Sequence record: PQ464628.1 | Direction: 5' to 3' (one strand) | From: Escherichia phage MirsaeidiM_Esher2 | Length of the DNA: 40,547 nt | Shown here: piece after piece, positions 1 to 40,547 of the stretch | Position numbering within the stretch: position 1 is the first letter of the stretch | Layout: every line of letters begins with the position of its first letter | Position numbers and translations under genes: made by a program | Notes under the pieces: generated by a model | The model's input: the letters and a program-made list of their open reading frames with translations, nothing else | What the model was told of the DNA's origin: nothing | Databases searched by the model: none

Positions 1-86
1 TCATTACTATATGTAGTGGCCTTTATGGTTAACACTAACTAGTGGAGGAGACTCTACGTGAAATCTGATAAACCGGGAGGGCAACT

Positions 87-536
87 ATGCTCGAATTTTT
101 AAAGAGAGCGGCTCCGTGGTTACTTGCAGCAGTGATGTTTGCTGGTGGATACCACACCGCTAACAATAAGTGGGAGGCTAAGGTAAATGAAGAATACACC
201 TCGAATCTTAAGGCATCGGAAGATACAAGGCTCGCTGTCCAAGCTGAAGTCAACAAAGTGTCCAAACGGTTTCAGGACGAAATGTCCTCGCTGGAAGGCA
301 GCACTGATAGGATTATTGCTGACCTTCAGTCTGACAATAAGCGGCTGCGCATCCGAGTCAAACCAACTAGTGGAACCACGCAAAGTGACGGTCGATGCGT
401 CATTGATGGTTACGCCGAACTTGACGAACGAGATGCTAAACGTCTTATCGCCGTCGGAGTGAAAGGAGACAAGTGGATTAAGGCCCTTCAGGACACTGTG
501 AGAGCCTTACAGCAAGAGAAGGAGGTGACGCATTGA
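87..536 (+). CDS. 18.5: Rz-like i-spanin (T7 gp18.5 homolog)
   Basis: 149-aa ORF; SD GGGAGGG upstream; N-terminal TM segment ([14 protein letters not shown]) then charged helical region; sits between small and large terminase as in T7. Confidence 0.8.
187..462 (+). CDS. 18.7: Rz1-like o-spanin lipoprotein embedded in Rz (+1 frame)
   Basis: ORF entirely inside 87..536 in another frame; lipobox-like LTISG-C followed by Pro-containing C-terminus; true start codon uncertain. Confidence 0.6.
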   Translation: MKNTPRILRHRKIQGSLSKLKSTKCPNGFRTKCPRWKAALIGLLLTFSLTISGCASESNQLVEPRKVTVDASLMVTPNLTNEMLNVLSPSE

Positions 537-2296
537 GTAAAGACTTAGTGGCGCGTCAGGCGCTAATGACTGCCCGTATGAAGGCAGACTTCGTGTTCTT
601 CCTGTTCGTCCTGTGGAAAGCTCTGTCACTCCCGGTCCCGACTCGCTGTCAGATTGACATGGCGAAGAAACTATCGGCTGGTGACAACAGGCGTTTCATC
701 CTACAGGCGTTCCGTGGTATCGGGAAGTCCTTCATTACGTGTGCATTCGTGGTCTGGAAACTATGGAACAACCCAGACTTGAAGTTCATGATTGTGTCGG
801 CCTCAAAGGAACGAGCCGATGCGAACTCCATCTTCATCAAGCGAATCATCGACCTCATGCCTCAGCTTCGGGAACTCAAACCTAAGCAGGGGCAGCGAGA
901 TGCGGTTATCAGCTTCGACGTTGGACCAGCCAAGCCAGACCACTCACCTTCGGTTAAGTCCGTTGGTATCACTGGTCAGTTGACTGGTAGTCGTGCTGAC
1001 ATCCTGATTGCCGATGACGTGGAGGTTCCGAACAACTCAGCGACTCAGGCTGCCCGAGACCGTCTGTCAGAGCTTGTGAAAGAGTTCGACGCTATCCTGA
1101 AGCCGGGAGGTACAATCATCTATCTGGGTACTCCTCAGAACGAGATGACCTTGTATCGTGAGCTGGAAGGCCGTGGGTACACCACTACTATCTGGCCTGC
1201 TCGTTATCCACGCGACAGGAAGGACTGGCAGTCTTACGGCGACCGTCTGGCTCCTATACTTCAGGCAGAGCTTGAAGAGGACCCTGAGTCCTTCTACTGG
1301 CGTCCGACCGACGAGGTACGCTTCGATGATACGGACCTGAAGGAACGTGAGTTGTCATATGGCAAGGCTGGCTTCGCTCTACAGTTCATGCTTAACCCGA
1401 ACCTGAGTGATGCTGAGAAGTACCCTCTGAAGCTACGTGACCTTATCGTAGCCGACTTGGACCCAGCGTCTAGCCCAATGGTATACCAATGGCTTCCTAA
1501 CCCTCAGAACAAGCGTGAGGACGTTCCTAACGTTGGACTCATGGGTGACTCATACCACACGTATCAGACTGTAGGTTCTGCCTTCAGTTCGTACACCCAG
1601 AAGATTCTGGTCATTGACCCTAGTGGTCGTGGTAAAGATGAAACTGGTTATGCGGTACTGTACCAGCTCAACGGCTACATCTTCGCTATGGAAGTTGGCG
1701 GTATGCGAGGTGGCTATGAAGACTCTACGCTGGAAGCCTTGGCTAAGATTGGTCGTAAGTGGAAGGTCAACGAATACGTCATTGAGGGTAACTTCGGTGA
1801 TGGTATGTACCTTGAGCTATTCAAGCCTGTAGCGGCCCGTATTCATCCTGCTGCTGTAACTGAAGTGAAGAGTAAGGGTCAGAAGGAACTCCGCATCTGT
1901 GACGTTCTGGAGCCTATCATGGGGTCTCACCGACTTATCGTTAACGCTGCTGCTATCGTCCAAGACTACCAGTCAGCCTCTGATAAGGATGGTGTGCGTA
2001 ACCCTATCTACTCTCTCTTCTACCAGATGACCCGTATCTCTCGTGAACGTGGAGCATTGGCACACGATGACCGACTTGATGCGCTGGCTATCGGTGTACA
2101 GTTCTTCGTTGAGTCTATGGCGAAGGATGCCAACAAAGGCGAACGTGAAGTCACTGAGGAGTGGCTGGAAGAACAGATGGAGAACCCACGGAAAGGCTTC
2201 GAGTCCATCCACACGGAGTTCTGGGACAATGGGGTCCGGGTAACTCACGATACGGACGACGAGCTGGGACTAGGGTCCTACGTTACGTTCCACTAG
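533..2296 (+). CDS. 19: terminase large subunit (T7 gp19 homolog)
   Basis: 587 aa; colinear with T7 gp19 as recalled ([32 protein letters not shown]); TTG start at 533 overlapping the Rz stop (TTGA), SD GGAGG 7 nt upstream. Confidence 0.95.
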
Positions 2297-2390
2297 CTGA
2301 ATGAATAACTATAGGCGAAAACTGAATTAATAAGCAGTTAGTAACCTATAGTTACTACCAGACTAACCTACTGTTTTATAAGGAGTTTGG

Positions 2391-2413
2391 ACTTAACTAT
2401 CACTATAGGGAAG
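2391..2413 (+). promoter_or_regulatory. phage-RNAP promoter, phiOR-like (ACTTAACTATCACTATAGGGAAG)
   Basis: Matches the recurring 23-bp motif found 11 times in the window; lies after gene 19 and before the gene 19.5-like ORF, as phiOR does in T7. Confidence 0.7.
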
Positions 2414-2592
2414 ACCCCCGGTTACTTATAGTATTACTGTAGTGAATATACATATGCAGACTTTATGCAAGACCTTAGGAGGCAGACTCCGAGTTCTTAC
2501 CTAAGGCTTGCACCGATGGAAGGAGGGCGATATTAATCATAATCCCTCCAATACAGATAGTAAAGACCATAGATACAGGAGGTATGTAGCAT

Positions 2593-2751
2593 ATGGCAAA
2601 GACCAAAGCTGTACTTAAAGCTCTGGCGACCAATCGAGCTACATACAGGTTTCTTGCTGCTGTTCTACTTACTGCTGGCGTTACTACTGGAAGTCAGTGG
2701 GTCGGGTGGGTCGAGACTCTCGTATGTTCTCTGGTGTCTGAGTGTCATTAA
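2593..2751 (+). CDS. 19.5: small protein, T7 gp19.5-like (52 aa)
   Basis: ATG with SD AGGAGG 10 nt upstream; hydrophobic 52-aa product with RxTYRFL motif resembling recalled T7 gp19.5; below the 60-aa cutoff of the ORF track. Confidence 0.5.
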   Translation: MAKTKAVLKALATNRATYRFLAAVLLTAGVTTGSQWVGWVETLVCSLVSECH

Positions 2752-2860
2752 CGCCGTAATGGTAACAATCAACGAAAGGAGGTAGGGATGGACGAGGAGT
2801 CTTATGGGTCGTTCTCTGACGAAGATTATCAGACGGAGTGGGAATACTCGCATTGAAGAC

Positions 2861-2901
2861 CTAAGGTCAGTTCATAGCTGACGCTACTCTACTGACCTTA
2901 G
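2861..2901. repeat. perfect 10-bp inverted repeat (CTAAGGTCAG / CTGACCTTAG) with 21-nt loop
   Basis: Arms at 2861..2870 and 2892..2901 are exact reverse complements; located in the right-end non-coding region. Confidence 0.6.
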
Positions 2902-2988
2902 CTACTGTAGTCAAGGACTTTAGGTAACACCTTAAGAGAAGCTCACTTAGGGTCATCCTACTTATTGGTCCATCCTAGTGTCGCCTGA

Positions 2989-3025
2989 CCTACGGTCCTT
3001 GACCTACAGTGGCTGTGGCCTACAG
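2989..3025. repeat. short repeats CCTAC(A/G)G x3, right-end side
   Basis: CCTACGG at 2989, CCTACAG at 3003 and 3019; same motif as the array at 3266..3367; analogous to the CCTAAAG-type repeats near T7 ends. Confidence 0.5.
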
Positions 3026-3064
3026 TAGTGACGATGAGTTTTGGACCAAAAGTTTGAGACCACA

Positions 3065-3265
3065 TCTCACAGTTCAAGAACCTCAAGTCTCCCCATAGGC
3101 CCTCTTTCAGTCCAGACCAAAGGCCCTACCCAAGTCTATCATAAGGTTAGACCGATGGTCAAGACTTCAGGTCAACGATAGGTCTAGGCTATGGCTTAGG
3201 GAAGGACGATAGGTGGTGACTATTGGTCTGTCTTTGAGTCTCTATCTGTATCAGACCTTGAGTCA
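3065..3265. repeat. candidate terminal-repeat region (collapsed single copy) with genome end near 3065
   Basis: Starts TCTCACAGT, as the T7 left end does (TCTCACAGTGTACGG, recalled); flanked on both sides by CCTACAGT repeat arrays; boundaries approximate. Confidence 0.3.
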
Positions 3266-3322
3266 CTACCTACAGTCTAACTACCTACAGTCTAACTACC
3301 TACAGTCTAACTACCTACAGTC
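3266..3322. repeat. tandem 15-bp repeat CTACCTACAGTCTAA (3 full copies + 12-nt partial)
   Basis: Read directly; two further CCTACAGT copies at 3344..3367; produces the artefactual SNYLQ-repeat ORF 3213..3410. Confidence 0.9.
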
Positions 3323-3478
3323 ATCGACCATCGGTAATGCTGCTACCTACAGTCTAAACCTACAGTTAATAGACACAATGGCTATAGACTTAAGGTCTAA
3401 GACATGTTAGTCAAAGACTATATCCTCTTACACCATGGGGCCGACGATAGCTTAATCAATATTATTTCAAATTACCTA

Positions 3479-3507
3479 TTGACTATAGGTCCAGACTATG
3501 GCCTAAT
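3479..3507 (+). promoter_or_regulatory. candidate sigma70 early promoter (A1-like)
   Basis: TTGACT at 3479..3484, 17-nt spacer, weak -10 CCTAAT at 3502..3507; resembles T7 A1 context (TTGACT...CCTATAGG) as recalled. Confidence 0.35.
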
Positions 3508-3789
3508 AGCTTCCGTCAACACGACACGGCAACAACCGGATAGTGAAGACGCCGGTGTCATCCCGGTTAAGTAGACAGCCTGATAAGTCATACGAACAAC
3601 AGGCAGATGACAATAAGGTAGTAAGGTCGCTGAGGGCTTCCACTTCAGCAGGTCGGAAAGGTCCTAAAACCTAACGAGAGTCTGACCAGCTCGCCAAGTC
3701 TGCCACTGAGGTGGATAACCAGAGGAGGCAACGTGTCGCCCACTGAGGGGCTACAGCTCACAGTTTAGGTTAACAGGCTAAACAAATGC

Positions 3790-3819
3790 TTGACAAGATG
3801 TAACGATAAGATGTAATAT
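3790..3819 (+). promoter_or_regulatory. sigma70 early promoter (A3-like): TTGACA-18-TAATAT
   Basis: -35 TTGACA 3790..3795, -10 TAATAT 3814..3819 preceded by TG; surrounding sequence resembles T7 A3 (TTGACAACATGAAGTAA...TACCACATG). Confidence 0.6.
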
Positions 3820-3942
3820 TTACCACATCGAAACAACGGTGATGACCAACACTGAAATGGTCTACCTGAAGTCCTCTGACTGAAGGGAATGCTCTTTAAC
3901 AATCTGGATAAACTCTTAATGTGCGCCGATAGCGACTAACTA

Positions 3943-3990
3943 CAGGGCCTTTGAGTCTACATCTGAAGGCCCTGACTGATAGCCACTAAC
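3943..3990 (+). promoter_or_regulatory. 9-bp-stem hairpin plus conserved box CCTGACTGATAGCCACTAAC (RNase III R0.3-like site candidate)
   Basis: Stem 3943..3951 / 3966..3974 is perfectly complementary; no T-tract follows; immediately upstream of the first early ORF. Confidence 0.5.
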
Positions 3991-3997
3991 TTAAAGG

Positions 3998-4252
3998 ATG
4001 GACACTATGAAACACTTAAGCACAATCACTAATCGCAATGAAGTATTCGTGAACACTAAAGGTTATGCGTGGATTCAGCTTAAAGAGATGAGAGGAGCGC
4101 GTCACCGTGTGGTAGTGCGCAAGGTATCAAGCAAGCAGTTCAGCAACTACAGCGTCGATACTGTGCGTATAGACAACGAGACATACCTGATAGACGCGCA
4201 GATAACCGTGAGTCCTACAGTGGGCGTCTCAGCTCCTTATTTCGCTAACTGA
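3998..4252 (+). CDS. hypothetical early protein (84 aa; basic)
   Basis: First ORF downstream of the sigma70 promoters; SD AAGGA favours the second ATG at 4007; no similarity to T7 proteins I can recall. Confidence 0.55.
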   Translation: MDTMKHLSTITNRNEVFVNTKGYAWIQLKEMRGARHRVVVRKVSSKQFSNYSVDTVRIDNETYLIDAQITVSPTVGVSAPYFAN

Positions 4253-4265
4253 GAGTGATTAACTA

Positions 4266-4307
4266 CAGGTCGTTAGAATCATAGCGGCCTGACTGATAGT
4301 CACTAAC
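4266..4307 (+). promoter_or_regulatory. hairpin plus second copy of box CCTGACTGATAGTCACTAAC
   Basis: 7-bp stem 4266..4272 / 4285..4291 (one G-U); box 4288..4307 is 19/20 identical to 3971..3990; directly upstream of the ocr-like gene. Confidence 0.45.
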
Positions 4308-4335
4308 ACATAATTAACTTTGAGAGGATATAACT

Positions 4336-4839
4336 ATGGAACGTAATGCTAACGCATACTATGAGCTGCTGGCTGCAACCGTTGAGGCATTTATCGAGCG
4401 TATTCAGTACGACCATCTGACTCAAGATGATGACTACAGCGATGCGCTGCATGAGGTCGTAGACGGTCAGGTTCCACACTATTACCACGAGATTTTTACG
4501 GTGATGGCTGCTGATGGTATAGACCACGAGTTCGAAGACTCTGGGCTGATGCCTGAAACCAAGGACGTAACGCGTATACTACAAGCTCGCATCTATGAGG
4601 CGCTTTATAACGATGTGTCTAATAGCTTGGATGTAGTCTGGTTTGAGGCTGAAGAGGCAGACGAAGAGGATGAATATTGGGTAGTTGACGCTAAAACAGG
4701 CGCAATAATTGTGCAAGCTGTAGCTCTTGAGGTCGCTACTGCATGTGCCAAGGTCAACTATGCAATAGGTCGCCACCTGAAGGTGGAAGACATCAATGAT
4801 AACGTAGTGTTCGACCCTGCGGCTGAGGACTGCGAGTGA
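4336..4839 (+). CDS. 0.3: Ocr-like DNA-mimic anti-restriction protein with C-terminal extension
   Basis: 167 aa; residues ~40-95 ([43 protein letters not shown]) match recalled T7 Ocr; acidic; about 50 aa longer than the 117-aa T7 Ocr. Confidence 0.8.
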
Positions 4840-4988
4840 TGGTAACTTATGGTCTCTGCCAGCACCACGTCGCCAACGCCCGGCTTATGGTCAAGACCGG
4901 GCGGTTAACCCATGATGAGACTATGCGTCTCCTGAAGGTGGTCTACAAGCGCCGCAAGCGTATTCACGACAGTTTGCACGCTGAGTGA
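4839..4988 (+). CDS. hypothetical small basic protein (49 aa)
   Basis: ATG overlaps the ocr stop (TGATGG); open 49 codons; below ORF-track cutoff; Cys/His-containing, basic C-terminus. Confidence 0.35.
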   Translation: MVTYGLCQHHVANARLMVKTGRLTHDETMRLLKVVYKRRKRIHDSLHAE

Positions 4989-4995
4989 TAAACGA

Positions 4996-5021
4996 GAGGT
5001 CATCGACTGATAGGTGGCCTC
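4996..5021 (+). promoter_or_regulatory. hairpin GAGGTCA / TGGCCTC with GACTGATAG in the loop
   Basis: 7-bp stem incl. one G-U pair; shares the AGGTCA/TGGCCT core with hairpins at 8711, 16060 and 40490. Confidence 0.4.
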
Positions 5022-5054
5022 AAAGATTACCACTTACATTAATAGGGGTTAACT

Positions 5055-5144
5055 ATGAGTGTGGGATATTGGGTATGCCTAGCGCCAGTTATCTGGATGA
5101 TAGGCTATGGGTTATACGACTGTATTAAACGGAAATCACTATGA
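5055..5144 (+). CDS. hypothetical 29-aa hydrophobic peptide
   Basis: ATG with SD AGGGG upstream; stop overlaps next ATG (ATGA); very short, so weak. Confidence 0.25.
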   Translation: MSVGYWVCLAPVIWMIGYGLYDCIKRKSL

Positions 5145-5338
5145 GTCTTGCACTATTGATAGCCATAGGCTATGGACTTATCGCCTACGTGCTGGTGAGA
5201 GACATCAACAAAGCGCGTAAAGTCTACAAATTCAACTATGTACGTCTGGGCCGCTGGACTGTACGTCAACCTAACGGACGATTCATGCGCAACTTAGCGA
5301 ACGTCTGGGATATAGCAACTATTGGGAGCAAACTGTAA
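5141..5338 (+). CDS. hypothetical small membrane protein (65 aa)
   Basis: N-terminal hydrophobic segment LALLIAIGYGLIAYVLV; start overlaps preceding stop, stop overlaps next start (TAATG). Confidence 0.45.
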   Translation: MSLALLIAIGYGLIAYVLVRDINKARKVYKFNYVRLGRWTVRQPNGRFMRNLANVWDIATIGSKL

Positions 5339-5598
5339 TGAAAACCGTATACATTAACAAACCATCTAGCCATAGCCGTGTAGAGCAAATAGAGCGTGAC
5401 ATGTTCTTACATCGCCGCATGAGGGCTGAGGGCCATAAGTACGAACTGATGAGTCTGGCGTTTGGTGGACGACCGATCACTGACGATGGTAAACTTTTAG
5501 TCTCAGGCTGGAAGGCGATAGACCAACGGTCAACCATCAAGCACACGACTCACGGTGACTTCAGCCATCTCCACGCTAACCAACTGATATGCAAGTGA
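5338..5598 (+). CDS. hypothetical early protein (86 aa)
   Basis: Translationally coupled to the upstream ORF; occupies the position where T7 has gene 0.7 but is far too short for a kinase. Confidence 0.5.
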   Translation: MKTVYINKPSSHSRVEQIERDMFLHRRMRAEGHKYELMSLAFGGRPITDDGKLLVSGWKAIDQRSTIKHTTHGDFSHLHANQLICK

Positions 5599-5603
5599 TT
5601 ATG

Positions 5604-5626
5604 ACTTAACTATCACTATAGGACTC
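5604..5626 (+). promoter_or_regulatory. phage-RNAP promoter-like sequence directly upstream of the RNAP gene
   Basis: ACTTAACTATCACTATAGGACTC; identical to the phiOR-like site over 20 nt (5603..5622 = 2390..2409). Confidence 0.55.
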
Positions 5627-5695
5627 AAGGTCTAAGACTCCAAGTGAAAGACCAAAGAGACTTTAAGTGAAAGACTAATAACAAGGACTTTAAGT

Positions 5696-8377
5696 ATGAG
5701 CATCATCTCTATTGATAAACACGACTTCTCTGATGTGTCTAACACCATTGAGCCGTTTAACCTGCTGGCTGACCACTACGGGCAAGACCTTGCAGTCAAG
5801 CAGCTTCAGCTTGAGCATGAGGCATACACTGAAGGCGAGCGACGTTTCATCAAGAACCTTGAGCGACAGACTGAGCGCGGGGAACTGGCAGACAATCAGG
5901 TCGCCAAGCCTTTGATGCAGACTCTTGTACCTAAGATTGCGCAAGCAGTCAAGGAGTGGCACGAAGGCCAAGACGGGAAGCTGTCAACCTCTCGTCCTAG
6001 CGTAGCGTTCACCATGTTGAGCACTGAAGAGAAGGCCGTCAAGGACCGCTCTATGCGCATCTCCTGTGAGTCCGCTGCGGTTATCATACTGAAGGTCATA
6101 CTCTCCAAGCTGGTCAAGCCCGAAGGGATACCGATTACACCTATGGCCTCCGCGATAGGTCGCACACTTGAGGACGAAATCCGCTTCGGTCGCATCCGTG
6201 ACAAAGAGAAAGAGCACTTCAAGAAGGCGATAGCTGATAACCTGAATAAGCGGGCCGGGGCGTCCTACAAGAAAGCCTACATGCAAGCGGTCGAGGCGTC
6301 CATGCTGGAGCAAGGCCAACTGGAAGATGCGTGGGGGACTTGGAGTCCTACAGAGGCTGTCCACGTTGGCATCAAGATGCTTGAGATTGTCATCCAGTCA
6401 ACACAACTGGTCGAGCTTAAGCGTTACGGTGCTGGCAATGCAGCGGCTGATGTCGAGATGGTCCACCTGTCAGACTTCTGGGTCAAGAAGATGGCACAAC
6501 GTGGATTCAGCCTTGCGGGTATCGCACCAGTCTATCAGCCTTGCGTCGTTCCACCTAAGCCGTGGACGGGTGTCGTAGGCGGTGGTTACTGGGCCAAAGG
6601 TCGCAGACCATTACCGCTGATTCGCTTAGGCTCTAAGTCTGCGGTAGCACGTTACGAAGACGTGTACATGCCTGAAGTCTATGAAGCTGTGAACATCATT
6701 CAGAATACACCTTGGAAAGTGAACAAGAAGGTTCTGGACGTGGTGAACATGGTCGAGAAGCTGAACAACACGCCTATTGATGACATCCCTCAGATGGAAC
6801 CGCTGAAGCCTGAGGACTATGCGGGTGAGACTGAGGAGGAACTCAAGGCATGGAAGAAAGCTGCTGCTGGTATCTATCGCCGCGAGAAGGCCAGACAGTC
6901 ACGCAGGTTGTCACTGAGCTTTATCGTTAACCAAGCGAACAAGTTCTCTCAGTTCAAGGCTATATGGTTCCCGTACAACATGGACTGGCGCGGTCGCGTC
7001 TACGCTGTGCCGATGTTCAACCCTCAGGGTAACGACATGCAGAAGGGTCTCCTGACTCTGGCAGTTGGCAAGCCTATTGGTGCTGACGGTTTCAAATGGC
7101 TAAAGGTACACGGTGCAAACTGCGCGGGTGTCGATAAAGTCACCTTCGAGGAGCGCATCAAGTGGGTGGAAGACAACCACGACAACATCATGGCTGCTGC
7201 TAAAGCACCTATGGACAGCATTGAGTGGTGGGGAAAGTTAGACTCTCCGTTCTGTTTCCTCGCGTTCTGCTTCGAGTATGCTGGCGTAATGCGCCATGGC
7301 CTGTCTTACTCCTGCTCGCTGCCGATAGCGTTCGATGGGTCCTGCTCTGGGATTCAGCACTTCAGCGCGATGCTTCGTGACCACATCGGTGGACATGCGG
7401 TAAACCTGACGCCTTCCGGTAAAGTCCAAGACATCTACCGCATCGTGTCCGACCGCATTGAGGAGGAGCTTAAAGTCCTGCTGGTTAACGGCACGGACAA
7501 CGAGATGGTAACTCACGAGGACAAGAAAACTGGTGAGATTACCGAGCGTCTCAAGCTGGGGACACGAGAGCTGGCCCGTCAGTGGCTGACCTACGGTATG
7601 TCACGCAAGGTTACTAAGCGCTCAGTCATGACTCTGGTCTACGGGTCGAAAGAGTACGGCTTCGCAGACCAAGTTTACGAGGACATCGTGATGCCCGCGA
7701 TTGACTCAGGGTCTGGCGCTATGTTCACCGAACCAAGCCAAGCGTCCCGCTTCATGGCTAAGATGATTTGGGAAGCTGTGAGCGTGACCGTAGTTGCTGC
7801 GGTAGACGCTATGAAGTGGCTTCAAGGTGCTGCCAAGCTGCTGGCTGCTGAAGTGAAAGACAAGAAGACTGGAGAAATCCTGAAGCCTTGCCTTCCGGTA
7901 CACTGGGTCACGCCTGATGGGTTCCCGGTCTGGCAGGAATACCGCAAGAAGGATACCACGCGTCTGAACCTGATGTTCTTAGGGTCATTCAACCTTCAGC
8001 CTACCGTCAACAAAGGCACGAAGAAAGAGCTGGATAAGCACAAGCAGGAGTCAGGCATTAGCCCGAACTTCGTCCACTCACAAGATGGTAGCCACCTCCG
8101 CAAGACTGTAGTCCATACTCACCGCAAGTATGGCGTGATGTCGTTCGCAGTGATTCACGATAGCTTCGGGACCATCCCGGCTGACGCTGAGTATCTGTTC
8201 CGTGGGGTCCGTGAGACTATGGTAGAGACCTACCGCGACAACGATGTGCTGCTTGACTTCTACGAGCAGTTTGAATACCAGCTTCACGAGAGCCAGCGCG
8301 ATAAGTTGCCAGAGCTTCCGAAGAAAGGTAAACTGAATATCGAAGACATCTTGTCTTCAGACTTTGCATTCGCCTAA
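5696..8377 (+). CDS. 1: single-subunit DNA-directed RNA polymerase (T7 gp1 homolog)
   Basis: 893 aa; colinear with recalled T7 RNAP (PFNLLADHYG, GRIRD, QPCVVPPKPWTG, DGSCSGIQHFSAM, HDSFGTIPADA, ending SDFAFA). Confidence 0.97.
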   Translation: MSIISIDKHDFSDVSNTIEPFNLLADHYGQDLAVKQLQLEHEAYTEGERRFIKNLERQTERGELADNQVAKPLMQTLVPKIAQAVKEWHEGQDGKLSTSRPSVAFTMLSTEEKAVKDRSMRISCESAAVIILKVILSKLVKPEGIPITPMASAIGRTLEDEIRFGRIRDKEKEHFKKAIADNLNKRAGASYKKAYMQAVEASMLEQGQLEDAWGTWSPTEAVHVGIKMLEIVIQSTQLVELKRYGAGNAAADVEMVHLSDFWVKKMAQRGFSLAGIAPVYQPCVVPPKPWTGVVGGGYWAKGRRPLPLIRLGSKSAVARYEDVYMPEVYEAVNIIQNTPWKVNKKVLDVVNMVEKLNNTPIDDIPQMEPLKPEDYAGETEEELKAWKKAAAGIYRREKARQSRRLSLSFIVNQANKFSQFKAIWFPYNMDWRGRVYAVPMFNPQGNDMQKGLLTLAVGKPIGADGFKWLKVHGANCAGVDKVTFEERIKWVEDNHDNIMAAAKAPMDSIEWWGKLDSPFCFLAFCFEYAGVMRHGLSYSCSLPIAFDGSCSGIQHFSAMLRDHIGGHAVNLTPSGKVQDIYRIVSDRIEEELKVLLVNGTDNEMVTHEDKKTGEITERLKLGTRELARQWLTYGMSRKVTKRSVMTLVYGSKEYGFADQVYEDIVMPAIDSGSGAMFTEPSQASRFMAKMIWEAVSVTVVAAVDAMKWLQGAAKLLAAEVKDKKTGEILKPCLPVHWVTPDGFPVWQEYRKKDTTRLNLMFLGSFNLQPTVNKGTKKELDKHKQESGISPNFVHSQDGSHLRKTVVHTHRKYGVMSFAVIHDSFGTIPADAEYLFRGVRETMVETYRDNDVLLDFYEQFEYQLHESQRDKLPELPKKGKLNIEDILSSDFAFA

Positions 8378-8391
8378 CAGGAGAGAGAGCT

Positions 8392-8607
8392 ATGAAATTT
8401 GCACACAAGCATACTGGCGTTAATGGTGGGACTCAAATCGTGACCGTAACAGAACACAACGGCAAGGGTCTGGTGAAGACCACGGTCATCCCTACCGAGA
8501 TGTCCAAGCAGCTTAACATCCCGTTCAAGACTCTTGTAGATCTGGTCGAGTCCAGCCATGAGAAGTACCTGAAGGACGCAGTGTCCAAGCTGGAGCAGGC
8601 CAAATGA
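8392..8607 (+). CDS. hypothetical protein (71 aa) between RNAP and promoter phi1.1
   Basis: Strong SD AGGAGA 8 nt upstream of ATG; no T7 counterpart recalled. Confidence 0.55.
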   Translation: MKFAHKHTGVNGGTQIVTVTEHNGKGLVKTTVIPTEMSKQLNIPFKTLVDLVESSHEKYLKDAVSKLEQAK

Positions 8608-8681
8608 CAGACCTACAGTTACTGGCCTTGTGGCTAGGAGCACTCGCAGTATTCACTTTAATCCAACGCAGAAGAGGTTAA

Positions 8682-8704
8682 CCTAAACTATCACTATAGG
8701 ATTA
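8682..8704 (+). promoter_or_regulatory. phage-RNAP promoter (CCTAAACTATCACTATAGGATTA)
   Basis: Consensus 23-mer; upstream of the gene 1.1-like ORF. Confidence 0.8.
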
Positions 8705-8747
8705 GACTCAAGGTCATGACTCAAAGTCGTGGCCTTCATGATTAACC
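8705..8747 (+). promoter_or_regulatory. RNase III-type hairpin candidate (R1.1-like)
   Basis: Upper stem AGGTCA 8711..8716 / TGGCCT 8730..8735 with 13-nt loop; motif TAGACTCAAGGTCAT...GTGGCCTTYATGRTTA shared with 16049.. and 40481.. Confidence 0.45.
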
Positions 8748-8777
8748 CTAAATAAACACTACTGGAGATTTAACCTT

Positions 8778-8957
8778 ATGTATCAGAATACTATCAACTT
8801 CGAGCGCATCCGTGAACGTCAGCAGACTGAAGGTTACATTCCGAAGGGTCGCAAGCTGAACAAGACTAAACGTGGTGGTGGCGTGAAGGGTGCTTTCCGT
8901 AATGCTGAAGGTAAAGACTCTCTGGTCAACCAAGAGAAATACTTCGTAGGAGCATAA
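8778..8957 (+). CDS. 1.1: small basic protein, T7 gp1.1-like (59 aa)
   Basis: ATG with GGAG upstream; contains KGRKLNKTKR as recalled for T7 gp1.1; below ORF-track cutoff. Confidence 0.6.
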   Translation: MYQNTINFERIRERQQTEGYIPKGRKLNKTKRGGGVKGAFRNAEGKDSLVNQEKYFVGA

Positions 8958-8961
8958 CCAA

Positions 8962-9225
8962 ATGGGCCGACTTTATAGTGGCAACCTCAACGCTTTCAAA
9001 GCGGCGTGTAACAGGCTCTATCAGTTAGACTTCGCTGTCATATCTCAAGAGTTTCAAGACTATACGTCACGCCAAGAGTGCATGAAACTCAGGGTGGAGG
9101 ACCGAGCTGGTAACATCTTCGCGCTTGAGACCTTCGCACACTACGATGAAGACGTGCTGTATAATACTGCAACAGACTACCTCAACGGTCTCGCTGACCA
9201 TCTCGACACATGGAGCAAAGCATAA
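8962..9225 (+). CDS. 1.2: gp1.2-like protein (dGTP triphosphohydrolase inhibitor in T7)
   Basis: 87 aa; MGRLYSGNL..AFKAA..YDEDVL matches recalled T7 gp1.2; SD AGGAG. Confidence 0.85.
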   Translation: MGRLYSGNLNAFKAACNRLYQLDFAVISQEFQDYTSRQECMKLRVEDRAGNIFALETFAHYDEDVLYNTATDYLNGLADHLDTWSKA

Positions 9226-10256
9226 TGACAACTATTAAAACCAACCCGCACCGCGCTGTAGATTACTCTGAGTATGGCATTAAGAAGGCACTGGAAGCAG
9301 CCGGGTCTCTGGAAGCTGAAGTGAAGTACGATGGTGTGCGGTTGAACCTTCCAGTCTTCCCATCAGGCGAGACCCAATGGTTGAGCCGTGAGTCTAAACC
9401 ACTTCCTTCCCTTAGCTGGATGAACACATCCGGTGAGGACATTGGGGCGACCAAGGCAAGCGACTGGCGGTGGTTCCTGAAGCAAGCTGGATATGAGGGG
9501 ACTGGCCTGATGATTGATGGTGAGGTCATGGTAAAGGGTGTAGACTTCAACACGTCTTCTGGCCTCATTCGCACGAAGTATGTCAAGTCTAAAAACTGCG
9601 CCCTCCACGATGGTGATTGGGACCTCAAGTCCAAGACTACTCAGTTCCGGCTGGACCGAGACCGTATCAAGGTGGTCGTCTATGGTATCGTGGACCTTAA
9701 CGTCATCCTCGACCCGAAAGCCGAAGGTCCTATCCATAGCGTCACCCGCCTGAAGGCCGAAGCTATCGTCCCTCTCCTTCAGAAATACTTCCCGGAAATC
9801 GACTGGGTTCTGTCTGAGAGTCATACAGTGTTCAACCTTGAGTATCTTCGTGATTTGTACGAGGAGAAGCGAGCAGATGGACATGAAGGTCTGGTAGTCA
9901 AGGACCCACTGGGCAAATACAAGCGTGGTAAGAAGTCTGGTATGTGGAAGATGAAGCCAAGTGAAGAGGCGGATGGTCACGTTGTTCGCCCGGTGTGGGG
10001 AACAGAAGGTCTAGCCAACGAAGGTACGGTCATCGGCTTCGACGTTATGCTCGAGAACGGGATGGAGGTCTCCGCAACTAACATTAGTCGCGCCCTTATG
10101 ACCGAGTTCACGGAGAACGTTAAGTCAGACCCTGACTACTACAAGGGGTGGGCTTGCCAGATTACCTACATGGAGGAGACACCAGATGGCTCATTGCGAC
10201 ACCCCTCGTTTGACCAGTGGCGCGGGACGGAAGATAACCCTACCATTAAGAGCTAA
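9225..10256 (+). CDS. 1.3: ATP-dependent DNA ligase (T7 gp1.3 homolog)
   Basis: KYDGVR adenylation motif, MVKGVDFNT, EGHEGLVVKDP, KSGMWKMKP, DGSLRHPSF; start set at the ATG overlapping the gp1.2 stop (GGAG 9 nt upstream); ORF track starts at 9210. Confidence 0.93.
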   Translation: MTTIKTNPHRAVDYSEYGIKKALEAAGSLEAEVKYDGVRLNLPVFPSGETQWLSRESKPLPSLSWMNTSGEDIGATKASDWRWFLKQAGYEGTGLMIDGEVMVKGVDFNTSSGLIRTKYVKSKNCALHDGDWDLKSKTTQFRLDRDRIKVVVYGIVDLNVILDPKAEGPIHSVTRLKAEAIVPLLQKYFPEIDWVLSESHTVFNLEYLRDLYEEKRADGHEGLVVKDPLGKYKRGKKSGMWKMKPSEEADGHVVRPVWGTEGLANEGTVIGFDVMLENGMEVSATNISRALMTEFTENVKSDPDYYKGWACQITYMEETPDGSLRHPSFDQWRGTEDNPTIKS

Positions 10257-10265
10257 CTAAATGTC

Positions 10266-10300
10266 AACCCAGTGGTCTTATGACTGCTGGGTTTCTTTGC
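10266..10300 (+). terminator. candidate intrinsic terminator after ligase (TE-like)
   Basis: Stem AACCCAG 10266..10272 / CTGGGTT 10287..10293 followed by TTCTTTG; same position as T7 early terminator TE. Confidence 0.45.
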
Positions 10301-10319
10301 GTCTAGGCCACAGATAGAC

Positions 10320-10342
10320 CCTAAGCTATCACTATAGGACAA
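10320..10342 (+). promoter_or_regulatory. phage-RNAP promoter (CCTAAGCTATCACTATAGGACAA)
   Basis: One mismatch from the window consensus. Confidence 0.7.
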
Positions 10343-10366
10343 CCAACAACAACCTAAGGAGACTCT

Positions 10367-10627
10367 ATGTCTAAGAACTTAATGTTCAACCGTTATTCCA
10401 ATACCTTCCACCTGTCTCACAACCCGTTCGCTTGCATTAAGCGCAACGAGAAGCTGGGATACTTCGGGAAGGCTGTTAAGTTATCACCTACAGTCTACGC
10501 TCTGATTACTCCGGGCAGAGCTGAAGAGGCGCGCCAGAAGCGTGAGACCAACGTACCTGTGGTCTACACTAAGTGGCCTCGCGTTCGTCTGTTCGTTGAG
10601 TTCGTGAAGGAGGTGATCAATGCTTAA
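10367..10627 (+). CDS. hypothetical class II small protein (T7 gp1.5/1.6 position)
   Basis: 86 aa; SD AAGGAG upstream; assigned by position only. Confidence 0.6.
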   Translation: MSKNLMFNRYSNTFHLSHNPFACIKRNEKLGYFGKAVKLSPTVYALITPGRAEEARQKRETNVPVVYTKWPRVRLFVEFVKEVINA

Positions 10628-11054
10628 GGTCGGGGATGTGGTGTGCTACGCTGGGACGCATAGTCAATTTATTGGCCGCTATGATGGTAAGGTTCTTAGC
10701 GTATGTAAATCAGGGGACTCAGTAGAGGTGAAATGGCCGGGGATTATTGAGCCAGTTAAACACGGTAAAGCCGCACTAATTATCACCAATAATGTTCGGG
10801 ACAAACCAGAAGTCAGTGACGACGGTGTACGCAAGCCGTCTCACTATAAGGTCTTTGATGGCGTGGAATCCATTGAGATTATCGCACGGTCAATGACTGT
10901 GAGTGAGTTCCGTGGGTTCTGCATGGGTAACGTCCTGAAGTATCGACTCCGGGCTGGTAAGAAGTCCGAGCTGGCTACTATGGAGAAGGACTTGAACAAG
11001 GCAGCCTTCTATCAGGAGCTATTCGACTTGCATAAAGGTAAGTGCTATGCTTAA
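10620..11054 (+). CDS. 1.7: gp1.7-like protein (nucleotide kinase C-terminal region)
   Basis: 144 aa; C-terminal half (KPSHYKVFDGVESIEIIARSMT...GNVLKYRLRAGKKSELA...KCYA) matches recalled T7 gp1.7; shorter N-terminus than T7; SD AAGGAGG. Confidence 0.8.
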   Translation: MLKVGDVVCYAGTHSQFIGRYDGKVLSVCKSGDSVEVKWPGIIEPVKHGKAALIITNNVRDKPEVSDDGVRKPSHYKVFDGVESIEIIARSMTVSEFRGFCMGNVLKYRLRAGKKSELATMEKDLNKAAFYQELFDLHKGKCYA

Positions 11055-11134
11055 TGATATTGTGTATTACTGTGTAGTATGCGCCGGAGTTGGAGCACTA
11101 ATCCTTTTAATATATTGGGCCATAGAGGTGTAAT

Positions 11135-11233
11135 ATGGAAAAGCCGAGTGAGTGGTGCGAGCGTAAATTTGAGGAGACAGGTAACGTCGATTACCTTCAG
11201 CTCTACAACTTATGGAAGGAGCGTGGTCTATGA
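11135..11233 (+). CDS. hypothetical 32-aa protein (gp1.8 position)
   Basis: ATG with GAGGTG upstream; stop overlaps the gp2 start (ATGA). Confidence 0.35.
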
Positions 11234-11388
11234 CTGACGTAGAGAAGAAATACATCGTTGAGCTTGAGGGTCGCGTTCAGTCCTTCGAGGTTCCGGTGTA
11301 CGCAAAGTCTCTTGAAGAGGCTACCCTGAAGTCCCAAGAGTATGAGGACGCTGGGTTTGTGGTAGGACGGATTCGTCCTGAGACCTAA
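11230..11388 (+). CDS. 2: gp2-like inhibitor of host RNA polymerase (52 aa)
   Basis: [14 protein letters not shown]...GF.V.RIRP resembles recalled T7 gp2; stop TAA lies inside the next promoter. Confidence 0.7.
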
Positions 11389-11406
11389 ACTATCACTGTA
11401 GGACAG
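11384..11406 (+). promoter_or_regulatory. phage-RNAP promoter (CCTAAACTATCACTGTAGGACAG)
   Basis: Consensus with G at -3; upstream of SSB gene. Confidence 0.65.
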
Positions 11407-11445
11407 ACGTCCAGTTCGTAACTTTAAATTAGGAGATTTACACCG

Positions 11446-12144
11446 ATGGCTAAAGAGCAACTGAAGACTTTCACCACTCCGGTAGCTGGTATCGTTGAGC
11501 CTTACGCATGGCTTAACAAAGCAGACACCAAGTTTAACGAGCGTGGTGAGCATAAGGTTAACCTGACTTTCAGTCTGGATGACCAGAAGGTCCGTAAGAT
11601 GATTGATGTCTTACAGAAGATTCACGACGATGCGTATGCGAAAGCACTCGCAGACCACGAGAAGAACCCACCTCAGGTTCAGCGTGGCAAGAAGCCTATC
11701 GAGCCGCGCGAAGGCGATATGCCGTGGATTGAGAATGGGGACGGTACTGTTACCCTGAAGTTTAAATGCTTTGCGTCTTACCTTAAAGACGGCAAGTCAG
11801 AGCCTATCGTATTACGGTTCTACGACACCGATGCTAAGTTAATCCGTGACGTCCCGAATATTGGCGCTGGCTCAAAGCTGAAGGTCAAGTTTAAAGTCCT
11901 GCCGTTCAAGTGGAACGCTGCGACTGGTGCAAGCGTTAAGCTCCAGCTTGAGTCCTGCCTTCTGGTAGAACTGAAGGAGTGGAAAGGTGATGGTGCGGGT
12001 GGCGATGGTGGCTGGGGTGATGATGAAGACCTCGGTACTGGCTACAAAGCGTCAGCCGATGGTGACTTCGGGTCTGATGACTTCGGTGACGATGGTTCCG
12101 AAGGTGGTTCCGAGTCCAACTCTGGTGGCGATTACGACTTCTAA
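11446..12144 (+). CDS. 2.5: single-stranded DNA-binding protein (T7 gp2.5 homolog)
   Basis: 232 aa; GSKLKVKFKVLPFKWNAATGASVKLQLES and acidic Gly/Asp-rich tail ending DYDF, as in T7 gp2.5. Confidence 0.95.
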   Translation: MAKEQLKTFTTPVAGIVEPYAWLNKADTKFNERGEHKVNLTFSLDDQKVRKMIDVLQKIHDDAYAKALADHEKNPPQVQRGKKPIEPREGDMPWIENGDGTVTLKFKCFASYLKDGKSEPIVLRFYDTDAKLIRDVPNIGAGSKLKVKFKVLPFKWNAATGASVKLQLESCLLVELKEWKGDGAGGDGGWGDDEDLGTGYKASADGDFGSDDFGDDGSEGGSESNSGGDYDF

Positions 12145-12599
12145 TGGCCCAATGGTCTGCAAAACGGGGGCACTCTGTGGGTGCCTACCGCTCTGGACTT
12201 GAAGCCAAGAACCAGCAGTGGCTGGAACAGAACGGCGTCAAAGCGGAGTACGAAAGCCATTATATCAACTATGTGATTCCGGCTTCCGACCACAAGTACA
12301 CACCAGATTTTATCCTTCCCAACGGTATCATCGTGGAGACCAAAGGTATCTTCGATAGTGATGACCGTAAGAAGCACCTTCTGGTACGAGAACAGCACCC
12401 AGAGTTAGACATCCGGTTCGTGTTCTCAAGTTCCCGCTCCAAGTTATACAAAGGGTCTCCGACCACGTATGGCGCATGGTGCGAAAAGAACGGCTTTAAA
12501 TTTGCCGATAAATTCATCCCGGTTGAGTGGCTGCGAGAGGCGACTGTACGTCTGCCTTCTGGTATACTCATTCCCAAGAAGAAAGGAGTTAAGTTATGA
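12144..12599 (+). CDS. 3: endonuclease I, Holliday-junction resolvase (T7 gp3 homolog)
   Basis: 151 aa; YVIPASDHKYTPDFILPNGIIVETKG...DDRKKHLLVREQHPELDIRFVFSS matches recalled T7 gp3. Confidence 0.95.
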   Translation: MAQWSAKRGHSVGAYRSGLEAKNQQWLEQNGVKAEYESHYINYVIPASDHKYTPDFILPNGIIVETKGIFDSDDRKKHLLVREQHPELDIRFVFSSSRSKLYKGSPTTYGAWCEKNGFKFADKFIPVEWLREATVRLPSGILIPKKKGVKL

Positions 12600-12820
12600 C
12601 TCAAGAAGTTAAGGTCGTTCGTAAGCGTCTGACCATTGATAAAATCCCGGTAGGCTATGCGTTTATCGTCCACGGTAAGCCTGGTGAAGTGTACGTGAAG
12701 ATTAGTAACTCTCACGTCTTCAACCATAAGTTGCTCCAGATGCACACCACGGATGCTAACCGCTTCCAACGTCATCTGAACCTCGTAGCTGTAGAGCTGG
12801 TGGTGTATGATGGTGAGTAA
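12596..12820 (+). CDS. hypothetical protein (74 aa)
   Basis: ATG overlaps gp3 stop (ATGA); lies between genes 3 and 3.5. Confidence 0.55.
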   Translation: MTQEVKVVRKRLTIDKIPVGYAFIVHGKPGEVYVKISNSHVFNHKLLQMHTTDANRFQRHLNLVAVELVVYDGE

Positions 12821-13274
12821 GGTTCAGTTCAACCCACGGTCCCGGACTGACGCTATCTTCGTTCACTGTTCGGCTACCAAGCCAGAGATGGACATCGGGG
12901 TAGAGACCATCCGTATGTGGCACAAGCAGCAAGGCTGGCTGGACGTAGGCTACCACTTTATCATCAAGCGCGATGGTACTGTGGAAGAGGGTCGCCCGGT
13001 CAATGTCGTAGGGTCACACGTTAAGGACTGGAACTCACGGTCTGTAGGCGTCTGCCTTGTAGGGGGAATTGACGCTAAGGGTCAGTTTGAAGCTAACTTC
13101 ACTCCAGCCCAGATGAACTCCCTGCGCAACAAGCTGGAGGAGCTTATGAGTAAGTACCCTAATGCAGAGCTAATGGCCCATCATTCAGTGGCAGCCAAAG
13201 CCTGTCCGAGTTTCGACGTGAAGCGATGGTGGACCAAGAATGAACTGGTTACATCTGACCGCGAATCAGTTTAG
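12807..13274 (+). CDS. 3.5: N-acetylmuramoyl-L-alanine amidase / lysozyme (T7 gp3.5 homolog)
   Basis: DAIFVHCSATKP, QGWLDVGYHFIIKRDGTVEEGR, AHHSVAAKACPSFDVKRWW match recalled T7 lysozyme. Confidence 0.95.
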   Translation: MMVSKVQFNPRSRTDAIFVHCSATKPEMDIGVETIRMWHKQQGWLDVGYHFIIKRDGTVEEGRPVNVVGSHVKDWNSRSVGVCLVGGIDAKGQFEANFTPAQMNSLRNKLEELMSKYPNAELMAHHSVAAKACPSFDVKRWWTKNELVTSDRESV

Positions 13275-13683
13275 TATCGACCCATCTAGTCCCTCAGGTC
13301 TATCCAGAAATGGTAAGCCTACTGGATGGGACGCTGGTAGATATTGGAGGACTAAGGTTAAAGGGAAGCCAGTAATGTGCCACGTCATAATCATGATGCT
13401 CAAAACTGGAGGTCCTCTACCAGATGGAATGGAAGTTGACCATATTGACCGTGACGGCCATAACAACAGGATTGACAACCTCAGGATTGTGACTAGGCAA
13501 GTCAACGTATGCAACACCAGCGTTAGGAAGGACTCAAAGTCTGGCATCAAGGGTGTAGCATACAGAGCTGGCAGAACTAAGCCTTATGTAGCACACAAGC
13601 AGCGCTTTGGAGAGAGGACGTCGAAGTCTTTCAAAACATCTAATGAAGCCATCGAATGGCTAGGAGAACAACCCAATGATTAA
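13240..13683 (+). CDS. 3.8: HNH endonuclease with AP2-like domain (T7 gp3.8 position)
   Basis: HNH motif EVDHIDRDGHNNRIDNLRIVTRQVN; downstream GIKGVAYRAGRTKPYVAHK (AP2-like); start overlaps the 3' end of the amidase gene by 35 nt. Confidence 0.8.
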   Translation: MNWLHLTANQFSIDPSSPSGLSRNGKPTGWDAGRYWRTKVKGKPVMCHVIIMMLKTGGPLPDGMEVDHIDRDGHNNRIDNLRIVTRQVNVCNTSVRKDSKSGIKGVAYRAGRTKPYVAHKQRFGERTSKSFKTSNEAIEWLGEQPND

Positions 13684-13891
13684 ACTTATCGAATTTCTTG
13701 GTCGTCTGGCGGTGCGTGGTTATCGTCGTGCTGCGGTACTGGAACGAAAGGTAGAAAAGAAGACTGCGGACGGTGCGGCTGATGCTGCTGCTCTGGCTGA
13801 CAAGCTGACCATCGCGTCACTGGAAGCTGGCATGAAGGCTCGTCAGGCTGATACCAAAGCTGACCAGTTGGCTCAGTTCTTCAAAGCCTAA
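13676..13891 (+). CDS. hypothetical Ala-rich helical protein (71 aa)
   Basis: ATG overlaps HNH stop; stop TAA lies inside the next promoter-like sequence. Confidence 0.5.
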   Translation: MIKLIEFLGRLAVRGYRRAAVLERKVEKKTADGAADAAALADKLTIASLEAGMKARQADTKADQLAQFFKA

Positions 13892-13909
13892 ACTATCACC
13901 TTAGGGATT
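13887..13909 (+). promoter_or_regulatory. divergent phage-RNAP promoter-like sequence (CCTAAACTATCACCTTAGGGATT)
   Basis: Matches consensus upstream half but has CTTA in place of TATA at -4..-1; activity uncertain. Confidence 0.4.
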
Positions 13910-13959
13910 GGACCATTAGTCCTGTCCCTTTGTTCGCATTATTGATTAAGGAGTGACCA

Positions 13960-14139
13960 ATGGTTACAGTTATTCTAGTTCTAACGCTGATCAGTGGTAG
14001 TGGGCAAACTATCAGCCAAGTACCTATAACAGCGCCAACATTACAGGACGCATTCACAATATGTGACCAGTCCGGCTCAAAGTGGGCCGATAAGTTTGGC
14101 GATGTATCAAACGTTGCAGCAGGGTATGAGTGTATTTAA
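13960..14139 (+). CDS. hypothetical small hydrophobic protein (59 aa)
   Basis: SD AAGGAG 8 nt upstream; N-terminal hydrophobic segment VTVILVLTLISG; its translation initiation region is duplicated at the gene 4 start. Confidence 0.4.
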   Translation: MVTVILVLTLISGSGQTISQVPITAPTLQDAFTICDQSGSKWADKFGDVSNVAAGYECI

Positions 14140-14146
14140 GGAGTGA

Positions 14147-15850
<1,704 letters not shown>

Positions 15851-15865
15851 TTACGAGAAGTATAA

Positions 15866-16048
15866 ATGGAGGGTTACATTCTAATGTTACGAAAACTTAA
15901 AGCTCGCTACCATCGGTTCATGTACAAATGGTGGAGTGACGAAGCAACCTGCCTGTCCAACATTCTGGGAGACCAAAGGTTCGACTCCGAGGCGTGGAAG
16001 AGAGCTAACCGGAAGTTTATGTATCACTTCTTGCGTACAGACTTCTAG
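15866..16048 (+). CDS. hypothetical protein (60 aa; may start at 15884)
   Basis: Second ATG at 15884 has GGAGGG 9 nt upstream; position corresponds to T7 genes 4.3/4.5. Confidence 0.45.
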
Positions 16049-16096
16049 GTCTAGACTCAAGGTCATTCATAGCGAGTGGCCTTTATGATTAGACTA
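16049..16096 (+). promoter_or_regulatory. RNase III-type hairpin candidate upstream of DNA polymerase gene
   Basis: Upper stem AGGTCA 16060..16065 / TGGCCT 16077..16082, 11-nt loop; shares the motif seen at 8705.. and 40481.. Confidence 0.45.
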
Positions 16097-16112
16097 AAGC
16101 GGAGGATTAACC

Positions 16113-18284
16113 ATGTTTGACATTAAGAGTATCTGGGGTTCTGACATCGAGACCAACGGTCTCCTTGATACAGTCTCCCAGTTTCACTGTGGGGTCCTGA
16201 TTAACGCCGAGTCGAATGAGACCCTTAAGTACGGGGTAGCTCCGATGGTCGGTATCGTCGGTGGCTTCAAAGAGTATGTTCATAAAGTGGAAGAGATTGC
16301 CGCATCACCTGATGGTATGCTGGTATTCCATAACGGTATCAACTATGACGTCCCGGCTATAGACAAGCTGAAGCGTTTGTACTTTGGGAAACGCTTTAAC
16401 TTCCCGAAACATAAGATGATTGATACCTTGGTGCTGGGACGCTTGATGTATCCAAACATTAAGTTCTCAGACATGGGCGCAGTGAAAGCTGGTCGTCTTC
16501 CACCTAAGATGATGGGACGCCAGTCTCTTGAGGCTTGGGGCTATCGTCTCGGTGAGATGAAAGGTGAGTACAAACACGATTACGTTGCCAAGTGCAAGGC
16601 TGAAGGCATCGAATATAAGGCTGGGGACGAATGGTTGTTCCCGTCTCAGGAGATGCTGGACTATAACGTTCAAGACGTTGTGGTCACACTGGCGTTGTTC
16701 AAGAAGTTCCTGACTGACAAGTATTACTTCCAGTCTGAACAGTTCGCTTTCGAACAGATTTATGCGTTGCGTCTGGAACACGATGCTGCGTGGACCTGTG
16801 CGAAGATGGAGCGTAACGGCTATCCGATGAACACCGAGATGGTCGAAGGCTTATATCGTGAACTCACCGTCAAACGTGCGGAGCTGCTGGACAAGCTGCG
16901 TTCGACTTTCGGCAGCTGGTACGCACCAAAGGGAGGAAAGGAGTTCTTCAAGCACCCACGGACAGGCAAGGACCTTCCGAAGTATCCGAGAGTCGTGTAT
17001 CCTAAGGTCGGTGTCATCTTTAAGAAGCCGAAGAACAAAGCTCAACGCTTAGGTCTTGAACCTTGTGAACTCGATACGCGAGACACGATGGAGGGAGCAC
17101 CATTCACGCCAATCACTTACGTTGAGTTTAATCCGGGAAGCGGAGACCACTTAGCGAAAGTATTGATGGAGCGTGGCTGGGAGCCTGTGGACTTCACTGA
17201 CACAGGGAAACCTGTAGTCGATGACGAGACGTTGGAACACGTTAAGTTACCAGACGCAGAGGCTCAGGCTTGCGTAGAGCTGGTCCGTGAGTATCTGGTA
17301 GTCCAGAAGCGAATCGGTCAGGCGGCTGAAGGTAAGAACGCATGGTTGAAACTTGTAGGTCCAGACGGACGTATGCACGGTTCAATCAACCCTTGTGGAG
17401 CAGTAACCGGACGTGCGACCCATAGTTCACCAAACATGGCTCAGGTCCCGGCTAACGGTGCTCCGTATGGTGAGACTTGCCGTGGTGCTTTCGGTGCAGC
17501 GTGGAACAAGAAGGATGGCAAGCCAGACCCTTGGATTCAAGTAGGTGTGGATGCTTCAGGTCTTGAGCTTCGTTGTCTGGGGAACCGAGCGGCTCCGTTT
17601 GATGGTGGCGACTATGCGAAGACTGTGGTCGAAGGTGACATCCACTGGGCCAACGCAGTCAACGCTGGGTTAGCACCTAACGTCCCACGCGACAAGTCCA
17701 GCCACGACCACGATGCTTTCCGTAACAACGCCAAGACGTTCATCTATGCGTTTCTGTATGGTGCAGGTGCCGCTAAGATTGGACTGATTGTAGGCGGTGG
17801 TAAGAAGGAAGGCGCGGCCCTGATGAAGAAATTTATTGAGGGTACACCAGCTATCAAGGACCTGCGAGAGGCTGTCCAGAACACGCTCATCTCCGAGTCC
17901 AAGTGGGTAGATGGTGAGAACATCGTGAAGTGGAAACGCCGCTGGCTTAAAGGTCTGGACGGTCGACGCATTCACATCCGGTCTCCACACTCAGCACTTA
18001 ACGCCTTGCTTCAAGGTGATGGTGCGGTGGTCTGCAAGCACTGGATAGTCGAGACCGAGCGTATGCTCGAAGAGGCCGGGTATGTCCACGGCTGGGAAGG
18101 AGACTTCGCGTACATGGCTTGGGTCCACGATGAGCTACAGATTGCGTGTCGCACTCAGGAGATTGCCGAAGAAGTCGTCAAGATTGCTCAACTTGCTATG
18201 CGTAAGGTGGGCGAGTTCTATAACTTTAAATGTGTGTTAGACACGGAGGGTAAAATTGGACCAACGTGGAAAGAATGCCATTGA
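16113..18284 (+). CDS. 5: DNA polymerase (T7 gp5 homolog, family A)
   Basis: 723 aa; FHNGINYDVPA, AVTGRATHSSPNMAQ, NAKTFIYAFLYGAG, AYMAWVHDELQ, C-terminal GKIGPTWKECH match recalled T7 gp5. Confidence 0.97.
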   Translation: MFDIKSIWGSDIETNGLLDTVSQFHCGVLINAESNETLKYGVAPMVGIVGGFKEYVHKVEEIAASPDGMLVFHNGINYDVPAIDKLKRLYFGKRFNFPKHKMIDTLVLGRLMYPNIKFSDMGAVKAGRLPPKMMGRQSLEAWGYRLGEMKGEYKHDYVAKCKAEGIEYKAGDEWLFPSQEMLDYNVQDVVVTLALFKKFLTDKYYFQSEQFAFEQIYALRLEHDAAWTCAKMERNGYPMNTEMVEGLYRELTVKRAELLDKLRSTFGSWYAPKGGKEFFKHPRTGKDLPKYPRVVYPKVGVIFKKPKNKAQRLGLEPCELDTRDTMEGAPFTPITYVEFNPGSGDHLAKVLMERGWEPVDFTDTGKPVVDDETLEHVKLPDAEAQACVELVREYLVVQKRIGQAAEGKNAWLKLVGPDGRMHGSINPCGAVTGRATHSSPNMAQVPANGAPYGETCRGAFGAAWNKKDGKPDPWIQVGVDASGLELRCLGNRAAPFDGGDYAKTVVEGDIHWANAVNAGLAPNVPRDKSSHDHDAFRNNAKTFIYAFLYGAGAAKIGLIVGGGKKEGAALMKKFIEGTPAIKDLREAVQNTLISESKWVDGENIVKWKRRWLKGLDGRRIHIRSPHSALNALLQGDGAVVCKHWIVETERMLEEAGYVHGWEGDFAYMAWVHDELQIACRTQEIAEEVVKIAQLAMRKVGEFYNFKCVLDTEGKIGPTWKECH

Positions 18285-18654
18285 CGGAAAGTCCCTGCAT
18301 TTTACAGGCGCTGCGAGCGAGCTGTATGCAAGTTACCGACTGACATCTATTGGACACCAAGTCTTCCTACCAGCGTTCACCCAGTCCAAAGCGGACTTAG
18401 TGGTGGATATTAACGGGACCCTTAAGAGGGTTCAGGTGAAGACTGGGACCAAGCTGAAGAACTGCAATAGCATTCAGGTCCGACTCGGTGGGTGCGGAAA
18501 GCCCACCTACAGCCCGGGAGAGATTGACCTACTGGCTGTGGTCTATCAGGATAACTTCTGGCTGATTCCGTTCGTGGAAGAAGTGAGGCTTAAAACCTCC
18601 ATGTGTATAAACCTAACGTCCGACAAGAAGTACGGACACTTTAAACAGGAGTAA
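18256..18654 (+). CDS. hypothetical protein (132 aa), possible PD-(D/E)xK-like nuclease fold
   Basis: TTG start with GGAGGG 5 nt upstream, overlapping the end of gene 5; contains D-x(n)-QVK arrangement (ADLVVDINGTLKRVQVK); function is inference only. Confidence 0.5.
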   Translation: MDQRGKNAIDGKSLHFTGAASELYASYRLTSIGHQVFLPAFTQSKADLVVDINGTLKRVQVKTGTKLKNCNSIQVRLGGCGKPTYSPGEIDLLAVVYQDNFWLIPFVEEVRLKTSMCINLTSDKKYGHFKQE

Positions 18655-18659
18655 CCACA

Positions 18660-18950
18660 ATGGCTATGACCAAACGTATGCGAGTATCGTTCTCGATGGG
18701 TGCTGTACTGTCTACTGGAGACGTTGAGCACATCAAGAAGTCTCTCTGTGATTTGAGCCGTAAGGTTCTCAATGGTGAGAAGACCACTGGCTTCGAGCGT
18801 AAGATGGTCGAGGTAGGCGTTACAGAGGGTCTGGAAGCTGTGGTAGAGCTTGTCTTTGAGAAAGGCATTGTTGATGGCCTGAAAGAAGACCTGAGTCGTT
18901 ACGTTGACCAGCCCAGCTTCGGAGGCTTCCGAGTGGAGTTCAAACGATGA
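18660..18950 (+). CDS. 5.5: gp5.5-like protein
   Basis: 96 aa; N-terminus MAMTKR..VSF resembles recalled T7 gp5.5; SD AGGAG. Confidence 0.65.
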   Translation: MAMTKRMRVSFSMGAVLSTGDVEHIKKSLCDLSRKVLNGEKTTGFERKMVEVGVTEGLEAVVELVFEKGIVDGLKEDLSRYVDQPSFGGFRVEFKR

Positions 18951-19156
18951 GTGAATACTTACGGGTCCTAGCGGCCCTTAAGTCCTGCCCGAAGACCTTT
19001 CAGTCCAACTATGTGCGCAACAATGCAGCACTGGTGGCTGAGGCTGCGAGTCGTGGACATCTAAGCTGCCTGTCTATGGACGGGCGTAACAACGGTGCGT
19101 GGGAGATTACCGCCGAAGGCGTTAAGTTCCTGAACCAACACGGAGGCTGTCTATGA
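18947..19156 (+). CDS. 5.7: gp5.7-like protein
   Basis: 69 aa; LKSCPKTFQSNYVRNNAALVAEAASRGH..GAWEIT matches recalled T7 gp5.7; start overlaps previous stop. Confidence 0.75.
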   Translation: MSEYLRVLAALKSCPKTFQSNYVRNNAALVAEAASRGHLSCLSMDGRNNGAWEITAEGVKFLNQHGGCL

Positions 19157-19602
19157 AGATACCTGAAAGTCTGAAAGAGCTGGTCCTTGAAATGGGTGAG
19201 TGCGAGATGACGCACCGTAAGTATGCTGAGTTCTACGCATCTTGGTCTTACACCCTGACCGAGAAGGACGTTGAGTCCTACACCGAGTCTCCTTCTGAGG
19301 CTTATGAGTGGAGTCCGTTCATCGGACTGACCATCGTAGCTAGCGGTATGTGGGATGACAGCTACGGCTCAGAGGTAAACGACTGGGACGTGTACCGCCA
19401 AGTTGAGAAGGAGACCGAAATGTCGTCCAACTTCTGGAGCCTGATGTCCCACCTCAACTCAGATGACAACGACATGGCCCATGAGTTCGCCAACAAATGG
19501 CTGAAGCCTGAGGTGACTCTGGAACGTATTGAGGAGCCTAAAGTTCCCTTGATGCCATATGCAGTCGCTATGGCTACAGGAGGTCTGGACGATGGGTGCT
19601 GA
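19153..19602 (+). CDS. hypothetical highly acidic protein (149 aa) at the gp5.9 position
   Basis: SD GGAGG 6 nt upstream; strongly acidic composition; lies between gene 5.7 and the exonuclease gene. Confidence 0.6.
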   Translation: MKIPESLKELVLEMGECEMTHRKYAEFYASWSYTLTEKDVESYTESPSEAYEWSPFIGLTIVASGMWDDSYGSEVNDWDVYRQVEKETEMSSNFWSLMSHLNSDDNDMAHEFANKWLKPEVTLERIEEPKVPLMPYAVAMATGGLDDGC

Positions 19603-20461
19603 GAAGAAGATAGCTCTTGTTCTTGATGGCGATTACCTAGTATTCTCTTCTATGGCTGCTGCCGAGGAAGAGACAGACTGGGGTGATGACATCTGGACCC
19701 TTATCTGCGACCACGAGAAGGCTCGCCGTATCCTTGAGAACACCATCGCTGAAATCGTTAAGAAGCGCAAGGCGTGGAAAGACGCTAAGATTGTGATGTG
19801 CTTTACTGATGATAACAACTGGCGTAAGGACGTTTTGCCTACCTATAAGGCTAACCGTAAGGGTTCTCGCAAGCCTGTAGGTTACAAGAAGTTCGTAGCC
19901 GAAGTGATGGCTGACCCACGGTTCAACAGCTTCCTGCGTCCAACGCTTGAGGGTGACGATTGTATGGGTATCATCGGGACCAGACCTCAGATTGTCGGAT
20001 GCGACCATGCGGTGCTGGTGTCCTGCGATAAGGACTTCAAGACCATCCCGAACTGTGAGTTCTTCTGGTTAACCACTGGTGAAATCCTGAGTCATACGAC
20101 TTCCGAGGCAGACTACTGGCACATGGAGCAGACCATCAAGGGTGACACTACAGATGGCTATGGCGGTATTCCGGGGATGGGTGAGGACACCACTCGTGCA
20201 TTCCTTGACAAACCGTATTACTTCGTGCAGGAGAGCCGCGAGCTTAAGACTGGCAAGAACAAAGGCCAGATTAAGACTGAGTGGAAGAAGTATCCGAAGC
20301 GTGAAGACATGACGCTGTGGGACTGCATGGTTACACTGGCTGCTAAGGCTGGCATGACCGAGGAGGAACTTCTGGTCCAAGCTCAGGTCGCTCGTATTTG
20401 TCGAGCATCTGACTATGACCCTAAGTCCAAGGAGGTCATCCTATGGACACCATCCATGTAA
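19592..20461 (+). CDS. 6: 5'-3' exonuclease (T7 gp6 homolog)
   Basis: LVLDGDYLVF, VLVSCDKDFKTIPNC, WHMEQTIKGDTTDGYGGIPG, TLWDC as recalled for T7 gp6; start set at ATG 19592 (AGGAGG upstream); ORF track starts at 19559. Confidence 0.93.
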   Translation: MGAEKKIALVLDGDYLVFSSMAAAEEETDWGDDIWTLICDHEKARRILENTIAEIVKKRKAWKDAKIVMCFTDDNNWRKDVLPTYKANRKGSRKPVGYKKFVAEVMADPRFNSFLRPTLEGDDCMGIIGTRPQIVGCDHAVLVSCDKDFKTIPNCEFFWLTTGEILSHTTSEADYWHMEQTIKGDTTDGYGGIPGMGEDTTRAFLDKPYYFVQESRELKTGKNKGQIKTEWKKYPKREDMTLWDCMVTLAAKAGMTEEELLVQAQVARICRASDYDPKSKEVILWTPSM

Positions 20462-20535
20462 TTTACTGGGTCGGACTTCTTGCCCTTTACTGCATGTACA
20501 AGTGGTTCGGGTCGAACAACCGCCCTAAACACTGA
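20443..20535 (+). CDS. hypothetical 30-aa hydrophobic peptide (gp6.3 position)
   Basis: SD AAGGAGG 7 nt upstream of ATG; overlaps the 3' end of gene 6 in another frame. Confidence 0.4.
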   Translation: MDTIHVIYWVGLLALYCMYKWFGSNNRPKH

Positions 20536-20587
20536 GTCTAGCCGATAGTCATATCCTATCAATCCAACAGTCATCCATAGGTGAAAT

Positions 20588-20610
20588 ACTAAACTATCAC
20601 TATAGGGACT
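20588..20610 (+). promoter_or_regulatory. phage-RNAP promoter (ACTAAACTATCACTATAGGGACT)
   Basis: Consensus; upstream of gene 6.5-like ORF. Confidence 0.8.
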
Positions 20611-20671
20611 TTAGGACCTAAGATATGACTATAAGATAGACTTTAGTCTTAACTTAAAGAGGAGATTCAAG

Positions 20672-20944
20672 ATGGCTATTAATGCTATTGAAAACGTTGT
20701 TAAGCAGTTACAGGAAGAAAGACTTGATGTCCCGAACATCTCCCAGTCTGCCATCCAGTTCCTGCACGTACTGTTCAACGCAAGCTACGCTGAGAAGATG
20801 GGAGCTATCAGTCTCCTCAAGCAGCAGGGCTACAGCGATGCGTTCATTGCTGGGTTCATCAAGGGTCTCCAGTATTGTTCTGACACTCTCGACTCTGCGA
20901 TTGCTATGCGTCGTGAGCTGAAAGATACCGTTCAGTTCGATTAA
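20672..20944 (+). CDS. hypothetical protein (gp6.5 position)
   Basis: 90 aa; SD GAGGAG; assigned by position after the promoter. Confidence 0.6.
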   Translation: MAINAIENVVKQLQEERLDVPNISQSAIQFLHVLFNASYAEKMGAISLLKQQGYSDAFIAGFIKGLQYCSDTLDSAIAMRRELKDTVQFD

Positions 20945-20958
20945 CTGTAGGAGGGACT

Positions 20959-21183
20959 ATGTGTTTCAGTCCAAAGATTAGCACTCCGAAGCCTTCGGTC
21001 CAAGCACCTGAACCAGCACCTCTGAGTGAGGAAGTTGCGTCAGTTGACATCGGGGCTGAATCGGATGTTGACACCAACGAGACCAAAGGTATCAAGGACC
21101 TGAAGGTCAAGAAGGAGTCTGCACCTAAAGATAAATCGTCAGTTAGCCGCGCCATGCGAGCCTCTGGCGTCAACATGGGGTAA
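20959..21183 (+). CDS. 6.7: gp6.7-like virion protein
   Basis: 74 aa; N-terminus MCFSPKI.TPK as recalled for T7 gp6.7; SD AGGAGGG. Confidence 0.75.
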   Translation: MCFSPKISTPKPSVQAPEPAPLSEEVASVDIGAESDVDTNETKGIKDLKVKKESAPKDKSSVSRAMRASGVNMG

Positions 21184-21187
21184 GACA

Positions 21188-21610
21188 ATGCTACCATATC
21201 TCAACTCACGCGAAGGTCGCCACATGTGCGCTTGTCGCCTCTGGGAAGACGGGCAGTCTAACTTCAAGTCATTTGAGGACTTCAAAGCTCATACTTACCG
21301 TATGGCTGACGAGTTCGATGGTGAAGAGTACACAATCTACGATGTCTCAGGTCAACCAGTAGCGTATCTCTACATGCTGGCTACCGCATCTTGGCACCGA
21401 CCGACTCCCGGTCTTGACCTTTCAATAGTCGCTATTCGTCGTGACTCGCAGTCCTCCCGCAAGGTTCTTGAGACTGTCAGACACATCATAGACGAAGAGT
21501 GCAAGCGTTGGGGTCTTGGCTGGTATTCTCGTGTCAAGCATGTTTCCGGGTCGGTAGACATCGTAACAACCAAGTGCGTTAGCACGAACAAGGAGATTAA
21601 CCGTGGGTAA
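21188..21610 (+). CDS. gp7-like protein (by position)
   Basis: 140 aa; follows gp6.7 and precedes gp7.3 as in T7; no sequence motif verified. Confidence 0.55.
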   Translation: MLPYLNSREGRHMCACRLWEDGQSNFKSFEDFKAHTYRMADEFDGEEYTIYDVSGQPVAYLYMLATASWHRPTPGLDLSIVAIRRDSQSSRKVLETVRHIIDEECKRWGLGWYSRVKHVSGSVDIVTTKCVSTNKEINRG

Positions 21611-21851
21611 ATCAATCAGTAAGGCTTTCAAGAAAGTGGTGAAAAGTACGTTAGGGACAGTGGGTCTTGGCTCTGACGATGCACCTAAGGTTGTTGCGGC
21701 TCAGACCCCAGCAGCGCCAGTGGAAGTACCGAACGATAAAGTGGAAGATGTGGATACCGAAGCAACAGCATCTGACGAGAAGAAAGTGAAGCGTTCCGGT
21801 AAGCGTAGCCTTCAGGTCTCTCGTACCTCTGGTGGCGGTATTTCTATTTAA
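21603..21851 (+). CDS. 7.3: gp7.3-like tail-associated protein
   Basis: 82 aa; GTG start with AGGAG 7 nt upstream; basic N-terminus and C-terminal SGGGISI resemble recalled T7 gp7.3. Confidence 0.7.
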   Translation: MGKSISKAFKKVVKSTLGTVGLGSDDAPKVVAAQTPAAPVEVPNDKVEDVDTEATASDEKKVKRSGKRSLQVSRTSGGGISI

Positions 21852-21862
21852 GGAGGTGACGA

Positions 21863-23431
21863 ATGGCTGAACGTGAAGGGTTCGCTGCTGAAGGAGCCAA
21901 AGCGGTCTATGACCGACTGAAGAACGGTAGACAGCCATATGAGACACGCGCTCAGAACTGTGCTGCTGTCACTATCCCGTCACTGTTTCCTAAGGAGTCC
22001 GACAACTCGTCTACTGAGTACACCACTCCGTGGCAAGCTGTGGGTGCTCGCTGCTTGAACAACTTGGCTGCAAAGCTGATGTTGGCATTATTCCCTCAGT
22101 CACCGTGGATGCGACTGACAGTCTCCGAATATGAGGCAAAGACCTTGAGTCAGGACTCAGAGGCGGCTGCTCGTGTTGATGAAGGGCTGGCTATGGTCGA
22201 GCGTGTGTTGATGGCTTACATGGAGACTAACAGTTTCCGTGTCCCATTATTCGAGGCGCTGAAGCAGCTTATCGTCTCAGGTAACTGCCTGCTCTACATC
22301 CCTCCTCCAGAACAAGGAACCTACAGTCCTATGCGAATGTACCGCTTAGTGTCCTACGTTGTTCAACGTGATGCTTTCGGTAACATCTTACAGATTGTGA
22401 CTCTCGACAAGGTAGCGTTTAGTGCTCTACCGGAAGACGTGAAGTCTCAACTCAACGCAGACGACTATGAGCCTGACACCGAGCTTGAAGTGTATACGCA
22501 CATCTACCGTCAGGACGACGAGTATCTGCGCTACGAGGAAGTGGAAGGCATTGAGGTGACAGGGACCGATGGTTCCTACCCGCTGACTGCATGTCCATAC
22601 ATCCCGGTACGAATGGTTCGACTGGATGGTGAAGACTACGGTCGTTCTTACTGCGAGGAGTATCTGGGAGACCTGAACTCGCTGGAGACGATTACAGAAG
22701 CTATCACTAAAATGGCTAAGGTAGCCTCTAAGGTGATTGGCCTCGTTAACCCGAACGGTATCACGCAACCTAGACGTCTGAACAAGGCGGCTACAGGTGA
22801 GTTCGTGGCTGGTCGCGTTGAGGACATCAACTTCCTGCAACTGACGAAAGGTCAGGACTTTACGATTGCCAAGTCGGTGGCTGATGCTATCGAGCAACGT
22901 TTAGGCTGGGCCTTCCTTCTTAATAGTGCTGTTCAGCGTAATGCCGAGCGAGTCACTGCTGAAGAGATTCGTTATGTTGCTGGCGAACTGGAGGCGACCT
23001 TAGGTGGCGTGTACTCAGTACAATCCCAAGAGCTTCAGTTACCTATCGTCCGTGTGCTGATGAACCAACTTCAGTCTGCTGGCATGATTCCTGACCTTCC
23101 GAAAGAAGCGGTAGAGCCTACTGTCTCCACTGGTCTGGAAGCGTTAGGTCGTGGTCAGGACTTGGAGAAGCTAACTCAGGCGGTTAACATGATGACTGGT
23201 CTTCAGCCGCTATCTCAGGACCCGGACATCAACTTGCCGACCCTTAAGCTACGACTCCTGAACGCTCTGGGTATCGACACCGCTGGCCTACTCCTGACGC
23301 AAGACGAGAAGATTCAGCGCATGGCTGAGCAGTCGTCTCAACAGGCAGTTGTCCAAGGTGCTAGTGCTGCTGGTGCTAACATGGGTGCTGCTGTAGGTCA
23401 GGGAGCTGGTGAGGACATGGCTCAAGCCTAA
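21863..23431 (+). CDS. 8: head-to-tail connector / portal protein (T7 gp8 homolog)
   Basis: 522 aa; SD AAGGAGG; size and position as T7 gp8; stop TAA lies inside the next promoter. Confidence 0.95.
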   Translation: MAEREGFAAEGAKAVYDRLKNGRQPYETRAQNCAAVTIPSLFPKESDNSSTEYTTPWQAVGARCLNNLAAKLMLALFPQSPWMRLTVSEYEAKTLSQDSEAAARVDEGLAMVERVLMAYMETNSFRVPLFEALKQLIVSGNCLLYIPPPEQGTYSPMRMYRLVSYVVQRDAFGNILQIVTLDKVAFSALPEDVKSQLNADDYEPDTELEVYTHIYRQDDEYLRYEEVEGIEVTGTDGSYPLTACPYIPVRMVRLDGEDYGRSYCEEYLGDLNSLETITEAITKMAKVASKVIGLVNPNGITQPRRLNKAATGEFVAGRVEDINFLQLTKGQDFTIAKSVADAIEQRLGWAFLLNSAVQRNAERVTAEEIRYVAGELEATLGGVYSVQSQELQLPIVRVLMNQLQSAGMIPDLPKEAVEPTVSTGLEALGRGQDLEKLTQAVNMMTGLQPLSQDPDINLPTLKLRLLNALGIDTAGLLLTQDEKIQRMAEQSSQQAVVQGASAAGANMGAAVGQGAGEDMAQA

Positions 23432-23449
23432 ACTATCACTATAGGAACA
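23427..23449 (+). promoter_or_regulatory. phage-RNAP promoter (CCTAAACTATCACTATAGGAACA)
   Basis: Consensus; upstream of scaffold gene. Confidence 0.8.
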
Positions 23450-23539
23450 ACACAACTTGAGTGAGTGAACGCATAGCCAGCCGTAACGGGAGGGCAGGTT
23501 GTTGTGTTTCCTATTAACGACTTAAAGGAGAACGACTTA

Positions 23540-24424
23540 ATGTCTCAATCAGTTTATGCCGAGTTCGGCGTTAGCTCTAATGCAATCACTGGTTCCGTTG
23601 AGGACCTGAACGAACACCAGAAGTCTATGCTTGAACAGGACGTAGCTGTTCGTGATGGCGATGACGCTATTACCTTCAAGCAACTGGAAGCCGAAAACGA
23701 AGAGGCGACCGAAGAAGACGAGAACGTCGAAGAGACTGAGGGTGCTGAAGACAACGAGTCCGATGACGAAGAGTCTGAGACCGATGGTGAGCAGCCTGAG
23801 TTCATCGAACTAGGTGATGCACCGAAAGAGCTGACTGAAAGTGTCACCGCTCTGGATGAAAACGAAGCTGCATTTGACGACATGGTGTCTTCTGCTGTAG
23901 AAGCTGGCAAGGTCACTGCTGATGAAATTACCGCTATCAAGGCTGAATACGCCAAGGACGGTAAGCTGTCTGACGCATCCTACGCTAAGTTGCAGGAAGC
24001 AGGTTACACCAAGCGTTTCGTAGATTCGTTTGTCCGTGGTCAGGAAGCTCTTGCTGAACAGTATGCTGCTGGTGTGGTTCGCTACGCTGGTGGTGCTGAA
24101 CAGTTTAATCGCATCCTGTCACACCTTGAGTCAAACGACCCGTCAACTCGTGAAGCGCTTGAAGCTGCTATCGTTCGTAAGGACATTGCGACTACCAAAG
24201 CTCTGCTGAATCTGGCTGGCAAGACACTTGGCAAAGCTGTAGGCGTTAAACCTCAGCGTACCATCACCACTCAGGCTAAACCTGTGGTCGCACCTAAGGC
24301 TCCTCAGACCGAAGCATTCAGCTCCAAGGCTGACATGATTAAGGCCATGAGTGACCCGCGATACCTGCGTGACGCTAAGTACACGATGGAAGTTCGCGCT
24401 AAGGTAGCTGCCTCAAGCCTGTAG
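23540..24424 (+). CDS. 9: capsid assembly scaffolding protein (T7 gp9 homolog)
   Basis: Acidic; MSQSVYAEFGV.., SYAKL.EAGYTK.F.DS..RGQEAL.EQY, C-terminal KAMSDPRY match recalled T7 gp9; first ATG with SD AAGGAG (track start 23504 is a GTG). Confidence 0.93.
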   Translation: MSQSVYAEFGVSSNAITGSVEDLNEHQKSMLEQDVAVRDGDDAITFKQLEAENEEATEEDENVEETEGAEDNESDDEESETDGEQPEFIELGDAPKELTESVTALDENEAAFDDMVSSAVEAGKVTADEITAIKAEYAKDGKLSDASYAKLQEAGYTKRFVDSFVRGQEALAEQYAAGVVRYAGGAEQFNRILSHLESNDPSTREALEAAIVRKDIATTKALLNLAGKTLGKAVGVKPQRTITTQAKPVVAPKAPQTEAFSSKADMIKAMSDPRYLRDAKYTMEVRAKVAASSL

Positions 24425-24425
24425 G

Positions 24426-24448
24426 ACTAAACTATCACTATAGGGAGA
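24426..24448 (+). promoter_or_regulatory. phage-RNAP promoter, best consensus (ACTAAACTATCACTATAGGGAGA)
   Basis: +1..+6 GGGAGA; transcript 5' end can form an 8-bp stem; upstream of the major capsid gene. Confidence 0.85.
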
Positions 24449-24550
24449 CCAAGAGACAGACTCAAGGTTTCCCTATTACTTCAGTCCATACGGATTGGGC
24501 GCACAGTAAGTAATATACTTTATCTTTCAATTGAATAGGAGAATTATCAT

Positions 24551-25600
24551 ATGGCAAAAGTTCCGGGTCAGAAAGTTGGTACAGACCAAGGTAAAGGCAA
24601 CTCTGGTTCCGACGCTCTTGCGTTGTTCCTGAAGGTCTTTGCTGGCGAAGTCCTGACCGCATTCACTCGCCGCTCTGTAACTGCTGACAAGCATATTGTC
24701 CGTACCATTCAGAACGGTAAGTCTGCTCAGTTCCCGGTCATGGGTCGCACCTCTGGTGTGTATCTGGCTCCGGGTGAGCGACTGTCCGATAAGCGTAAAG
24801 GTATCAAACATACCGAGAAAGTGATTACCATTGATGGTCTGCTGACTGCCGATGTGATGATTTTCGACATTGAAGACGCGATGAACCACTATGACGTGGC
24901 TGGCGAGTACTCCAACCAGTTGGGCGAAGCTCTGGCTATCGCTGCCGATGGTGCGGTACTGGCTGAGATGGCTATTCTGTGTAACCTACCGGCTGCATCT
25001 GATGAAAACATAGCTGGTCTTGGCAAAGCGTCCGTACTTGAAGTTGGTACTAAAGCCGACCTGAACACTCCGGCTAAGCTGGGTGAAGCAATCATCGGTC
25101 AACTGACCATTGCTCGTGCGAAGCTGACCTCCAACTACGTTCCTGCTGGCGACCGTTACTTCTACACCACGCCGGACAACTACTCTGCAATCCTCGCGGC
25201 TCTGATGCCTAACGCTGCTAACTATGCTGCTCTGATTGACCCAGAGACTGGTAACATCCGTAACGTGATGGGCTTCGTTGTTGTTGAAGTCCCACATCTG
25301 GTACAGGGTGGCGCTGGTGAGACTCGTGGTGACGATGGCATCTCTATCGCTTCCGGTCAGAAACACGCATTCCCGGCAACTGCTACTGGCGACGTTAAAG
25401 TTGCTATGGACAACGTTGTGGGTCTGTTCTCTCACCGTTCTGCTGTGGGTACTGTGAAGCTGCGTGACTTGGCGCTGGAACGTGACCGTGACGTCGATGC
25501 TCAGGGCGACCTGATTGTTGGTAAGTACGCTATGGGTCACGGCGGCCTGCGTCCAGAAGCGGCAGGCGCACTGGTTTTCACAGCGGCGCTGGGGGGTTAA
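24551..25600 (+). CDS. 10: major capsid protein 10A (T7 gp10 homolog)
   Basis: 349 aa; LALFLKVFAGEVLTAF, KHTEKVITIDGLLTADV, AILAALMPNAANYAALIDPE, HRSAVGTVKLRDLALER, AMGHGGLRPEAAGA match recalled T7 gp10A. Confidence 0.97.
   Translation: MAKVPGQKVGTDQGKGNSGSDALALFLKVFAGEVLTAFTRRSVTADKHIVRTIQNGKSAQFPVMGRTSGVYLAPGERLSDKRKGIKHTEKVITIDGLLTADVMIFDIEDAMNHYDVAGEYSNQLGEALAIAADGAVLAEMAILCNLPAASDENIAGLGKASVLEVGTKADLNTPAKLGEAIIGQLTIARAKLTSNYVPAGDRYFYTTPDNYSAILAALMPNAANYAALIDPETGNIRNVMGFVVVEVPHLVQGGAGETRGDDGISIASGQKHAFPATATGDVKVAMDNVVGLFSHRSAVGTVKLRDLALERDRDVDAQGDLIVGKYAMGHGGLRPEAAGALVFTAALGG
25573..25579 (+). promoter_or_regulatory. candidate -1 ribosomal frameshift heptamer G GTT TTC
   Basis: Same heptamer and same position (last ~8 codons of 10A) as recalled for the T7 10A/10B frameshift. 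Confidence 0.55.
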
Positions 25601-25863
25601 CGACCTTTAAGGCCCTCTCTACAGAGGGTCCTACCTTAGAGACGTACAGTTCTACGGTGGGGACCAGCCTGAAGGTTGACTTCCCTGAGCTTTCAGATGT
25701 GACCGATTGGTCGCTGCTTGAGGTGACTACGCCTGATGGTGTTAGCTACTCCCGTAGAACCAACAGTCTCTACTTCAAGGCCACCTCTGGCGTGGAAGGT
25801 CTGGTGATTGTTGGGTATGACGGTTCGCCTGTGCGTTCCTTCAACGTATCTTTCACAAACTAA
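25579..25863 (+). CDS. capsid protein 10B C-terminal extension (reached by -1 frameshift)
   Basis: -1 frame open from 25525 to stop at 25861..25863; adds ~94 aa after Phe343; ORF-track entry 25657..25863 is the tail of this frame. Confidence 0.45.
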   Translation, partial: HSGAGGLTTFKALSTEGPTLETYSSTVGTSLKVDFPELSDVTDWSLLEVTTPDGVSYSRRTNSLYFKATSGVEGLVIVGYDGSPVRSFNVSFTN

Positions 25864-25866
25864 TTG

Positions 25867-25906
25867 AAACCCCTTGGGTGCCTTCGGGTGCTTGAGGGGT
25901 TTTTTG
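25867..25906 (+). terminator. intrinsic terminator after capsid gene (Tphi-like)
   Basis: Long GC/GU stem around a C(UUCG)G tetraloop (25882..25887) followed by TTTTTTG (25900..25906). Confidence 0.8.
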
Positions 25907-25920
25907 CTTAAGGAGGGACT

Positions 25921-26010
25921 ATGGTCCTTATTTACACATGGTTAGTACTATTCGTCTTATTCTGGGCGTACCTGCTGCCAAGCTCACCGTCTAGCCCCTA
26001 TGACTGTTAA
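25921..26010 (+). CDS. hypothetical 29-aa hydrophobic peptide
   Basis: Strong SD AGGAGGG 5 nt upstream; stop TAA overlaps the SD of gene 11; very short. Confidence 0.25.
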   Translation: MVLIYTWLVLFVLFWAYLLPSSPSSPYDC

Positions 26011-26021
26011 GGAGTAAACCT

Positions 26022-26588
26022 ATGTCTCAATACATTCCACTGAATGCTAACGATGACTTAGACGCCATCAACGATATGTTAGCTGCTATCGGTGAACCGG
26101 CAGTCCTACAGCTTGACGAAGGCAATGCTGACGTCTCGAATGCTCAACGCATCCTGCATCGTGTCAATCGTCAGGTCCAAGCTAAGGGATGGAACTTTAA
26201 CATTAATGAAGCTGCTGTCCTGACACCTGATGTCCAAGACAACAGGATTCGATTCCTGCCGTCATACCTTCGTGTAATGACTGCCGGGGCCACCAGCTAC
26301 TACAGCAACATGGGTGGATACCTGTACGACCTGTCCACTCAGTCAACCACTTTCACCGACCCTATAACGGTAGAGCTTGTTGAGATGAAACCGTTCTCTG
26401 AGATGCCTGTGGTATTCAGGGATTACATCGTTACCAAGGCCAGCCGTGAGTTCAACGCTAAGTTCTTCGGTAGCCCAGAGTCTGAGCTGTACCTTCGTGA
26501 GCAGGAAGCAGAACTCTATCAGCAGGTCATGGAATACGAGATGGACACTGGTCGCTACAACATGATGTCCGACATCGGGAGGGACTAA
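26022..26588 (+). CDS. 11: tail tubular protein A (T7 gp11 homolog)
   Basis: 188 aa; AINDMLAAIGEP, YIVTKASREFNAKFFG, MEYEMD..YNM match recalled T7 gp11. Confidence 0.95.
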   Translation: MSQYIPLNANDDLDAINDMLAAIGEPAVLQLDEGNADVSNAQRILHRVNRQVQAKGWNFNINEAAVLTPDVQDNRIRFLPSYLRVMTAGATSYYSNMGGYLYDLSTQSTTFTDPITVELVEMKPFSEMPVVFRDYIVTKASREFNAKFFGSPESELYLREQEAELYQQVMEYEMDTGRYNMMSDIGRD

Positions 26589-28945
26589 TGCCGCTTATTA
26601 CTCAGTCAATCAAGAACCTTAAAGGTGGCATTAGCCAACAGCCTGATATACTTAGGTTCTCAGACCAAGGCGAGGCACAGGTTAACTGCTGGTCATCCGA
26701 GAGTGATGGACTCCAGAAGCGTCCACCTACAGTCTTCAAGCGACGTCTTAACATCGACGTTGGAAGCAGCCCTAAGTTCCACCTGATTAACCGTGATGAG
26801 CAGGAGCAGTATTACATCGTGTTCAACGGGTCCAACATTCAGGTAGTCGACTTGAGCGGTAATCAATACTCAGTTTCAGGTGCGGTAGACTACGTTAAGT
26901 CGTCCAACCCGCGAGATGACATCCGTGTCGTTACCGTTGCAGACTATACGTTCATCGTGAACCGTAAGGTTGTCGTTAACGGTGGAAGCGAGAAGTCACA
27001 CTCTGGTTATAATCGTAAAGCTCGTGCTTTAATTAACCTGCGTGGTGGACAGTATGGTCGCACCCTTAAGGTAGGAATCAACGGAGGCGTTAAGGTTTCG
27101 CATAAGCTGCCAGCAGGTAATGATGCCGAGAATGACCCACCTAAGGTGGATGCTCAGGCCATCGGTGCAGCTCTGAGAGACCTTCTTGTTGCTGCTTACC
27201 CTACCTTCACTTTCGACCTTGGGTCTGGATTCCTGCTAATCACAGCTCCTTCAGGGACCGATATTAACTCAGTGGAGACGGAGGATGGCTACGCTAACCA
27301 GCTAATAAGCCCAGTCCTAGACACTGTGCAGACAATCTCTAAACTACCTCTTGCCGCTCCTAATGGGTATATCATTAAGATTCAAGGTGAGACAAACAGT
27401 AGCGCCGATGAATACTACGTGATGTATGACTCCAACACTAAGACGTGGAAGGAGACAGTGGAGCCGGGAGTTGTCACTGGGTTCGATAACACCACAATGC
27501 CACACGCCCTGGTACGACAATCTGATGGCTCCTTTGAGTTCAAGGCTCTGGACTGGTCTAAGCGTGGTGCTGGTAATGATGACACAAACCCTATGCCTAG
27601 CTTCGTGGATGCTACGATTAACGATGTGTTCTTCTACAGGAACAGGCTAGGGTTCTTGTCAGGCGAGAACGTAATCATGAGCCGTTCAGCCAGCTACTTT
27701 GCGTTCTTCCCTAAGAGTGTGGCGACACTGAGTGATGATGACCCTATTGATGTAGCTGTAAGTCACCCTCGAATCTCAATCCTTAAGTATGCCGTTCCGT
27801 TTAGCGAGCAGCTACTACTTTGGTCGGATGAGGTTCAGTTCGTGATGACAAGCTCTGGTGTCCTTACCTCGAAGTCTATCCAGCTTGATGTAGGCTCAGA
27901 GTTTGCCCTAGGTGACAATGCCAGACCGTTCGCTGTAGGACGCTCAGTCTTCTTCTCAGCTCCTCGTGGGTCATTCACCAGCATTAAGCGATACTTCGCT
28001 GTAGCTGATGTGTCTGATGTGAAGGATGCAGATGATACAACTGGTCACGTACTGTCCTACATCCCTAACGGGGTGTTTGATATTCAAGGTACAGGGACTG
28101 AGAACTACATCTGCGTCAACTCTACAGGTGCATACAACCGTATCTACATCTACAAGTTCTTGTTTAAGGACGGCGTACAGCTTCAAGCCTCTTGGTCACA
28201 CTGGGAGTTCCCTAAAGATGATAAGATTCTTGCGTCTGCTTCTATTGGCTCTACCATGTTCATCGTTCGTCAGCACCAAGGAGGGGTAGACATTGAGCAC
28301 CTTAAGTTCATCAAGGAGGCAACTGACTTTCCGTCAGAGCCATATAGACTCCATGTTGACTCCAAGGTGTCTATGGTCATCCCAATTGGCTCGTTTAATG
28401 CTGACACATATAAGACTACGGTTGACATTGGTGCTGCTTATAGCGGTAACGCTCCGTCTCCCGGTCGGTACTATCTGATTGACAGTCAGGGTGCTTATTT
28501 AGACCTTGGGGAATTAACCAGTATCTCTACTGTGATTACCCTCAACGGCGATTGGTCAGGACGTACAGTGTTCATCGGACGGTCCTATCTGATGTCCTAC
28601 AAGTTCTCACGGTTCCTGATTAAGATTGAAGATGATAGTGGCACTCAGTCTGAAGACACTGGTCGTCTACAGCTTCGTCGGGCTTGGGTCAACTACAAGG
28701 ACACTGGCGCTCTGAGACTCATTGTCAGAAACGGTGAGCGAGAGTTCGTTAACACCTTTAATGGGTACACCCTTGGTCAGCAAACCATAGGGACTACTAA
28801 CATTGGTGACGGGCAGTATCGCTTCGCTATGAATGGTAACGCATTAACCACGAGTCTAACCTTAGAGTCCGACTATCCTACCCCAGTGTCAATCGTTGGA
28901 TGTGGCTGGGAGGCGTCATACGCTAAGAAAGCTCGTTCCGTCTAA
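26588..28945 (+). CDS. 12: tail tubular protein B (T7 gp12 homolog)
   Basis: 785 aa; ATG overlaps gp11 stop (TAATG); size and position as T7 gp12. Confidence 0.93.
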   Translation: MPLITQSIKNLKGGISQQPDILRFSDQGEAQVNCWSSESDGLQKRPPTVFKRRLNIDVGSSPKFHLINRDEQEQYYIVFNGSNIQVVDLSGNQYSVSGAVDYVKSSNPRDDIRVVTVADYTFIVNRKVVVNGGSEKSHSGYNRKARALINLRGGQYGRTLKVGINGGVKVSHKLPAGNDAENDPPKVDAQAIGAALRDLLVAAYPTFTFDLGSGFLLITAPSGTDINSVETEDGYANQLISPVLDTVQTISKLPLAAPNGYIIKIQGETNSSADEYYVMYDSNTKTWKETVEPGVVTGFDNTTMPHALVRQSDGSFEFKALDWSKRGAGNDDTNPMPSFVDATINDVFFYRNRLGFLSGENVIMSRSASYFAFFPKSVATLSDDDPIDVAVSHPRISILKYAVPFSEQLLLWSDEVQFVMTSSGVLTSKSIQLDVGSEFALGDNARPFAVGRSVFFSAPRGSFTSIKRYFAVADVSDVKDADDTTGHVLSYIPNGVFDIQGTGTENYICVNSTGAYNRIYIYKFLFKDGVQLQASWSHWEFPKDDKILASASIGSTMFIVRQHQGGVDIEHLKFIKEATDFPSEPYRLHVDSKVSMVIPIGSFNADTYKTTVDIGAAYSGNAPSPGRYYLIDSQGAYLDLGELTSISTVITLNGDWSGRTVFIGRSYLMSYKFSRFLIKIEDDSGTQSEDTGRLQLRRAWVNYKDTGALRLIVRNGEREFVNTFNGYTLGQQTIGTTNIGDGQYRFAMNGNALTTSLTLESDYPTPVSIVGCGWEASYAKKARSV

Positions 28946-28952
28946 CTTATTG

Positions 28953-29002
28953 AAGGGCCTATAGATTTACCTTAACTATCACTATAGGGACTATAGGCCC
29001 TT
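28953..29002. repeat. perfect 12-bp inverted repeat (AAGGGCCTATAG / CTATAGGCCCTT) enclosing the phi13 promoter
   Basis: Arms 28953..28964 and 28991..29002 are exact reverse complements; in read-through RNA this forms an RNase III-type hairpin (R13-like). Confidence 0.6.
28970..28992 (+). promoter_or_regulatory. phage-RNAP promoter (CCTTAACTATCACTATAGGGACT)
   Basis: Consensus; upstream of gene 13. Confidence 0.8.
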
Positions 29003-29021
29003 AAGGTTATAAGGAGACTTT

Positions 29022-29483
29022 ATGTATATTCGCAAGGCTACGGATGTAGACGTTTGGTACGCTGCTGCACAACTTACAGATGACGACTTAGAGGAGTGTA
29101 AAGCCAACTACGGGACCACTGAAGGTCTCGCTGAAAGGATGCAAGCACACCTAACGTCTTCATCTGTGGTTTTGACTAACGCTACTGGGGACATTTACGC
29201 CTATGGAGGCAACCAAGGTGACAACGTTTGGTTCCTGACAACCAGAATGACCGAGCGTCTCCCACCTAAAGGTAAGCGAGAGTTCCGTGAGAGAGTAATG
29301 GAGTATCGTGACAAGATGCTGGAGGACTACCCGGTACTATGGAACTACGTCTGGGAAGGCAATGCGTCCCACATCCGGTTTCTCAAGTCAATAGGCGCTA
29401 AGTTCCACGACGATAAGTGGACCAGAAGTCCAGTGACTGGAGAAGTATTCATTCTATTCACAATCACCAAGGAGGACACGTGA
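29022..29483 (+). CDS. gp13-like internal virion/assembly protein (by position)
   Basis: 153 aa; SD AAGGAG; first gene after the phi13-like promoter. Confidence 0.65.
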
Positions 29484-29866
29484 CTAAGGTCTGTACCGTC
29501 TGTAAAATTGAAAAGCCACTAGAAGCGTTCTCTCCACGGAAAGACTCTAAGTGTGGTGTACGCTCTGCCTGTAAGCTGTGTCATAATGGACGGAGCCACA
29601 AGAACAAGGGATACGAGAAGTATCACATTACGCAGATAGAATATGATTCCATCCTAAAAGAGCAGGGCGGGGTCTGCGCAATCTGCAAGACATTAGGAAC
29701 TAGCCGAGGATTATGTGTTGACCACTGTCACACCTCCGGGAAAGTCCGAGGAATCCTATGTCATACCTGCAACCTAAAGCTGACCCGTAGAAACTACCAC
29801 TCTACATGCGAAGATTTCGATGGTAAGGCTGCTGAGTATCTGGCTACAAGCCGGAAGGGGGATTAG
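29480..29866 (+). CDS. endonuclease VII-like His-Me finger (HNH superfamily) nuclease
   Basis: Motif C-x2-C...[21 protein letters not shown] (endo VII signature) plus an N-terminal Cys cluster; no ATG in frame, GTG at 29480 with AAGGAGG 4 nt upstream overlaps the gp13 stop (GTGA); ORF track gives 29417. Confidence 0.7.
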
Positions 29867-29902
29867 GAAATTTGCGAACCAATTTCAATCGGTTTAGGTA
29901 TT

Positions 29903-30457
29903 ATGTCTGTAGCTGGTGCCACTATGTCCGCATCCCAACAGGCCAAGGCTGAAGGTGCAGCAATTGACGCTCAGAACCGACAGGCTCAGGAAATGGTTAA
30001 GCAGATGAACTACTCTGACGCCAACCTGAGGATGCAGGAGAGGGACCTGAAGGAACAGCAGATGGCTGAACTGACAGAGACCACTCTCAACGGTATCCGC
30101 AATCAGGGTATGGTACGAGCTGCGGTAGCTGAGTCAGGTCTGGAAGGTAACTCTATGGACAGGATTGAACGTCAGGTCAAAGGAGATACAGTCAAGGAGC
30201 GAGCAGGGATTACCGAAAGCTACAACCGTGACTATGCGGCTATCTTCGGGAACCGTATCGCCAACATTGAGAACACCAAGTCTGCTATCCACGGTCAAGG
30301 TAAAATCATCAAGACCAGCCCACTGGCTCATGCACTTAATGTTGCAAGCGCAGGGATGCAGGGGTACGCTGCTGGTAAGTCAATCTCTGGGGCATCAAGC
30401 TCTGGTGGTGCTGCACCGATTAGTGCTGCTAAAGGTACACCTACAGGTCATAGCTAA
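29903..30457 (+). CDS. 14: internal virion protein (T7 gp14 homolog)
   Basis: 184 aa; ...GLEGNSMDRIERQ..., NRDYAAIFG resemble recalled T7 gp14. Confidence 0.85.
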   Translation: MSVAGATMSASQQAKAEGAAIDAQNRQAQEMVKQMNYSDANLRMQERDLKEQQMAELTETTLNGIRNQGMVRAAVAESGLEGNSMDRIERQVKGDTVKERAGITESYNRDYAAIFGNRIANIENTKSAIHGQGKIIKTSPLAHALNVASAGMQGYAAGKSISGASSSGGAAPISAAKGTPTGHS

Positions 30458-30468
30458 GAGGAGGACTA

Positions 30469-32751
30469 ATGGCTAGTAATATTGAATCAGCTCTGGCTAA
30501 TCGGACTATGGGTCGTGGCAGAGCGCCGGGTAAAACTATCGCCGTCAACTATCAAGCAGCCAGCGTTCAGGCTCCAACTGGTGACTCCGGTCTGGCTCGG
30601 GCGTTAACCAACTTCGTTGAGTCTGGGACTGGATTATACAAGCAGTTCAAAGACGAGGAGAAGACACGGGCCGACGAGCGGTCTAACGAGATTATCCGTA
30701 AGCTGACACCTCAACAAAGACGTGAGGCTATCCAGAACGGCACATTGCTGTATCAGGATGACCCTTACGCTATGGAAGCACTTCGAGTCAAGACTGGTCG
30801 TAATGCTGCCTTTGCTGTAGACGACGAGATTAACGTTAAGATTCAGAACGGTGAGTTCCGTACACGTCAGGACATGGAAGAGTATCGCCACCAGCGACTT
30901 CAGGACGCAGCTAAGTCCTATGCTGAAGAGGCGGGTATTAACCCTACGGACGAGTTCTTCCAGCGTGGGTTCAACGATAACATCACAGACCGCAACATCG
31001 CTATCTATGGGTCTTTCAATAAGTATTTCAGCAAGCAGTCTGAAGAGACAGCAATGTTGAACACTCGTATTGAGATGAACTCATTCCTGAACGATGGCGA
31101 CCTGATGCGTTCACCTGAGTCTGGCAAGACATTCATGGCCTACCTTCGTGATGGACTGACTACTGCTGCTATCCCCTCGGACCAGCGAGCGCGGGAGGTC
31201 ATTACCCAGACGGTCCGTGACGCAATCCAGAAGTCAGGCGGCTCAAACTTCCTACAGCAAGTACGAGGCGAGCGCATCACCCTTAACGGCGTGGATGCTA
31301 CAGTCGAAGAGATTGTAGGACCTGATGTCTTCAACGCTGCTATTGTTGAGTCACAGGGAACTGAGTACAAGCTGGTGGCTAAGTATCAGGAAGACTTAGC
31401 GTTAGGCGTTCAGTCTGCGATTCTTCAGGACGACCCAACCATCGGTCTTGCCCAGATTCAGAAACTCAAGGAGCAGAACAACCTGCTTCAGCCGGGTGAA
31501 GAACTTACGCCTCAGCGTCAGATGCTTATTAATGCCGAAGCCAGCTTACTGGAAGCGGTCAAGCGTAAGTCTGCTGAACAGGCGAAGGAGAACACTAAGT
31601 TAATCCAGACCCAGAACAAGCAACTTGTCATCGACCAAGTATATCAGCGACGTCTGGCTGGAGACAACGTGTCCACCAACTATGAGGACCTTCCGGTCTC
31701 TGAATCCACAGGAGAGTTCAAGCGTTCAGACATGAACAACTATGCGTCTGCTAAGCTACAGCAGATTGACCAGATGGACATCCCTGAGGCTGCTAAAGAC
31801 GCACAGAAGGTGGCATTGTTAAGGGCTGACACTAACAATGGTCCGTTCCGTAATGCCTTCCAGACGCTGACTCAGGACGCTGCTGGTGAGTGGCAAGCTG
31901 CGGTCATCCGTGGGCAGTACGACCCAGACAAGATGAAACGCTTCGAGTCTCTTCGTCGTGCCTACACTCAGGACCCTTCAAGTTTTGCTGCTCTGTATCC
32001 TGACCAAGCTCAGTTGTTCTCTACGTTCGACCAGATGGACAAGATGGGTCTGGACCCTCAGACGATGATTGAAGCTGATAAGCAAGCTGCAAGTCAAAGC
32101 CGTGAGATGCGAATGGAGTCAGACAAGGCGTGGCAGGAGTTGAAGAACGACTCTCGGAATAAGGACCTTTCGCGTCTTCCTACGTCTCTGGACGCAAGTG
32201 CTCGTAAGGTCTGGGACTCATGGTACTATCGTACAGGTAACGCTGACGCTGCAACTCAGCAGACTCAACGCTGGCTTAATGAGAACACCGTAACGTTCCA
32301 GTCTGAGGGTTCTGATGGTAAGTCCATCGGCATGGTGTCCAAACACCAGCTTATGGTCGGGGATAACCCAGAGTCGTGGCAGGTTGGTCGAGACATTATC
32401 GACACCGCTCGTAAGCAGCTCATTAAGGCCAACCCTTGGGTAGTGAACTCTCAGTTGTCCGTTGTTGAACAGAACGGCTCTATCTTCCTCCAAGACGCTA
32501 CAGGTACTATTCGTATTCGCTACGATAAAGAACTTGTAGGTAAACTCTACCGTGAACAACAGCAGAAGGCACAAGATGCCGCATATGCTCAGGCAGAACG
32601 TGACGCTAACAAGCGAGCGCGTATCGTCGGGACTAAAGCTGCTGGTGACAAACGTCGAGCTGACCGAGAGGCCAACATCGAGAAGCGCGGTGGGATGTAC
32701 AATGACGTCTCACTGGAGGGTATCGCAAACACCTTAATCGGTAAGGAGTAA
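30469..32751 (+). CDS. 15: internal core protein (T7 gp15 homolog)
   Basis: 760 aa; SD GAGGAGG; size and position as T7 gp15. Confidence 0.93.
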   Translation: MASNIESALANRTMGRGRAPGKTIAVNYQAASVQAPTGDSGLARALTNFVESGTGLYKQFKDEEKTRADERSNEIIRKLTPQQRREAIQNGTLLYQDDPYAMEALRVKTGRNAAFAVDDEINVKIQNGEFRTRQDMEEYRHQRLQDAAKSYAEEAGINPTDEFFQRGFNDNITDRNIAIYGSFNKYFSKQSEETAMLNTRIEMNSFLNDGDLMRSPESGKTFMAYLRDGLTTAAIPSDQRAREVITQTVRDAIQKSGGSNFLQQVRGERITLNGVDATVEEIVGPDVFNAAIVESQGTEYKLVAKYQEDLALGVQSAILQDDPTIGLAQIQKLKEQNNLLQPGEELTPQRQMLINAEASLLEAVKRKSAEQAKENTKLIQTQNKQLVIDQVYQRRLAGDNVSTNYEDLPVSESTGEFKRSDMNNYASAKLQQIDQMDIPEAAKDAQKVALLRADTNNGPFRNAFQTLTQDAAGEWQAAVIRGQYDPDKMKRFESLRRAYTQDPSSFAALYPDQAQLFSTFDQMDKMGLDPQTMIEADKQAASQSREMRMESDKAWQELKNDSRNKDLSRLPTSLDASARKVWDSWYYRTGNADAATQQTQRWLNENTVTFQSEGSDGKSIGMVSKHQLMVGDNPESWQVGRDIIDTARKQLIKANPWVVNSQLSVVEQNGSIFLQDATGTIRIRYDKELVGKLYREQQQKAQDAAYAQAERDANKRARIVGTKAAGDKRRADREANIEKRGGMYNDVSLEGIANTLIGKE

Positions 32752-32756
32752 TAATA

Positions 32757-35700
32757 ATGGCGACTCGTGGTATTCGCAACAATAACATCGGGAACATTCG
32801 TGTTTCCAAAGACCAGTGGGAAGGAGCTACAGGAGACGATGGGTCTTTCGTAACGTTCGACAGCCCTGAATCCGGGGTCCGAGCCTTAGCGAAAAACCTT
32901 CAAAGCTACGGTCGCCAAGGCTATGACTCAATCGAGAAGATTATCAACCGATGGGCGCCCCCCAGCGAGAATGCAACTCAGTCTTATATCGACTCGGTTG
33001 TGGCTGCTACTGGCATTCCAGCGACCCAAAGTATCGACTTGACGAACCCTGATGTCCTCGCCTCTCTGTCTGAGGCTATCGGCTACCACGAGACTGGTTC
33101 CCGGTATGACCATGAGGTCTACAAGACTGGCGTCTCTCGTGCCTTAAGTGGTGCGGGAGGCATAACCCCAAAGACTCCACCAGTAAGCGCTAACGTATTT
33201 GACGCACTCACGGAAGGACTCAAGGCTAAACCTAAAGTAGCTCTGGGCGAGAACCTTCCGACCGCTGCTGGTCTAAACATTGAGGGTCAAGCACCTGAAG
33301 CTCCCAACGAATCGTTCGGTGAGATGTTCTATAAGTCTACTGGCGAGACCATGCAGGAACGAGAGGATCGCTCTACGTGGTTCGGTTTCGGCTCGGCTAC
33401 AGAAGCTGAAGTGAAGAACTCTATGGTCGGCGTGGCTATCCGCGCTGGTCAGACCGAGGACTCACTTGATGTCATTGGCGATGTGTTCAACCCTACCCGC
33501 TGGAACAACCATAAGTGGACTCGTGAAGAGCTTGACCAGATTCGTAACGCTGGGGTTCTGCCTCAGTATTACGGAGTAATTACTGGCGGTTCTCCTCAGA
33601 ATCTGACAGAGCTGATCAACTTGGCGTTGGATAACCAGAAGTTGGACCAAGAGAAGGCCAAGGCTGGGACTGGTGCTCAGTTAGCTGCTGGTGTGATTGG
33701 CGCTGGTGTGGACCCTCTGACCTACGTTCCTATCGCTGGACAGATTGGTAAGGGTGGCAAGCTGGTCAACAAGATGTTCACCGTGGCTGCTCAATCTGGA
33801 GCACTTGCTGGTGTATCAGAGATGGCCCGTACCTCAGTGGCCGGTGGTGATGCTCATGTGGCTGAGGCTATCCTTGGCGGTGCTCTCTTCGGCGGAGGTA
33901 TGACTGCTATCGCTGATGGTTTAGGCAGAGCCTTAGGTCGTAACACTAACGAGTTCGCTGGACCAGCCACACGTCTGGAAGCTCGTGAGACATCCCGTAA
34001 CGTTGATGGTCAGGACCTGTCTCGTCTACCTATTCAAGAAGGTGAGGAGACCTTTAGTCATCAAGGCGTTAAGTTCGCTGACGTTCCGAATGAGCCGGGT
34101 AGTGTACGACTGGAAGATGGTTCAATCCTGATTGGTGAAAACCCTCTGAACCCTAAGACACGTCAAGTCTTTGACGAAGTGATTGAGCCAGAACGTGCCG
34201 CTGCTGGTGTGAACCTTGGTGGACTTACCGAGATTGGCCTGAAGCTGCTTCGGTCTGAGAACCCTGAGATTCGTGGAGTCGCTGCTGACTTAGTGCGTTC
34301 ACCAACCGGTATGCAGTCAGGGGCCTCAGGTAAAATCGGGACCACTGCGTCAGACGTATTCGAGAGACTTCGTGCTGTGGACCATCGGTTCTACAACGAC
34401 ATCGACGACGCGGTTACTGAGGCGCTCAAGGACCCATACTTCCAGACAGCATTCTGGCGAGACTCTGGCGCATTCCGTCAGGACATCTACCAGCGTGTGT
34501 CTATGGCTATTGAAGACGGTAGCGGAAACCTGAAGGCTGAACTGACTCCGGGAGAACTGAAGGTCTATGACCTGCTGAAGAACCAGTTTGACGCCAAGCG
34601 TGAGATGATGGAGAACCCGGCGATGTTTGGTCGTCCAGACGCTCAGTCTATCTTTCCGGGCAGCCGCTTCAAGGGAACCTACGTCCCGCATGTGTATAGC
34701 AACCAGATGAAGGAGCTGTACATCAAGGAGCTTGGGAGTACAGAGGCACTACAGGAGGCCATCAAGAAGTCATGGTTGACCAGCTATGCGTCTCGACCTG
34801 AGGTCAAGAAACGTGTGGACGAGGCACTCTTAGAGGCTGACCCTACGTTGACTCCAGAAGGACTTGCGGCTGCGGTCGATAAGTACGCCAACGATAAGGC
34901 TTATGGTATCTCTCACACCGAGCAGTTCGAGCGTTCATCCGTAATGGAAGAGAACATCAATGGCCTGGTGGGTCTGGAGAACAACAGCTTCCTTGAGGCT
35001 CGTAACCTGTTCGATAGCGATATGTCAATCGTCCTACCTAACGGTCAGACCTTCAGTGTCAACAACCTGCGTGAGTGGGACATGGACAAGATTGTCCCGG
35101 CCTACAACCGTCGAGTTAATGGCGATATTGCTATCATGGCTGGTACAGGCAAGACCACGAAGGACATGAAGGACTTGGTTGAGACCATGATGAACAAGGC
35201 TGGGGATGACGGTAAGTTGAAAGGTGAAGTATCTACCTTACGTGACACCTTGAAGATTCTAACTGGTCGTTCTCGACGCGATGGTGCTGATGATGCAGCC
35301 TTCGCTACCGTGATGCGCACAATGACAGACCTATCGTTCTTCGCTAAGAATGCCTACATGGGTGTTCAGAACTTAACGGAGATTGGTGGTATGCTGGCTC
35401 GTGGCAACGTTCGTGCAATGCTGCATGGAGTCCCAATTTTCCGTGACCTAGCCTTCCGTAACAAGAAGGTTGGGGCCTCAGAGATTAAGGACCTGCACAA
35501 TGTTATCTTCGGTAAGGAACTGGATGACTCAATCCGTCCGTCTAAACAGGATGTCATTGACCGTCTGCGATCTTACAGTGACCTCGGTCGTGGTACAGCT
35601 ACAGCTCTGGGGACTGCCAAGTATTACACTGGCGAACTTGCAGTACGCTCTCCGTTCACTAAAGTCCTCAACGGTACGACCAACTACCTGTTAGATGCTG

Positions 35701-36653
35701 GACGTCAAGGCTTCCTGTCTGACATCGTGGAGCATAGCCTGACTGGTAGTAAGCGTAAGTTCGATGACCGCTGGCTTAAGACCGCTGGTATCTCTGACGA
35801 GCAGTGGAAGGGCATTAAGTCCCTCATCCGTGAGTCAGTGACTCGTGGTCCAGACGGGAAGTACACCATCAAGGATAAGAAGGCGTTCAGTCAGGACCCA
35901 AGGGCTATGGACCTGTGGCGTATGGGTGACACCATCGCTGATGAAACGTTACTCCGTCCTCATAAGCTGTCCAACATGGACGCCAAGGCTTATGGTCCTA
36001 TCGCTAAGACTGTCCTTCAGTTTAAGAACTTCGTCATCAAGTCCATCAATGGGCGAACCATGCGTACCTTCTATAACGCCACGAAGAACAACCGAGCGAT
36101 TGACGCTGCACTATCGACCGTGATGTCTATGGGTCTGGCTGGTATCTACTACATGGCTCAGGCGCACGTCAAGGCTTATGCTATGCAGGATGGTCGAGAC
36201 CGTGACTACCTTAAGCAAGCTCTGGACCCGACGATGATTGGTTATGCGGCTCTGTCCCGTAGTTCACATCTGGGTGGCCCACTTGGGGTAGCTAACATTC
36301 TAGGTGGCATCGCTGGGTATGAGGACACTAAGATGCTCCGTTCGTCTATCCTACCTCGTTCGCCTACAGAGAAGCCTGAACGTGCCATCACGTTTGGTGC
36401 AGCTACAAGTGACCCTGTGATGAATGTTGTTGGTAACTTCTTGGAGCAGGTTCCAGCTTTCGGATATGCTGCTAACGTTGGCGTTTCTGCTTACAACTTG
36501 GCTGGCTACCTGAAGGCCGACACTCGGGTAAACGAGCGAGACTACATGACCGGGATGTATAACACCTTCCGTGAACTGGTTCCGAACGACCCGATTACTC
36601 AGAAGTTGCTACTGGGAACGTTTGAGGAGCAAGGTATCCACATCAAGGACTAA
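32757..36653 (+). CDS. 16: internal core protein (T7 gp16 homolog) with divergent N-terminal domain
   Basis: 1298 aa; central/C-terminal regions colinear with recalled T7 gp16 (NPAMFG, GTYVPHVYS, EARNLFDSD, RVNGDIAIM, MDLWR, AALSRSS); N-terminal ~120 aa lack the T7 SLT motif. Confidence 0.95.
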   Translation: MATRGIRNNNIGNIRVSKDQWEGATGDDGSFVTFDSPESGVRALAKNLQSYGRQGYDSIEKIINRWAPPSENATQSYIDSVVAATGIPATQSIDLTNPDVLASLSEAIGYHETGSRYDHEVYKTGVSRALSGAGGITPKTPPVSANVFDALTEGLKAKPKVALGENLPTAAGLNIEGQAPEAPNESFGEMFYKSTGETMQEREDRSTWFGFGSATEAEVKNSMVGVAIRAGQTEDSLDVIGDVFNPTRWNNHKWTREELDQIRNAGVLPQYYGVITGGSPQNLTELINLALDNQKLDQEKAKAGTGAQLAAGVIGAGVDPLTYVPIAGQIGKGGKLVNKMFTVAAQSGALAGVSEMARTSVAGGDAHVAEAILGGALFGGGMTAIADGLGRALGRNTNEFAGPATRLEARETSRNVDGQDLSRLPIQEGEETFSHQGVKFADVPNEPGSVRLEDGSILIGENPLNPKTRQVFDEVIEPERAAAGVNLGGLTEIGLKLLRSENPEIRGVAADLVRSPTGMQSGASGKIGTTASDVFERLRAVDHRFYNDIDDAVTEALKDPYFQTAFWRDSGAFRQDIYQRVSMAIEDGSGNLKAELTPGELKVYDLLKNQFDAKREMMENPAMFGRPDAQSIFPGSRFKGTYVPHVYSNQMKELYIKELGSTEALQEAIKKSWLTSYASRPEVKKRVDEALLEADPTLTPEGLAAAVDKYANDKAYGISHTEQFERSSVMEENINGLVGLENNSFLEARNLFDSDMSIVLPNGQTFSVNNLREWDMDKIVPAYNRRVNGDIAIMAGTGKTTKDMKDLVETMMNKAGDDGKLKGEVSTLRDTLKILTGRSRRDGADDAAFATVMRTMTDLSFFAKNAYMGVQNLTEIGGMLARGNVRAMLHGVPIFRDLAFRNKKVGASEIKDLHNVIFGKELDDSIRPSKQDVIDRLRSYSDLGRGTATALGTAKYYTGELAVRSPFTKVLNGTTNYLLDAGRQGFLSDIVEHSLTGSKRKFDDRWLKTAGISDEQWKGIKSLIRESVTRGPDGKYTIKDKKAFSQDPRAMDLWRMGDTIADETLLRPHKLSNMDAKAYGPIAKTVLQFKNFVIKSINGRTMRTFYNATKNNRAIDAALSTVMSMGLAGIYYMAQAHVKAYAMQDGRDRDYLKQALDPTMIGYAALSRSSHLGGPLGVANILGGIAGYEDTKMLRSSILPRSPTEKPERAITFGAATSDPVMNVVGNFLEQVPAFGYAANVGVSAYNLAGYLKADTRVNERDYMTGMYNTFRELVPNDPITQKLLLGTFEEQGIHIKD

Positions 36654-36671
36654 ACTATCACTATAGGAAAC
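36649..36671 (+). promoter_or_regulatory. phage-RNAP promoter (ACTAAACTATCACTATAGGAAAC)
   Basis: Consensus; gp16 stop TAA lies inside it; upstream of tailspike gene. Confidence 0.8.
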
Positions 36672-36717
36672 TGGAGGCGCTACCATAGGTCTCCGTTTAA
36701 ATAACAAAGGAGGCATA

Positions 36718-39700
36718 ATGTCCACGATTACACAATTCCCTTCAGGAAACACTCAGTACAGGATTGAGTTCGACTACCTAGCCAGAACGTTTGTTGTTGT
36801 TACGCTGGTGAATAGCTCTAACCCTACCCTGAACCGTGTACTGGAAGTTGGTCGAGATTACCGATTCCTTAATCCAACGATGATTGAGATGTTGGTTGAC
36901 CAATCAGGTTTCGACATCGTTCGTATTCACCGTCAGACTGGAACTGACTTAGTGGTAGACTTCAGGAATGGCTCAGTGTTGACAGCTAGTGACCTGACAA
37001 ATTCAGAGCTTCAGGCTATCCATATTGCAGAAGAAGGTCGAGACCAAACGGTTGACTTAGCGAAGGAATATGCCGATGCTGCTGGTAGCTCTGCTGGCAA
37101 CGCTAAGGATAGCGAGGACGAAGCACGCCGAATCGCTGAGAGTATCAGGGCAGCTGGTCTAATTGGCTATATGACCCGTCGCTCCTTCGAGAAAGGCTAC
37201 AACGTTACAACATGGAGCGAGGTCCTTCTATGGGAAGAGGATGGTGATTATTACCGCTGGGATGGTACGCTTCCAAAGAACGTTCCTGCTGGTTCAACTC
37301 CTGAAACTTCCGGTGGGATTGGATTAGGTGCGTGGGTTAGTGTTGGTGATGCTGCTTTAAGAAGTCAGATTTCAAACCCGGAAGGGGCAATACTCTACCC
37401 TGAATTACATAGAGCACGCTGGCTTGATGAAAAAGATGTTCGTGGTTGGGGTGCTAAAGGGGATGGTGTCACTGATGATACAGCAGCGTTAACGAGCGCA
37501 TTAAACGACACACCGGTTGGACAAAAGATTAATGGCAATGGGGGAACATATAAGGTCACATCCCTGCCTGACATTAGTAGATTCGTCAATACTCGTTTTG
37601 TATATGAACGTATTCCAGGTCAGCCGCTTTATTATGTCTCTGAAGAATTTGTTCAAGGTGAACTGTTTAAAATAACGGACACCCCTTATTACAATGCGTG
37701 GCCACAGGATAAAGCGTTCGTTTACGATGATGTTATTTACTGCCCGTTCATGGCTGGTGATAGACATGGGGTCAGTCGTCTGCATGTATCATGGGTTAAG
37801 TCTGGTGATGACGGTCAAACATGGTCTACTCCAGAGTGGTTAACTGATCTGCATCCAGATTACCCTACAGTGAACTATCATTGTATGAGTATGGGTGTAT
37901 GTCGCAACCGTCTGTTTGCCATGATTGAAACACGTACTTTAGCCAATAACGCATTAACCAATTGTGCATTGTGGGATCGCCCCATGTCTCGTAGCCTGCA
38001 TCTTACTGGTGGTATCACTAAAGCTGCAAATCAGCGATATGCAACAATACATGTACCAGACCACGGACTATTCGTGGGTGATTTTGTTAACTTCTCTAAT
38101 TCTGCGGTAACAGGTGTATCCGGTGATATGAATGTTGCAACCGTAATAGATAAGGACAACTTCACGGTTCTTACACCCAACCAGCAGACTTCAGATTTGA
38201 ATAACGCTGGAAAGAATTGGCACATGGGTACTTCTTTCCATAAGTCTCCATGGCGTAAGACAGACCTTGGGCTAATCCCTCGTGTCACAGAGGTGCATAG
38301 CTTTGCTACTATTGATAACAATGGCTTTGTTATGGGTTATCATCAAGGCGATGTAGCCCCACGCGAAGTTGGGCTTTTCTACTTCCCTGATGCTTTCAAT
38401 AGCCCATCTAGTTATGTTCGTCGTCAGATACCATCTGAGTATGAACCAGATGCGTCAGAGCCATGCATCAAGTACTATGACGGTGTATTATACCTTATCA
38501 CTCGTGGCACTCGTGGGGATAGACTAGGTAGCTCTTTGCATCGTAGTAGAGACATAGGTCAGACTTGGGAGTCACTGAGATTTCCACATAATGTTCATCA
38601 TACTACATTACCTTTTGCTAAAGTAGGGGATGACCTTATTATGTTTGGTTCAGAACGTGCAGAAAATGAATGGGAAGCAGGTGCACCCGATGATCGTTAC
38701 AAGGCATCTTATCCTCGCACCTTCTATGCACGCTTGAATGTAAACAATTGGAATGCAGATGATATTGAATGGGTTAACATCACTGACCAGATTTATCAGG
38801 GCGGAATAGTTAACTCAGGTGTAGGTGTTGGTTCGGTAGTTGTGAAGGATAATTACATCTACTACATGTTTGGTGGAGAGGACCATTTTAACCCATGGAC
38901 ATATGGAGATAACTCAGCGAAGGATCCCTTCAAATCAGATGGTCATCCCTCAGATTTGTATTGCTACAAAATGAAGATTGGCCCAAGCAATCATGTTTCC
39001 CGTGATTTCAGGTATGGTGCTGTACCTAACAGAGCTGTTCCCGTGTTTTTTGATACGAATGGGATTCGCACTGTTCCTGCGCCAATGGAATTTACAGGGG
39101 ATTTGGGTTTAGGGCATGTGACCATTAGAGCCAGCACCAGTAGTAACATTCGCTCTGAAGTTTTAATGGAAGGTGAATATGGGTTTATCGGGAAATCTAT
39201 ACCGACTGATAACCCGGCAGGGCAGCGCACCATATTTTGCGGGGGTGAAGGCACCAGTTCAACGACTGGCGCACAGATTACGCTTTATGGTGCAAATAAC
39301 ACCGACTCAAGGCGAATAGTTTACAATGGTGCTGAGCATCTGTTCCAGAACGCTGACGTTAAGCCTTATCTCGATAACGTGATTGCGCTTGGTGGACCAA
39401 GTAACCGTTTCACAACTGCATATCTCGGAAGCAACCCTATTGTTACTTCTAATGGGGAGAAGAAAACAGAGCCGGTAGTTTTTGATGATGCTTTCCTAGA
39501 TGCCTGGGGTGACGTTCACTACATCATGTATCAATGGTTAGATGCTGTTCAACTGAAAGGCAATGATGCTCGTATTCACTTCGGGGTTATTGCTCAGCAA
39601 ATTCGTGATGTATTCATTGCACACGGTCTGATGGATGAAAACAGTACGAATTGTCGTTATGCCGTTCTGTGCTATGACAAGTATCCACGGTTGACCGATA

Positions 39701-39912
39701 CGGTATTTTCGCACAATGAAATCATTGAACACACTGACGAGGAGGGTAATGTCACTACTACGGAAGAGCCTGTATTCACTGAGGTGGTTATCCATGAAGA
39801 GGGTGAGGAGTGGGGTGTTCGGCCTGACGGAATTTTCTTTGCTGAAGCCGCTTATCAGAGAAGAAAACTGGAAAGAATCGAAGCCAGACTTTCTGCTCTT
39901 GAACAGAAGTAA
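36718..39912 (+). CDS. 17: tailspike: gp17-type N-terminal adaptor + endosialidase catalytic domain + C-terminal intramolecular chaperone domain
   Basis: 1064 aa; N-terminus EFDYLARTFVVVTL like T7 gp17; Asp-boxes SGDDGQTW (37801..37824) and SRDIGQTW (38545..38568); overall matches recalled K1F endosialidase; AT-richer than flanking genes. Confidence 0.93.
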   Translation: MSTITQFPSGNTQYRIEFDYLARTFVVVTLVNSSNPTLNRVLEVGRDYRFLNPTMIEMLVDQSGFDIVRIHRQTGTDLVVDFRNGSVLTASDLTNSELQAIHIAEEGRDQTVDLAKEYADAAGSSAGNAKDSEDEARRIAESIRAAGLIGYMTRRSFEKGYNVTTWSEVLLWEEDGDYYRWDGTLPKNVPAGSTPETSGGIGLGAWVSVGDAALRSQISNPEGAILYPELHRARWLDEKDVRGWGAKGDGVTDDTAALTSALNDTPVGQKINGNGGTYKVTSLPDISRFVNTRFVYERIPGQPLYYVSEEFVQGELFKITDTPYYNAWPQDKAFVYDDVIYCPFMAGDRHGVSRLHVSWVKSGDDGQTWSTPEWLTDLHPDYPTVNYHCMSMGVCRNRLFAMIETRTLANNALTNCALWDRPMSRSLHLTGGITKAANQRYATIHVPDHGLFVGDFVNFSNSAVTGVSGDMNVATVIDKDNFTVLTPNQQTSDLNNAGKNWHMGTSFHKSPWRKTDLGLIPRVTEVHSFATIDNNGFVMGYHQGDVAPREVGLFYFPDAFNSPSSYVRRQIPSEYEPDASEPCIKYYDGVLYLITRGTRGDRLGSSLHRSRDIGQTWESLRFPHNVHHTTLPFAKVGDDLIMFGSERAENEWEAGAPDDRYKASYPRTFYARLNVNNWNADDIEWVNITDQIYQGGIVNSGVGVGSVVVKDNYIYYMFGGEDHFNPWTYGDNSAKDPFKSDGHPSDLYCYKMKIGPSNHVSRDFRYGAVPNRAVPVFFDTNGIRTVPAPMEFTGDLGLGHVTIRASTSSNIRSEVLMEGEYGFIGKSIPTDNPAGQRTIFCGGEGTSSTTGAQITLYGANNTDSRRIVYNGAEHLFQNADVKPYLDNVIALGGPSNRFTTAYLGSNPIVTSNGEKKTEPVVFDDAFLDAWGDVHYIMYQWLDAVQLKGNDARIHFGVIAQQIRDVFIAHGLMDENSTNCRYAVLCYDKYPRLTDTVFSHNEIIEHTDEEGNVTTTEEPVFTEVVIHEEGEEWGVRPDGIFFAEAAYQRRKLERIEARLSALEQK

Positions 39913-40022
39913 TAAACAAAACCCTTTGCCATTAAGTTGTGGAGGTAGAGGATAACTACACGCTAACCAACGTATGGTAACAACTTTGGGTCACGGACGA
40001 CCCGCTTTAAACTGGAGGTTTT

Positions 40023-40217
40023 ATGATTGAGTTAGACTTCAAGAATGAGGTCCTTAAAGCCTCTCCTATCGTCGGGACCGCTGCGGCTGATGGTGCCAGT
40101 CGGTTCTTCTTCGGACTTACACTGAACGAATGGTTCTACGTTGCAGCTATAGCGTACACCGTTGTCCAGATTGGTGTGCTAGTCTACAAAACGATTAAAG
40201 GAGGTGGTAAAACATGA
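40023..40217 (+). CDS. 17.5: class II holin (T7 gp17.5 homolog)
   Basis: 64 aa; APIVGTAAADGASRFFFGLTLNEWFYVAAIAYTVVQIG matches recalled T7 holin; SD GGAGG. Confidence 0.85.
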   Translation: MIELDFKNEVLKASPIVGTAAADGASRFFFGLTLNEWFYVAAIAYTVVQIGVLVYKTIKGGGKT

Positions 40218-40477
40218 CGCAGATGGACTTAGAGAAGTTCCTCTTAATTCTGGATACTGAACGTGCTCGACTCATGCTGCAAGACCTGCGGGATGACACT
40301 AAGCGTTCACCTCAGCTTTACAACGCCATCGAGAAGCTACTGGCTCGTCACAACTTTGTGCTAAGCAAGGTGTCAGTTGACGAGAAGACGCTCGCTGATA
40401 TGGAGGCCCTGAACGCAGAGTATGATAAGGTGCTTTCAGCGACTGAGGATAATGACACAGGGTATGGTGTTCAATAA
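40214..40477 (+). CDS. 18: terminase small subunit / DNA maturation protein (T7 gp18 homolog)
   Basis: 87 aa; RSPQLYNAIEKLLARH matches recalled T7 gp18; ATG overlaps holin stop; SD AGGAGG. Confidence 0.85.
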   Translation: MTQMDLEKFLLILDTERARLMLQDLRDDTKRSPQLYNAIEKLLARHNFVLSKVSVDEKTLADMEALNAEYDKVLSATEDNDTGYGVQ

Positions 40478-40528
40478 GTGTTAGACTCAAGGTCATTACT
40501 ATATGTAGTGGCCTTTATGGTTAACACT
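40477..40528 (+). promoter_or_regulatory. RNase III-type hairpin candidate upstream of Rz (R18.5-like)
   Basis: Lower stem AGTGTTA 40477..40483 / TAACACT 40522..40528; upper stem AGGTCA 40490..40495 / TGGCCT 40509..40514; 13-nt loop. Confidence 0.5.
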
Positions 40529-40547
40529 AACTAGTGGAGGAGACTCT
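40493..40547. repeat. 55-nt duplicate of window positions 1..55 (circular assembly overlap)
   Basis: Exact identity read directly. Confidence 0.95.

Follow-up and report, generated by a model that had tools for sequence, protein, structure and literature searches.

A T7 gene 5.3 counterpart with a PD-(D/E)XK fold and a probable TTG start inside the DNA polymerase gene of a T7-like Escherichia phage

The DNA polymerase gene of Escherichia phage MirsaeidiM_Esher2 is overlapped at its 3' end by an open reading frame that has no ATG at its beginning. Is this frame a gene, from which codon would it be translated, and what might its product do? The original prediction, made by eye from the sequence, had proposed a TTG-initiated protein resembling PD-(D/E)XK nucleases. 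We followed this up in the window, that is, the whole stretch of 40,547 nucleotides that was analysed (PQ464628.1); its source is a T7-like phage (Kayfunavirus). The features at this locus are:

16113..18284, + strand: DNA polymerase gene, homologue of T7 gene 5, whose last codons hold the Shine-Dalgarno sequence and the TTG
18245..18250, + strand: Shine-Dalgarno sequence GGAGGG, read from the sequence inside the polymerase codons ACG-GAG-GGT (T-E-G)
18256..18258, + strand: probable TTG start codon, within the polymerase codons ATT-GGA; sole canonical start of the open stretch
18256..18284, + strand: overlap of the nuclease and polymerase genes, 29 nt, encoding the leader MDQRGKNAID in the +1 frame
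18256..18654, + strand: coding sequence of the PD-(D/E)XK nuclease, stop codon included, T7 gp5.3 family (PF11645), assigned from family, fold and dN/dS
18660..18950, + strand: following gene, gp5.5 (family of H-NS-binding proteins, PF11247), separated from the nuclease stop codon by 5 nt

Reality of the gene and its family

The coordinates agree with the original prediction. The frame comprises 132 codons beginning with TTG, overlaps the polymerase end by 29 nt, and has a single in-frame ATG close to its own end (codon 116, position 18601). A frame that has no ATG start and overlaps a long gene may be a chance product, and the related GenBank record of Salmonella phage ST16 annotates only a shorter piece of it. 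Against this stand a match to a curated Pfam family, 3852 homologous cluster representatives at E ≤ 1e-3, a confident structure model with a specific fold match, and the pattern of substitution in the part outside the overlap. There, dN/dS between two allele groups was about 0.03 (57 differences were synonymous and 15 non-synonymous, and the synonymous sites were close to saturation), which indicates that the gene is under strong purifying selection. Homology and dN/dS rule out a chance open frame, whose probability we consider negligible, and we are almost certain that 18256..18654 is a real gene whose product has a PD-(D/E)XK fold.

The gene is of an ordinary kind that is known to the databases, and its product is a member of the T7 gp5.3/PF11645 family. 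The protein matched PF11645 (PDDEXK_5) with 37.0 bits against a curated cut-off of 26.1 (E = 4.2e-9; residues 17-123 on positions 6-121 of the 138-position profile) and phrog_5018 with 6.5e-29. A search of NCBIfam with the protein gave no match, and PADLOC returned only a marginal 'HEase' match (E = 0.006) that we did not count as evidence. T7 gp5.3 (NP_041983) is 46% identical to the window protein over residues 15-118 (tblastn E = 6e-23) and Kvp1 gp5.3 is 50% identical, so that identity to these two PF11645 proteins is 46-50% over about 80-90% of the protein. The homologues of T7, Kvp1, KP32 and other Autographiviridae are similar in size (118-132 amino acids) and occupy the same slot between genes 5 and 5.5; in T7, Kvp1 and 12 IMG/VR loci (L078-L089) the homologue lies directly after the polymerase gene and before genes 5.5/5.7/6. 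Judged from sequence and position, the window gene is the counterpart of T7 gene 5.3, a relationship that the original prediction had missed. In the literature, we found gp5.3 and gene 5.3 mentioned only as non-essential and as a convenient insertion site. To our knowledge, T7 gp5.3 has gone for decades without an assigned function.

The gene should be annotated from the TTG as a member of the T7 gp5.3/PF11645 family. The GenBank annotation of ST16 starts at an internal ATG (codon 32), by which the first helix and an invariant glutamate (E22, see below) are lost, and the remaining 13 related GenBank records of ST phages list the product only as 'hypothetical protein'.

Fold and putative active site

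When the PDB was searched with the single sequence, the homing endonuclease I-Ssp6803I (2OST), the founding member of PF11645, was matched only weakly (E = 0.28). The match became significant once the single sequence was replaced by a profile of 90 homologues, which aligned with 2OST over its full length (E = 6.5e-14). An AlphaFold2 (AF2) model of the protein (pLDDT 77, pTM 0.72) has a helix at residues 18-31 and strands at residues 35-37, 48-52, 55-66, 72-76, 92-97 and 100-105; this predicted structure contains the alpha-beta-beta-beta-alpha-beta core characteristic of restriction-endonuclease-like proteins. The top Foldseek match of the model was again 2OST (E = 4.7e-7, TM 0.65), with its four chains found at E-values from 5e-7 to 6e-6, followed by Hjc resolvases, EcoRV and the nuclease domain of SPARDA. 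The resemblance to PD-(D/E)XK nucleases that had been noticed by eye is thus upheld by the Pfam score above its cut-off, by the family profile and by fold recognition on the model.

The residues of interest are encoded at:

18319..18321, + strand: codon of E22, acidic residue of helix 1, invariant in the 90-sequence alignment
18394..18396, + strand: codon of the invariant D47, which corresponds to the 'D' of the PD motif and is matched in 2OST by the Asp of SYDLVFD
18433..18441, + strand: codons of Q60-V61-K62, equivalent of (D/E)xK, here QxK; aligns to VQVK of 2OST

Among the 90 homologues, which are diverse (23-43% identity), no substitution occurs at E22, D47 or Q60, and V61 and K62 are each at least 90% conserved. 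The Asp and the QVK triad that had been singled out in the original prediction therefore belong to the most conserved residues of the family, alongside E22, and the protein carries what appears from the alignment to be a complete catalytic set, E22...D47...Q60-x-K62, of which D47 and Q60-x-K62 correspond to the family motif D...(D/E/Q)-x-K of the second and third core strands. The window protein and I-Ssp6803I share the PF11645 domain and the D...QVK motif at about 20% identity. The cyanobacterial enzyme has about 150 amino acids, about 20 more than the window protein, has a Gln in helix 1 where the window family has the invariant Glu, and is encoded by a group I intron in the Synechocystis tRNA-fMet gene, whereas the window protein is free-standing. 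We treated the gene as free-standing because an Rfam scan around it revealed neither a group I intron nor any other RNA family; the same scan of a locus with an interrupted polymerase gene (L034) was likewise empty for group I introns and other RNA families.

The acidic position of the (D/E)xK motif is occupied by Gln, and the protein might have kept the fold and lost catalysis, serving only in DNA binding or regulation. We consider this very unlikely: I-Ssp6803I has the same QxK and is active (PMC3384342), and the invariance or near-invariance of E22, D47, Q60 and K62 across the family is the pattern expected of an active site. The roles of the I-Ssp6803I residues were taken from the alignment and from a review (PMC3384342), which describes this PD-(D/E)XK homing endonuclease as a tetramer with a 23-bp pseudo-palindromic target. 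Our literature search found no published nuclease assay of any gp5.3-type protein. From its fold and conserved residues, we infer that the window protein is a nuclease; most likely, it would act as an oligomer that requires Mg2+ and cuts double-stranded DNA at specific sequences.

Translation start within the polymerase gene

The nuclease frame is closed by an in-frame TAG at 18238-18240, five codons upstream of the TTG, and is open from 18241. Between this stop and the conserved domain, which starts at about residue 15-17, there is no ATG, GTG or TTG other than the TTG at 18256. As the original prediction had pointed out, GGAGGG precedes this codon; the spacer is 5 nt (TAAAA), or 6 nt when counted from the GGAGG core. 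The mRNA of the start region showed no unusual folding (z = -0.36), and there is therefore no sign of translational control by structure. In T7 and Kvp1, a separate Shine-Dalgarno sequence and ATG follow the polymerase stop codon at a distance of 15-20 nt, and no more than 3-4 residues lie between this start and the conserved H-x-T-G-A-A-S-E helix; the window gene, in contrast, has no such signals and no room for them, and its product carries a leader of 14 residues. Residues 1-16 lie outside the conserved domain and are predicted to be disordered (pLDDT < 50 in the AF2 model). On this model, the first 14 or so residues are a disordered leader imposed by the overlap with the polymerase gene.

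The evidence for TTG initiation is comparative. The start that gene callers assigned to close homologues is the same (MDQRGKNAIDG), and the GenBank annotation of PV904160 uses the TTG. The Shine-Dalgarno sequence is carried by the window, ST16, Klebsiella phage SAKp10309, five IMG/VR loci (L022-L026) and deletion derivatives. Among IMG/VR loci, all 5 in which a gene is launched from the TTG have it, as against 0/14 related loci in which none is, an association that is not phylogenetically independent; the latter 14 have the synonymous codons ACC-GAA-GGT/G in place of ACG-GAG-GGT. The 3' end of the window polymerase gene itself switches from non-carrier-like to carrier-like sequence at the Shine-Dalgarno sequence, at about 18233-18244. 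Further support comes from a deletion in three viable Salmonella phages:

18316..18707, + strand: 392-nt stretch (± a few nt, GCTG microhomology) deleted in Salmonella phages Vb_SalP_792, ST38 and ST56

This deletion joins codons 1-17 of the nuclease gene in frame to gp5.5, which is left with the TTG as its only start. Altogether, the TTG at 18256 is probably the start codon, as judged from these sequence comparisons.

Two other ways of translating the gene have to be weighed. Initiation could occur at ATT 18280 or CTG 18295; the distant homologues at L085, L101 and L103 have no ATG, GTG or TTG upstream of the conserved helix, so non-canonical initiation does occur in the gp5.3 family. Alternatively, the protein could be made as an extension of the polymerase, since a +1 shift anywhere within 18241-18284, where both frames are open, would connect the two. 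Yet the TTG has a strong Shine-Dalgarno sequence at ideal spacing and the ATT and CTG have none, and this sequence co-occurs with genes launched from the TTG. As to frameshifting, inspection of the overlap revealed no slippery motif, and the proteins of T7, Kvp1 and nearly all of the best 150 of the 3852 family representatives are stand-alone, with about 120-145 amino acids; given these stand-alone homologues and the lack of a visible signal, we attach little weight to a fusion. A start elsewhere than at the TTG is, on the whole, unlikely.

With the TTG as the probable start, three unrelated genes can be found in frame with it in different phages: the PD-(D/E)XK gene in the window, a gene for an HNH endonuclease in L025 and L026, with identical TTG and Shine-Dalgarno sequence, and gp5.5 in Vb_SalP_792, ST38 and ST56. 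Within its final 40 nt, the polymerase gene may thus provide a fixed translational launch pad, with the Shine-Dalgarno sequence and a weak TTG embedded in the codons for T-E-G-K-I-G, a suggestion to which we give rather less than an even chance. Whatever downstream gene is present would plug into these polymerase-borne signals, and the TTG, being a weak start, would limit how much of a potentially toxic nuclease is made.

Distribution and possible function

The nuclease gene is present in the window, in 14 ST phages, in SAKp10309, in L022-L024 and in others. It is absent from vB_EcoP_F, the nearest whole-genome relative of the window and the phage to which the window backbone is closest, and from L008-L021; the slot after the polymerase gene holds a 52-aa frame in vB_EcoP_F and nothing in other relatives. 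Penshu1 has deletion remnants of the gene, and the gene was deleted independently among close relatives. In L025-L027 and L044 the same slot is taken by an HNH endonuclease gene (HNH_3, PF13392), for which L027 and L044 have a separate ATG downstream of the polymerase stop codon. HNH_3 is unrelated to the PD-(D/E)XK proteins in fold and in catalytic motif, and the intron-borne HNH endonucleases of T7-like polymerase genes are likewise unrelated to the window protein. T3-like phages have free-standing HNH homing endonucleases (T3/phiYeO3-12 gp5.3 type) directly after the polymerase gene, with a distribution as patchy as here, and phiYeO3-12 gp5.3, at the same position, has been annotated as a homing endonuclease (PMC4925675).

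Patchy presence and absence at one fixed site among close relatives, and a slot that abuts the conserved polymerase 3' end and is shared with an unrelated HNH_3 endonuclease, are both features of homing genes. If the protein acts in this way, it would cut those alleles of co-infecting relatives that lack the nuclease gene, close to the junction of genes 5 and 5.5, and recombinational repair would then copy the cassette in and maintain it. An exchanged block can be seen when mismatches are counted per 100 nt:

18160..18660, + strand: exchanged nuclease cassette, with at least 99% identity to phages ST16 (Salmonella) and SAKp10309 (Klebsiella)

Its flanks diverge from these two phages by 5-20%. 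As T7-like genomes are mosaic everywhere, such a block of high identity is not specific to homing; together with the breakpoint at 18233-18244, it is compatible both with homing and with ordinary mosaic recombination.

The main alternative to homing is that the gene encodes an accessory nuclease, conserved as part of the replication and recombination module of T7-like phages, which is inherited vertically with the polymerase, is occasionally lost and is not selfish. The gene belongs to the group of DNA-metabolism genes 4, 5 and 6, its homologues always lie directly after the polymerase gene, and across the Autographiviridae the identity of the homologues (34-52%) tracks that of the polymerases (28-58%). 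Its position, this tracking identity and the dN/dS of about 0.03 with near-saturated synonymous sites are explained by long vertical co-inheritance and a useful function no less well than by a selfish element. Instead of a selfish homing gene, the family as a whole perhaps represents a nuclease that is linked to the polymerase and has diverged along with it throughout the Autographiviridae. Such a nuclease could be a structure-specific, Hjc-related enzyme or could be directed against host or competitor DNA. The archaeal Holliday junction resolvases Hjc (1GEF, 4TKD) are the second-best structural matches and have a minimal PD-(D/E)XK core of similar size, but their Foldseek scores (E about 2e-3, TM about 0.5) are weaker than those of 2OST and they have no significant sequence match to the nuclease profile. 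Hjc is a structure-specific dimer, and nothing in our analysis of the window points to specificity for branched DNA. In T7, the junction resolvase is already endonuclease I (gp3). The dispensability of the gene in T7, its repeated loss in close relatives by independent deletions and the takeover of its slot by an unrelated HNH homing-type endonuclease also speak against a module nuclease, and the solved structure that comes closest, both in sequence and in fold, belongs to a homing endonuclease and not to a resolvase. We regard a role in the replication module as rather doubtful.

The homing-type role is our tentative choice for the function, held at just under even chances and inferred from distribution and kinship. 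As a whole, the explanation that we favour with moderate confidence is that of a T7 gene 5.3 counterpart, started from the TTG, which encodes a free-standing, homing-type nuclease. T7 gp5.3 thereby gains a testable hypothesis, namely that it is a site-specific nuclease whose free-standing gene, at the junction of genes 5 and 5.5, behaves as a homing cassette. This hypothesis is based on the intact putative catalytic set, very strong purifying selection, patchiness, the exchange of the cassette among phages of E. coli, Salmonella and Klebsiella, and the HNH alternative in the same slot. The value of these results lies mainly in annotation hygiene, with a modest lead on function. Since inserts are preferentially placed at the gene 5.3 locus when T7 is engineered, it is worth knowing that this locus encodes a putative nuclease and that, in the lineage of the window, the start signals of gene 5.3 are part of the polymerase coding sequence as well.

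Reading frame, fold and active site

The window represents the genome of a T7-like podophage, whose primase-helicase, DNA polymerase, gp5.5, gp5.7 and exonuclease genes follow the T7 gene order. Compared genome-wide against the phage collection, it is closest to Escherichia phage vB_EcoP_F (Kayfunavirus), with 95.4% identity across 92% of the window's first 25 kb. The 132-codon frame that had been proposed to start at a TTG and to overlap the end of the polymerase gene was found at exactly the predicted coordinates, preceded by a well-spaced GGAGGG, and its sole in-frame ATG is indeed codon 116.

Features at the polymerase-nuclease junction
16113..18284, + strand: DNA polymerase ORF, overlapping the nuclease ORF by 29 nt
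18238-18240, + strand: in-frame TAG, closing the frame five codons upstream of the TTG
18245-18250, + strand: GGAGGG, 5 nt ahead of the TTG
18256..18654, + strand: nuclease ORF, 132 codons from the TTG to the stop at 18652-18654

The protein matched Pfam PF11645 (PDDEXK_5) with 37 bits (curated cut-off 26.1) and phrog_5018 with 6.5e-29. In tblastn against phage genomes, homologues with 98.5% identity were found in Salmonella Typhi phages (ST series) and Klebsiella phage SAKp10309, and several phages of E. coli and Shigella carry homologues that are 88-92% identical; gene 5.3 of T7, Kvp1, KP32 and others is 46-50% identical. When 1.84 billion cluster representatives were searched with a profile, 3852 relatives were found at E<=1e-3; of the top 150, almost every one is a stand-alone protein 120-145 aa long. 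Purifying selection on the gene is strong: between the window-type allele and that of the IMG/VR loci L022-L024, we counted ~57 synonymous versus ~15 non-synonymous differences (dN/dS ~0.03) in the non-overlapping part, codons 11-132.

Fold recognition, suggested as a check of the proposed PD-(D/E)xK resemblance, pointed to the homing endonuclease I-Ssp6803I (PDB 2OST), a member of the PF11645 family described as active (PMC3384342). The profile of 90 diverse homologues matched 2OST over its whole length (E=6.5e-14). An AlphaFold2 model made from 11 sequences (pLDDT 77, pTM 0.72) has a disordered leader (residues 1-16), a helix (18-31) and then a series of strands. Its only Foldseek matches in the PDB below 1e-3 were the four chains of 2OST (best E=4.7e-7, TM 0.65), followed by archaeal Hjc resolvases, EcoRV and the SPARDA nuclease domain. 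The 90-homologue alignment shows no variation at E22, D47 or Q60 and at least 90% conservation at G18, P39, V61 and K62. The D...QVK of I-Ssp6803I lines up with D47 and Q60-V61-K62, residues conserved across the family, so that the Asp and QVK triad picked out in the original prediction is the family's catalytic signature; both proteins have Gln in place of the usual D/E. The gene, its fold and its catalytic residues are thus well supported, and nuclease activity is likely. We conclude that this is an ordinary gene of an established family, PF11645 (T7 gp5.3 group), and GenBank already contains almost identical copies of it.

Probable translation start within the polymerase gene

The TTG at 18256 is the only ATG, GTG or TTG ahead of the conserved domain, which starts at about residue 15. 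Gene 5.3 of T7 and Kvp1 has its own AGGAGG/AAGGAGG and ATG 15-20 nt past the polymerase stop, with only 3-4 residues ahead of the conserved H-x-T-G-A-A-S-E helix. In the window, by contrast, the His codon of this helix follows the polymerase stop after only 13 nt, which leaves no room for separate signals, so that initiation must fall inside the polymerase gene.

The Shine-Dalgarno sequence (SD) lies within the polymerase codons ACG-GAG-GGT. These were present in all five Kayfunavirus-like IMG/VR loci with a gene in the TTG frame (L022-24 with the PD-(D/E)XK gene, L025-26 with an HNH gene), whereas 14 loci without such a gene have the synonymous ACC-GAA-GGT/G, although this association lacks phylogenetic independence. 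The same 14 polymerase genes end in CAC-TAA-TG, with the ATG of the next gene overlapping the stop. Up to ~18233, the 3' region of the window's polymerase gene differs from non-carriers by 4-6 mismatches per 60 nt versus 18-23 from carriers; from ~18244 it turns carrier-type, precisely where the SD begins.

Furthermore, in the Salmonella phages Vb_SalP_792, ST38 and ST56, a 392-nt deletion ending at GCGCTG/GTGCTG microhomologies has taken out the nuclease gene and also the SD, the ATG and the initial 14 codons of gp5.5; what remains of gp5.5 continues in frame from nuclease codons 1-17 (TTG leader LDQRGKNAIDGKSLHFT). The fused gene occupies 1457-1759 in the Vb_SalP_792 locus, corresponding to window 18256-18315 plus 18708-18950. 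In these viable phages it lacks any further canonical start up to about codon 54, and the Vb_SalP_792 record annotates it as a 100-aa DUF2675 protein. The polymerase-embedded SD/TTG is found in frame with three different downstream genes. This launch pad and the natural gp5.5 fusion are mildly interesting.

Gene callers also gave the start MDQRGKNAIDG to close metagenomic homologues, and GenBank PV904160 annotates it with the product 'endonuclease'. The GenBank start in ST16 (1594-1899 of its locus) is an ATG at codon 32, where the window has Ile32; as a protein begun there would lack helix 1 and the invariant E22, this start is probably mis-annotated. In the sister ST records, 'hypothetical protein' is the only description given for the gene. 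mRNA folding around the start showed nothing special. The SD/TTG-gene association, the switch to carrier-type sequence, the gp5.5 fusion and the gene calls are comparative observations that favour the TTG initiation proposed from the sequence, and translation probably starts at 18256.

Several distant homologues (L085 2462-2782, L101/L103 ~2480-2920, L089 2471, L093 2483) have either a TTG start or none of ATG/GTG/TTG ahead of the conserved helix; in L085, ATT/ATA codons in the frame come after an AAGGAG. Weak or non-canonical starts may thus recur among these nucleases.

Variable slot and possible role

Close relatives differ in what fills the slot between genes 5 and 5.5.

Occupants of the slot (L numbers are compared loci)
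PD-(D/E)XK gene: window, ST phages, SAKp10309, HC12, YZ1, SFPH2, Zappy, L022-24
HNH_3 endonuclease: L025-27, L044; in L025 (2422-2775) and L026 (2422-2763) of T3/phiYeO3-12 gp5.3 type, in frame with the polymerase-embedded SD/TTG
52-aa ORF: vB_EcoP_F
Nuclease remnant: Escherichia phage Penshu1 (L006 641-781), with SD, TTG, ~13 codons, then the last ~27 codons and stop
Empty: L008-L011 and others

The Penshu1 remnant is degenerate and stems from an independent internal deletion. L027 and L044 carry the same HNH gene with its own SD/ATG past the polymerase stop; in L025 and L026, translation could also start at an internal ATG (HT-M-PTGC).

In its backbone the window resembles vB_EcoP_F, with 0-1 mismatch to it per 100 nt from 19160 on. 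Over the 500 nt of block 18160-18660, however, the window has 4 mismatches to ST16 and likewise to SAKp10309; the flanks in these two phages are 5-20% divergent from it. The cassette of SD, TTG and nuclease gene has therefore recently been transferred between phages isolated on different hosts.

The patchy slot, the cassette movement, the I-Ssp6803I family and the HNH occupant form the pattern expected of a free-standing homing endonuclease gene, and a homing-type role is our best single guess, held tentatively. Identity patterns alternate along the window in comparison with its relatives, as T7-like phages are generally mosaic, so an exchange of blocks does not in itself point to homing. The main alternative, which we regard as somewhat less likely, is a conserved replication-module nuclease that is old, useful, vertically inherited and occasionally lost. 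It would fit the very strong purifying selection and the homologues still directly downstream of polymerases sharing only 28-58% identity with that of the window, where nuclease identity (34-52%) tracks polymerase identity. For T7 gene 5.3, the only published statements met with are that it is non-essential and that its locus is convenient for insertions, and our literature search found no functional study of gp5.3 or its gene.

Further variation was seen nearby. In L034 (2297-2875; Ro45lw-like IMG/VR contig), ~590 nt with a 131-aa ORF of HNH-like sequence interrupt the polymerase gene between ...AYMAWVH and DELQIAC. The arrangement is like that reported for K1F-type polymerase genes, which contain a group I intron with homing endonuclease (PMC4925675); Rfam gave no intron match in this locus at the gathering threshold. 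A second variable slot lies at 19153-19602, the T7 gene 5.9 position. Its 149-aa ORF has no Pfam match, overlaps the exonuclease start (19559) by 44 nt, and is nearly identical in vB_EcoP_F, replaced by an unlike gene of 110 aa in ST16 and Vb_SalP_792, and missing in SAKp10309. Close relatives carry two or more strongly divergent alleles of the gp5.5 body (18686-18930), with 85-90% versus ~30-40% protein identity to the window and exchange boundaries at ~18686 and ~18930; the downstream gp5.7 is steady at ~97%.

Follow-up and report, generated by a model that had tools for sequence, protein, structure and literature searches.

In phage T7, gp5.9 is encoded between genes 5.7 and 6 and acts as an acidic coiled-coil DNA mimic that blocks the DNA-binding site of RecBCD (PMC9836394); it inhibits MukBEF too (PMC7617805). 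In Escherichia phage MirsaeidiM_Esher2, the same slot holds an acidic protein of 149 aa, and what such a protein does there is the question that this locus raises. An earlier note, made from the letters alone, proposed that it may be a distinct DNA-mimic-type inhibitor of a host nuclease or defence system. In this study, we analysed the gene and its product within the whole stretch of DNA at hand (40,547 nt; hereafter, the window). The window covers the whole genome, in circular permutation, of a K1F-like phage (Kayfunavirus, Autographiviridae), whose nearest relatives are Escherichia phages vB_EcoP_F and Pipis. An Rz-like spanin and the large terminase subunit are encoded within positions 1-2296, the early region (Ocr, RNA polymerase) begins near 3.4 kb, and the gene of the small terminase subunit lies at the end.

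The gene and its acidic product

The open reading frame listing of the window contains the 149-aa frame where the earlier note had placed it, between gp5.7 and gene 6 (Table 1). The presence of a gp5.7 homologue on the left and of the gp6 exonuclease on the right makes the assignment to the gp5.9 locus correct. The good Shine-Dalgarno sequence that had been claimed is also in place, and the start codon overlaps the stop codon of gp5.7 (ATGA). Matches to the gene were detected by tblastn in 173 phage records, and the protein is 100% identical in vB_EcoP_F and Pipis. In comparisons with four Kayfunavirus relatives, dN/dS was 0.13-0.28 for the gene and 0.08-0.13 for gp5.7. Purifying selection acts on the gene, which is real and not a chance frame. 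Of note, the start of gene 6 was taken from the annotation of relatives (vB_EcoP_F) and is the most likely one; the first in-frame ATG is found at 19559.

Table 1. Coordinates, in the window, of the 149-aa gene, its parts and the genes mentioned in the text
Feature	Position	Strand	Comment
Ocr-like anti-restriction protein	4336-4839	+	167 aa
DNA polymerase	16113-18284		local gene order
PD-(D/E)XK endonuclease-like ORF	18256-18654	+	132 aa; local gene order
gp5.5	18660-18950		local gene order
gp5.7 homologue	18947-19156	+	conserved left flank of the slot; phrog_1334, E 1e-38; 75% identity to T7 gp5.7
Shine-Dalgarno sequence of the 149-aa gene	19142-19146	+	GGAGG, 6 nt before the ATG; read from the sequence
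Acidic 149-aa protein (phrog_4382 family)	19153-19602	+	stop codon TGA at 19600-19602
Module A, acidic alpha/beta domain (residues 1-87)	19153-19413	+	motifs EHRKYxEFY and GMWxDSYGSE; net charge -12
Variable cassette	19157-19566	+	borders by blastn against sister phages with other cassettes
Module B, SHLN helix-loop-helix (residues 88-118)	19414-19506	+	F..LMSHLNSDDNDMAHEF; predicted helices 89-100 and 107-116 (AF2)
Short beta strand closing the predicted fold (residues 119-128)	19507-19536	+	strand 120-125; AF2 pLDDT ~75-88
Disordered C-terminal tail (residues 129-149)	19537-19599	+	predicted; pLDDT below 50
Shine-Dalgarno sequence of gene 6	19579-19583		GGAGG, within the tail-coding DNA
Gene 6 5'-3' exonuclease	19592-20461	+	conserved right flank of the slot; PF02739 and phrog_107 matches
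Small terminase subunit	40214-40477		end of the window

Computation of charge and pI bore out the strong acidity of the product, which comprises 30 Asp and Glu residues and 11 Lys and Arg residues (net charge -19, pI 4.26). In acidity per residue, the protein ranks second among the window ORFs of at least 50 aa, and several other ORFs of the window are acidic as well. The first rank belongs to the Ocr-like protein (net charge -30, pI 4.08; phrog_2568, E 4e-54), which is encoded upstream of the RNA polymerase gene, so that this phage already encodes one canonical DNA mimic. With T7 gp5.9, the 149-aa protein shares the 5.7-6 slot, a small size, a strong acidity with a pI near 4 and expression as a middle (class II) gene. 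However, gp5.9 is only 52 aa long, and its sequence is unlike that of the 149-aa protein, as had been supposed. Direct homology between the two is ruled out by a BLASTP E value above 4 and by the Pfam profile PF25708 (Phage_T7_Gp5_9), whose gathering score (24.5 bits) is not reached by the 149-aa protein; hmmscan up to an E value of 1 returned only a chance match to SLT_L. Against the same profile, T7 gp5.9 scored 27.8 bits, and two long-form gp5.9 proteins scored 56 and 53 bits. Moreover, tblastn and HMM searches found no gp5.9 gene elsewhere in the window.

The sole family matched by the 149-aa protein is phrog_4382, an uncharacterised family of phage proteins (E 1.2e-48; residues 1-130 against profile positions 6-129 of 130). 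Neither the single sequence nor the profile had a significant match in Pfam, NCBIfam, PADLOC or the PDB sequences. The family is small, with 24 clusters among 1.8 billion representative proteins, and its members are found in Kayfunavirus, Przondovirus, Dickeya, Pectobacterium, Providencia and Pantoea T7-like phages as well as in Mooglevirus. One further hit of the representative-protein search, P0048 (1148 aa), is a repetitive surface protein and was discarded as a compositional false positive. In Citrobacter phage Mordin (Mooglevirus, myoviruses of ~88 kb), a 130-aa homologue (L003, positions 3968-4360) is encoded between the genes nrdD and nrdG of the anaerobic ribonucleotide reductase. In the Kolesnikvirus phages Panisse and phiEa21-4, which are related to it, a long-form gp5.9 is present instead, at another locus.

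Throughout the family, the net charge stays between -10 and -20 even at ~25% identity, and some 20 alignment columns, scattered over the whole fold, are acidic in most members. To judge from the alignment, this acidity fits a surface that would mimic nucleic acids or bind a basic cleft. AlphaFold2 (AF2), run on an alignment of 25 sequences, yielded a confident globular model for residues 1-128 (pLDDT ~90), with predicted helices (H) and strands (E) in the order H5-14, E16-23, E26-34, H37-43, H47-56, E60-68, E72-86, H89-100, H107-116 and E120-125. This predicted alpha/beta fold has no relative among PDB folds and no likeness to known DNA mimics, and it differs from the parallel coiled-coil dimer of T7 gp5.9 (PMC9836394). 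Ocr (T7 gp0.3), lambda Gam and other DNA mimics are likewise small, strongly negative phage proteins that counter host nucleases, but neither their sequence nor their fold resembles that of the 149-aa protein.

Two modules shared with gp5.9-type proteins and their neighbours

The best-conserved stretch of the family is module B, with the motif F..LMSHLNSEDN.MA.EF. In a profile comparison with the long-form gp5.9 proteins, residues 86-118 matched with an hhalign probability of 96.7% (E 4e-10), and the match was confined to that span. Long-form gp5.9 proteins (57-78 aa; PF25708; phrog_6163, 4790 and 6234) are strongly acidic and comprise an SHLN module, present as an N-terminal extension, and a GVDNW domain; examples are those of Kosakonia phage Kc166A (QVV96871), Kayfunavirus CLBP1, Erwinia phage Y2 (gp58) and Pectobacterium phage PP101 (orf49). 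What they have in common with the 149-aa protein is a 33-residue helix-loop-helix, F..L[ML]SHLN[SA]E[DE]N.MA.EF, and, in sister phages, the identical slot. The order of the parts differs. In the long-form proteins, a long helix comes after the SHLN module, and the GVDNWxGY motif and an acidic tail complete the chain, whereas the 149-aa protein has the module C-terminal to its alpha/beta domain and lacks the GVDNW domain. The AF2 model of a long-form gp5.9 shows the same helix-loop-helix continued by a 26-residue helix, whereas the 149-aa model has no long coiled-coil helix: the second helix of the hairpin spans 10 residues and is followed by the strand and a proline-rich disordered tail. The hairpin itself lies within the confidently predicted part of the 149-aa fold (pLDDT ~90).

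A profile of the SHLN module alone retrieved 85 proteins of 40-74 aa, the majority of them with PF25708. The DNA that encodes the module is only 45% identical between the window and CLBP1; hence, the module is conserved at the protein level and has not been exchanged recently. Since T7 gp5.9 lacks the SHLN module, the shared part is not the one that has been shown experimentally to bind RecBCD. In some genomes, long-form gp5.9 is found without any alpha/beta partner, as in Kc166A and CLBP1, where the alpha/beta domain is absent genome-wide, and the module must therefore have a role of its own. Some members of the phrog_4382 family, in turn, carry no SHLN module, and no SHLN gene lies within 3 kb of the gene of one of them.

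Several side observations concern the wider gp5.9 family. Proteins of three contigs of 56-98 kb (L017, L019 and L020; match at ~3983-4291) join the SHLN module to yet another C-terminal domain, the third one seen with it, which reads ...YLVAGGTDGY...DPESYGGMDSGPE...; these proteins form the core of phrog_6163 and are encoded near DNA polymerase I genes. The GVDNWxGY domain is widespread, with at least 600 pattern matches in IMG/VR on contigs of up to 257 kb (L122-L201). Two proteins (L109 and L114) join an N-terminal half like that of T7 gp5.9 to a GVDNW C-terminal half, and such hybrids confirm the GVDNW proteins as true relatives of gp5.9. Judged on these sequences, T7 gp5.9 seems to be a diverged representative of a far larger family.

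Module A also has relatives outside its own family. It matches the gp59-like proteins of Chaseviridae (~130 aa; phrog_24684) with an hhalign probability of 96.8% (E 2.3e-10, 86 columns) and, in HMM searches, with E values of 3e-8 to 3e-5. Moreover, its core carries the gp59-like motifs [EK]H[RS]K/KHS and G.W...[YW]G, and the predicted 149-aa structure retrieved Erwinia phage Y2 Gp59 from BFVD with a Foldseek probability of 0.99. Other gp59-like proteins are PP101 orf50 and its counterparts in Pantoea phage SSEM1 and Aeromonas phage phiA050. Unlike the 149-aa protein, they have no SHLN module in cis, and their C-terminal beta segment (VEQVTETxTVTKWKP) differs; the two modules are nonetheless coupled genetically, as the SHLN module is encoded by the overlapping upstream gene. 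The gp59-like genes of Chaseviridae lie directly downstream of long-form gp5.9 genes, with an overlap of 8 nt in Y2 and PP101. On one contig (L022), a single fused gene carries both modules in reverse order, SHLN first and alpha/beta second. Among seven gp59-like loci in IMG/VR, a SHLN+GVDNW gene is found directly upstream in five, and a SHLN-alpha/beta fusion in one. Conversely, when 77 loci with a GVDNW-type gp5.9 were compared, an alpha/beta neighbour was present in 5 of the 11 with the SHLN module and in none of the 66 without it (Fisher p 2.3e-5).

These homologies indicate that the window protein joins in one chain two modules that are adjacent on separate genes elsewhere. Module sharing and gene adjacency tie the 149-aa protein to the gp5.9 family independently of its position. 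In the searchable literature and curated libraries, we found no description of the phrog_4382 family, the SHLN module or a gp58/gp59-type gene pair; likewise, the searchable literature yielded no experimental characterisation of long-form gp5.9 or gp59-like proteins. The family of the 149-aa protein is apparently new to the literature, and it is related by a module to the RecBCD inhibitors of the gp5.9 family.

Exchange of cassettes between gp5.7 and gp6

The borders of the variable cassette were defined by blastn against CLBP1, L035, L038, L039, L046, L048, L049 and L057, sister phages that carry other cassettes. The homology always stops at 19156 on the left, and it resumes between 19567 and 19600 on the right (at 19588 in CLBP1). 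Exactly in this slot, the Kayfunavirus phages Kc166A and CLBP1 carry a SHLN+PF25708 protein of 67-78 aa, and so does the Przondovirus-like Klebsiella phage RCIP0140, the SHLN+PF25708 protein again lying between gp5.7 and gp6. In Klebsiella phage SH-Kp 152410, the slot holds a homologue of the window protein with 127 aa. Next after the Klebsiella homologue comes an ORF of 58 aa, which we considered as a gp5.9 and rejected, as it is basic and belongs to phrog_12303.

We surveyed 80 related loci that contain gp5.7. The slot is empty in 21, and in the others it is occupied by at least five cassette families unrelated to one another, some of them neutral or basic. The alpha/beta+SHLN cassette was found at nine loci and gp5.9-like forms, with or without SHLN and including T7-like/GVDNW hybrids, at a few. 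Many loci have neutral beta-rich proteins of 66-92 aa (phrog_2251), 16 have basic proteins of 58-60 aa (phrog_12303) and seven have acidic proteins of 94-115 aa (phrog_18166). Given that the slot takes unrelated cassettes or none, position does not fix function, let alone RecBCD inhibition. Hence, of the argument for an inhibitor that the earlier note had drawn from the gp5.9 slot, the location between conserved flanks stands, whereas as functional evidence it is weak on its own in such a hypervariable place.

The phrog_18166 proteins (L048, L050, L070, L094, L099, L110 and L113) have a net charge of -10 to -14 and the motif DGDWTD.HKSE...TGDYWQGYETE. Compared by hhalign as a possible third family related to the alpha/beta domain, they were discarded (probability of ~1% or less), and they are a candidate inhibitor in their own right. 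Variation is also seen upstream of the slot. gp5.5, which binds H-NS, shows an identity of only 30-86% among phages that share 95-99% identity in gp5.7 and gp6 (window against L006-L009), so that gene 5.5 is also exchanged or evolves fast. The PD-(D/E)XK endonuclease-like ORF (PF11645, E 4e-9) starts with TTG, inside the 3' end of the DNA polymerase gene. vB_EcoP_F and Pipis lack this stretch, whereas YZ1 and SFPH2 have it, and the patchy distribution suggests that a mobile element like a homing endonuclease inserted at the position of gene 5.3.

The right junction accounts for the end of the 149-aa protein. The tail-coding DNA contains both the Shine-Dalgarno sequence and the ATG of gene 6, and the tail is missing in the 127-aa homologues of Klebsiella phages. 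In addition, its last seven residues, GGLDDGC, are identical in an unrelated cassette protein (L035; ...MAKGGLDDGC), with DNA homology from 19570. A tail that carries the start signals of gene 6 and is shared with unrelated cassettes is largely a product of the junction. We also considered residues 113-149 as a degenerate gp5.9 coiled coil and GVDNW domain (AMATGGLDDG against ALEAGGVDNW). This reading was rejected, since the tail scored no better than 500 shuffles against a profile of the long-form C-terminal domain, and it is further undercut by the coincidence of the Gly-Gly and Asp residues with the Shine-Dalgarno sequence and ATG of gene 6. Of note, other unrelated slot proteins (L035, L040, L046, L048, L057, L063 and L113) end in similar tails, hydrophobic and then acidic, such as LLAATVPAMS..K.VSDE and LGATLSMAKGGLDDGC; these may reflect shared junction DNA or a functional C-terminal peptide.

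Possible roles of the 149-aa protein

We favour a role of the 149-aa protein as an acidic protein that by itself inhibits RecBCD or another DNA-binding host target, and we give this reading a probability of about 0.4. A pathway shared with gp5.9 is the best-supported interpretation because of the common module, the adjacency and fusion of the genes in unrelated phage families and the allelic replacement within the same slot. The 149-aa gene is one of several accessory cassettes swapped by recombination into the gp5.7-gp6 slot, and its product would be a middle-gene protein of host takeover, made of an acidic alpha/beta domain with the SHLN hairpin packed onto it. In Chaseviridae, the same two modules are distributed over adjacent, overlapping genes, the SHLN module extending a protein of the gp5.9 family and the alpha/beta domain forming the product of the next gene. 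We infer from this arrangement that the alpha/beta domain may share a pathway with gp5.9-type inhibitors and may be coupled to them by the SHLN hairpin, in trans in Chaseviridae and in cis here. As MirsaeidiM_Esher2 has no gp5.9 coiled coil, the fused protein would act alone. Its conserved negative surface might fill the site at which RecBCD, or another host complex that processes DNA ends or binds DNA, contacts DNA, and the outcome would be protection of the linear phage genome. In its more specific form, in which the alpha/beta domain is an acidic inhibitor of RecBCD or of another DNA-binding host complex with a new fold and the SHLN hairpin is an adaptor to gp5.9-type coiled-coil mimics, this proposal is tentative.

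Somewhat doubtful, in our opinion, is an action on a different host protein, either of a defence system or a housekeeping factor, through a specific interface that mimics nothing; the SHLN hairpin would then reflect shared ancestry or reuse, and the acidity would be incidental. The use of the slot as a general accessory hotspot for unrelated cassettes is consistent with this alternative, and so are the predicted fold, for which no mimic relative is known, and the acidity of several other ORFs of the window. Moreover, the products of the adjacent T7 genes 5.5 and 5.7 target H-NS and sigma-S, not nucleases. However, the linkage between the alpha/beta domain and gp5.9 genes is statistically strong and extends across unrelated phage families, and the negative charge is kept while the sequence diverges.

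We consider it unlikely that the alpha/beta domain is instead an SHLN-binding partner or regulator of gp5.9-type proteins, which would, for example, protect the phage against host guard systems that detect RecBCD inhibitors or set the timing of inhibition, the fused form being a self-capped relic or decoy. There are guard systems that gp5.9 triggers, such as retron Ec48 (cited in PMC9836394), the two modules co-occur in cis or on overlapping neighbouring genes, and AF2 packs the hairpin against the alpha/beta domain in the predicted structure. Nevertheless, the window encodes no gp5.9-type protein to pair with, and in such genomes the gene is under purifying selection and occurs widely. A gene that is selected and widespread where no gp5.9 partner is present argues that the 149-aa protein must work alone.

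It appears improbable that the protein is accessory to the replication or recombination of phage DNA and binds, for example, the phage exonuclease, DNA polymerase or SSB. In favour of this reading, the gene is always found among genes of DNA metabolism: between those for DNA polymerase and exonuclease in T7-like phages, beside dUTPase, ligase and exonuclease genes in Chaseviridae, and between nrdD and nrdG in Mooglevirus. However, the gene is dispensable at the genus level, as in many sister phages the slot is empty or taken by a different cassette, and this is the pattern of accessory genes of host interaction rather than of a core replication factor. Finally, a non-functional or chance open frame, for which only the lack of an assigned function speaks, is hardly credible and is refuted by the good Shine-Dalgarno sequence, the translational coupling to gp5.7, the dN/dS values, the occurrence in 173 phage records over several genera and the confident AF2 fold.

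RecBCD is a hub of bacterial immunity, and to our knowledge the architectures of its inhibitors are few, namely Gam, gp5.9, Abc2 and T4 gp2. K1F-like and Klebsiella T7-like phages are of therapeutic use, and we know of no description of how they handle RecBCD. If the SHLN hairpin is indeed an adaptor, Chaseviridae would encode a two-protein inhibitor (gp58 and gp59), and the K1F-like and Klebsiella T7-like phages a single-chain version of it without the coiled coil. These proteins would then belong to a modular, recombining toolkit of RecBCD-directed counter-defence proteins. The junction of genes 5.7 and 6, with its six or more alternative accessory cassettes, is a recombination hotspot and a compact place for mining counter-defence genes. 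Should the 149-aa protein prove to be directed against RecBCD, or to be another DNA-mimic inhibitor, it would represent a new structural solution and would show that gp5.9-type inhibitors are modular.

Follow-up and report, generated by a model that had tools for sequence, protein, structure and literature searches.

In phage T7, a larger minor capsid species is present at about 10% of the major capsid protein 10A. The frameshift behind it is the classical mechanism of T7 gene 10 and is already known; the T7 slip site is the heptamer G GTT TTC, identical to the one described here (PMC5009743), and it occupies the same Val-Phe codons shortly ahead of the stop of 10A. Ig-like domains have repeatedly been attached to phage structural proteins by frameshifting, and the T3 extension is Ig-like, whereas that of T7 is not (PMC5009743). 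In T3 and phiYeO3-12, the -1 frameshift adds a single Ig-like domain, and the T3 slip site, C CCA AAG at a lysyl codon, is unlike G GTT TTC. The 10B protein of phage Kvp1, arising at TTTTCA, was shown by mass spectrometry (PMC2579914). In K1F, the type species of the genus Kayfunavirus, the same heptamer leads to a short T7-type tail of 48 new residues (44 added triplets in PMC6277420); K1F phages carrying a g10b::gfp fusion are stable and fluorescent (PMC6277420), and the same frameshift has served to present Ig-like adhesins on K1F (PMC13370021).

We analyzed gene 10 of Escherichia phage MirsaeidiM_Esher2 (PQ464628.1) within the whole stretch of 40,547 nucleotides, hereafter called the window. 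Judged from its sequence, this phage is a K1F-like Kayfunavirus of the T7 family; the best match to the gene 10 region is ~96% identical, and ~200 phage records align over most of its length. By the same measure, its capsid gene is a clear homologue of T7 gp10A: the encoded protein is 70% identical to T7 10A and 97% identical to K1F 10A, matches the Pfam family Gp10A-like (PF21703, E = 1.3e-104), and matches the PDB capsid chains 9vvq, 7y23, and 2xvr (E = 5e-144 for 2xvr). The gene is preceded by AGGAG at 24537-24541 and ends with a TAA at 25598-25600. We consider it very probable that it is decoded in two ways, giving 10A and, via a -1 slip, a 10B protein that carries an Ig-like domain (Table 1). 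The same joined 10B CDS is annotated in a close relative, Escherichia phage Peacock (MK903279). The 23-nt equivalent of the phi10-like promoter is labelled "promoter phi" in the relative PE3-1.

Table 1 Features of the gene 10 region, in window coordinates
Feature	Position	Strand	Basis
Putative phage-RNA-polymerase promoter 5' of gene 10 (phi10 equivalent), ACTAAACTATCACTATAGGGAGA	24426..24448	+	T7-type core CACTATAGGGAGA
Gene 10A, major capsid protein, 349 aa, 36.4 kDa	24551..25600	+	ORF list; Pfam
Predicted 10B minor capsid protein, 437 aa, 45.9 kDa	join(24551..25579, 25579..25863)	+	-1 frame ORF
Slippery heptamer G GTT TTC	25573..25579	+	Direct sequence reading
Linker of the extension, residues 1-20, HSGAGGLTTFKALSTEGPTL	25579..25638	+	AlphaFold2 predicted disorder
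Second heptamer of slippery appearance, G GGG GGT, directly before the 10A stop	25591..25597	+	G6 run 25590-25595
RNA hairpin in the linker-coding region	25605..25639	+	Predicted folding, -13 to -18 kcal/mol
Ig-like beta-sandwich domain (predicted), extension residues 21-94, PHROG 7473	25639..25860	+	AlphaFold2; PHROG match
68-aa GTG ORF ("hypothetical protein" of gene callers)	25657..25863	+	ORF list
Tphi-type intrinsic terminator, GAAACCCCTTGGGTGCC-TTCG-GGTGCTTGAGGGGTTTTTTG	25866..25905	+	dG -25.2 kcal/mol, z = -5.05

Probable slip site and open -1 frame of gene 10

Relative to the 10A frame, the heptamer is in X_XXY_YYZ register, with G at 25573, GTT at 25574-25576, and TTC at 25577-25579; at this point, GUU is the P-site codon and UUC the A-site codon, and the codons after the slip are GGU UUU. 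Its GTT is the eighth codon before the 10A stop, as the initial annotation had it, and six sense codons (ACA GCG GCG CTG GGG GGT) separate the TTC from the TAA. The layout had also been described as exactly that of T7 gene 10, which holds for the identity of the heptamer but not for its position, as only three sense codons lie between the slip site and the stop in T7. The -1 frame, claimed to be open from 25525 to 25863, is indeed open over this interval by direct sequence reading and in the ORF list, its TAA being 25861-25863. The appended ~94 aa are likewise found: 10B would share residues 1-343 with 10A and continue with 94 new residues (343 + 94 = 437 aa), for a net gain over 10A of 88 aa and 9.5 kDa. 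The 53 residues quoted for T7 are correct as a net gain, its new residues numbering 56. The extension had been called long; its 94 residues stand, but such a length is not unusual, since T3 10B exceeds T3 10A by 86 aa. The terminator hairpin said to lie just downstream is also present.

The predicted junction reads ...PEAAGALVF/HSGAGGLTTFK..., with His344, after Phe343, as the first residue of the -1 frame part, and the first seven codons of the linker overlap the 10A tail. The predicted tryptic junction peptide of 10B is YAMGHGGLRPEAAGALVFHSGAGGLTTFK, and the C-terminal peptide of 10A is YAMGHGGLRPEAAGALVFTAALGG. Enrichment of the heptamer was not found in the whole window (3 copies vs 4.0 expected), and an 87-codon open run would arise by chance with P ~0.01 if base composition sets the expectation and with P ~2e-4 if it is set by how often stops occur in the -1 frame of coding regions. 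The significance of the arrangement therefore rests on its position and its conservation, both of which are strong.

By analogy with T7, most ribosomes would read 24551-25600 and release the 349-aa 10A, while a minority would slip by -1 at G GUU UUC with tRNA-Val in the P site and tRNA-Phe in the A site. This would be a tandem slippage from GUU UUC to GGU UUU, as in T7, after which the ribosomes would read the -1 frame to the TAA at 25861-25863 and produce the 437-aa 10B. Because 10B keeps the full HK97-fold body, it would be expected to co-assemble with 10A and to display the Ig-like domain on the capsid surface. At a T7-like efficiency (~10%), a virion would carry a few tens of 10B copies. 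Judging from the Ig-like decorations of other phages, the displayed domain may have a weak role in adhesion to glycans or surfaces, with the host surface, mucin, or glycans as weakly bound targets (PMC5009743; discussion in the Peru-2 preprint).

The extension domain and its relatives

The extension matched PHROG 7473 ("unknown function") with E = 3.5e-37, and no Pfam family was matched by the sequence from this phage. AlphaFold2, run with 18 homologues, predicted ~20 disordered residues (pLDDT ~50 for extension residues 1-20) followed by a seven-strand beta-sandwich (pLDDT ~90). The sole close match in BFVD was the "minor capsid protein" of Pectobacterium phage PP81. A profile search against 1.8 billion representative proteins gave only 13 hits, which were short orphan ORFs of the same kind and proteins with BACON, He_PIG, or Big_1 repeats. 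One BACON-repeat protein was matched by the profile at E = 8e-11, with an hhalign probability of only 32%, and matches to Big_3 were sub-threshold in 5 of the 18 family members (best E = 0.0025). No PDB entry containing the extension was found, as the PDB capsid entries end at the 10A body. Assignment to a Pfam family was rejected, the sub-threshold Big_3 matches and the weak BACON link being the only leads. For these reasons (no Pfam match, sub-threshold Big_3, weak BACON link), we describe the extension as a predicted Ig-like domain of an unclassified family, comprising ~74 residues after a linker of ~20 residues.

The extension is not a longer version of the T7 tail but a different domain, predicted to be folded. 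The tails of T7 and K1F consist of 48-56 charged, low-complexity residues (...ELTPxQxAARTRAAN...), in contrast to the 94 residues with a folded beta-sandwich predicted here. The T3 domain is Big_2-like, whereas the domain of this phage has no Pfam family, and homology between the two was rejected (best BLASTP E = 0.5). Counterparts are found in other genera that infect other hosts, namely Przondovirus (KP32/Kp9-like) and Pektosvirus (PP47), whose records mostly list the extension as a small ORF of its own. These phages encode the same domain family (~45% identity) after the same or nearly the same heptamer, with the same gene order and with a hairpin at the equivalent position after the 10A stop; their linkers differ in sequence and length, for totals of 96-103 residues. 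Compared with the 10B of relatives, a check that the initial annotation had suggested, the extension is homologous to those of Przondovirus and Pektosvirus and unrelated in sequence to the T7 and K1F tails and to the T3 domain. A mass spectrometry study of Kp7, Kp9, and Kp11 virions, in which the frameshift product was not sought, did not report a Kp9 10B, and no proteomic evidence for this extension class was found in the open-access literature.

To place these extensions, 110 related loci from GenBank phages and IMG/VR were surveyed, with counts made on non-redundant loci and a long -1 ORF defined as at least 45 codons. The capsid C-termini were sorted into types. Type A is the short charged tail of T7 and K1F (45-57 residues), and type B is the domain of this phage, found in part of Kayfunavirus, in Przondovirus, and in Pektosvirus. 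Type C comprises the T3-type Big_2 Ig domains, reached from either GGTTTTC or a lysyl site, and includes one tandem pair (176 aa) and one 303-aa extension with a GDSL-like segment. Type D has no extension. Since K1F is of type A and this phage of type B, and only the first few linker residues are common to their extensions (..V/L-x-T-F..), the payload has been swapped within Kayfunavirus.

Conservation, selection, and alternative readings

The heptamer GGTTTTCA was present in 59 non-redundant loci, with AGTTTTC in 2 and CGTTTTC in 2 more. It is invariant in alignment A2, which spans clades with saturated synonymous sites, and it is shared by T7, K1F, Przondovirus, and this phage (AGTTTTC in Pektosvirus), with the -1 frame open in each. 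Long -1 ORFs (at least 45 codons) followed GTT TTC at 61 of 63 loci, vs 6 of the 18 loci with GTC, GTG, or GTA TTC (Fisher p = 2e-8, uncorrected for phylogeny or shared ancestry). At the latter loci, the -1 frame is mostly open for only 11-36 codons; where it is longer, the T3-type lysyl site is used or the ORF happens to run into gene 11.

In comparisons with two moderately diverged relatives (L004 and L021), pN/pS in the extension frame was 0.24 and 0.16, respectively, vs 1.2-3.3 in the other two frames, which contained 5-8 stops. For pairs diverged enough to measure, dN/dS of the extension was 0.14-0.45. On these sequence comparisons, purifying selection on the extension acts in the -1 frame only. 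In each of the 454 phage records that contain it, the extension follows the capsid gene. Its total length varies by clade (94, 96, 91-94, and 103 residues), and the linker length differences among relatives are multiples of three only, so the frame to the heptamer is kept. Taken together, the conservation of the heptamer, its association with the ORF, the selection, and the frame-keeping indels support the programmed -1 frameshift that the initial annotation had proposed.

These data also bear on other ways of reading the locus. It is improbable, in our view, that the extension is an independent small gene, either the 68-aa GTG ORF or a longer one translated by termination-reinitiation, that encodes a free decoration protein. 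Most GenBank relatives do annotate a separate ORF of 64-87 aa ("hypothetical" or "minor capsid protein"), and in relatives of the PE3-1 type, the stop of 10A overlaps an in-frame ATG (TAATG), which would make coupled initiation possible; in this phage, however, the corresponding position is ACG, there is no ATG anywhere in the extension frame, and the 20 nt before the GTG at 25657 lack the Shine-Dalgarno sequence that the neighbouring genes have. The annotated starts vary by clade, amino acid conservation extends upstream of them, and purifying selection reaches the codons that precede each of the starts: for the 19 codons between the 10A stop and the GTG (extension residues 8-26), pN/pS was 0.07 (L021) and 0.37 (L004). 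Both the frame kept to the heptamer through the linker indels and the pairing of slippery codons with a -1 ORF also count against independent initiation. Given the lack of an ATG or Shine-Dalgarno sequence, the constrained linker upstream of the called starts, the variation of those starts, and the whole-codon indels, we argue from the sequences that translation enters the -1 frame from gene 10 and not by independent initiation, and we judge the 68-aa GTG ORF to be only the 3' part of 10B.

Entry from gene 10 could in principle take place mainly at G GGG GGT, with the conserved G GTT TTC as a lesser or parallel site, which seems very improbable to us. In the 10A frame, this second heptamer conforms to X_XXY_YYZ, it is directly followed by a stop codon, which is slow to decode, and the conserved hairpin begins 8-13 nt 3' of it. 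Against this, it is absent from 28 of the 28 relatives checked, in all of which the extension is conserved; moreover, after such a slip, the A-site tRNA-Gly that reads GGU would face GGG, a wobble G-G clash that follows from established codon-anticodon rules, and G-rich heptamers are poor shifters in E. coli. The two slips would give 10B proteins differing in only six residues, with predicted junctions ...VFHSGAGGLTTFK for G GTT TTC and ...VFTAALGGLTTFK for the G run. The G GGG GGT heptamer is probably specific to this phage and incidental, and it might serve as an additional way into the same frame. We give hardly any credence to the view that no extended protein is made in meaningful amounts and that the -1 frame is open merely as a relic or through a sequencing artefact. 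A natural deletion variant, in which the domain is truncated (L023/L042, one IMG/VR genome), fits a relic and suggests that the extension may be dispensable, T7 10B is said to have been found dispensable by Condron et al. in 1991, and the classic stimulator was not found 5-9 nt 3' of the heptamer. Yet only the -1 frame shows dN/dS values well below 1, the domain keeps ~45% amino acid identity over three genera with saturated synonymous sites, and hundreds of independent assemblies share the arrangement.

Other routes into the -1 frame were considered and rejected. P-site slippage at G GGY UAA as a general mechanism fits the type of this phage, but L024-type and Przondovirus sequences do not fit it. 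Ribosome collision, in which a ribosome paused at the 10A stop would drive the one behind it onto the heptamer, was set aside by inference, as the slip site is 4-7 codons away, which is too close for two ribosomes, and this distance varies. Transcriptional slippage was dismissed because only T4 and G6 runs are present, and such runs are too short for it.

RNA structures 3' of the heptamer and what the extension may mean

The terminator starts 2-3 nt past the 10B stop and consists of a 17-bp hairpin (25866-25903) followed by a T-run; none of 200 shuffled sequences was as stable. It is identical to the K1F terminator, and when aligned with the Tphi of T7, T3, K1F, and Kp9, it keeps AACCCCTTGGG...TGAGGGGTTTTT. 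The 10B ORF of T7 also ends right before the homologous Tphi with its CCCC motif, and this CCCC, more than 200 nt away from the slip site, reportedly takes part in the frameshifting of gene 10 (PMC5009743). In the phage studied here, the homologous terminator with AACCCC, its CCCC being 25871-25874, lies ~290 nt 3' of the slip site.

In the region 5-9 nt 3' of the heptamer, no convincing stimulatory pseudoknot or hairpin was found. The minimum free energy of 25573-25700 (128 nt from the heptamer) was marginally below that of shuffled sequences (z = -1.58), and the sequence directly 3' of the heptamer is not conserved. A hairpin was predicted further on, in the linker-coding region, with an inner stem pairing 25610-25618 with 25623-25632 around a CUAC loop. 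Counted from the heptamer, it is 25-30 nt further 3', which is too far for a classical frameshift stimulator; counted from the 10A stop, the spacing is 4-9 nt. In all three type B sub-clades, the 120 nt that follow the heptamer contain a hairpin as their most stable local structure. It starts 23-31 nt past the heptamer and about 10 nt past the 10A stop, a position shared by the sub-clades, each of which has its own hairpin sequence. In Przondovirus, the hairpin has 18 bp, with 99% of cells paired among 11 distinct sequences, and two pairs show compensatory double changes, which also alter the encoded linker residues. It is a doubtful proposition, offered tentatively, that the type B clade (part of Kayfunavirus, Przondovirus, and Pektosvirus) combines an unclassified Ig-like, possibly BACON-related capsid-display domain with a conserved post-stop hairpin located 4-10 nt after the 10A stop and not beside the slip site. 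If this hairpin tunes the 10A:10B ratio, it would represent a frameshift-control geometry undescribed for T7-like phages; it might then affect ribosomes that are terminating or have just shifted, or form pairs with the distal terminator.

These findings leave the known frameshift mechanism unchanged. What they add is the predicted Ig-like nature of this extension family, the evidence for its translation from gene 10, the payload swap within Kayfunavirus, and the conserved post-stop hairpin. In hundreds of T7-like genomes, the 3' part of the extension is listed as an orphan "hypothetical protein" or omitted, and the correct product of this mis-annotated region would be a frameshifted capsid protein. 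The capsid frameshift would act as a "socket" with interchangeable payloads in a single genus, among them a charged tail, Big_2 domains, the Ig-like domain described here, and tandem or enzyme-containing extensions. Natural display of an Ig-like domain could influence how well these phages adhere to mucus or capsule, how immunogenic they are, and how they behave in phage therapy.

Features around the capsid gene's end

An RNA hairpin follows the stop codon of the major capsid gene, 10A, and is conserved at the equivalent position in related capsid loci from GenBank phages and IMG/VR (see table). It begins ~10 nt 3' of the 10A stop and 23-31 nt 3' of the slippery heptamer, and its sequence is distinct from sub-clade to sub-clade, although its position is kept. 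The hairpin of Przondovirus, another genus carrying the same type of extension, has 18 bp, with 99% paired cells, and contains two compensatory pair changes, both of which alter amino acids of the linker.

The window also contains a G6 run that creates a second heptamer of the X_XXY_YYZ-like form. In its place, the related loci (28 checked) have TCAGCGGGT. Part of the window sequence, GGGGTT (25592-25597), is complementary to AACCCC (25869-25874) in the stem of the Tphi-type terminator.

In loci of the Escherichia phage PE3-1 type (L004, L022, and L029), an ATG in the extension frame overlaps the 10A stop, GGGTTAATGACC, whereas the window has ACG at this codon. Given this overlap, a free 87-aa protein could also be produced in the PE3-1-type relatives through coupled re-initiation.

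Features near the 10A stop and the terminator in the window
Feature	Position in window	Location and conservation
RNA hairpin	25605-25639	Conserved at equivalent position in L006, L007, L009, L049, L073, L096, L099-L106
G6 run forming second heptamer, G GGG GGT	25590-25597	Immediately 5' of 10A stop
29-aa ORF, very hydrophobic, MVLIYTWLVLFVLFWAYLLPSSPSSPYDC	25921-26010	Between Tphi-type terminator and gene 11

Annotation of the region in relatives

The region is annotated inconsistently among the GenBank relatives examined. Of these, only phage Peacock carries a joined 10B annotation; the others have an ORF of 64-87 aa, designated "hypothetical" or "minor capsid", or no annotation. The extension of CHX131 is 100% identical to that of the window, yet the region was left without annotation, and in U8 the label "minor capsid protein 10B" sits on an ORF of 10A length. 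The small hydrophobic ORF of the window is preceded by a strong ribosome-binding site (AAGGAGG), and its counterpart in Klebsiella phage phi1_146013 (L003, 1836-1925) is labelled hypothetical.

The capsid gene of Enterobacter phage 04_vB_Eclo_IJM (L005, OP272493.1) is annotated as several short CDSs, and the C-terminal capsid motif was not found in any frame of this locus. Because this breakage looks like the result of indel errors in the assembly, the locus was omitted from the analyses.

Variant extensions in T7-like loci

The T7-like capsid gene of L090 (IMGVR_UViG_3300034349_000001) has the heptamer GGTTTTT and a -1 extension of 303 aa, in which a Big_2-like Ig segment precedes a second one bearing a GDSL-type motif (FEGDSLTANE...). 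This suggests capsid display of an enzyme via frameshifting. The T3-type extension of L080 (IMGVR_UViG_651703078_000001), of 176 aa, contains two Big_2-like domains in tandem.

A deletion variant (L023/L042, IMGVR_UViG_2974604219_000001) has its extension cut at about residue 53, past which the frame continues through the region of the window's terminator and small hydrophobic ORF. Provided that the assembly is sound, this makes the Ig-like domain dispensable.

Follow-up and report, generated by a model that had tools for sequence, protein, structure and literature searches.

Gene 13.5 of Escherichia phage MirsaeidiM_Esher2 is probably a functional free-standing homing endonuclease gene of the endonuclease VII-motif (DHHRN) branch of the His-Me-finger superfamily, as judged from its sequence and from its distribution among related phages. 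The gene is located between genes 13 and 14 of sequence record PQ464628.1 (40,547 nt). The whole of this record was analysed and is referred to as the window; coordinates are window positions unless a compared sequence is named. Literature searches for a cleavage or homing experiment on any gene 13.5 protein gave annotation-level mentions only.

The window represents the genome of a K1F-like podovirus (genus Kayfunavirus) in circularly permuted form: an Rz-like gene and the large terminase gene (87-2296) come first, in place of the early region. Its first 25 kb were 95% identical to Escherichia phage vB_EcoP_F, the closest relative. The tail fibre is an endosialidase of the K1F type, which makes K1-capsulated E. 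coli the probable host. The main features of the genome are as follows.

533-2296: large terminase gene, distant on the map from gene 13.5
12144-12599: T7-type endonuclease I gene (E=8.9e-82)
26588-28945: gene 12, nozzle
28970-28992, plus strand: phi13, late promoter of the phage RNA polymerase (23 of 23 nt identical to the annotated phi13 of EcoDS1)
29022-29483, plus strand: gene 13, internal virion or scaffold protein A, allele 'A' (Pfam Phage_T7_Gp13, E=3e-35)
29480-29866, plus strand: gene 13.5, free-standing endonuclease VII-type (DHHRN, beta-beta-alpha-Me) endonuclease (128 aa, GTG start, TAG stop)
29870-30457, plus strand: gene 14, internal virion protein B (Pfam T7_gp14, E=8.7e-42; annotated from ATG 29903 in relatives)
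30469-32751: gene 15
36718-39912, plus strand: tail fibre, K1F-type endosialidase (End_beta_propel, E=2e-221)

The window was scanned for the 23-nt phage-polymerase promoter CCTTAACTATCACTATAGGGACT, allowing up to 6 mismatches, and eleven matches were obtained between 2391 and 36671. Because phi13 lies upstream, with the next promoter-like site only at 36649 and no terminator-like site within 28900-30600, gene 13.5 is predicted to belong to the late transcript from phi13 that starts at gene 13 and continues through gene 14 onward to gene 16. A consensus scan for a promoter of its own gave one sigma-70-like match, no more than in shuffled sequence. A second copy of gene 13.5 was not found in the window by local tblastn.

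Other small genes were recorded in the same genome. A free-standing HNH_3 nuclease gene (13240-13683, plus strand, E=4.3e-15) directly follows the lysozyme/amidase gene and is probably homing-endonuclease-like as well. The third small nuclease gene lies at 18256-18654 (plus strand; PD-(D/E)XK_5, E=4.2e-9), overlapping the DNA polymerase gene at the latter's 3' end. Two further plus-strand ORFs at 19153-19602 and 21188-21610 (149 and 140 aa) had no Pfam match.

The GTG start reported earlier as overlapping the stop of gene 13 was found as described: GTG at 29480-29482 and the gene 13 TGA at 29481-29483 form the sequence GTGA, and because of this overlap translation of gene 13.5 is probably coupled to that of gene 13. 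Four nucleotides upstream of the GTG is the following element.

29469-29475, plus strand: Shine-Dalgarno sequence AAGGAGG

Junction alignment (K1F, AAGGAGGACGTATGTGCGAG; window, AAGGAGGACACGTGACTAAG) indicated that this AAGGAGG serves gene 14 in relatives with an empty site and gene 13.5 in the window. A longer ORF from GTG 29417 (149 aa) was not accepted, since it runs over part of gene 13 in a different frame and the homologues begin at the position equivalent to 29480, behind the Shine-Dalgarno sequence (with ATG in ST21, Penshu1 and EcoDS1), which identifies 29480 as the real start.

Occupancy of the gene 13 / gene 14 junction was determined with a flank-only query, which gave 212 phage records covering at least 80% of it (215 flank-matching records were also counted). 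The allele of the window was present in 13 of these ~212-215 records. A further 8 carried at the same site a 44%-identical endonuclease VII allele, the 'gene 13.5' of EcoDS1 (~53% nucleotide identity), so that an endonuclease VII gene occupies the site in ~10% of ~212 related phages. The junction is empty in T7, K1F and vB_EcoP_F, and likewise in many Kayfunaviruses of Salmonella, Citrobacter and Morganella with ~94% identical flanks. The earlier note had stated that T7 has no gene at this position and had proposed a recent or mobile insertion of a homing-endonuclease-like selfish element, to be delimited by comparison with relatives lacking it and to be given up if the gene were universal in the family. 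Gene 14 of T7 indeed begins 4 nt past the end of gene 13, and with ~13 + 8 of ~212 records occupied the gene is not universal. The comparison with empty-site relatives, made as an alignment of 20 genomes, set the limits of an insert slightly larger than the ORF, and the recent or mobile nature of the insertion was borne out by a tract of near-identity and by a genealogy discordant with the flanks; the proposal of a selfish element is thus supported by the comparison of relatives. Insert and tract are located as follows.

29478-29872, plus strand: inserted cassette of ~395 nt, replacing GTATG or TGATATG (5-7 nt at the gene 14 start codon)
29365-29983, plus strand: near-identity (co-transfer) tract of 619 nt common to ZCEC02 and PSK1

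Flank positions fixed between carriers and non-carriers were only 29868, 29869 and 29872. When these fixed differences were used to look for the target site, only the cassette edge and the change of ATG to ATT were obtained; the site would span the junction, and its exact limits cannot be drawn from fixed differences.

The near-identity tract is centred on gene 13.5 and was 99.7% identical to ZCEC02 and PSK1, with flanks ~4.5% divergent. Between ZCEC02 and the window, 2 mismatches were counted in the 619 nt of the tract versus 53 over the 1182 nt around it (Poisson P=3.7e-10). The gene has thus been transferred recently together with its flanks, and the natural tract is compatible with co-conversion.

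Selection on gene 13.5 was estimated between diverged intact alleles and gave dN/dS values of 0.05-0.14; intact copies are under strong purifying selection. Four decayed copies were found. An internal in-frame deletion of 204 nt was present in KM02; the Esher7 remnant consists only of the first 12 and the last 12 codons, fused in frame; and in ZG49 the 5' half is missing along with the end of gene 13. In the fourth, the ST21 allele (2076-2462 of the compared sequence), the zinc ligand Cys94 is replaced by Arg (GILRHTCN, C94R). The Penshu1 allele, 98% identical to that of ST21, retains Cys94, and the ST21 copy may have been inactivated recently. A homing endonuclease gene would be expected to show such a mixture of invasion, maintenance and decay.

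A nuclease useful to the phage could also account for the strong purifying selection. Gene 13.5 could be an accessory nuclease that harms co-infecting competitors, degrades host DNA or processes DNA and was spread by ordinary homologous recombination, a reading that we regard as unlikely. It accommodates the low dN/dS up to saturating synonymous divergence and the co-expression of the gene with essential late genes, and a role in attacking host DNA was a speculation in a paper on a Hafnia phage (PMC8861465). Against it, ~90% of the close relatives, the closest included, do without the gene, at least four lineages let it decay, and the near-identity tract is centred on the gene itself; to exclude competitors, moreover, the enzyme would in practice do the same thing at the molecular level as in homing.

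The protein was examined by profile, alignment and structure comparison. The profile search by which the earlier note had proposed to check its endonuclease VII / His-Me finger assignment matched Pfam Endonuclease_7 (PF02945) at residues 46-104, well above the cutoff (E=1.3e-16, 60.7 bits, gathering cutoff 23.6), and PHROG 2633 'endonuclease VII' was matched with E=1.9e-26; these matches and the dN/dS of 0.05-0.14 argue that the gene is not a chance ORF. The CAIC motif quoted in that note is present in the translation as GGVCAICKT and is preceded, as stated there, by another Cys cluster (C5, C8, C31, C34). The family assignment also held in sequence matches to solved structures and in the fold search. 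An alignment of 63 homologues was built from a search of 5.8 billion proteins, in which the best match had only 84% identity. C66, C69, D81, H82, H84, R90, C94, C97 and N98 were invariant in this alignment, and C5, C8, C31 and C34 were each at least 90% conserved. The two modules of the protein are encoded as follows.

29492-29581, plus strand: first Cys4 cluster (C5, C8, C31, C34), putative first beta4-alpha2 zinc repeat and DNA-reading module
29675-29773, plus strand: catalytic beta-beta-alpha-Me core (C66-x2-C69 ... D81 H82 x H84 ... R90 ... C94-x2-C97 N98)

The core residues correspond to D40, H41, H43, R54 and N62 of T4 endonuclease VII plus the zinc ligands. An AlphaFold2 model of the protein had a mean pLDDT of 87, and the beta-beta-alpha-metal fold by which the His-Me finger superfamily is recognised was found. 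The best match among solved structures was Hpy99I (PDB 3FC3), both by sequence (E=1.6e-4, residues 3-105 versus Hpy99I 76-182) and by Foldseek (E=1.4e-4). T4 endonuclease VII was matched with residues 59-121 only (E=0.02), covering only T4 residues 16-85. The two beta4-alpha2 zinc repeats of Hpy99I span residues 65-190; the first recognises DNA through the major groove, and the second acts as the nuclease (PMC2699513). Both Cys4 clusters of the gene 13.5 protein are predicted to bind zinc; by homology with Hpy99I, the first repeat would read DNA, and the second would carry the Asp-His...Asn one-metal active site. The Hpy99I-like anatomy, the lack of the T4 dimerisation domain and the presence of endonuclease I in the phage make a site-specific duplex cutter, not a resolvase, the most likely activity.

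Several GenBank records annotate the product as recombination endonuclease VII, a Holliday-junction resolvase ('recombination endonuclease VII' in the record of Penshu1). The Endonuclease_7 match and the catalytic residues common to T4 endonuclease VII fit this name, but we consider the function very improbable: the motif is C-terminal (residues 66-98 of 128) and is followed by ~30 residues versus ~95 in the T4 enzyme, a helical dimerisation or junction-binding domain is absent, the protein has an additional zinc repeat at its N-terminus, like the duplex-specific Hpy99I, T7 endonuclease I is already in the phage, and most relatives lack the gene.

Genealogies of gene 13.5 and its neighbours were compared by synonymous divergence. 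Between the window and U8, dS was 0.012 for gene 13.5 versus 0.257 for gene 14; between the window and ST21 it was 1.55 versus 0.27; and between ST21 and Penshu1 it was 0.024 versus 0.51. Gene 13 (compared over 29022-29470) occurs as two alleles of ~66% nucleotide identity in a genus whose neighbouring genes are 93-97% identical, and gene 13.5 adjoins both; between U8 and the window, gene 13.5 was 98.4% identical and gene 13 only 65.7%. The switch between the gene 13 alleles coincides exactly with the left edge of the nuclease cassette, which matches the described pattern that nuclease genes occupy boundaries of genetic exchange (PMC10448857). As a separate observation, the 3' part of gene 12 (27600-28945) had ~70% identity in MopsHU1 and CR44b versus 93-97% in other relatives, and is another mosaic block just upstream of gene 13. 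In Przondovirus and phiYeO3-12-like phages, homologues of gene 13.5 occupy this same junction. Others were located elsewhere: in Esher7 in the early region before the RNA polymerase gene (1980-2432 of the compared sequence), in Yep-phi inside a split, intron-containing DNA polymerase gene (2501-2761 of the compared sequence), and in Yersinia phage WX1 as a tandem pair with the endonuclease VII motif (2158-2947 of the compared sequence). Downstream of the WX1 pair, a ~660-aa gene wrongly annotated as 'endonuclease' occupies the place of the DNA polymerase gene.

Free-standing homing genes are recognised by scattered occurrence at a single conserved site in close relatives and by a genealogy that disagrees with that of the flanks, and gene 13.5 shows both. 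That gene 13.5 is instead an ancestral gene of the genus, lost many times and now immobile, is scarcely credible: occupation of the same junction in several Studiervirinae genera and the existence of deletion derivatives agree with it, but genomes that differ by 4-34% in the neighbouring genes have copies of gene 13.5 with 98-99.7% identity, and vertical descent with loss fits neither the combination of a dS above 1.3 for the alleles and ~0.27 for the flanks (window and ST21) nor that of near-identical alleles and a flank dS of 0.51 (ST21 and Penshu1). The tract and the discordant genealogy prove recombination; that a break made by the nuclease was its driver does not follow from them.

If gene 13.5 is a homing endonuclease gene, the protein would be made late in infection from the phi13 transcript, and the genome of a co-infecting Kayfunavirus with an empty gene 13 / gene 14 junction would be cut at or very near the junction. 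The break would be repaired by the phage recombination machinery with the carrier genome as template, and gene 13.5 would be copied into the recipient with ~0-120 bp of adjoining DNA towards gene 13 and ~85-120 bp towards gene 14. The carrier would be protected by the insertion itself, which splits the junction and includes the change of the gene 14 ATG to ATT. In this scheme we infer the target site, the double-strand cleavage and recombination driven by a break as opposed to ordinary recombination. For an element that needs to cut a competitor ahead of packaging, late (class III) expression is somewhat surprising, although other phage homing endonucleases are known to be expressed late.

The start of gene 14 was compared in carriers and non-carriers. 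ATT was found at the ancestral ATG position (29870-29872, plus strand) in 12 of 12 genomes with the cassette or a remnant of it, versus ATG or GTG in 10 of 10 other genomes. The TAG of gene 13.5 is in frame with this ATT, two codons upstream. The only Shine-Dalgarno-like element before the ATT is intragenic.

29855-29862, plus strand: Shine-Dalgarno-like AAGGGGGA, inside the 3' end of gene 13.5, ~7 nt upstream of the ATT

This element was kept in all intact and all decayed copies. The three independent deletion derivatives (KM02, Esher7 and ZG49) all retain the 3' end of the cassette, and two of the three still have a leader mini-ORF, in frame and terminated by the same TAG. The ten codons 29873-29902 still encode the conserved N-terminus of gene 14, CEPISIGLGI; among carriers, 13 of their 30 sites vary, yet CEP[IV]SIG[LM]G[IVL] is encoded throughout, a TCA-to-AGC serine swap included. 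With this coding-like pattern of variation the codons still look translated, and gene 14 of carriers is probably mis-annotated as starting at 29903, although recombination with empty-site alleles could also produce the pattern. Since the old Shine-Dalgarno sequence of gene 14 now serves gene 13.5, the ATG has become ATT, and the only Shine-Dalgarno-like element before it is internal, we tentatively suggest that the cassette is entrenched: gene 14 might be initiated at AUU through the internal element, by termination-reinitiation or by both, and clean loss might be lethal or costly. This suggestion, which we hold to be somewhat less probable than its negation, would explain the retention of the 3' end in KM02, Esher7 and ZG49 and of the mini-ORF in two of them.

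The gene call itself adds little, as near-identical copies have been deposited and the family has already been proposed as homing endonucleases. The gene is real and was correctly interpreted; judged by sequence it is an uncharacterised member of the DHHRN type, of modest interest. The value of the locus is that a single junction in a well-sampled genus presents empty sites, two deeply diverged alleles, several sub-lineages, a co-transfer tract and a decay series. In K1F-like phages this junction would be convenient for homing tests of the DHHRN type, and it is suited to testing nuclease genes as markers of genetic-exchange boundaries (PMC10448857). For annotation, the product of gene 13.5 should not be named a resolvase, and the start of gene 14 in carriers needs to be reconsidered. 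Engineers of K1F-type therapeutic phages should expect a recombinogenic locus in mixed infections.

Several known systems were compared with gene 13.5. T4 endonuclease VII (gp49) has an N-terminal motif and a long helical, domain-swapped dimerisation domain; in the gene 13.5 protein the motif is C-terminal, an N-terminal zinc repeat is added, and the helical domain is missing, the protein ending ~30 residues after N98. Hpy99I likewise has two beta4-alpha2 Cys4 zinc repeats, the second with the Asp/His/Asn active site, and the match of gene 13.5 spans most of both. However, Hpy99I needs an N-terminal SH3-like beta-barrel for activity, whereas the gene 13.5 protein starts at the first zinc repeat, and no partner methyltransferase of the Hpy99I type adjoins the gene, whose neighbours are genes 13 and 14 in the phage late operon; a restriction system of this type was therefore discarded. 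A terminase-associated HNH nuclease of the HK97 gp74 type was rejected because the large terminase gene (533-2296) is far away and the genome is T7-type, not cos-packaging. An intron-encoded homing endonuclease was also rejected: the gene lies between two complete genes, and no intron or ribozyme family was found in the whole window with Rfam at gathering thresholds. The endonucleases of Berlinvirus and T7-like phages (Yep-phi, Berlin gp19) interrupt an essential gene, unlike the free-standing gene 13.5; the frame in the two-piece DNA polymerase gene of Yep-phi was 43.5% identical to gene 13.5 residues 48-127.

Closer likenesses were found among DHHRN proteins. The records of EcoDS1, phiYeO3-12 and many other phages already carry the annotation 'gene 13.5, endonuclease VII', and near-identical copies are in GenBank. 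The gp13.5 of EcoDS1 and phiYeO3-12 has the same junction, the same architecture of two zinc repeats plus DHHRN and a similar length (125-133 aa), and EcoDS1 gp13.5 and the Przondovirus homologue (phage Adeo) were 44-45% identical to the gene 13.5 protein over ~105 residues. Between the EcoDS1 type and the window type, the nuclease genes have only ~53% nucleotide identity in flanks of 93-98%, and the EcoDS1-type insertion retains and overlaps the gene 14 ATG, whereas the window-type cassette swaps it for ATT. F-CphI of cyanophage S-PM2, the founding DHHRN member, is free-standing like gene 13.5 and has the motif in the C-terminal half with D/H/H/R/N and both CxxC pairs; its site-specific cleavage was demonstrated beside a group I intron in psbA, whereas gene 13.5 has no intron and is likened to it by description. 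The DHHRN homing-endonuclease signature was given as CX2-4C ... D-H-x-H ... R ... CX2C-N by Fang et al. (2018), who listed EcoDS1 gp13.5 among the proteins with a C-terminal motif in their supplementary homologue table, described the homologues in phages Berlin and YpP-G as encoded by introns, and placed the endonuclease VII-motif proteins of podoviruses that encode endonuclease I in an 'endonuclease clade' (PMC6083498). The gene 13.5 protein carries this signature, with all nine residues invariant among the 63 homologues, and it agrees with that clade both in the position of its motif (residues 66-98 of 128) and in the presence of another resolvase, endonuclease I (12144-12599), in the same phage.

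Follow-up and report, generated by a model that had tools for sequence, protein, structure and literature searches.

The question raised by this locus is what kind of module heads the gene 16 product of a phage whose ejection proteins otherwise follow those of T7. The window, by which we mean the whole 40,547-nt stretch of DNA that was analysed, comes from a Kayfunavirus (K1F-like, a relative of T7). Genes are in the order gp13-gp14-gp15-gp16-gp17 around gene 16, with gp16 flanked by gp15 on one side and the tail fibre gene on the other. [quoted passage not shown] The gene and its translation signal are as follows.

32743-32748, plus strand: Shine-Dalgarno sequence AAGGAG of gene 16, seen in the DNA letters themselves, 8 nt before the ATG.
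32757-36653, plus strand: gene 16 (internal virion protein D, ejection protein), 1298 aa, from the open reading frame and its translation, a match to PHROG 342 (E=0) and PDB matches.

The Shine-Dalgarno sequence sits within the 3' end of gene 15, whose stop codon is at 32749-32751. Among PDB sequences, window gp16 matched Gp29 (9vvp_L) over its full length, and T7 gp16 (7eyb_I, E=0) only over query residues 119-1297 against T7 residues 143-1314, which bears out the claimed colinearity from aa 119 to the end. Gp29 is near-identical to window gp16 and is a chain in the solved assembly 9vvp, and the database records of CR44b and CR8 gp16 carry an annotation of detection by mass spectrometry. By analogy with the role of T7 gp16, window gp16 is presumed to be present in the virion and to be ejected into the cell envelope. 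On the minus strand, a 61-aa ORF (32928-33113) runs antisense within coding sequence that is under strong purifying selection. One sigma-70-like match was seen on the minus strand in the module interval, which is within chance expectation, and no terminator-like sites were found there.

We then turn to the N-terminal part of the protein. Both strings that the earlier note had quoted from it, NNNIGNIRVSKDQWEGATGDDGSFVTFDSPESGVRALAKNLQSY and INRWAPPSENATQSYIDSV, are contained in the translated ORF 32757-36653. We looked for a profile match to a divergent SLT domain, which the same note had held to be the observation that would speak against a swap, and neither Pfam nor hhalign gave one. Pfam SLT (PF01464) did not match window gp16 even at E<=1, whereas residues 15-127 of T7 gp16, used as a positive control, matched it with E 6.3e-31. 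When the profile of the 58-sequence family of the window domain was compared to the T7 SLT domain using hhalign, the probability was 0.1% and the E-value 0.49. BLASTP of window gp16 aa 1-200 against T7 gp16 aa 1-220 detected similarity from query residue 120 on only. The T7 motifs named in the note do exist in T7 gp16 (WTESRF and GMMQ), and the N-proximal arrangement of catalytic E-S and G-x-M-Q is absent from the window domain. The latter has a sole E-S pair (PESG, aa 37-40), at positions that the family does not conserve; the consensus there reads FxSxxxGxRA. In its predicted model, the window domain does not have the SLT fold. The following features describe what is found in its place.

32763-33155, plus strand: Enc34-type (PHA02564) domain, putatively muralytic, aa ~3-133, standing where the SLT domain is in T7.
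32952-32954, plus strand: codon of W66, corresponding to Enc34 Trp79 (substrate-positioning aromatic), from the alignment and the residue roles in PMC8943055.
32985-32987, plus strand: codon of Y77, corresponding to Enc34 Tyr95, from the alignment.
33090-33092, plus strand: codon of E112, corresponding to the proposed catalytic Glu131 of Enc34, from the alignment and PMC8943055.

The Enc34 endolysin (PDB 7q47_A) matches window gp16 aa 3-120 with E 5.7e-12 in a pairwise phmmer comparison and the 58-sequence family profile with E 1e-41; against all PDB sequences, the profile matches 9vvp_L and 7q47_A only. The predicted model of the window domain has the all-helical, alpha-lobe-like fold of 7Q47. 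Pfam-A and NCBIfam hold no model for it and returned only traces far below threshold (HCNGP, E 0.08; Glucosaminidase, E 0.1), and membership of GH73 by sequence was rejected, as Pfam Glucosaminidase (PF01832) scored 13.7 bits where the cutoff is 30.2. In PHROG, several families that match bear the name 'endolysin'. The Enc34-type domain family comprises ~18,800 50%-identity clusters in public data, and the domain is found in many other virion proteins, namely tape-measure, internal and injection proteins as well as GP11 of the NO16 virion. The earlier note had placed the swapped module at 32757-33120. The module is indeed there, but its end lies further downstream, since the domain reaches 33155 and T7 homology resumes at 33156, at the following junction.

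33156-33173, plus strand: GGITPK junction, aa 134-139, where the window protein, T7 gp16 (SLT type) and MP2 gp16 converge in a three-way alignment.

The junction varies among relatives (GISPK in K1F, GITPK in CR8, GLTPK in Kc166A), and mean identity to T7 gp16 after it is ~54%. In T7 gp16, the 'molecular tape' consists of residues 157-228 (PMC8954989), and we infer that GGITPK marks the start of this segment in the window protein. The same junction bears on whether the T7 domain, an SLT (GH23) lytic transglycosylase, could have drifted past recognition in this lineage without having been replaced. The authors of the Enc34 structure saw in its fold a remote relative, circularly permuted, of GH73/GH23 lysozyme-like enzymes, with permuted helix order (PMC8943055), and the sole stretch aligned by hhalign, DSPESGVRALAKNLQSY versus T7 LNPELAINAAAKQLAGL, bears a faint resemblance. 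Nevertheless, we consider such drift extremely unlikely given the profile results above. Furthermore, the catalytic Glu is near the end of the domain in the window (E112) and near its start in T7 (E37). The abrupt change at GGITPK next to a body that is 54% identical to T7 indicates replacement rather than drift. Enc34-type and SLT domains are unrelated at the family level and may have a very deep common ancestry.

Mosaicism is also found in comparison with close relatives, in the following interval.

32780-33166, plus strand: recombination cassette, with dense mismatches to K1F amid near-identical DNA, from sliding identity, dS and allele clustering.

Sliding identity to K1F is 64-82% within this block and 97-100% outside it. 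Overall, the block is ~72-74% identical to K1F in nucleotides and 79% identical in amino acids over aa 8-137, with dS 2.27 (saturated) and dN/dS 0.06, while dS just downstream is 0.085. The N-terminal block is under strong purifying selection. Allele clustering of the block is discordant with clustering of the gp16 body: the window block is 90-91% identical in nucleotides to those of Citrobacter phage SH4 and Cronobacter phage Dev2, although their bodies are more distant. The N-terminal module was gained, and is still traded, by recombination at conserved junctions. Composition gives no signal of recent foreign origin, with GC at 0.50-0.55 across 32650-33250, the same as in neighbouring genes; the mosaicism is visible only through comparison with relatives.

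In order to assess what the domain may do, we considered its active-site positions. In the 58-homologue alignment, 56 sequences have W and 2 have Y at the W66 position, all 58 have Y at the Y77 position, and 57 have E and 1 has D at the E112 position. All three residues are kept in the window and in 10/10 Kayfunavirus/Caroctavirus relatives, except for a change of Trp to Tyr in Kc166A only. Because the domain is identified with the Enc34 endolysin and the active-site residues are conserved, a cell-wall-active domain is favoured over a pure binding domain, which supports the earlier proposal of one or the other. The domain could still be catalytically inactive and serve only in peptidoglycan binding or, structurally, as a 'wing' of the periplasmic tunnel, since the N-terminal part of T7 gp16 is also structural, forming tunnel wings, and T7 enzymatic activity is required in some conditions only. 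However, the window, ten relatives and 56-58 of the 58 distant homologues keep the Trp/Tyr pair and the Glu proposed as catalytic, the dN/dS of 0.06 counts against an inactive domain, and homologues standing alone are active enzymes, so that we regard inactivity as unlikely. Since peptidoglycan degradation in vitro has been shown for Enc34 ORF39 and BSPM4 M4Lys, both of this family, a virion-borne wall-cutting head is the most likely function. We have good confidence that residues 1 to ~133 of gp16 are an Enc34-type (PHA02564) domain in the place of the T7 SLT domain and a peptidoglycan-degrading entry head, the muralytic activity itself being attributed to it by analogy with these homologues.

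The biochemistry of the homologues also suggests which bond may be cut. Once their outer membrane is permeabilised, E. coli, P. aeruginosa and Hafnia are lysed by Enc34 ORF39 deltaC, which the authors class as a beta-N-acetylglucosaminidase (PMC8943055), with catalytic residue roles that were derived from superposed structures and not from mutants. M4Lys breaks down purified peptidoglycan, and the release of GlcNAc was shown by LC-MS (PMC7143992). By analogy, the window domain probably cuts the GlcNAc-(beta-1,4)-MurNAc bond as an N-acetylglucosaminidase rather than as a lytic transglycosylase. Possible endopeptidase activity was also reported for M4Lys (PMC7143992) and could not be excluded by the Enc34 authors (PMC8943055).

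A course of events at entry may be proposed by analogy with T7. Packaged gp16 would be housed in the internal virion core and, upon infection, would leave via the tail together with gp14 and gp15. Its N-terminal enzyme head would then locally open the murein, allowing the gp15/gp16 periplasmic tunnel to assemble, and gp15 would next be bound by the conserved segment from GGITPK on, like the T7 'molecular tape'. The chemistry would most likely be hydrolytic and GH73-like, with E112 as general acid; unlike with the T7 enzyme, no 1,6-anhydro-MurNAc product would be expected. The T7 enzyme is dispensable under standard conditions, and the fitness role of the head in the window phage may therefore be conditional.

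The time of action could be questioned, because the characterised homologues Enc34 ORF39 and M4Lys are lysis-cassette endolysins and PHROG uses 'endolysin' family names; the window domain might accordingly act late, in lysis from within, and not at entry. We find this very improbable, as the domain is fused into a 1298-aa internal virion protein colinear with T7 gp16 and lacks the C-terminal transmembrane helices of Enc34-type endolysins. The genome has a separate lysis set consisting of an Amidase_2 (gp3.5 homologue, T7-lysozyme-type) at 12807-13274 and a spanin; in K1F, a close relative, the equivalent position immediately after gene 17 is taken by a gene annotated as holin. The presence of the Enc34-type domain in the other virion proteins mentioned above, including NO16 GP11, also argues against such late action.

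Returning to the entry head, the mosaicism allows a broader, tentative idea, which we put forward as possible though doubtful, that the gp16 head is a hot-swappable cassette with fixed junctions, selected by host murein chemistry and with homing endonucleases helping. One junction may be the conserved codons that open the gene (MATRGIRNNN), the other G-I-T/S-P-K, where the gp15-binding tape starts. Across genera of the Studiervirinae, exchange may involve different fold classes (SLT or Enc34-type), and within a single genus it may involve alleles that have diverged deeply. The parts played by murein chemistry and endonucleases are speculation; an HNH gene is inserted exactly between genes 15 and 16 in CR44b, and a lytic transglycosylase depends on a free MurNAc C6-OH where a glucosaminidase does not. 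If the idea were true, peptidoglycan chemistry would help to set host range or condition range at T7-like genome entry.

Enc34-headed gp16 was traced among phages by tblastn and blastn against the phage collection; a word-indexed protein search gave mainly short homologues that stand alone, with no complete gp16 among them. Many GenBank records of K1F-type gp16 are labelled 'peptidoglycan (lytic) transglycosylase', 'lytic exotransglycosylase' or 'MltF', labels transferred from T7, and for 223 Kayfunavirus-type records the transglycosylase label probably names the wrong enzyme class. Our literature search found no description of a non-SLT head on K1F-type gp16, and an earlier mention may exist outside the literature searched. 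That virion-associated lysins are exchanged as modules is well established, and the swapped enzyme module on gp16 is a real but fairly ordinary case among phages that leaves the general picture unchanged. Its value is that nature supplies two ejection proteins which are colinear apart from this module and probably use two different wall-cutting chemistries, a clean system for studying the part of a virion enzyme in genome entry. K1F-like phages are employed in therapy, detection and synthetic biology, and the GGITPK junction is a natural point for module swaps or fusions on gp16.

Among known systems, T7 gp16 (PDB 7EYB, 7K5C, 6YT5) shares gene position, body, GGITPK junction and tape with window gp16, and presumably its ejectosome role. 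It starts with a Pfam SLT/GH23 lytic transglycosylase (aa 15-127, catalytic E37), whereas window gp16 has an Enc34-type domain with the catalytic Glu towards the C-terminal end and probably hydrolase, not transglycosylase, chemistry. K1F gp16 and Gp29 of 9VVP chain L (Kayfunavirus) have the same two-part architecture as window gp16, with 1295-1298 aa and bodies 93-99% identical, and K1F differs in carrying another allele of the N-terminal block. SP6 gp36, K1-5 gp38, K1E/K1-5 gp35-type proteins and phiKMV gp36 likewise carry a muralytic module on an internal or ejection protein, which varies among related phages (PMC5380687, PMC8954989); by description, these modules are set apart from window gp16 in being lysozyme-type and at other positions or on other proteins.

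GH73 N-acetylglucosaminidases (FlgJ, 5DN5; C. difficile Ecd09610, 8YXK) have a helix order permuted relative to the Enc34-type fold (PMC8943055), and the window domain scores below the threshold of that family. M4Lys, a Salmonella phage endolysin, is likened to the window domain via membership of the PHA02564 family and differs in having a C-terminal transmembrane domain; biochemical data at the level of the bond, namely the release of GlcNAc from muropeptides (PMC7143992), come from this member of the family alone. The catalytic domain of Enc34 ORF39 (PDB 7Q47; CDD PHA02564, 'protein V') is 31-35% identical to the window domain. While ORF39 is a 26-kDa lysis-cassette endolysin with C-terminal transmembrane helices, the window domain forms the N-terminal end of an ejection protein of 1298 aa, and it presumably acts at entry where the Enc34 endolysin acts at lysis.

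Gene 16 encodes the internal virion and DNA-ejection protein gp16, whose N-terminal ~133 residues we call the head and whose T7-colinear remainder we call the body.

32757-36653, plus strand: gene 16 ORF, 1298 aa

In the window, 5 nt separate the gp15 stop from the gp16 start with no inserted gene, and an AAGGAG ribosome-binding site lies 8 nt 5' of the ATG. The earlier note had proposed that the head is unlike that of T7 while the remainder is colinear, and this was borne out, as T7 gp16 (PDB 7eyb_I and 6yt5_G) aligned at E=0 but only over query residues 119-1297 (T7 residues 143-1314). BLASTP of the N-terminal regions of the two proteins likewise gave similarity only from query residue 120 on. 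The sequence strings quoted in that note were found in the gp16 translation, and the motifs it gave for the T7 SLT domain are present in T7 gp16 as WTESRF and GMMQ. In a three-way alignment of window gp16, T7 gp16 and Morganella phage MP2 gp16, identity to T7 was 5-18% over the first ~160 columns and 22-35% beyond them, rising to 45-65% (mean ~54%), and all three proteins converge at the motif GGITPK (window aa 134-139, T7 aa ~159-164). The foreign module therefore exists as had been claimed; its end, which had been placed at 33120, is instead reached at ~33155-33166.

A divergent SLT domain, which the note had set against its own reading, was sought in four ways and not found. Pfam SLT matched residues 15-127 of T7 gp16, our control, at E 6.3e-31 and gave no match in window gp16 even at E<=1, and hhalign of the head family profile against the T7 SLT domain returned a probability of 0.1%. 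Residues 3-120 instead match the Enc34 endolysin catalytic domain (PDB 7q47_A, E 5.7e-12), a family assigned to CDD PHA02564 (PMC8943055). An alignment (A1) in which 57 diverse homologues join the window domain served to build a family profile. Against the PDB it matched only two distinct sequences, namely 9vvp 'Gp29' (1.8e-50), which is near-identical to window gp16 over its full length, and 7q47_A (1e-41). The AlphaFold2 model of aa 1-140 computed from A1 was confident (mean pLDDT 91, pTM 0.86), and Foldseek of the head model against the whole PDB matched only 7q47 (E 1.6e-8, TM 0.80).

In the Enc34 domain, Glu131 has been described as catalytic and Trp79 and Tyr95 as conserved residues of the groove, roles that rest on superposition on GH73/GH23 enzymes and not on mutagenesis (PMC8943055). 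Pairwise alignment with 7q47_A, whose chain numbering is that of PMC8943055 plus 1, places Trp79, Tyr95 and Glu131 at W66, Y77 and E112 of window gp16.

Conservation of head residues in the 58 sequences of A1.
W66: W 56/58, Y 2/58
E71: E 56/58, D 2/58
N72: invariant, 58/58
Y77: invariant, 58/58
E112: E 57/58, D 1/58

Searches of the phage collection gave the following numbers of records.

Records retrieved from the phage collection.
gp16 body: 1282, of which 223 at >=60% aa identity (Kayfunavirus-level cluster)
Enc34-type head (protein query): 747, of which 223 at >=60%
Head block DNA (32780-33166): 223
T7 SLT head: 1140

By these counts, SLT is the usual type of head and an Enc34-type one marks the K1F-like cluster, and the three values of 223, compared as counts alone, suggest that K1F-type body and Enc34-type head are paired one-to-one. 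The Enc34-type head is also found on gp16 of phage MP2 (Minipunavirus, ~40% identity) and of Citrobacter phage CR8 (Caroctavirus). Outside gp16, the domain occurs in chi-like siphovirus endolysins, PM2 gene V, D3112 orf21, an internal protein of Xanthomonas phage PBR31, epsilon15-like 'minor structural' proteins, several PHROGs (tape-measure, head and injection proteins) and GP11 of the non-tailed vibriophage NO16 virion (PMC13552765). Among 1.84 billion cluster representatives (50%-identity clusters), a profile search returned 18,776 members at E<=1e-3. These span stand-alone proteins of 135-240 aa up to proteins of 500-1700 aa, and the domain may be N-terminal, C-terminal or central; one member of 762 aa has four matched stretches. 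Despite this size, the family has no model in Pfam-A or NCBIfam. Contigs of 10-14 kb carry many of the members, under the names 'structural protein P5' or PM2 gene V, a pattern indicative of non-tailed Vinavirales.

The head also behaves as a recombination cassette. DNA of the window is 97-100% identical to K1F across gene 15 and the greater part of genes 16 and 17, but identity falls to 64-82% in sliding windows over the head, with dense mismatches starting at 32780 and ending at 33166, in the codon of T137 in GGITPK.

Substitution rates in gene 16, window versus K1F.
Codons 8-137 (block): dS 2.27 (saturated), dN/dS 0.06
Codons 138-240: dS 0.085, dN/dS 0.10
Codons 461-end: dS 0.108, dN/dS 0.03

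We clustered the alleles of eleven genomes separately for the block and for the next 590 nt. The window block is 90-92% identical to SH4, Dev2 and KM02 and 72% to K1F and EcoDS1, whereas over the next 590 nt the window is 93-97% identical to K1F, EcoDS1, Zappy, CR44b and KM02 and 84-85% to SH4 and Dev2. The window thus joins a head of SH4/Dev2 type to a body of K1F type. Gene 16 of Escherichia phage KM02 carries the window-type allele for ~115 residues and then a K1F-type ending, DPEVYQKGVERALNGISPK (aa ~117-140), so that recombination breakpoints fall inside the domain too. Purifying selection on the head has been strong all along, an argument that it has a function. Over the head region, GC content showed nothing unusual, and the head is exchanged among long-adapted relatives rather than recently imported from an unrelated genome. 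A second, more gradual divergent patch against K1F lies at 33500-34100 (gp16 aa ~241-460; DNA identity 79-88%, dS 0.65 against ~0.1 in the rest of the body, dN/dS 0.07) and is probably another mosaic segment. In Citrobacter phage CR44b (L009, 1038-1487), genes 15 and 16 are separated by an inserted gene for an HNH endonuclease (annotated 7.7C), which sits directly 5' of the head cassette; this insertion is absent from the window. The CR44b insertion may be relevant to a recombination hot spot, and one could hypothesize, but only that, a tie between cassette exchange and host murein chemistry or homing endonucleases.

The window assembly is complete and circularly permuted, and the phage is a K1F-like T7-family member of the genus Kayfunavirus. 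Nucleotides 1-55 of the window are identical to nt 40493-40547; this repeat resembles the overlap that assemblers leave on circularised contigs, which makes the window the whole permuted genome of ~40,492 nt. The start of the window falls in the lysis/terminase region. Around gene 16 lie gp13, gp14, gp15, the tailspike, the small terminase, the spanin and the large terminase, and gene 16 DNA is 93-97% identical to many Escherichia/Salmonella Kayfunavirus genomes, K1F included.

87-536: spanin (Rz-like)
533-2296: large terminase
3265-3322: perfect tandem array, 3.9 copies of the 15-nt unit ACTACCTACAGTCTA, in the extended non-coding region past the terminase gene
12807-13274: T7-lysozyme-type (gp3.5-type) amidase, Pfam Amidase_2, E 5e-17
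13240-13683: HNH ORF overlapping the 3' end of the amidase gene, Pfam HNH_3, E 4e-15; likely a homing endonuclease
36718-39912: tailspike, 1064 aa, equal in length to K1F gene 17

In T7-like phages, the genome ends sit in the non-coding stretch past the terminase gene. The tailspike gene is mostly 97-100% identical in nucleotides to K1F gene 17, with three short divergent patches (~37520-37820, 38870-39090 and 39250-39470). K1F gene 17 is the K1 endosialidase, and the phage is probably specific for the K1 capsule.

Podovirus virion and ejection proteins are known to carry muralytic modules that vary between related phages (PMC5380687, PMC8954989). The Enc34-type domain is already known with structure and activity (PMC8943055, PMC7143992), as is the protein itself, by sequence (K1F, 2005) and apparently by structure (9vvp). 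An explicit report of an Enc34-type head replacing the SLT head on K1F-type gp16 was not found in the searchable literature, the K1F genome paper lying outside the search; many database records name K1F-type gp16 a lytic transglycosylase. Of more interest in the finding is that the head behaves as a cassette whose junction is fixed.

The isolated Enc34 domain is muralytic (PMC8943055). For M4Lys of Salmonella phage BSPM4, which has the same domain, LC-MS showed GlcNAc loss from muropeptides (PMC7143992), which indicates N-acetylglucosaminidase activity, and the Enc34 authors assign the same activity (PMC8943055). In T7, enzymatic activity of gp16 is required for genome internalisation where murein is highly cross-linked, and residues 157-228 form a 'molecular tape' that keeps the gp15 hexamer together (PMC8954989). 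Because nothing from the tape to the C terminus is missing in window gp16, the most economical interpretation is that its Enc34-type head takes over the job of the SLT head. By analogy, it would open murein locally while the ejectosome assembles, and would hydrolyse the GlcNAc-MurNAc bond where the SLT head forms an anhydro bond; the activity, bond specificity and timing proposed for window gp16 are inferences. It is not the lysis enzyme, as the phage has its own amidase (12807-13274) and spanin. Indirect evidence places window gp16 in the virion, namely the mass-spectrometry notes in the CR44b and CR8 gp16 records and the near-identical Gp29, a chain in the solved assembly 9vvp.

Follow-up and report, generated by a model that had tools for sequence, protein, structure and literature searches.

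Which enzyme does Escherichia phage MirsaeidiM_Esher2 carry on its tail, and what does it tell about the host of this phage? A preliminary description of the DNA (sequence record PQ464628.1) had interpreted a 1064-aa open reading frame as a tailspike with endosialidase activity and had predicted a host with a K1 polysialic acid capsule. In the following, "window" designates the whole stretch of DNA that was analysed (40,547 nt). Based on sequence comparison and on the analogy to phage K1F, the virion tailspike encoded by this frame, gene 17 of a K1F-like Kayfunavirus, is almost certainly an endo-alpha-2,8-sialidase of the endoNF type, which would act by the mechanism of its K1F counterpart. 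Enzymes of this type form glycoside hydrolase family 58 (GH58).

Gene 17 and its genomic setting

Judged from its sequence, the window is the circularly permuted whole genome of a K1F-like phage belonging to the genus Kayfunavirus. It is collinear with the genomes of K1F (93% covered) and PhiNW-B1 (95% covered), most aligned segments being about 93-97% identical in both cases, and its closest database relatives are Kayfunavirus records. The T7-like genome, about 40 kb long and collinear, resembles K1F in nucleotide sequence and carries K1F-type promoters, as is characteristic of Kayfunavirus (K1F-like Studiervirinae). Allowing for at most three mismatches, the promoter consensus of K1F occurs 11 times in the window, always on the plus strand, where 0.04 matches are expected. 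At the locus under study, gene 17 and its expression signals are located as follows:

36650..36667, plus strand: K1F-type phage RNA polymerase promoter CTAAACTATCACTATAGG, which agrees with the K1F promoter consensus at every position
36707..36713, plus strand: Shine-Dalgarno sequence AAGGAGG, 4 nt before the ATG of gene 17, read from the sequence
36718..39912, plus strand: gene 17, endosialidase tailspike precursor (1064 aa, about 119 kDa), an open reading frame collinear with K1F gp17 (CAJ29390)

The reading frame noted in the preliminary description is real: it begins with ATG and continues without frameshifts or internal stops to a stop codon. The promoter shares nucleotides with the stop codon of gene 16, 50 nt ahead of the gene 17 ATG; at the equivalent position a promoter is annotated in phage ASO2B, and in phage Pipis a ribosome-binding site is annotated where the Shine-Dalgarno sequence is found. 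K1F possesses the same promoter and the same type of genome, and its gene 17 is likewise preceded by gene 16 and followed by holin 17.5; by analogy, gene 17 would be transcribed late, from a phage-polymerase promoter of its own. Sigma-70 promoters are no more frequent around gene 17 than in shuffled sequence. A pattern scan between positions 39912 and 40023 detected no terminator, and the intergenic RNA following the gene has no folding advantage over shuffled sequence (z = -0.72). The "terminator" of the old K1F record M63657 was rejected as a candidate: it maps inside the coding region of the chaperone domain (approximately positions 39578-39678 of the window), and this annotation is obsolete because the CDS of that record is truncated (920 aa).

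The window has the form of an assembler-style circular contig, whose ends overlap by 55 nt. Such an origin would be compatible with a non-functional or mis-assembled copy of gene 17, for example an assembly chimera. We regard this as extremely improbable, because the gene has the same length in 10 independent isolates, to which its 1064 uninterrupted codons are collinear, and because the same protein and its neighbouring genes exist on an independent 10-kb contig. The latter is part of a read-archive assembly (SRR30904254) deposited without host information, the only other place where the identical tailspike protein was found; at least 80% of gene 17 is present in 30 phage records.

Domain architecture and active site

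The comparison with Pfam profiles assigned seven domains to the tailspike, each of them above its curated cut-off. Those preceding the C-terminal domain are, together with the relevant sites:

36718..37182, plus strand: N-terminal anchor (aa 1 to about 155), a T7 gp17-like particle-binding domain followed by a helical linker
37183..37350, plus strand: Tail_spike_N domain (aa 156-211; Pfam PF18668, 68.7 bits, cut-off 25)
37453..37653, plus strand: endosialidase N-terminal cap (aa 246-312; Pfam End_N_terminal, E 1.6e-37)
37654..38979, plus strand: six-bladed beta-propeller catalytic domain (aa 313-754), interrupted by the beta-barrel (Pfam End_beta_propel)
37765-37767, plus strand: active-site residue H350, identical in K1F
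37801..37824, plus strand: Asp-box 1, SGDDGQTW (aa 362-369)
37987..38235, plus strand: beta-barrel polysialic-acid-binding domain, inserted into the propeller (aa 424-506; Pfam End_beta_barrel, PF12195)
38362-38364, plus strand: active-site residue R549, identical in K1F
38458..38460, plus strand: catalytic residue Glu581, identical in K1F
38503-38505, plus strand: active-site residue R596, identical in K1F
38545..38568, plus strand: Asp-box 2, SRDIGQTW (aa 610-617)
38656-38658, plus strand: active-site residue R647, identical in K1F
38986..39447, plus strand: triple-beta-helix stalk (aa 757-910; Pfam End_tail_spike, PF12219, E 2e-78)

The profile End_beta_propel (PF12217) was matched with an E-value of 2e-221 over positions 1-366 of 367, and End_beta_barrel with an E-value of 7e-47 over positions 1-83 of 83. 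The comparison with endosialidase structures, which had been proposed as a check, gave E = 0 and a score of about 1529 bits for endoNF (1v0e/3gvl) at aa 245-910. Together with the conservation of the catalytic residues, these matches bear out the identification of the tailspike as an endosialidase. Both Asp-boxes named in the preliminary description are in place, and across the six reading frames of the 40.5-kb window the pattern S-x-D-x-G-x-T-W occurs at these two sites only. In the stalk, residues R837, S848, and Q853 are conserved, which Schwarzer and co-workers reportedly described in 2009 as forming a binding site. For H350, R549, E581, R596, and R647, a deep mutational scan of K1F found substitutions to be highly untolerated (PMC12632334). 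If the spike acts like that of K1F, the sites of beta-barrel and stalk would hold the polysialic acid chains, the propeller site E581/R596/R647/H350/R549 would cleave them, and the phage would reach the outer membrane by tunnelling through the K1 capsule.

The T7 gp17-like N-terminus that had been proposed was recovered as well: Phage_T7_tail (Pfam PF03906) matches aa 10-115 with 58 bits (cut-off 25.2), and the structures of the T7 gp17 N-terminus (pdb codes 7boz and 8dsp) align to aa 6-116. By analogy to K1F, this part (about 150 aa) would dock six trimers onto the gp11/gp12 tail. The following Tail_spike_N domain resembles the N-terminal domain of CBA120 TSP1 and G7C gp66, residues 102-211 of 4oj5 being aligned to aa 155-264 of the tailspike; it probably serves as a neck or connector. 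That a second receptor-binding protein docks on this domain was considered and rejected: gene 17 is followed by the holin gene, and K1F has been described as carrying a single type of spike.

The N-terminal and the catalytic parts have different relatives. Tail spike 9vvr, whose structure is solved, is near-identical over residues 1-264 (E 3e-165), and this likeness, as well as that to locus L011, ends at aa 262-265. More generally, Kayfunavirus tailspikes with other heads (9vvr; L011, L013, L014) share the anchor and the Tail_spike_N module, their N-terminal 223-265 aa being 86-97% identical, and diverge fully after GWGAKGDGVTD; therefore, their receptor-degrading domain is not an endosialidase. 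The motif GAKGDGVTDDT opens the N-terminal cap and marks the module junction; the crystal constructs of endoNF begin at aa 245/246. Conversely, homologous catalytic, stalk, and chaperone modules are found in the endosialidases of phi92, of the K1E/K1-5 type, of the viral contigs L003-L009, and of "Salmonella phage IME207". EndoN92 of phi92 (4hiz) is homologous to aa 246-908 (E 4e-241); the contigs are about 70% identical from approximately aa 234 onward, and IME207 is about 91-93% identical from approximately aa 141-175 onward. Unrelated endosialidase phages have other N-terminal attachment modules, which are adapter-borne or belong to other tail types, whereas the enzyme is fused directly to a T7 gp17-type anchor only in gene 17 of this phage and in K1F-like phages (PMC6872550).

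C-terminal chaperone domain and predicted autocleavage

The gene ends with the coding region of an intramolecular chaperone, which contains or adjoins the residues required for autoproteolysis:

39406-39408, plus strand: Arg897
39448..39909, plus strand: C-terminal intramolecular chaperone domain (aa 911-1064, 154 aa, about 17.8 kDa)
39448..39450, plus strand: Ser911 (TCT), nucleophile of the Ser-Lys autocleavage dyad, within GSNPIVTSNGEKK
39463-39465, plus strand: Lys916, partner of Ser911

A chaperone domain of about 150 aa had been expected here, which agrees with these 154 residues and their homology to Peptidase_S74 (Pfam PF13884; aa 914-971, 36.7 bits, cut-off 22) and to the chaperone construct 3gw6. 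The latter matches aa 790-1064 over its full length with E-values of about 1e-181 to 2e-183; note that it has an alanine at position 911, i.e. it is the non-cleavable S911A form. Further matches are 3gud (GA-1 neck appendage) and 4uw8 (T5 fibre). Peptidase S74/CIMCD domains, among them those of K5 lyase, the T5 L-shaped fibre, GA-1 gp12, and eukaryotic MYRF, possess the same Ser-Lys dyad and are likewise cut N-terminal to the serine once the trimer has folded. Unlike these, the domain studied here belongs to the endoNF subtype proper; its identity with the chaperone domain of K1F is 97.4%.

All five autocleavage residues (R897, T910, S911, N912, K916) are present. The preliminary description had assigned Ser911 to the correct codon, but had drawn the cut one residue too far downstream (IVTS/NGEKK instead of IVT/SNGEKK): the scissile bond is Thr910-Ser911, between nucleotides 39447 and 39448, and Thr910 is the C-terminus of the mature spike. 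In agreement with this position, the mature peptide (gp17*) ends at codon 910 in the curated K1F record, which annotates 911 onward as mat_peptide gp17-CTD; the last residue of the endoNF crystal chains is also 910, and cleavage has been located immediately N-terminal to S911 (PMC3828593). The mechanism of S74 autocleavage and the roles of the dyad and its supporting residues have been described (PMC3828593, PMC8326128). Following the K1F model, the 119-kDa precursor would trimerise, and in the folded trimer the Ser911/Lys916 dyad, helped by Arg897, would cut the Thr910-Ser911 bond. This would free the 18-kDa chaperone and leave the stable 101-kDa mature spike; the products predicted for this sequence have masses of about 101 kDa and about 17.8 kDa.

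Allelic variation and the predicted host

K1F gp17 (endoNF; CAJ29390.1; pdb codes 1v0e, 3gvl, 3gw6) has the same domain order, namely anchor, cap, propeller with barrel, stalk, and chaperone, as well as the same catalytic and autocleavage residues. The whole-length match to this enzyme that the preliminary description had stated held: both proteins are of equal length and align without gaps, 1035 of 1064 residues (97.3%) being identical and 29 substituted. With 97% identity to a characterised enzyme, the tailspike is expected to be enzymatically active. At the codon level, 75 synonymous-only and 29 nonsynonymous differences were counted, a ratio that indicates purifying selection. The closest tailspike among the alleles compared is that of PhiNW-B1 (98.7%), whose recorded host is E. 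coli K1; within 96.2-98.7% amino acid identity and likewise with 1064 aa are also the Kayfunavirus tailspikes of 216Ecol046PP, ASO2B, Mt1B1_P3, vB_EcoP_F, phiYIO1-1, LNA3, Pipis, and BUCT788. The comparison covered 11 collinear alleles of 1064 aa, the one studied and ten others. Four substitutions occur in none of the ten others: the beta-barrel carries T472N, the stalk S878N and N885L, and the chaperone domain M992L. The text of the K1F mutational scan does not mention them. Others are shared in a mosaic manner: aa 276-347 are as in PhiNW-B1 and 216Ecol046PP, aa 757-759 as in ASO2B, Mt1B1_P3, phiYIO1-1, and vB_EcoP_F, and N410 as in phiYIO1-1 and LNA3, which suggests recombination between Kayfunavirus alleles.

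Could these substitutions have changed substrate preference or processivity, for example toward O-acetylated K1 or a K92-type polymer, so that a host prediction based on K1F is approximate? Candidates are K410N in the active-site region, T472N in the barrel, and I838T, D872A, S878N, N885L, and T889I in the stalk, the domain that differs most from K1F (8 of 156 residues). We consider such a change quite unlikely. Of the 29 substitutions, 25 recur in relatives, several of which are from K1 strains, and the discrimination hotspots S460, G730, N732, G742, R812, Y821, and Q615 are the same as in K1F. Among the functionally implicated residues that were compared with K1F, only K410 differs, 25 others being identical; this position is broadly substitution-tolerant in K1F infection, and a K410A clone had no significant defect (PMC12632334). 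Moreover, such effects stay within K1 strains and do not amount to a move to another capsule type. The natural K410N exchange agrees, to a modest degree, with the recent observation that infection by K1F does not depend on K410.

With regard to the host, the records of tailspike relatives list "E. coli K1 LU_100", "O18ac:K1:H7", UTI89, and DSM 30083; the closest relatives are isolates from K1 strains such as the first two, and UTI89 and DSM 30083 are K1 strains as well. Wherever a K type is stated in these records, it is K1, whereas it is not given for O2 ECL21443, Mt1B1, and E4002. As K1 strains served for the isolation of close relatives, the prediction of a K1 host has good support. Carrying a spike that is predicted to digest K1 polysialic acid, the phage most probably has E. 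coli K1 as its natural host. An alternative accepts the endosialidase as genuine and assumes a host devoid of the K1 capsule, which the phage enters via a secondary LPS or outer-membrane receptor while the enzyme is idle. The hosts lacking a stated K type would agree with this, as would the observation that K1F forms small plaques in similar numbers on K-12 strain MG1655 (PMC8234382), and the "UNVERIFIED" record of LNA3 (spike 96.9% identical), which lists MG1655 as host. However, K1F did not clear liquid MG1655 cultures (PMC8234382), gene 17 is under purifying selection, and the K types stated for relatives' hosts are K1, which makes the alternative highly unlikely. Accordingly worded, the prediction of E. 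coli K1 is probabilistic rather than absolute, given the weak plaques of K1F on K-12 and the host MG1655 in the LNA3 record. For the same reason, missing K1 dependence of infection is a weaker counter-test than the preliminary description had assumed.

The allele may also be viewed as a natural experiment on endosialidase tuning, in which N410, the heavily substituted stalk, and T472N might shift processivity or the discrimination of K1 strains, or might favour capsule-independent infection. We hold this to be unlikely. K410 has been called essential in vitro, and I838T, D872A, S878N, N885L, and T889I are the stalk changes concerned; a hint at capsule independence is that LNA3, which carries N410, is recorded on K-12. 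If the tuning were real, K1 strains would perhaps be discriminated by O-antigen or O-acetylation status.

On the evidence of the sequence, gene 17 is an ordinary intact copy of the well-studied K1F tailspike and as such already known. Its contribution is one more natural allele of a protein for which crystal structures, a mechanism, and a full deep mutational scan already exist. The practical value of the identification lies in annotation and host prediction (K1F-like, K1-capsule-specific), and there is applied interest in using such phages against E. coli K1, a cause of neonatal meningitis, urinary-tract infection, and avian disease.

Gene 17 and the domains of its product

The preliminary description had proposed a match of the tailspike to the endosialidase of coliphage K1F over its whole length. 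This match is real: the alignment of gp17 with K1F gp17 (CAJ29390.1; the enzyme is named endoNF) is gap-free, and 1035 of 1064 residues (97.3%) are identical. The claimed open reading frame was found unbroken in the window at 36718..39912 (+), with an ATG start and 1064 codons. A ribosome-binding site read from the sequence (AAGGAGG) precedes the ATG by 4 nt, and a K1F-type phage-polymerase promoter, CTAAACTATCACTATAGG (36650-36667, a perfect match), overlaps the gene 16 stop codon. The window contains 11 K1F-type promoter sites, all on the + strand, versus 0.04 expected by chance.

Pfam domains of gp17, in order (curated cut-offs applied; each of the seven scores above its own)
aa 10-115: Phage_T7_tail
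aa 156-211 (window 37183-37350): Tail_spike_N
aa 246-312: End_N_terminal
aa 313-754: End_beta_propel (E 2e-221)
aa 424-506: End_beta_barrel, inserted within the propeller
aa 757-910: End_tail_spike
aa 914-971: Peptidase_S74

The comparison with endosialidase structures and S74 domains, which had been proposed as a check, gave both: in a search of solved structures, aa 245-910 matched the catalytic part of endoNF (1v0e, 3gvl, 3gvj, 3gvk; E = 0, ~1529 bits) and aa 790-1064 matched its stalk-plus-chaperone construct 3gw6 (E ~1e-181), while Peptidase_S74 was detected by Pfam. Both Asp-boxes of the preliminary description are in place: SGDDGQTW covers aa 362-369 (nt 37801-37824), and SRDIGQTW covers aa 610-617 (nt 38545-38568). 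A scan of the window in six reading frames for the strict pattern S-x-D-x-G-x-T-W gave no further site. The Tail_spike_N domain, of the CBA120 TSP1 / G7C gp66 type, separates the T7-type anchor from the enzyme; candidate roles are a neck or a vestigial docking module. No second tailspike gene is located downstream of gene 17, which agrees with the description of K1F as a single-spike phage (PMC13352976, PMC6872550).

Functional residues and autocleavage

The active-site residues H350, R549, E581, R596, and R647, which are highly intolerant to substitution in a deep mutational scan of K1F (PMC12632334), are all conserved. The same is true for further positions flagged in that study, namely Q330, D331, H527, S528, K585, N699, Q615, and S460 as well as G730, N732, G742, R812, Y821, R866, and D994. 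Of the substitutions, K410N alone affects a residue that has been discussed in the literature. Lys 410 was deemed essential from in vitro work, yet the scan tolerated broad substitution at this position, and a K410A clone had no significant growth defect in phage infection (PMC12632334); among the eleven alleles compared, Asn 410 is also natural in phiYIO1-1 and LNA3.

The residues implicated in autocleavage are intact: these are the dyad S911/K916 and R897, T910, and N912 (PMC3828593, PMC8326128). Residue 911 is a serine encoded by TCT at 39448-39450 (context GSNPIVTSNGEKK), as had been proposed; the position of the cut, however, has to be corrected from after Ser 911 to its N-terminal side (IVT|SNGEKK). 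In the curated K1F record, the mature peptide gp17* ends with codon 910 and gp17-CTD begins with codon 911; likewise, the crystal chains of mature endoNF stop at residue 910, and the non-cleavable mutant 3gw6 has alanine at position 911. As judged from the sequence, the predicted products are of ~101 kDa (aa 2-910) and ~17.8 kDa (aa 911-1064).

An endosialidase record of K1F from the 1990s (M63657.1) has a CDS of 920 aa (110-2872) versus the current 1064-aa gene, and its 'terminator' (2970-3070) maps within the region coding for the chaperone domain. This annotation is obsolete, probably due to a sequencing frameshift.

Allelic variation and modularity of the tailspike

At the DNA level, gene 17 is 96.5% identical to that of K1F and up to 97.7% identical to that of other isolates; at least 80% of the gene is present in 30 phage records. 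Of the 104 codons differing from K1F, 75 show only synonymous changes, which indicates that gene 17 is under purifying selection. Among the eleven alleles, only T472N, S878N, N885L, and M992L are unique to the window; the other substitutions form a patchwork, each being common to different relatives, which suggests recombination among alleles. The exact protein is absent from NCBI and has one further occurrence, a 10-kb contig of run SRR30904254 on which gene 17 has the same neighbours. The protein falls in the same 90%-identity cluster as K1F endoNF and its crystal chains. It adds an allele to a known type; architecture, mechanism, and biology have all been described already for K1F.

Anchor and enzyme are shared with different partners. 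Over its first 264 residues, gp17 is nearly identical to the solved tail spike 9vvr, whose sequence diverges directly after GWGAKGDGVTD, and three viral contigs (L011, L013, L014) have only the region from aa 1 to 223-262 in common with gp17. In unrelated phages (contigs L002-L007 and L009, IME207, phi92 4hiz), only the enzymatic part is common, from ~aa 141-234 on. This pattern is a textbook case of receptor-degrading heads being exchanged horizontally while the anchor is conserved (PMC6872550). The segment WGAKGDGVTDDTAAL (aa 241-265; window 37438-37512) is the point at which Kayfunavirus spikes with different heads diverge, and may thus be a recombination junction. Its weak pectate-lyase-type match (PF12708) stayed below the cut-off at E 2e-4; it also matches beta-1,3-glucanase structures.

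Genome context and host

The window is a complete, circularly permuted K1F-like genome; 93% of it aligned to K1F and 95% to PhiNW-B1, most segments being ~93-97% identical, and the best database relatives are without exception Kayfunavirus records. The order is 18.5/19 region, collapsed terminal repeat, early genes, RNA polymerase, replication and structural genes, 16, 17, 17.5, and 18.

Landmarks of the window
5696-8377: RNA polymerase
26022-28945: tail genes 11 and 12, docking site of the T7-type anchor
32757-36653: gene 16, before gene 17
40023-40217: holin 17.5, after gene 17
40214-40477: gene 18, the last gene

Positions 40493-40547 are an exact copy of 1-55. Such an overlap (k = 55 style) is the mark of an assembler contig that has been circularised; the window is thus a permuted genome with 40,492 nt of unique sequence. 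The K1F genome aligns to 3065-3242 with its left as well as its right end; a direct terminal repeat of ~178 nt is therefore collapsed to a single copy, and the physical ends would lie at ~3065 (left) and ~3242 (right).

Each of three small nuclease ORFs occupies a segment that K1F and PhiNW-B1 lack, and all three are probably insertions of mobile endonucleases of the homing type.

Nuclease ORFs
13240-13683: HNH_3 (E 4e-15; segment 13262-13662)
18256-18654: PD-(D/E)XK_5 (E 4e-9; segment 18281-18658)
29417-29866: Endonuclease VII family (E 2e-16; segment 29478-29869)

The K1F DNA polymerase gene (12917-15686 of its genome) is annotated as two joined pieces with gp5.3 inside; K1F positions 14931-15531 (600 nt) are missing from the window, so that its polymerase gene (16113-18284, 723 aa) is uninterrupted. 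A 149-aa ORF (19153-19602) without Pfam match is present in PhiNW-B1 and absent from K1F, and a segment of ~425 nt after the capsid gene (25587-26011; 68-aa ORF at 25657-25863) has no counterpart in K1F.

Close relatives with a K type written in the record were isolated on K1 strains: PhiNW-B1, which has the closest spike (98.7%), is recorded with the host 'E. coli K1 LU_100', and vB_EcoP_F and others with 'O18ac:K1:H7 ColV+'. For Pipis and phiYIO1-1 the hosts are UTI89 and DSM 30083, which we take to be K1 strains. These hosts strongly argue for E. coli K1 as the host of MirsaeidiM_Esher2.

A 97.3% identical endosialidase gene is present in 'Acinetobacter phage vB_Aba_01KA' (PV615262.1), which looks like the twin of vB_Eco_1RS, a phage of E. 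coli. In 'Salmonella phage IME207' (47.6 kb; stated host Klebsiella pneumoniae), 84% of gene 17 is present at 92.9% identity. Polysialic acid is, to our knowledge, not known from the recorded hosts of either phage, and these host labels therefore look doubtful.

K1F also forms plaques on MG1655, in similar numbers but of small size, and fails to clear liquid cultures of this strain (PMC8234382); an UNVERIFIED record gives MG1655 as the host of LNA3. Dependence on K1 is thus quantitative and not all-or-none.

Follow-up and report, generated by a model that had tools for sequence, protein, structure and literature searches.

We conclude with high confidence that gene 17 of Escherichia phage MirsaeidiM_Esher2 (36718 to 39912, plus strand) encodes a K1F-type endosialidase tailspike in which an AT-rich, exchangeable receptor-binding cassette sits in a Kayfunavirus backbone. 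The window, that is, the whole stretch of 40,547 nucleotides that was analyzed (PQ464628.1), is a complete Kayfunavirus genome in circularly permuted form. K1F-like phages are 94 to 95% identical to its first 25 kb over 90 to 93% (about 90%), and the blocks of the K1F genome are collinear with the window throughout, placing it among the K1F-like Studiervirinae (Kayfunavirus); outside gene 17, the window differs from the K1F genome by several small insertions and replacements. The gene, recognized as an open reading frame and by its identity to K1F gp17, specifies a tailspike precursor of 1,064 amino acids. Coliphage K1F gp17 (endoNF, an endo-N-acetylneuraminidase) has the same length (1,064 aa), genomic position, and domain order, and is 97.3% identical at the amino acid level and 96.5% identical at the nucleotide level. 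The 29 amino acid differences leave H350, E581, R596, R647, S911, and K916 unchanged. Nucleotide divergence is 3.5% overall and uneven, amounting to about 1.4% in codons 1 to 245 versus 3 to 8% in the enzyme segments. Crystal structures of K1F gp17 are available (PDB 1V0E/1V0F, 3GVJ-L, and 3JU4), as is one of its chaperone domain (3GW6).

The N-terminal portion is a backbone anchor module (codons 1 to 174; 36718 to 37239, plus strand), delimited by Pfam and PDB matches and by identity to other Kayfunavirus genomes. Its DNA is 92 to 97% identical to that of Kayfunaviruses with unrelated C-termini, a group of at least 130 Kayfunavirus records. Within the anchor lies a T7 gp17-type tail-attachment domain (codons 10 to 115; 36745 to 37062, plus strand), homologous to T7 gp17 residues ~1 to 150. 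It matches Pfam PF03906 with a score exceeding the gathering threshold (E = 1.2e-15), PDB 7boz (residues 6 to 116, E = 1e-15), 8dsp, and 8e4g, so that the T7-type fiber N-terminus of the original prediction is confirmed. The T7 gp17 tail fiber and gene 17 have this domain in common and part company after it: in T7, what comes next is a coiled-coil shaft and then a tip that binds LPS, whereas gene 17 continues into a Tail_spike_N domain and an enzyme.

That enzyme is the mature catalytic endosialidase (codons 246 to 910; 37453 to 39447, plus strand), which aligns with PDB 1v0e and 3gvl over residues 245 to 910 (E = 0) and matches Pfam families PF12218 (E = 2e-37), PF12217 (2e-221), PF12195 (7e-47), and PF12219 (2e-78). 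It consists of an N-terminal extension (residues 246 to 312), a six-bladed beta-propeller (313 to 754) with a beta-barrel insert (424 to 506), and a stalk (757 to 910), reproducing the endoNF-type architecture of extension, propeller with inserted barrel, and triple-beta-helix stalk. The active-site residues of endoNF, which we take from the K1F structural papers to be Glu581, Arg596, and Arg647, plus His350, are identical in a gap-free alignment of gene 17 with K1F. The C-terminal part is 97% identical to the crystallized K1F endosialidase, in agreement with the earlier suggestion of a capsule depolymerase, and from this identity the product is predicted to cleave alpha-2,8-linked polysialic acid, the K1 capsule. 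A C-terminal intramolecular chaperone domain follows (codons 911 to 1064; 39448 to 39909, plus strand), identified by PDB 3gw6 (matching 790 to 1064), Pfam Peptidase_S74 (PF13884 at 914 to 971), and the K1F gp17-CTD annotation. It keeps the Ser911/Lys916 self-cleavage dyad (K1F numbering), with an R915K substitution adjacent.

Gene 17 is set apart from the rest of the genome by its codon usage. The GC content of codons 246 to 1064 is 44.4%, versus 51.3% in all other genes and 52.4% in gene 16. The GC3 of the gene (0.385) is the lowest among 34 genes, the next lowest being 0.483 and the pooled value for the others 0.563. Relative to the expectation from its amino acid sequence and the codon usage of the genome, gene 17 is short by 205 G/C (z = -13.0; other genes, -3.6 to +4.85), a deviation beyond what amino acid content explains. 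A GC3 change-point scan of genes 15 to 17 gave a log-likelihood ratio (LLR) of 41.6, matched by none of 500 shuffles. Moreover, no other 2.7-kb stretch of the genome is as AT-rich as the cassette (minimum GC of 44.3% versus 46.1% for the next nonoverlapping stretch, in the early region), and the genes that flank it (16, 17.5, 18, and 19) are normal in codon usage. The AT-richness relative to neighboring genes that had been claimed from spot counts is thus real. All four counts proved correct on recounting (33.3% at 38581, 46.7% at 38641, 40.0% at 38761, and 55.0% at 34201), and they prove little alone because the binomial standard deviation of one 60-nt line is about 6.5%. The contrast is more a gradient than a clean step, as the anchor itself is mildly AT-shifted (codon residual z = -2.55).

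The exchangeable cassette (37241 to 39924, plus strand; GC 44.6%, GC3 of about 0.37), as defined by homology to foreign phages, is shared, at 78 to 93% identity in DNA, by five phage lineages that are unrelated and differ in the N-terminus to which it is joined: the siphovirus IME207, the Ackermannviridae myovirus YX22, the 116-kb myovirus IME392, the N4-like UE-S5a, and the SP6-like K1-5. This recurrence establishes transfer without recourse to composition. Across the six lineages that include Kayfunavirus, cassette GC3 is 0.33 to 0.43 versus 0.37 to 0.60 for the respective backgrounds, and the AT-rich composition goes with the cassette and not with genome position. Cassette GC3 fits best the low-GC3 backgrounds of UE-S5a (0.37), K1-5 (0.41), and IME392 (0.45), a fit that singles out no donor. 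The tailspikes of Gamaleyavirus UE-S5a, YX22, IME392, and IME207 have both the catalytic cassette and the chaperone domain at the DNA level; K1-5 gp47 (Vectrevirus) has the same catalytic cassette and is the only one without the same chaperone domain at that level. Their N-terminal parts range from a short adapter-binding peptide in K1-5 to 389 aa in UE-S5a, with 86 to 133 aa in the rest. The phi92 endoN92 (PDB 4HIZ) was grouped with the other K1-phage endosialidases. A search of E. coli chromosomes for a source of the cassette returned only distant prophage endosialidases (14% of the query aligned, at 72% identity). An anchor joined to a cassette that recurs in five unrelated lineages supports the mosaic origin originally proposed. 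This conclusion is already in the literature for this tailspike (PMC6872550), and the mosaic reading has been published for about 20 years; it is a textbook case and not a discovery. Recombination is the presumed mechanism; the direction and timing of the transfer, too, can only be presumed.

Other members of the genus carry different modules at the same locus. The tailspikes of Vec13, PE3-1, ST31, LS2, PH1061, Salmonella phage CHRF_10022, and PM129 have other specificities and unrelated C-terminal modules, although the backbone is identical and both the first 211 to 255 codons and the downstream backbone, from 39936 onward, match. PDB 9VVR, which is also 843 aa, probably belongs with these tailspikes. 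The C-modules at this position in eight further Kayfunaviruses, which represent seven distinct cassette types, have GC3 values of 0.315 to 0.40, with the exception of LS2 (0.695); Enterobacter phage vB_Ecl_MII_004, whose annotation is broken up by apparent frameshifts, was for that reason left out of this comparison of composition. In some of the non-K1 tailspikes, the 3' end of the endosialidase persists as decaying remnants. The PM129, 22664UKE3-2, ZG49, and Vec13 types, with unrelated tailspike modules and the same left junction (window positions 37476 to 37483), have nested, frameshifted 3' remnants of the chaperone domain just past their own stop codons. We consider the chances about even that the gene 17 locus is a fixed-arm cassette-exchange site of which a K1F-type endosialidase was the ancestral occupant for several non-K1 lineages.

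The AT-rich third positions of nearly all cassettes suggest either a common low-GC pan-phage pool or selection for such codons. Taken without any transfer, the second possibility, that AT-rich synonymous codons are selected or position dependent in tailspikes (e.g., for slow translation during trimer folding or for expression level), seems unlikely to us. Seven of eight distinct non-endosialidase Kayfunavirus C-modules fall between 0.315 and 0.40, all three other YX22 tailspikes have GC3 values of 0.32 to 0.35 versus a background of 0.60, and the conserved anchor too is mildly AT-shifted, all as this explanation would have it. However, the LS2 module occupies that very locus with a GC3 of 0.695, the flanking genes are normal in codon usage, and it is the same DNA, not just the same bias, that recurs in unrelated phages. 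As nearly all examined cassettes are AT-rich at third positions, selection could contribute besides ancestry.

The limits of a transferred cassette can be drawn from homology. Foreign homology starts at 37241 (IME207), 37282 (YX22), 37329 (IME392), 37434 (UE-S5a), and 37580 (K1-5), and Kayfunavirus homology stops at 37350 to 37483 (gene nucleotides 633 to 766), beyond which the tailspikes are unrelated. Where the two overlap is a crossover zone (codons ~175 to 255; 37241 to 37483, plus strand) made up of the C-terminal half of Tail_spike_N (Pfam PF18668, codons 156 to 211), a linker, and the sequence WGAKGDGVTDD, with which the enzyme starts. This zone is homologous to both Kayfunavirus tailspikes and foreign endosialidase genes and is also 75 to 78% identical to other YX22 tailspikes and the UE-S5a K5 lyase; the AT-rich codon usage starts there. 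At the other end, foreign homology ceases at 39924 to 39951, 12 to 39 nt past the stop codon. The 3' junction lies at 39925 to 39935 (plus strand), between the end of IME207 and YX22 homology at 39924 and the resumption of the Kayfunavirus backbone at 39936, beyond which the codon usage of the genes is normal again.

The 5' junction cannot be placed from composition alone, because scans made blind within gene 17 were nonsignificant: a raw-GC change-point had an LLR of 2.2, matched by 224 of 500 codon shuffles, and a GC3 change-point at codon 189 was matched by 87 of 500 shuffles. Steps were tested at codons 175 and 246, boundaries set independently by homology. At codon 175 (window position ~37240), coincident with the start of IME207 homology at 37241, GC3 drops from 0.477 to 0.367 (Fisher p = 0.008), and the codon residual shifts as well (Welch p = 0.004). 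The step at codon 246 was not significant (p = 0.26 for GC3 and 0.18 for the codon residual). Codons 175 to 245 are already AT-rich in codon usage (residual z = -5.2), and their raw GC seems high because codons 131 to 245 encode an Ala/Gly/Arg-rich segment (GC2 = 0.52; raw GC of about 50%). Of the break predicted at about codon 230, the AT shift stands and the position does not: composition and homology jointly put the boundary about 50 codons farther upstream, within the common Tail_spike_N linker and not where the catalytic domain begins.

Over genes 15 to 17, the top-ranked GC3 change-point is close to the 5' end of gene 17 (window position 36837), which, with the nonsignificant blind tests, is what would be expected if the entire gene, anchor included, were foreign to the backbone and lacked an internal break. 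We regard this as very improbable, given an anchor common to so many Kayfunavirus records with unrelated C-termini, its small codon deviation (z = -2.6 versus -13), and the significant step at the homology-defined codon 175 (p = 0.004 to 0.008). It is scarcely credible that the low GC reflects the amino acids in which a beta-propeller/beta-helix protein is rich (Asn, Tyr, Lys, Ile, and Phe) and not foreign origin, for although amino acid content shapes raw GC and masks the codon-usage shift in codons 131 to 245, GC1 and GC2 of codons 246 to 1064 (0.537 and 0.420) are near those of the genome (0.577 and 0.400) while GC3 drops from 0.563 to 0.376, and a z of -13 after amino acid conditioning largely refutes the idea.

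Under the favored reading of an acquired cassette on a backbone anchor, the segment from ~37241 to 39924 lies between a 5' arm (Tail_spike_N and linker, with crossovers at 37241 to 37483) and a 3' junction placed 12 to 24 nt beyond the stop codon, and it moves among unrelated phages with its codon usage preserved. The promoter and ribosome-binding site for gene 17 would be those of the backbone. Just 5' of the gene, the backbone DNA contains a phage-RNA-polymerase promoter-like motif, CTATCACTATAGGAAA (36655 to 36670, plus strand), of which there are 10 copies on the plus strand versus 0.03 expected; next come a ribosome-binding site, AAGGAGG, and the ATG at 36718. A scan of 36400 to 40547 for sigma-70 promoters and intrinsic terminators gave counts equal to the shuffle expectation and was uninformative. 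By analogy with K1F, in which this mode of action is established, and given the 97% identity, the homotrimer would join the tail via the T7 gp17-type N-terminal anchor, and the beta-propeller active site would cut the alpha-2,8-polysialic acid capsule of E. coli K1, while the beta-barrel and stalk would hold the polymer. The C-terminal chaperone domain would drive trimer folding and then cleave itself off at Ser911.

For a T7-type anchor joined to an acquired capsule depolymerase, K1F gp17 is the classic example, and the discovery value of the present case is small. It serves as a calibration: spot counts of raw GC picked out the correct gene and the correct account, with a junction off by about 50 codons, and amino-acid-controlled codon usage with homology breakpoints places that junction in the Tail_spike_N linker. 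The arms at 37241 to 37483 and 39924 to 39936 are natural splice points for host-range swaps in K1F-like therapeutic phages. As for the isolation hosts of the closest relatives, PhiNW-B1 was isolated on E. coli K1 and vB_EcoP_F on a strain of serotype O18ac:K1:H7.

The finding is contained in a single ORF, gene 17 (36718..39912, + strand, 1064 codons), whose product gives a gap-free alignment with gp17 of coliphage K1F (96.5% nucleotide and 97.3% amino acid identity, 29 substitutions). Residues 245-910 match the crystallised endosialidase endoNF (PDB 1v0e and 3gvl; E = 0), and residues 790-1064 match the crystallised C-terminal chaperone domain (PDB 3gw6). A Pfam search of the product returned the full architecture of seven domains: Phage_T7_tail (residues 10-115), Tail_spike_N (156-211), End_N_terminal (246-312), End_beta_propel (313-754) with the End_beta_barrel insert (424-506), End_tail_spike (757-910), and Peptidase_S74 (914-971). 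In the K1F record, the corresponding gene is annotated as coding for an endosialidase precursor that matures by release of the C-terminal intramolecular chaperone domain. H350, E581, R596, R647, S911, and K916, whose functional roles come from the K1F structural literature, are identical to K1F in the alignment. Given this near-identity, the mechanism established for K1F probably applies here: the T7-type anchor would dock the trimeric spike on the tail, the beta-propeller would depolymerise the K1 polysialic acid capsule so that the phage reaches the outer membrane, and the chaperone domain would nucleate folding of the triple-beta-helix stalk before being freed by self-cleavage at Ser911.

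The original prediction was that this gene turns AT-rich from about codon 230. The four 60-nt GC counts behind it were exact on recount; single counts of this length carry little weight because their sampling SD is ~6.5%. In aggregate, the AT-richness is borne out strongly and far beyond chance. GC content is 44.4% in codons 246-1064 versus 51.3% in all other genes, and the GC3 of gene 17 (0.385) is the lowest of 34 genes (next lowest, 0.483; pooled, 0.563). Scanning genes 15-17 for a GC3 change-point gave an LLR of 41.6, compared to 12.3 for the best of 500 shuffles. When amino acid content and the synonymous codon preferences of the genome are controlled for, gene 17 falls 205 G/C below expectation (residual z = -13.0), whereas all other genes lie between -3.6 and +4.85. 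By raw GC, no other 2.7-kb stretch of the genome is as AT-rich, but the margin is narrow (44.3% versus 46.1% in the early region).

The predicted position of the break failed in both blind scans and boundary tests. Within gene 17, blind change-points were matched by 224/500 codon shuffles for raw GC and by 87/500 shuffles for GC3 (codon 189); the best single break in the three-gene scan is at 36837, near the gene start. The profile has two steps: a mild AT shift in codons 1-174 (residual -0.095 per codon, z = -2.6), which triples from about codon 175 (-0.21 per codon, z = -13). One of the strongest shifts falls in codons 175-245 (residual -0.30, z = -5.2). Their raw GC is ~50% only because the wider region of codons 131-245 is Ala/Gly/Arg rich (GC2 = 0.52), and this high raw GC led to a break placed too far downstream. 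For boundaries derived from homology, independently of composition, the step is significant at codon 175, both in GC3 (0.477 versus 0.367; p = 0.008, Fisher) and in the codon residual (p = 0.004, Welch), and not at codon 246 (p = 0.26 and 0.18). The AT shift is real, its onset was misplaced, and composition alone cannot resolve the break.

The proposal that the gene is a mosaic is supported, as its two parts are shared with disjoint sets of relatives. The 5' part matches other Kayfunaviruses (hosts: E. coli O-types, Salmonella Typhi, Klebsiella, Enterobacter, and Providencia) at 92-97%; this match stops abruptly, at gene nt 587, 633-636, 645-654, 735, or 759-766. By pairwise BLAST, this backbone homology ends at 37350-37483 and resumes at 39936 (39978 in LS2). 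The rest of the gene occurs in five unrelated lineages: the Shuimuvirus siphovirus IME207 (from 37241, 92.9% nucleotide identity), the Ackermannviridae phage YX22 (from 37282, 81.5%), the 116-kb myovirus IME392 (from 37329, 77.8%), the N4-like Gamaleyavirus UE-S5a (from 37434, 82.5%), and the SP6-like phage K1-5 (from 37580, 82.3%). Foreign homology ends at 39924-39951, 12-39 nt past the stop codon, except in K1-5, where DNA homology stops at 39449, within the stalk region. The 3' alignment has a common TAATAAACAAAACCC tail, after which the window switches to Kayfunavirus backbone. These start and end points delimit an exchangeable cassette of about 37241-39924. Both sets are homologous to the 240-nt zone (37241-37483) in which the 5' crossovers fall; it comprises the C-terminal half of Tail_spike_N, a linker, and the WGAKGDGVTDD motif. 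The zone also shares 75-78% identity with other YX22 tailspikes and with the UE-S5a K5 lyase; such a generic connector would be suited to act as a recombination arm.

Composition moves along with the cassette in the six phages compared. Its GC3 is 0.376 in this window (background, 0.564), 0.382 in IME207 (0.487), 0.426 in YX22 (0.597), 0.434 in IME392 (0.449), 0.412 in UE-S5a (0.373), and 0.326 in K1-5 (0.412), so that it is conspicuous only against GC-rich backgrounds. Other Kayfunaviruses, with GC3 of 0.50-0.60 in genes 16 and 19, carry at the same position C-modules that each have their own composition: Vec13 (0.390), PE3-1 (0.402), CHRF_10022 (0.354), PH1061 (0.315), ST31 (0.335), PM129 (0.361), ZG49 (0.349), and LS2 (0.695). 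With AT-rich modules predominating among those examined, a common reservoir of low-GC cassettes, or a degree of selection on tailspike codons, may contribute. The value for LS2, at the same genomic position, speaks against codon usage set purely by position or expression level. In composition, the LS2 module (5636-7700 of its record, L013; 57.6% GC) runs counter to every other cassette examined.

In several Kayfunaviruses whose tailspikes are unrelated, fragments of the endosialidase 3' end persist immediately past the tailspike stop codon. These remnants are nested, partly frameshifted, and derived from the 3' end of the chaperone domain (39699-39935). PM129 keeps 214 nt of endosialidase coding sequence, frameshifted and contiguous with backbone (L015 5910-6146), in a block 96.4% identical to 39699-40547. 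The final 49 nt are kept in 22664UKE3-2, 40 nt in ZG49 (L016 6752-6791), and 51 nt in Vec13 (L007 7040-7090), UFJF_EcSW4, and pO2; in the Kayfunavirus record L017, the remnant spans 3501-3572. All share a left junction at 37476-37483. On the simplest reading, a K1F-type endosialidase would have been replaced in situ by the cassettes that these phages now carry, and the K1F arrangement would have served both as a recipient and, at a later stage, as a scaffold for exchange.

The mosaic itself is the published picture of K1F and already known; the same endosialidase domain has been noted in K1-5 and myovirus phi92 (PMC6872550). What we add is detail: exact junction coordinates, placement of the compositional boundary in the Tail_spike_N linker instead of the enzyme start, and further carrier lineages now in databases. 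A prophage tailspike annotated as endosialidase occurs in 184/5426 complete E. coli genomes, and is only distantly related to the cassette (~72% identity over 14% of the query).

The entire window represents a K1F-like Kayfunavirus genome, collinear with K1F and, over ~90% of its first 25 kb, 94-95% identical to vB_EcoP_F, PhiNW-B1, and related phages. It is circularly permuted: terminase gene 19 lies at 533..2296, and the K1F terminal repeat maps once, at 3065-3242. Positions 1-55 and 40493-40547 are identical (exactly 55 nt, not 56), a circular-assembly overlap that gives a true length of 40,492 bp. A CTATCACTATAGG-type motif occurs ten times, always on the + strand (2397, 5610, 8688, 10326, 11390, 20594, 23433, 24432, 28976, and 36655; 0.03 expected by chance), and these copies look like the phage RNA polymerase promoters. 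One (36655-36670) lies directly 5' of gene 17, which is also preceded by a strong ribosome-binding site; as both are in backbone DNA, an incoming cassette would need no expression signals of its own.

Three small endonuclease-type ORFs (13240-13683, 18256-18654, and 29417-29866; HNH, PD-(D/E)XK, and endonuclease VII) lie in segments without counterpart at those places in K1F and probably represent mobile homing-endonuclease genes; in codon-usage deviation, the HNH ORF ranks second in the genome (z = -3.6). The K1F DNA polymerase gene is annotated as two joined pieces around a 600-nt insert with gp5.3 (K1F 14931-15531), which the window lacks (18127-18129), leaving an unbroken polymerase ORF of 723 codons (16113-18284). 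The RNA polymerase gene (5696-8377) has the highest GC3 (0.645; amino-acid-controlled z = +4.85) and is a compositional outlier in the direction opposite to gene 17.
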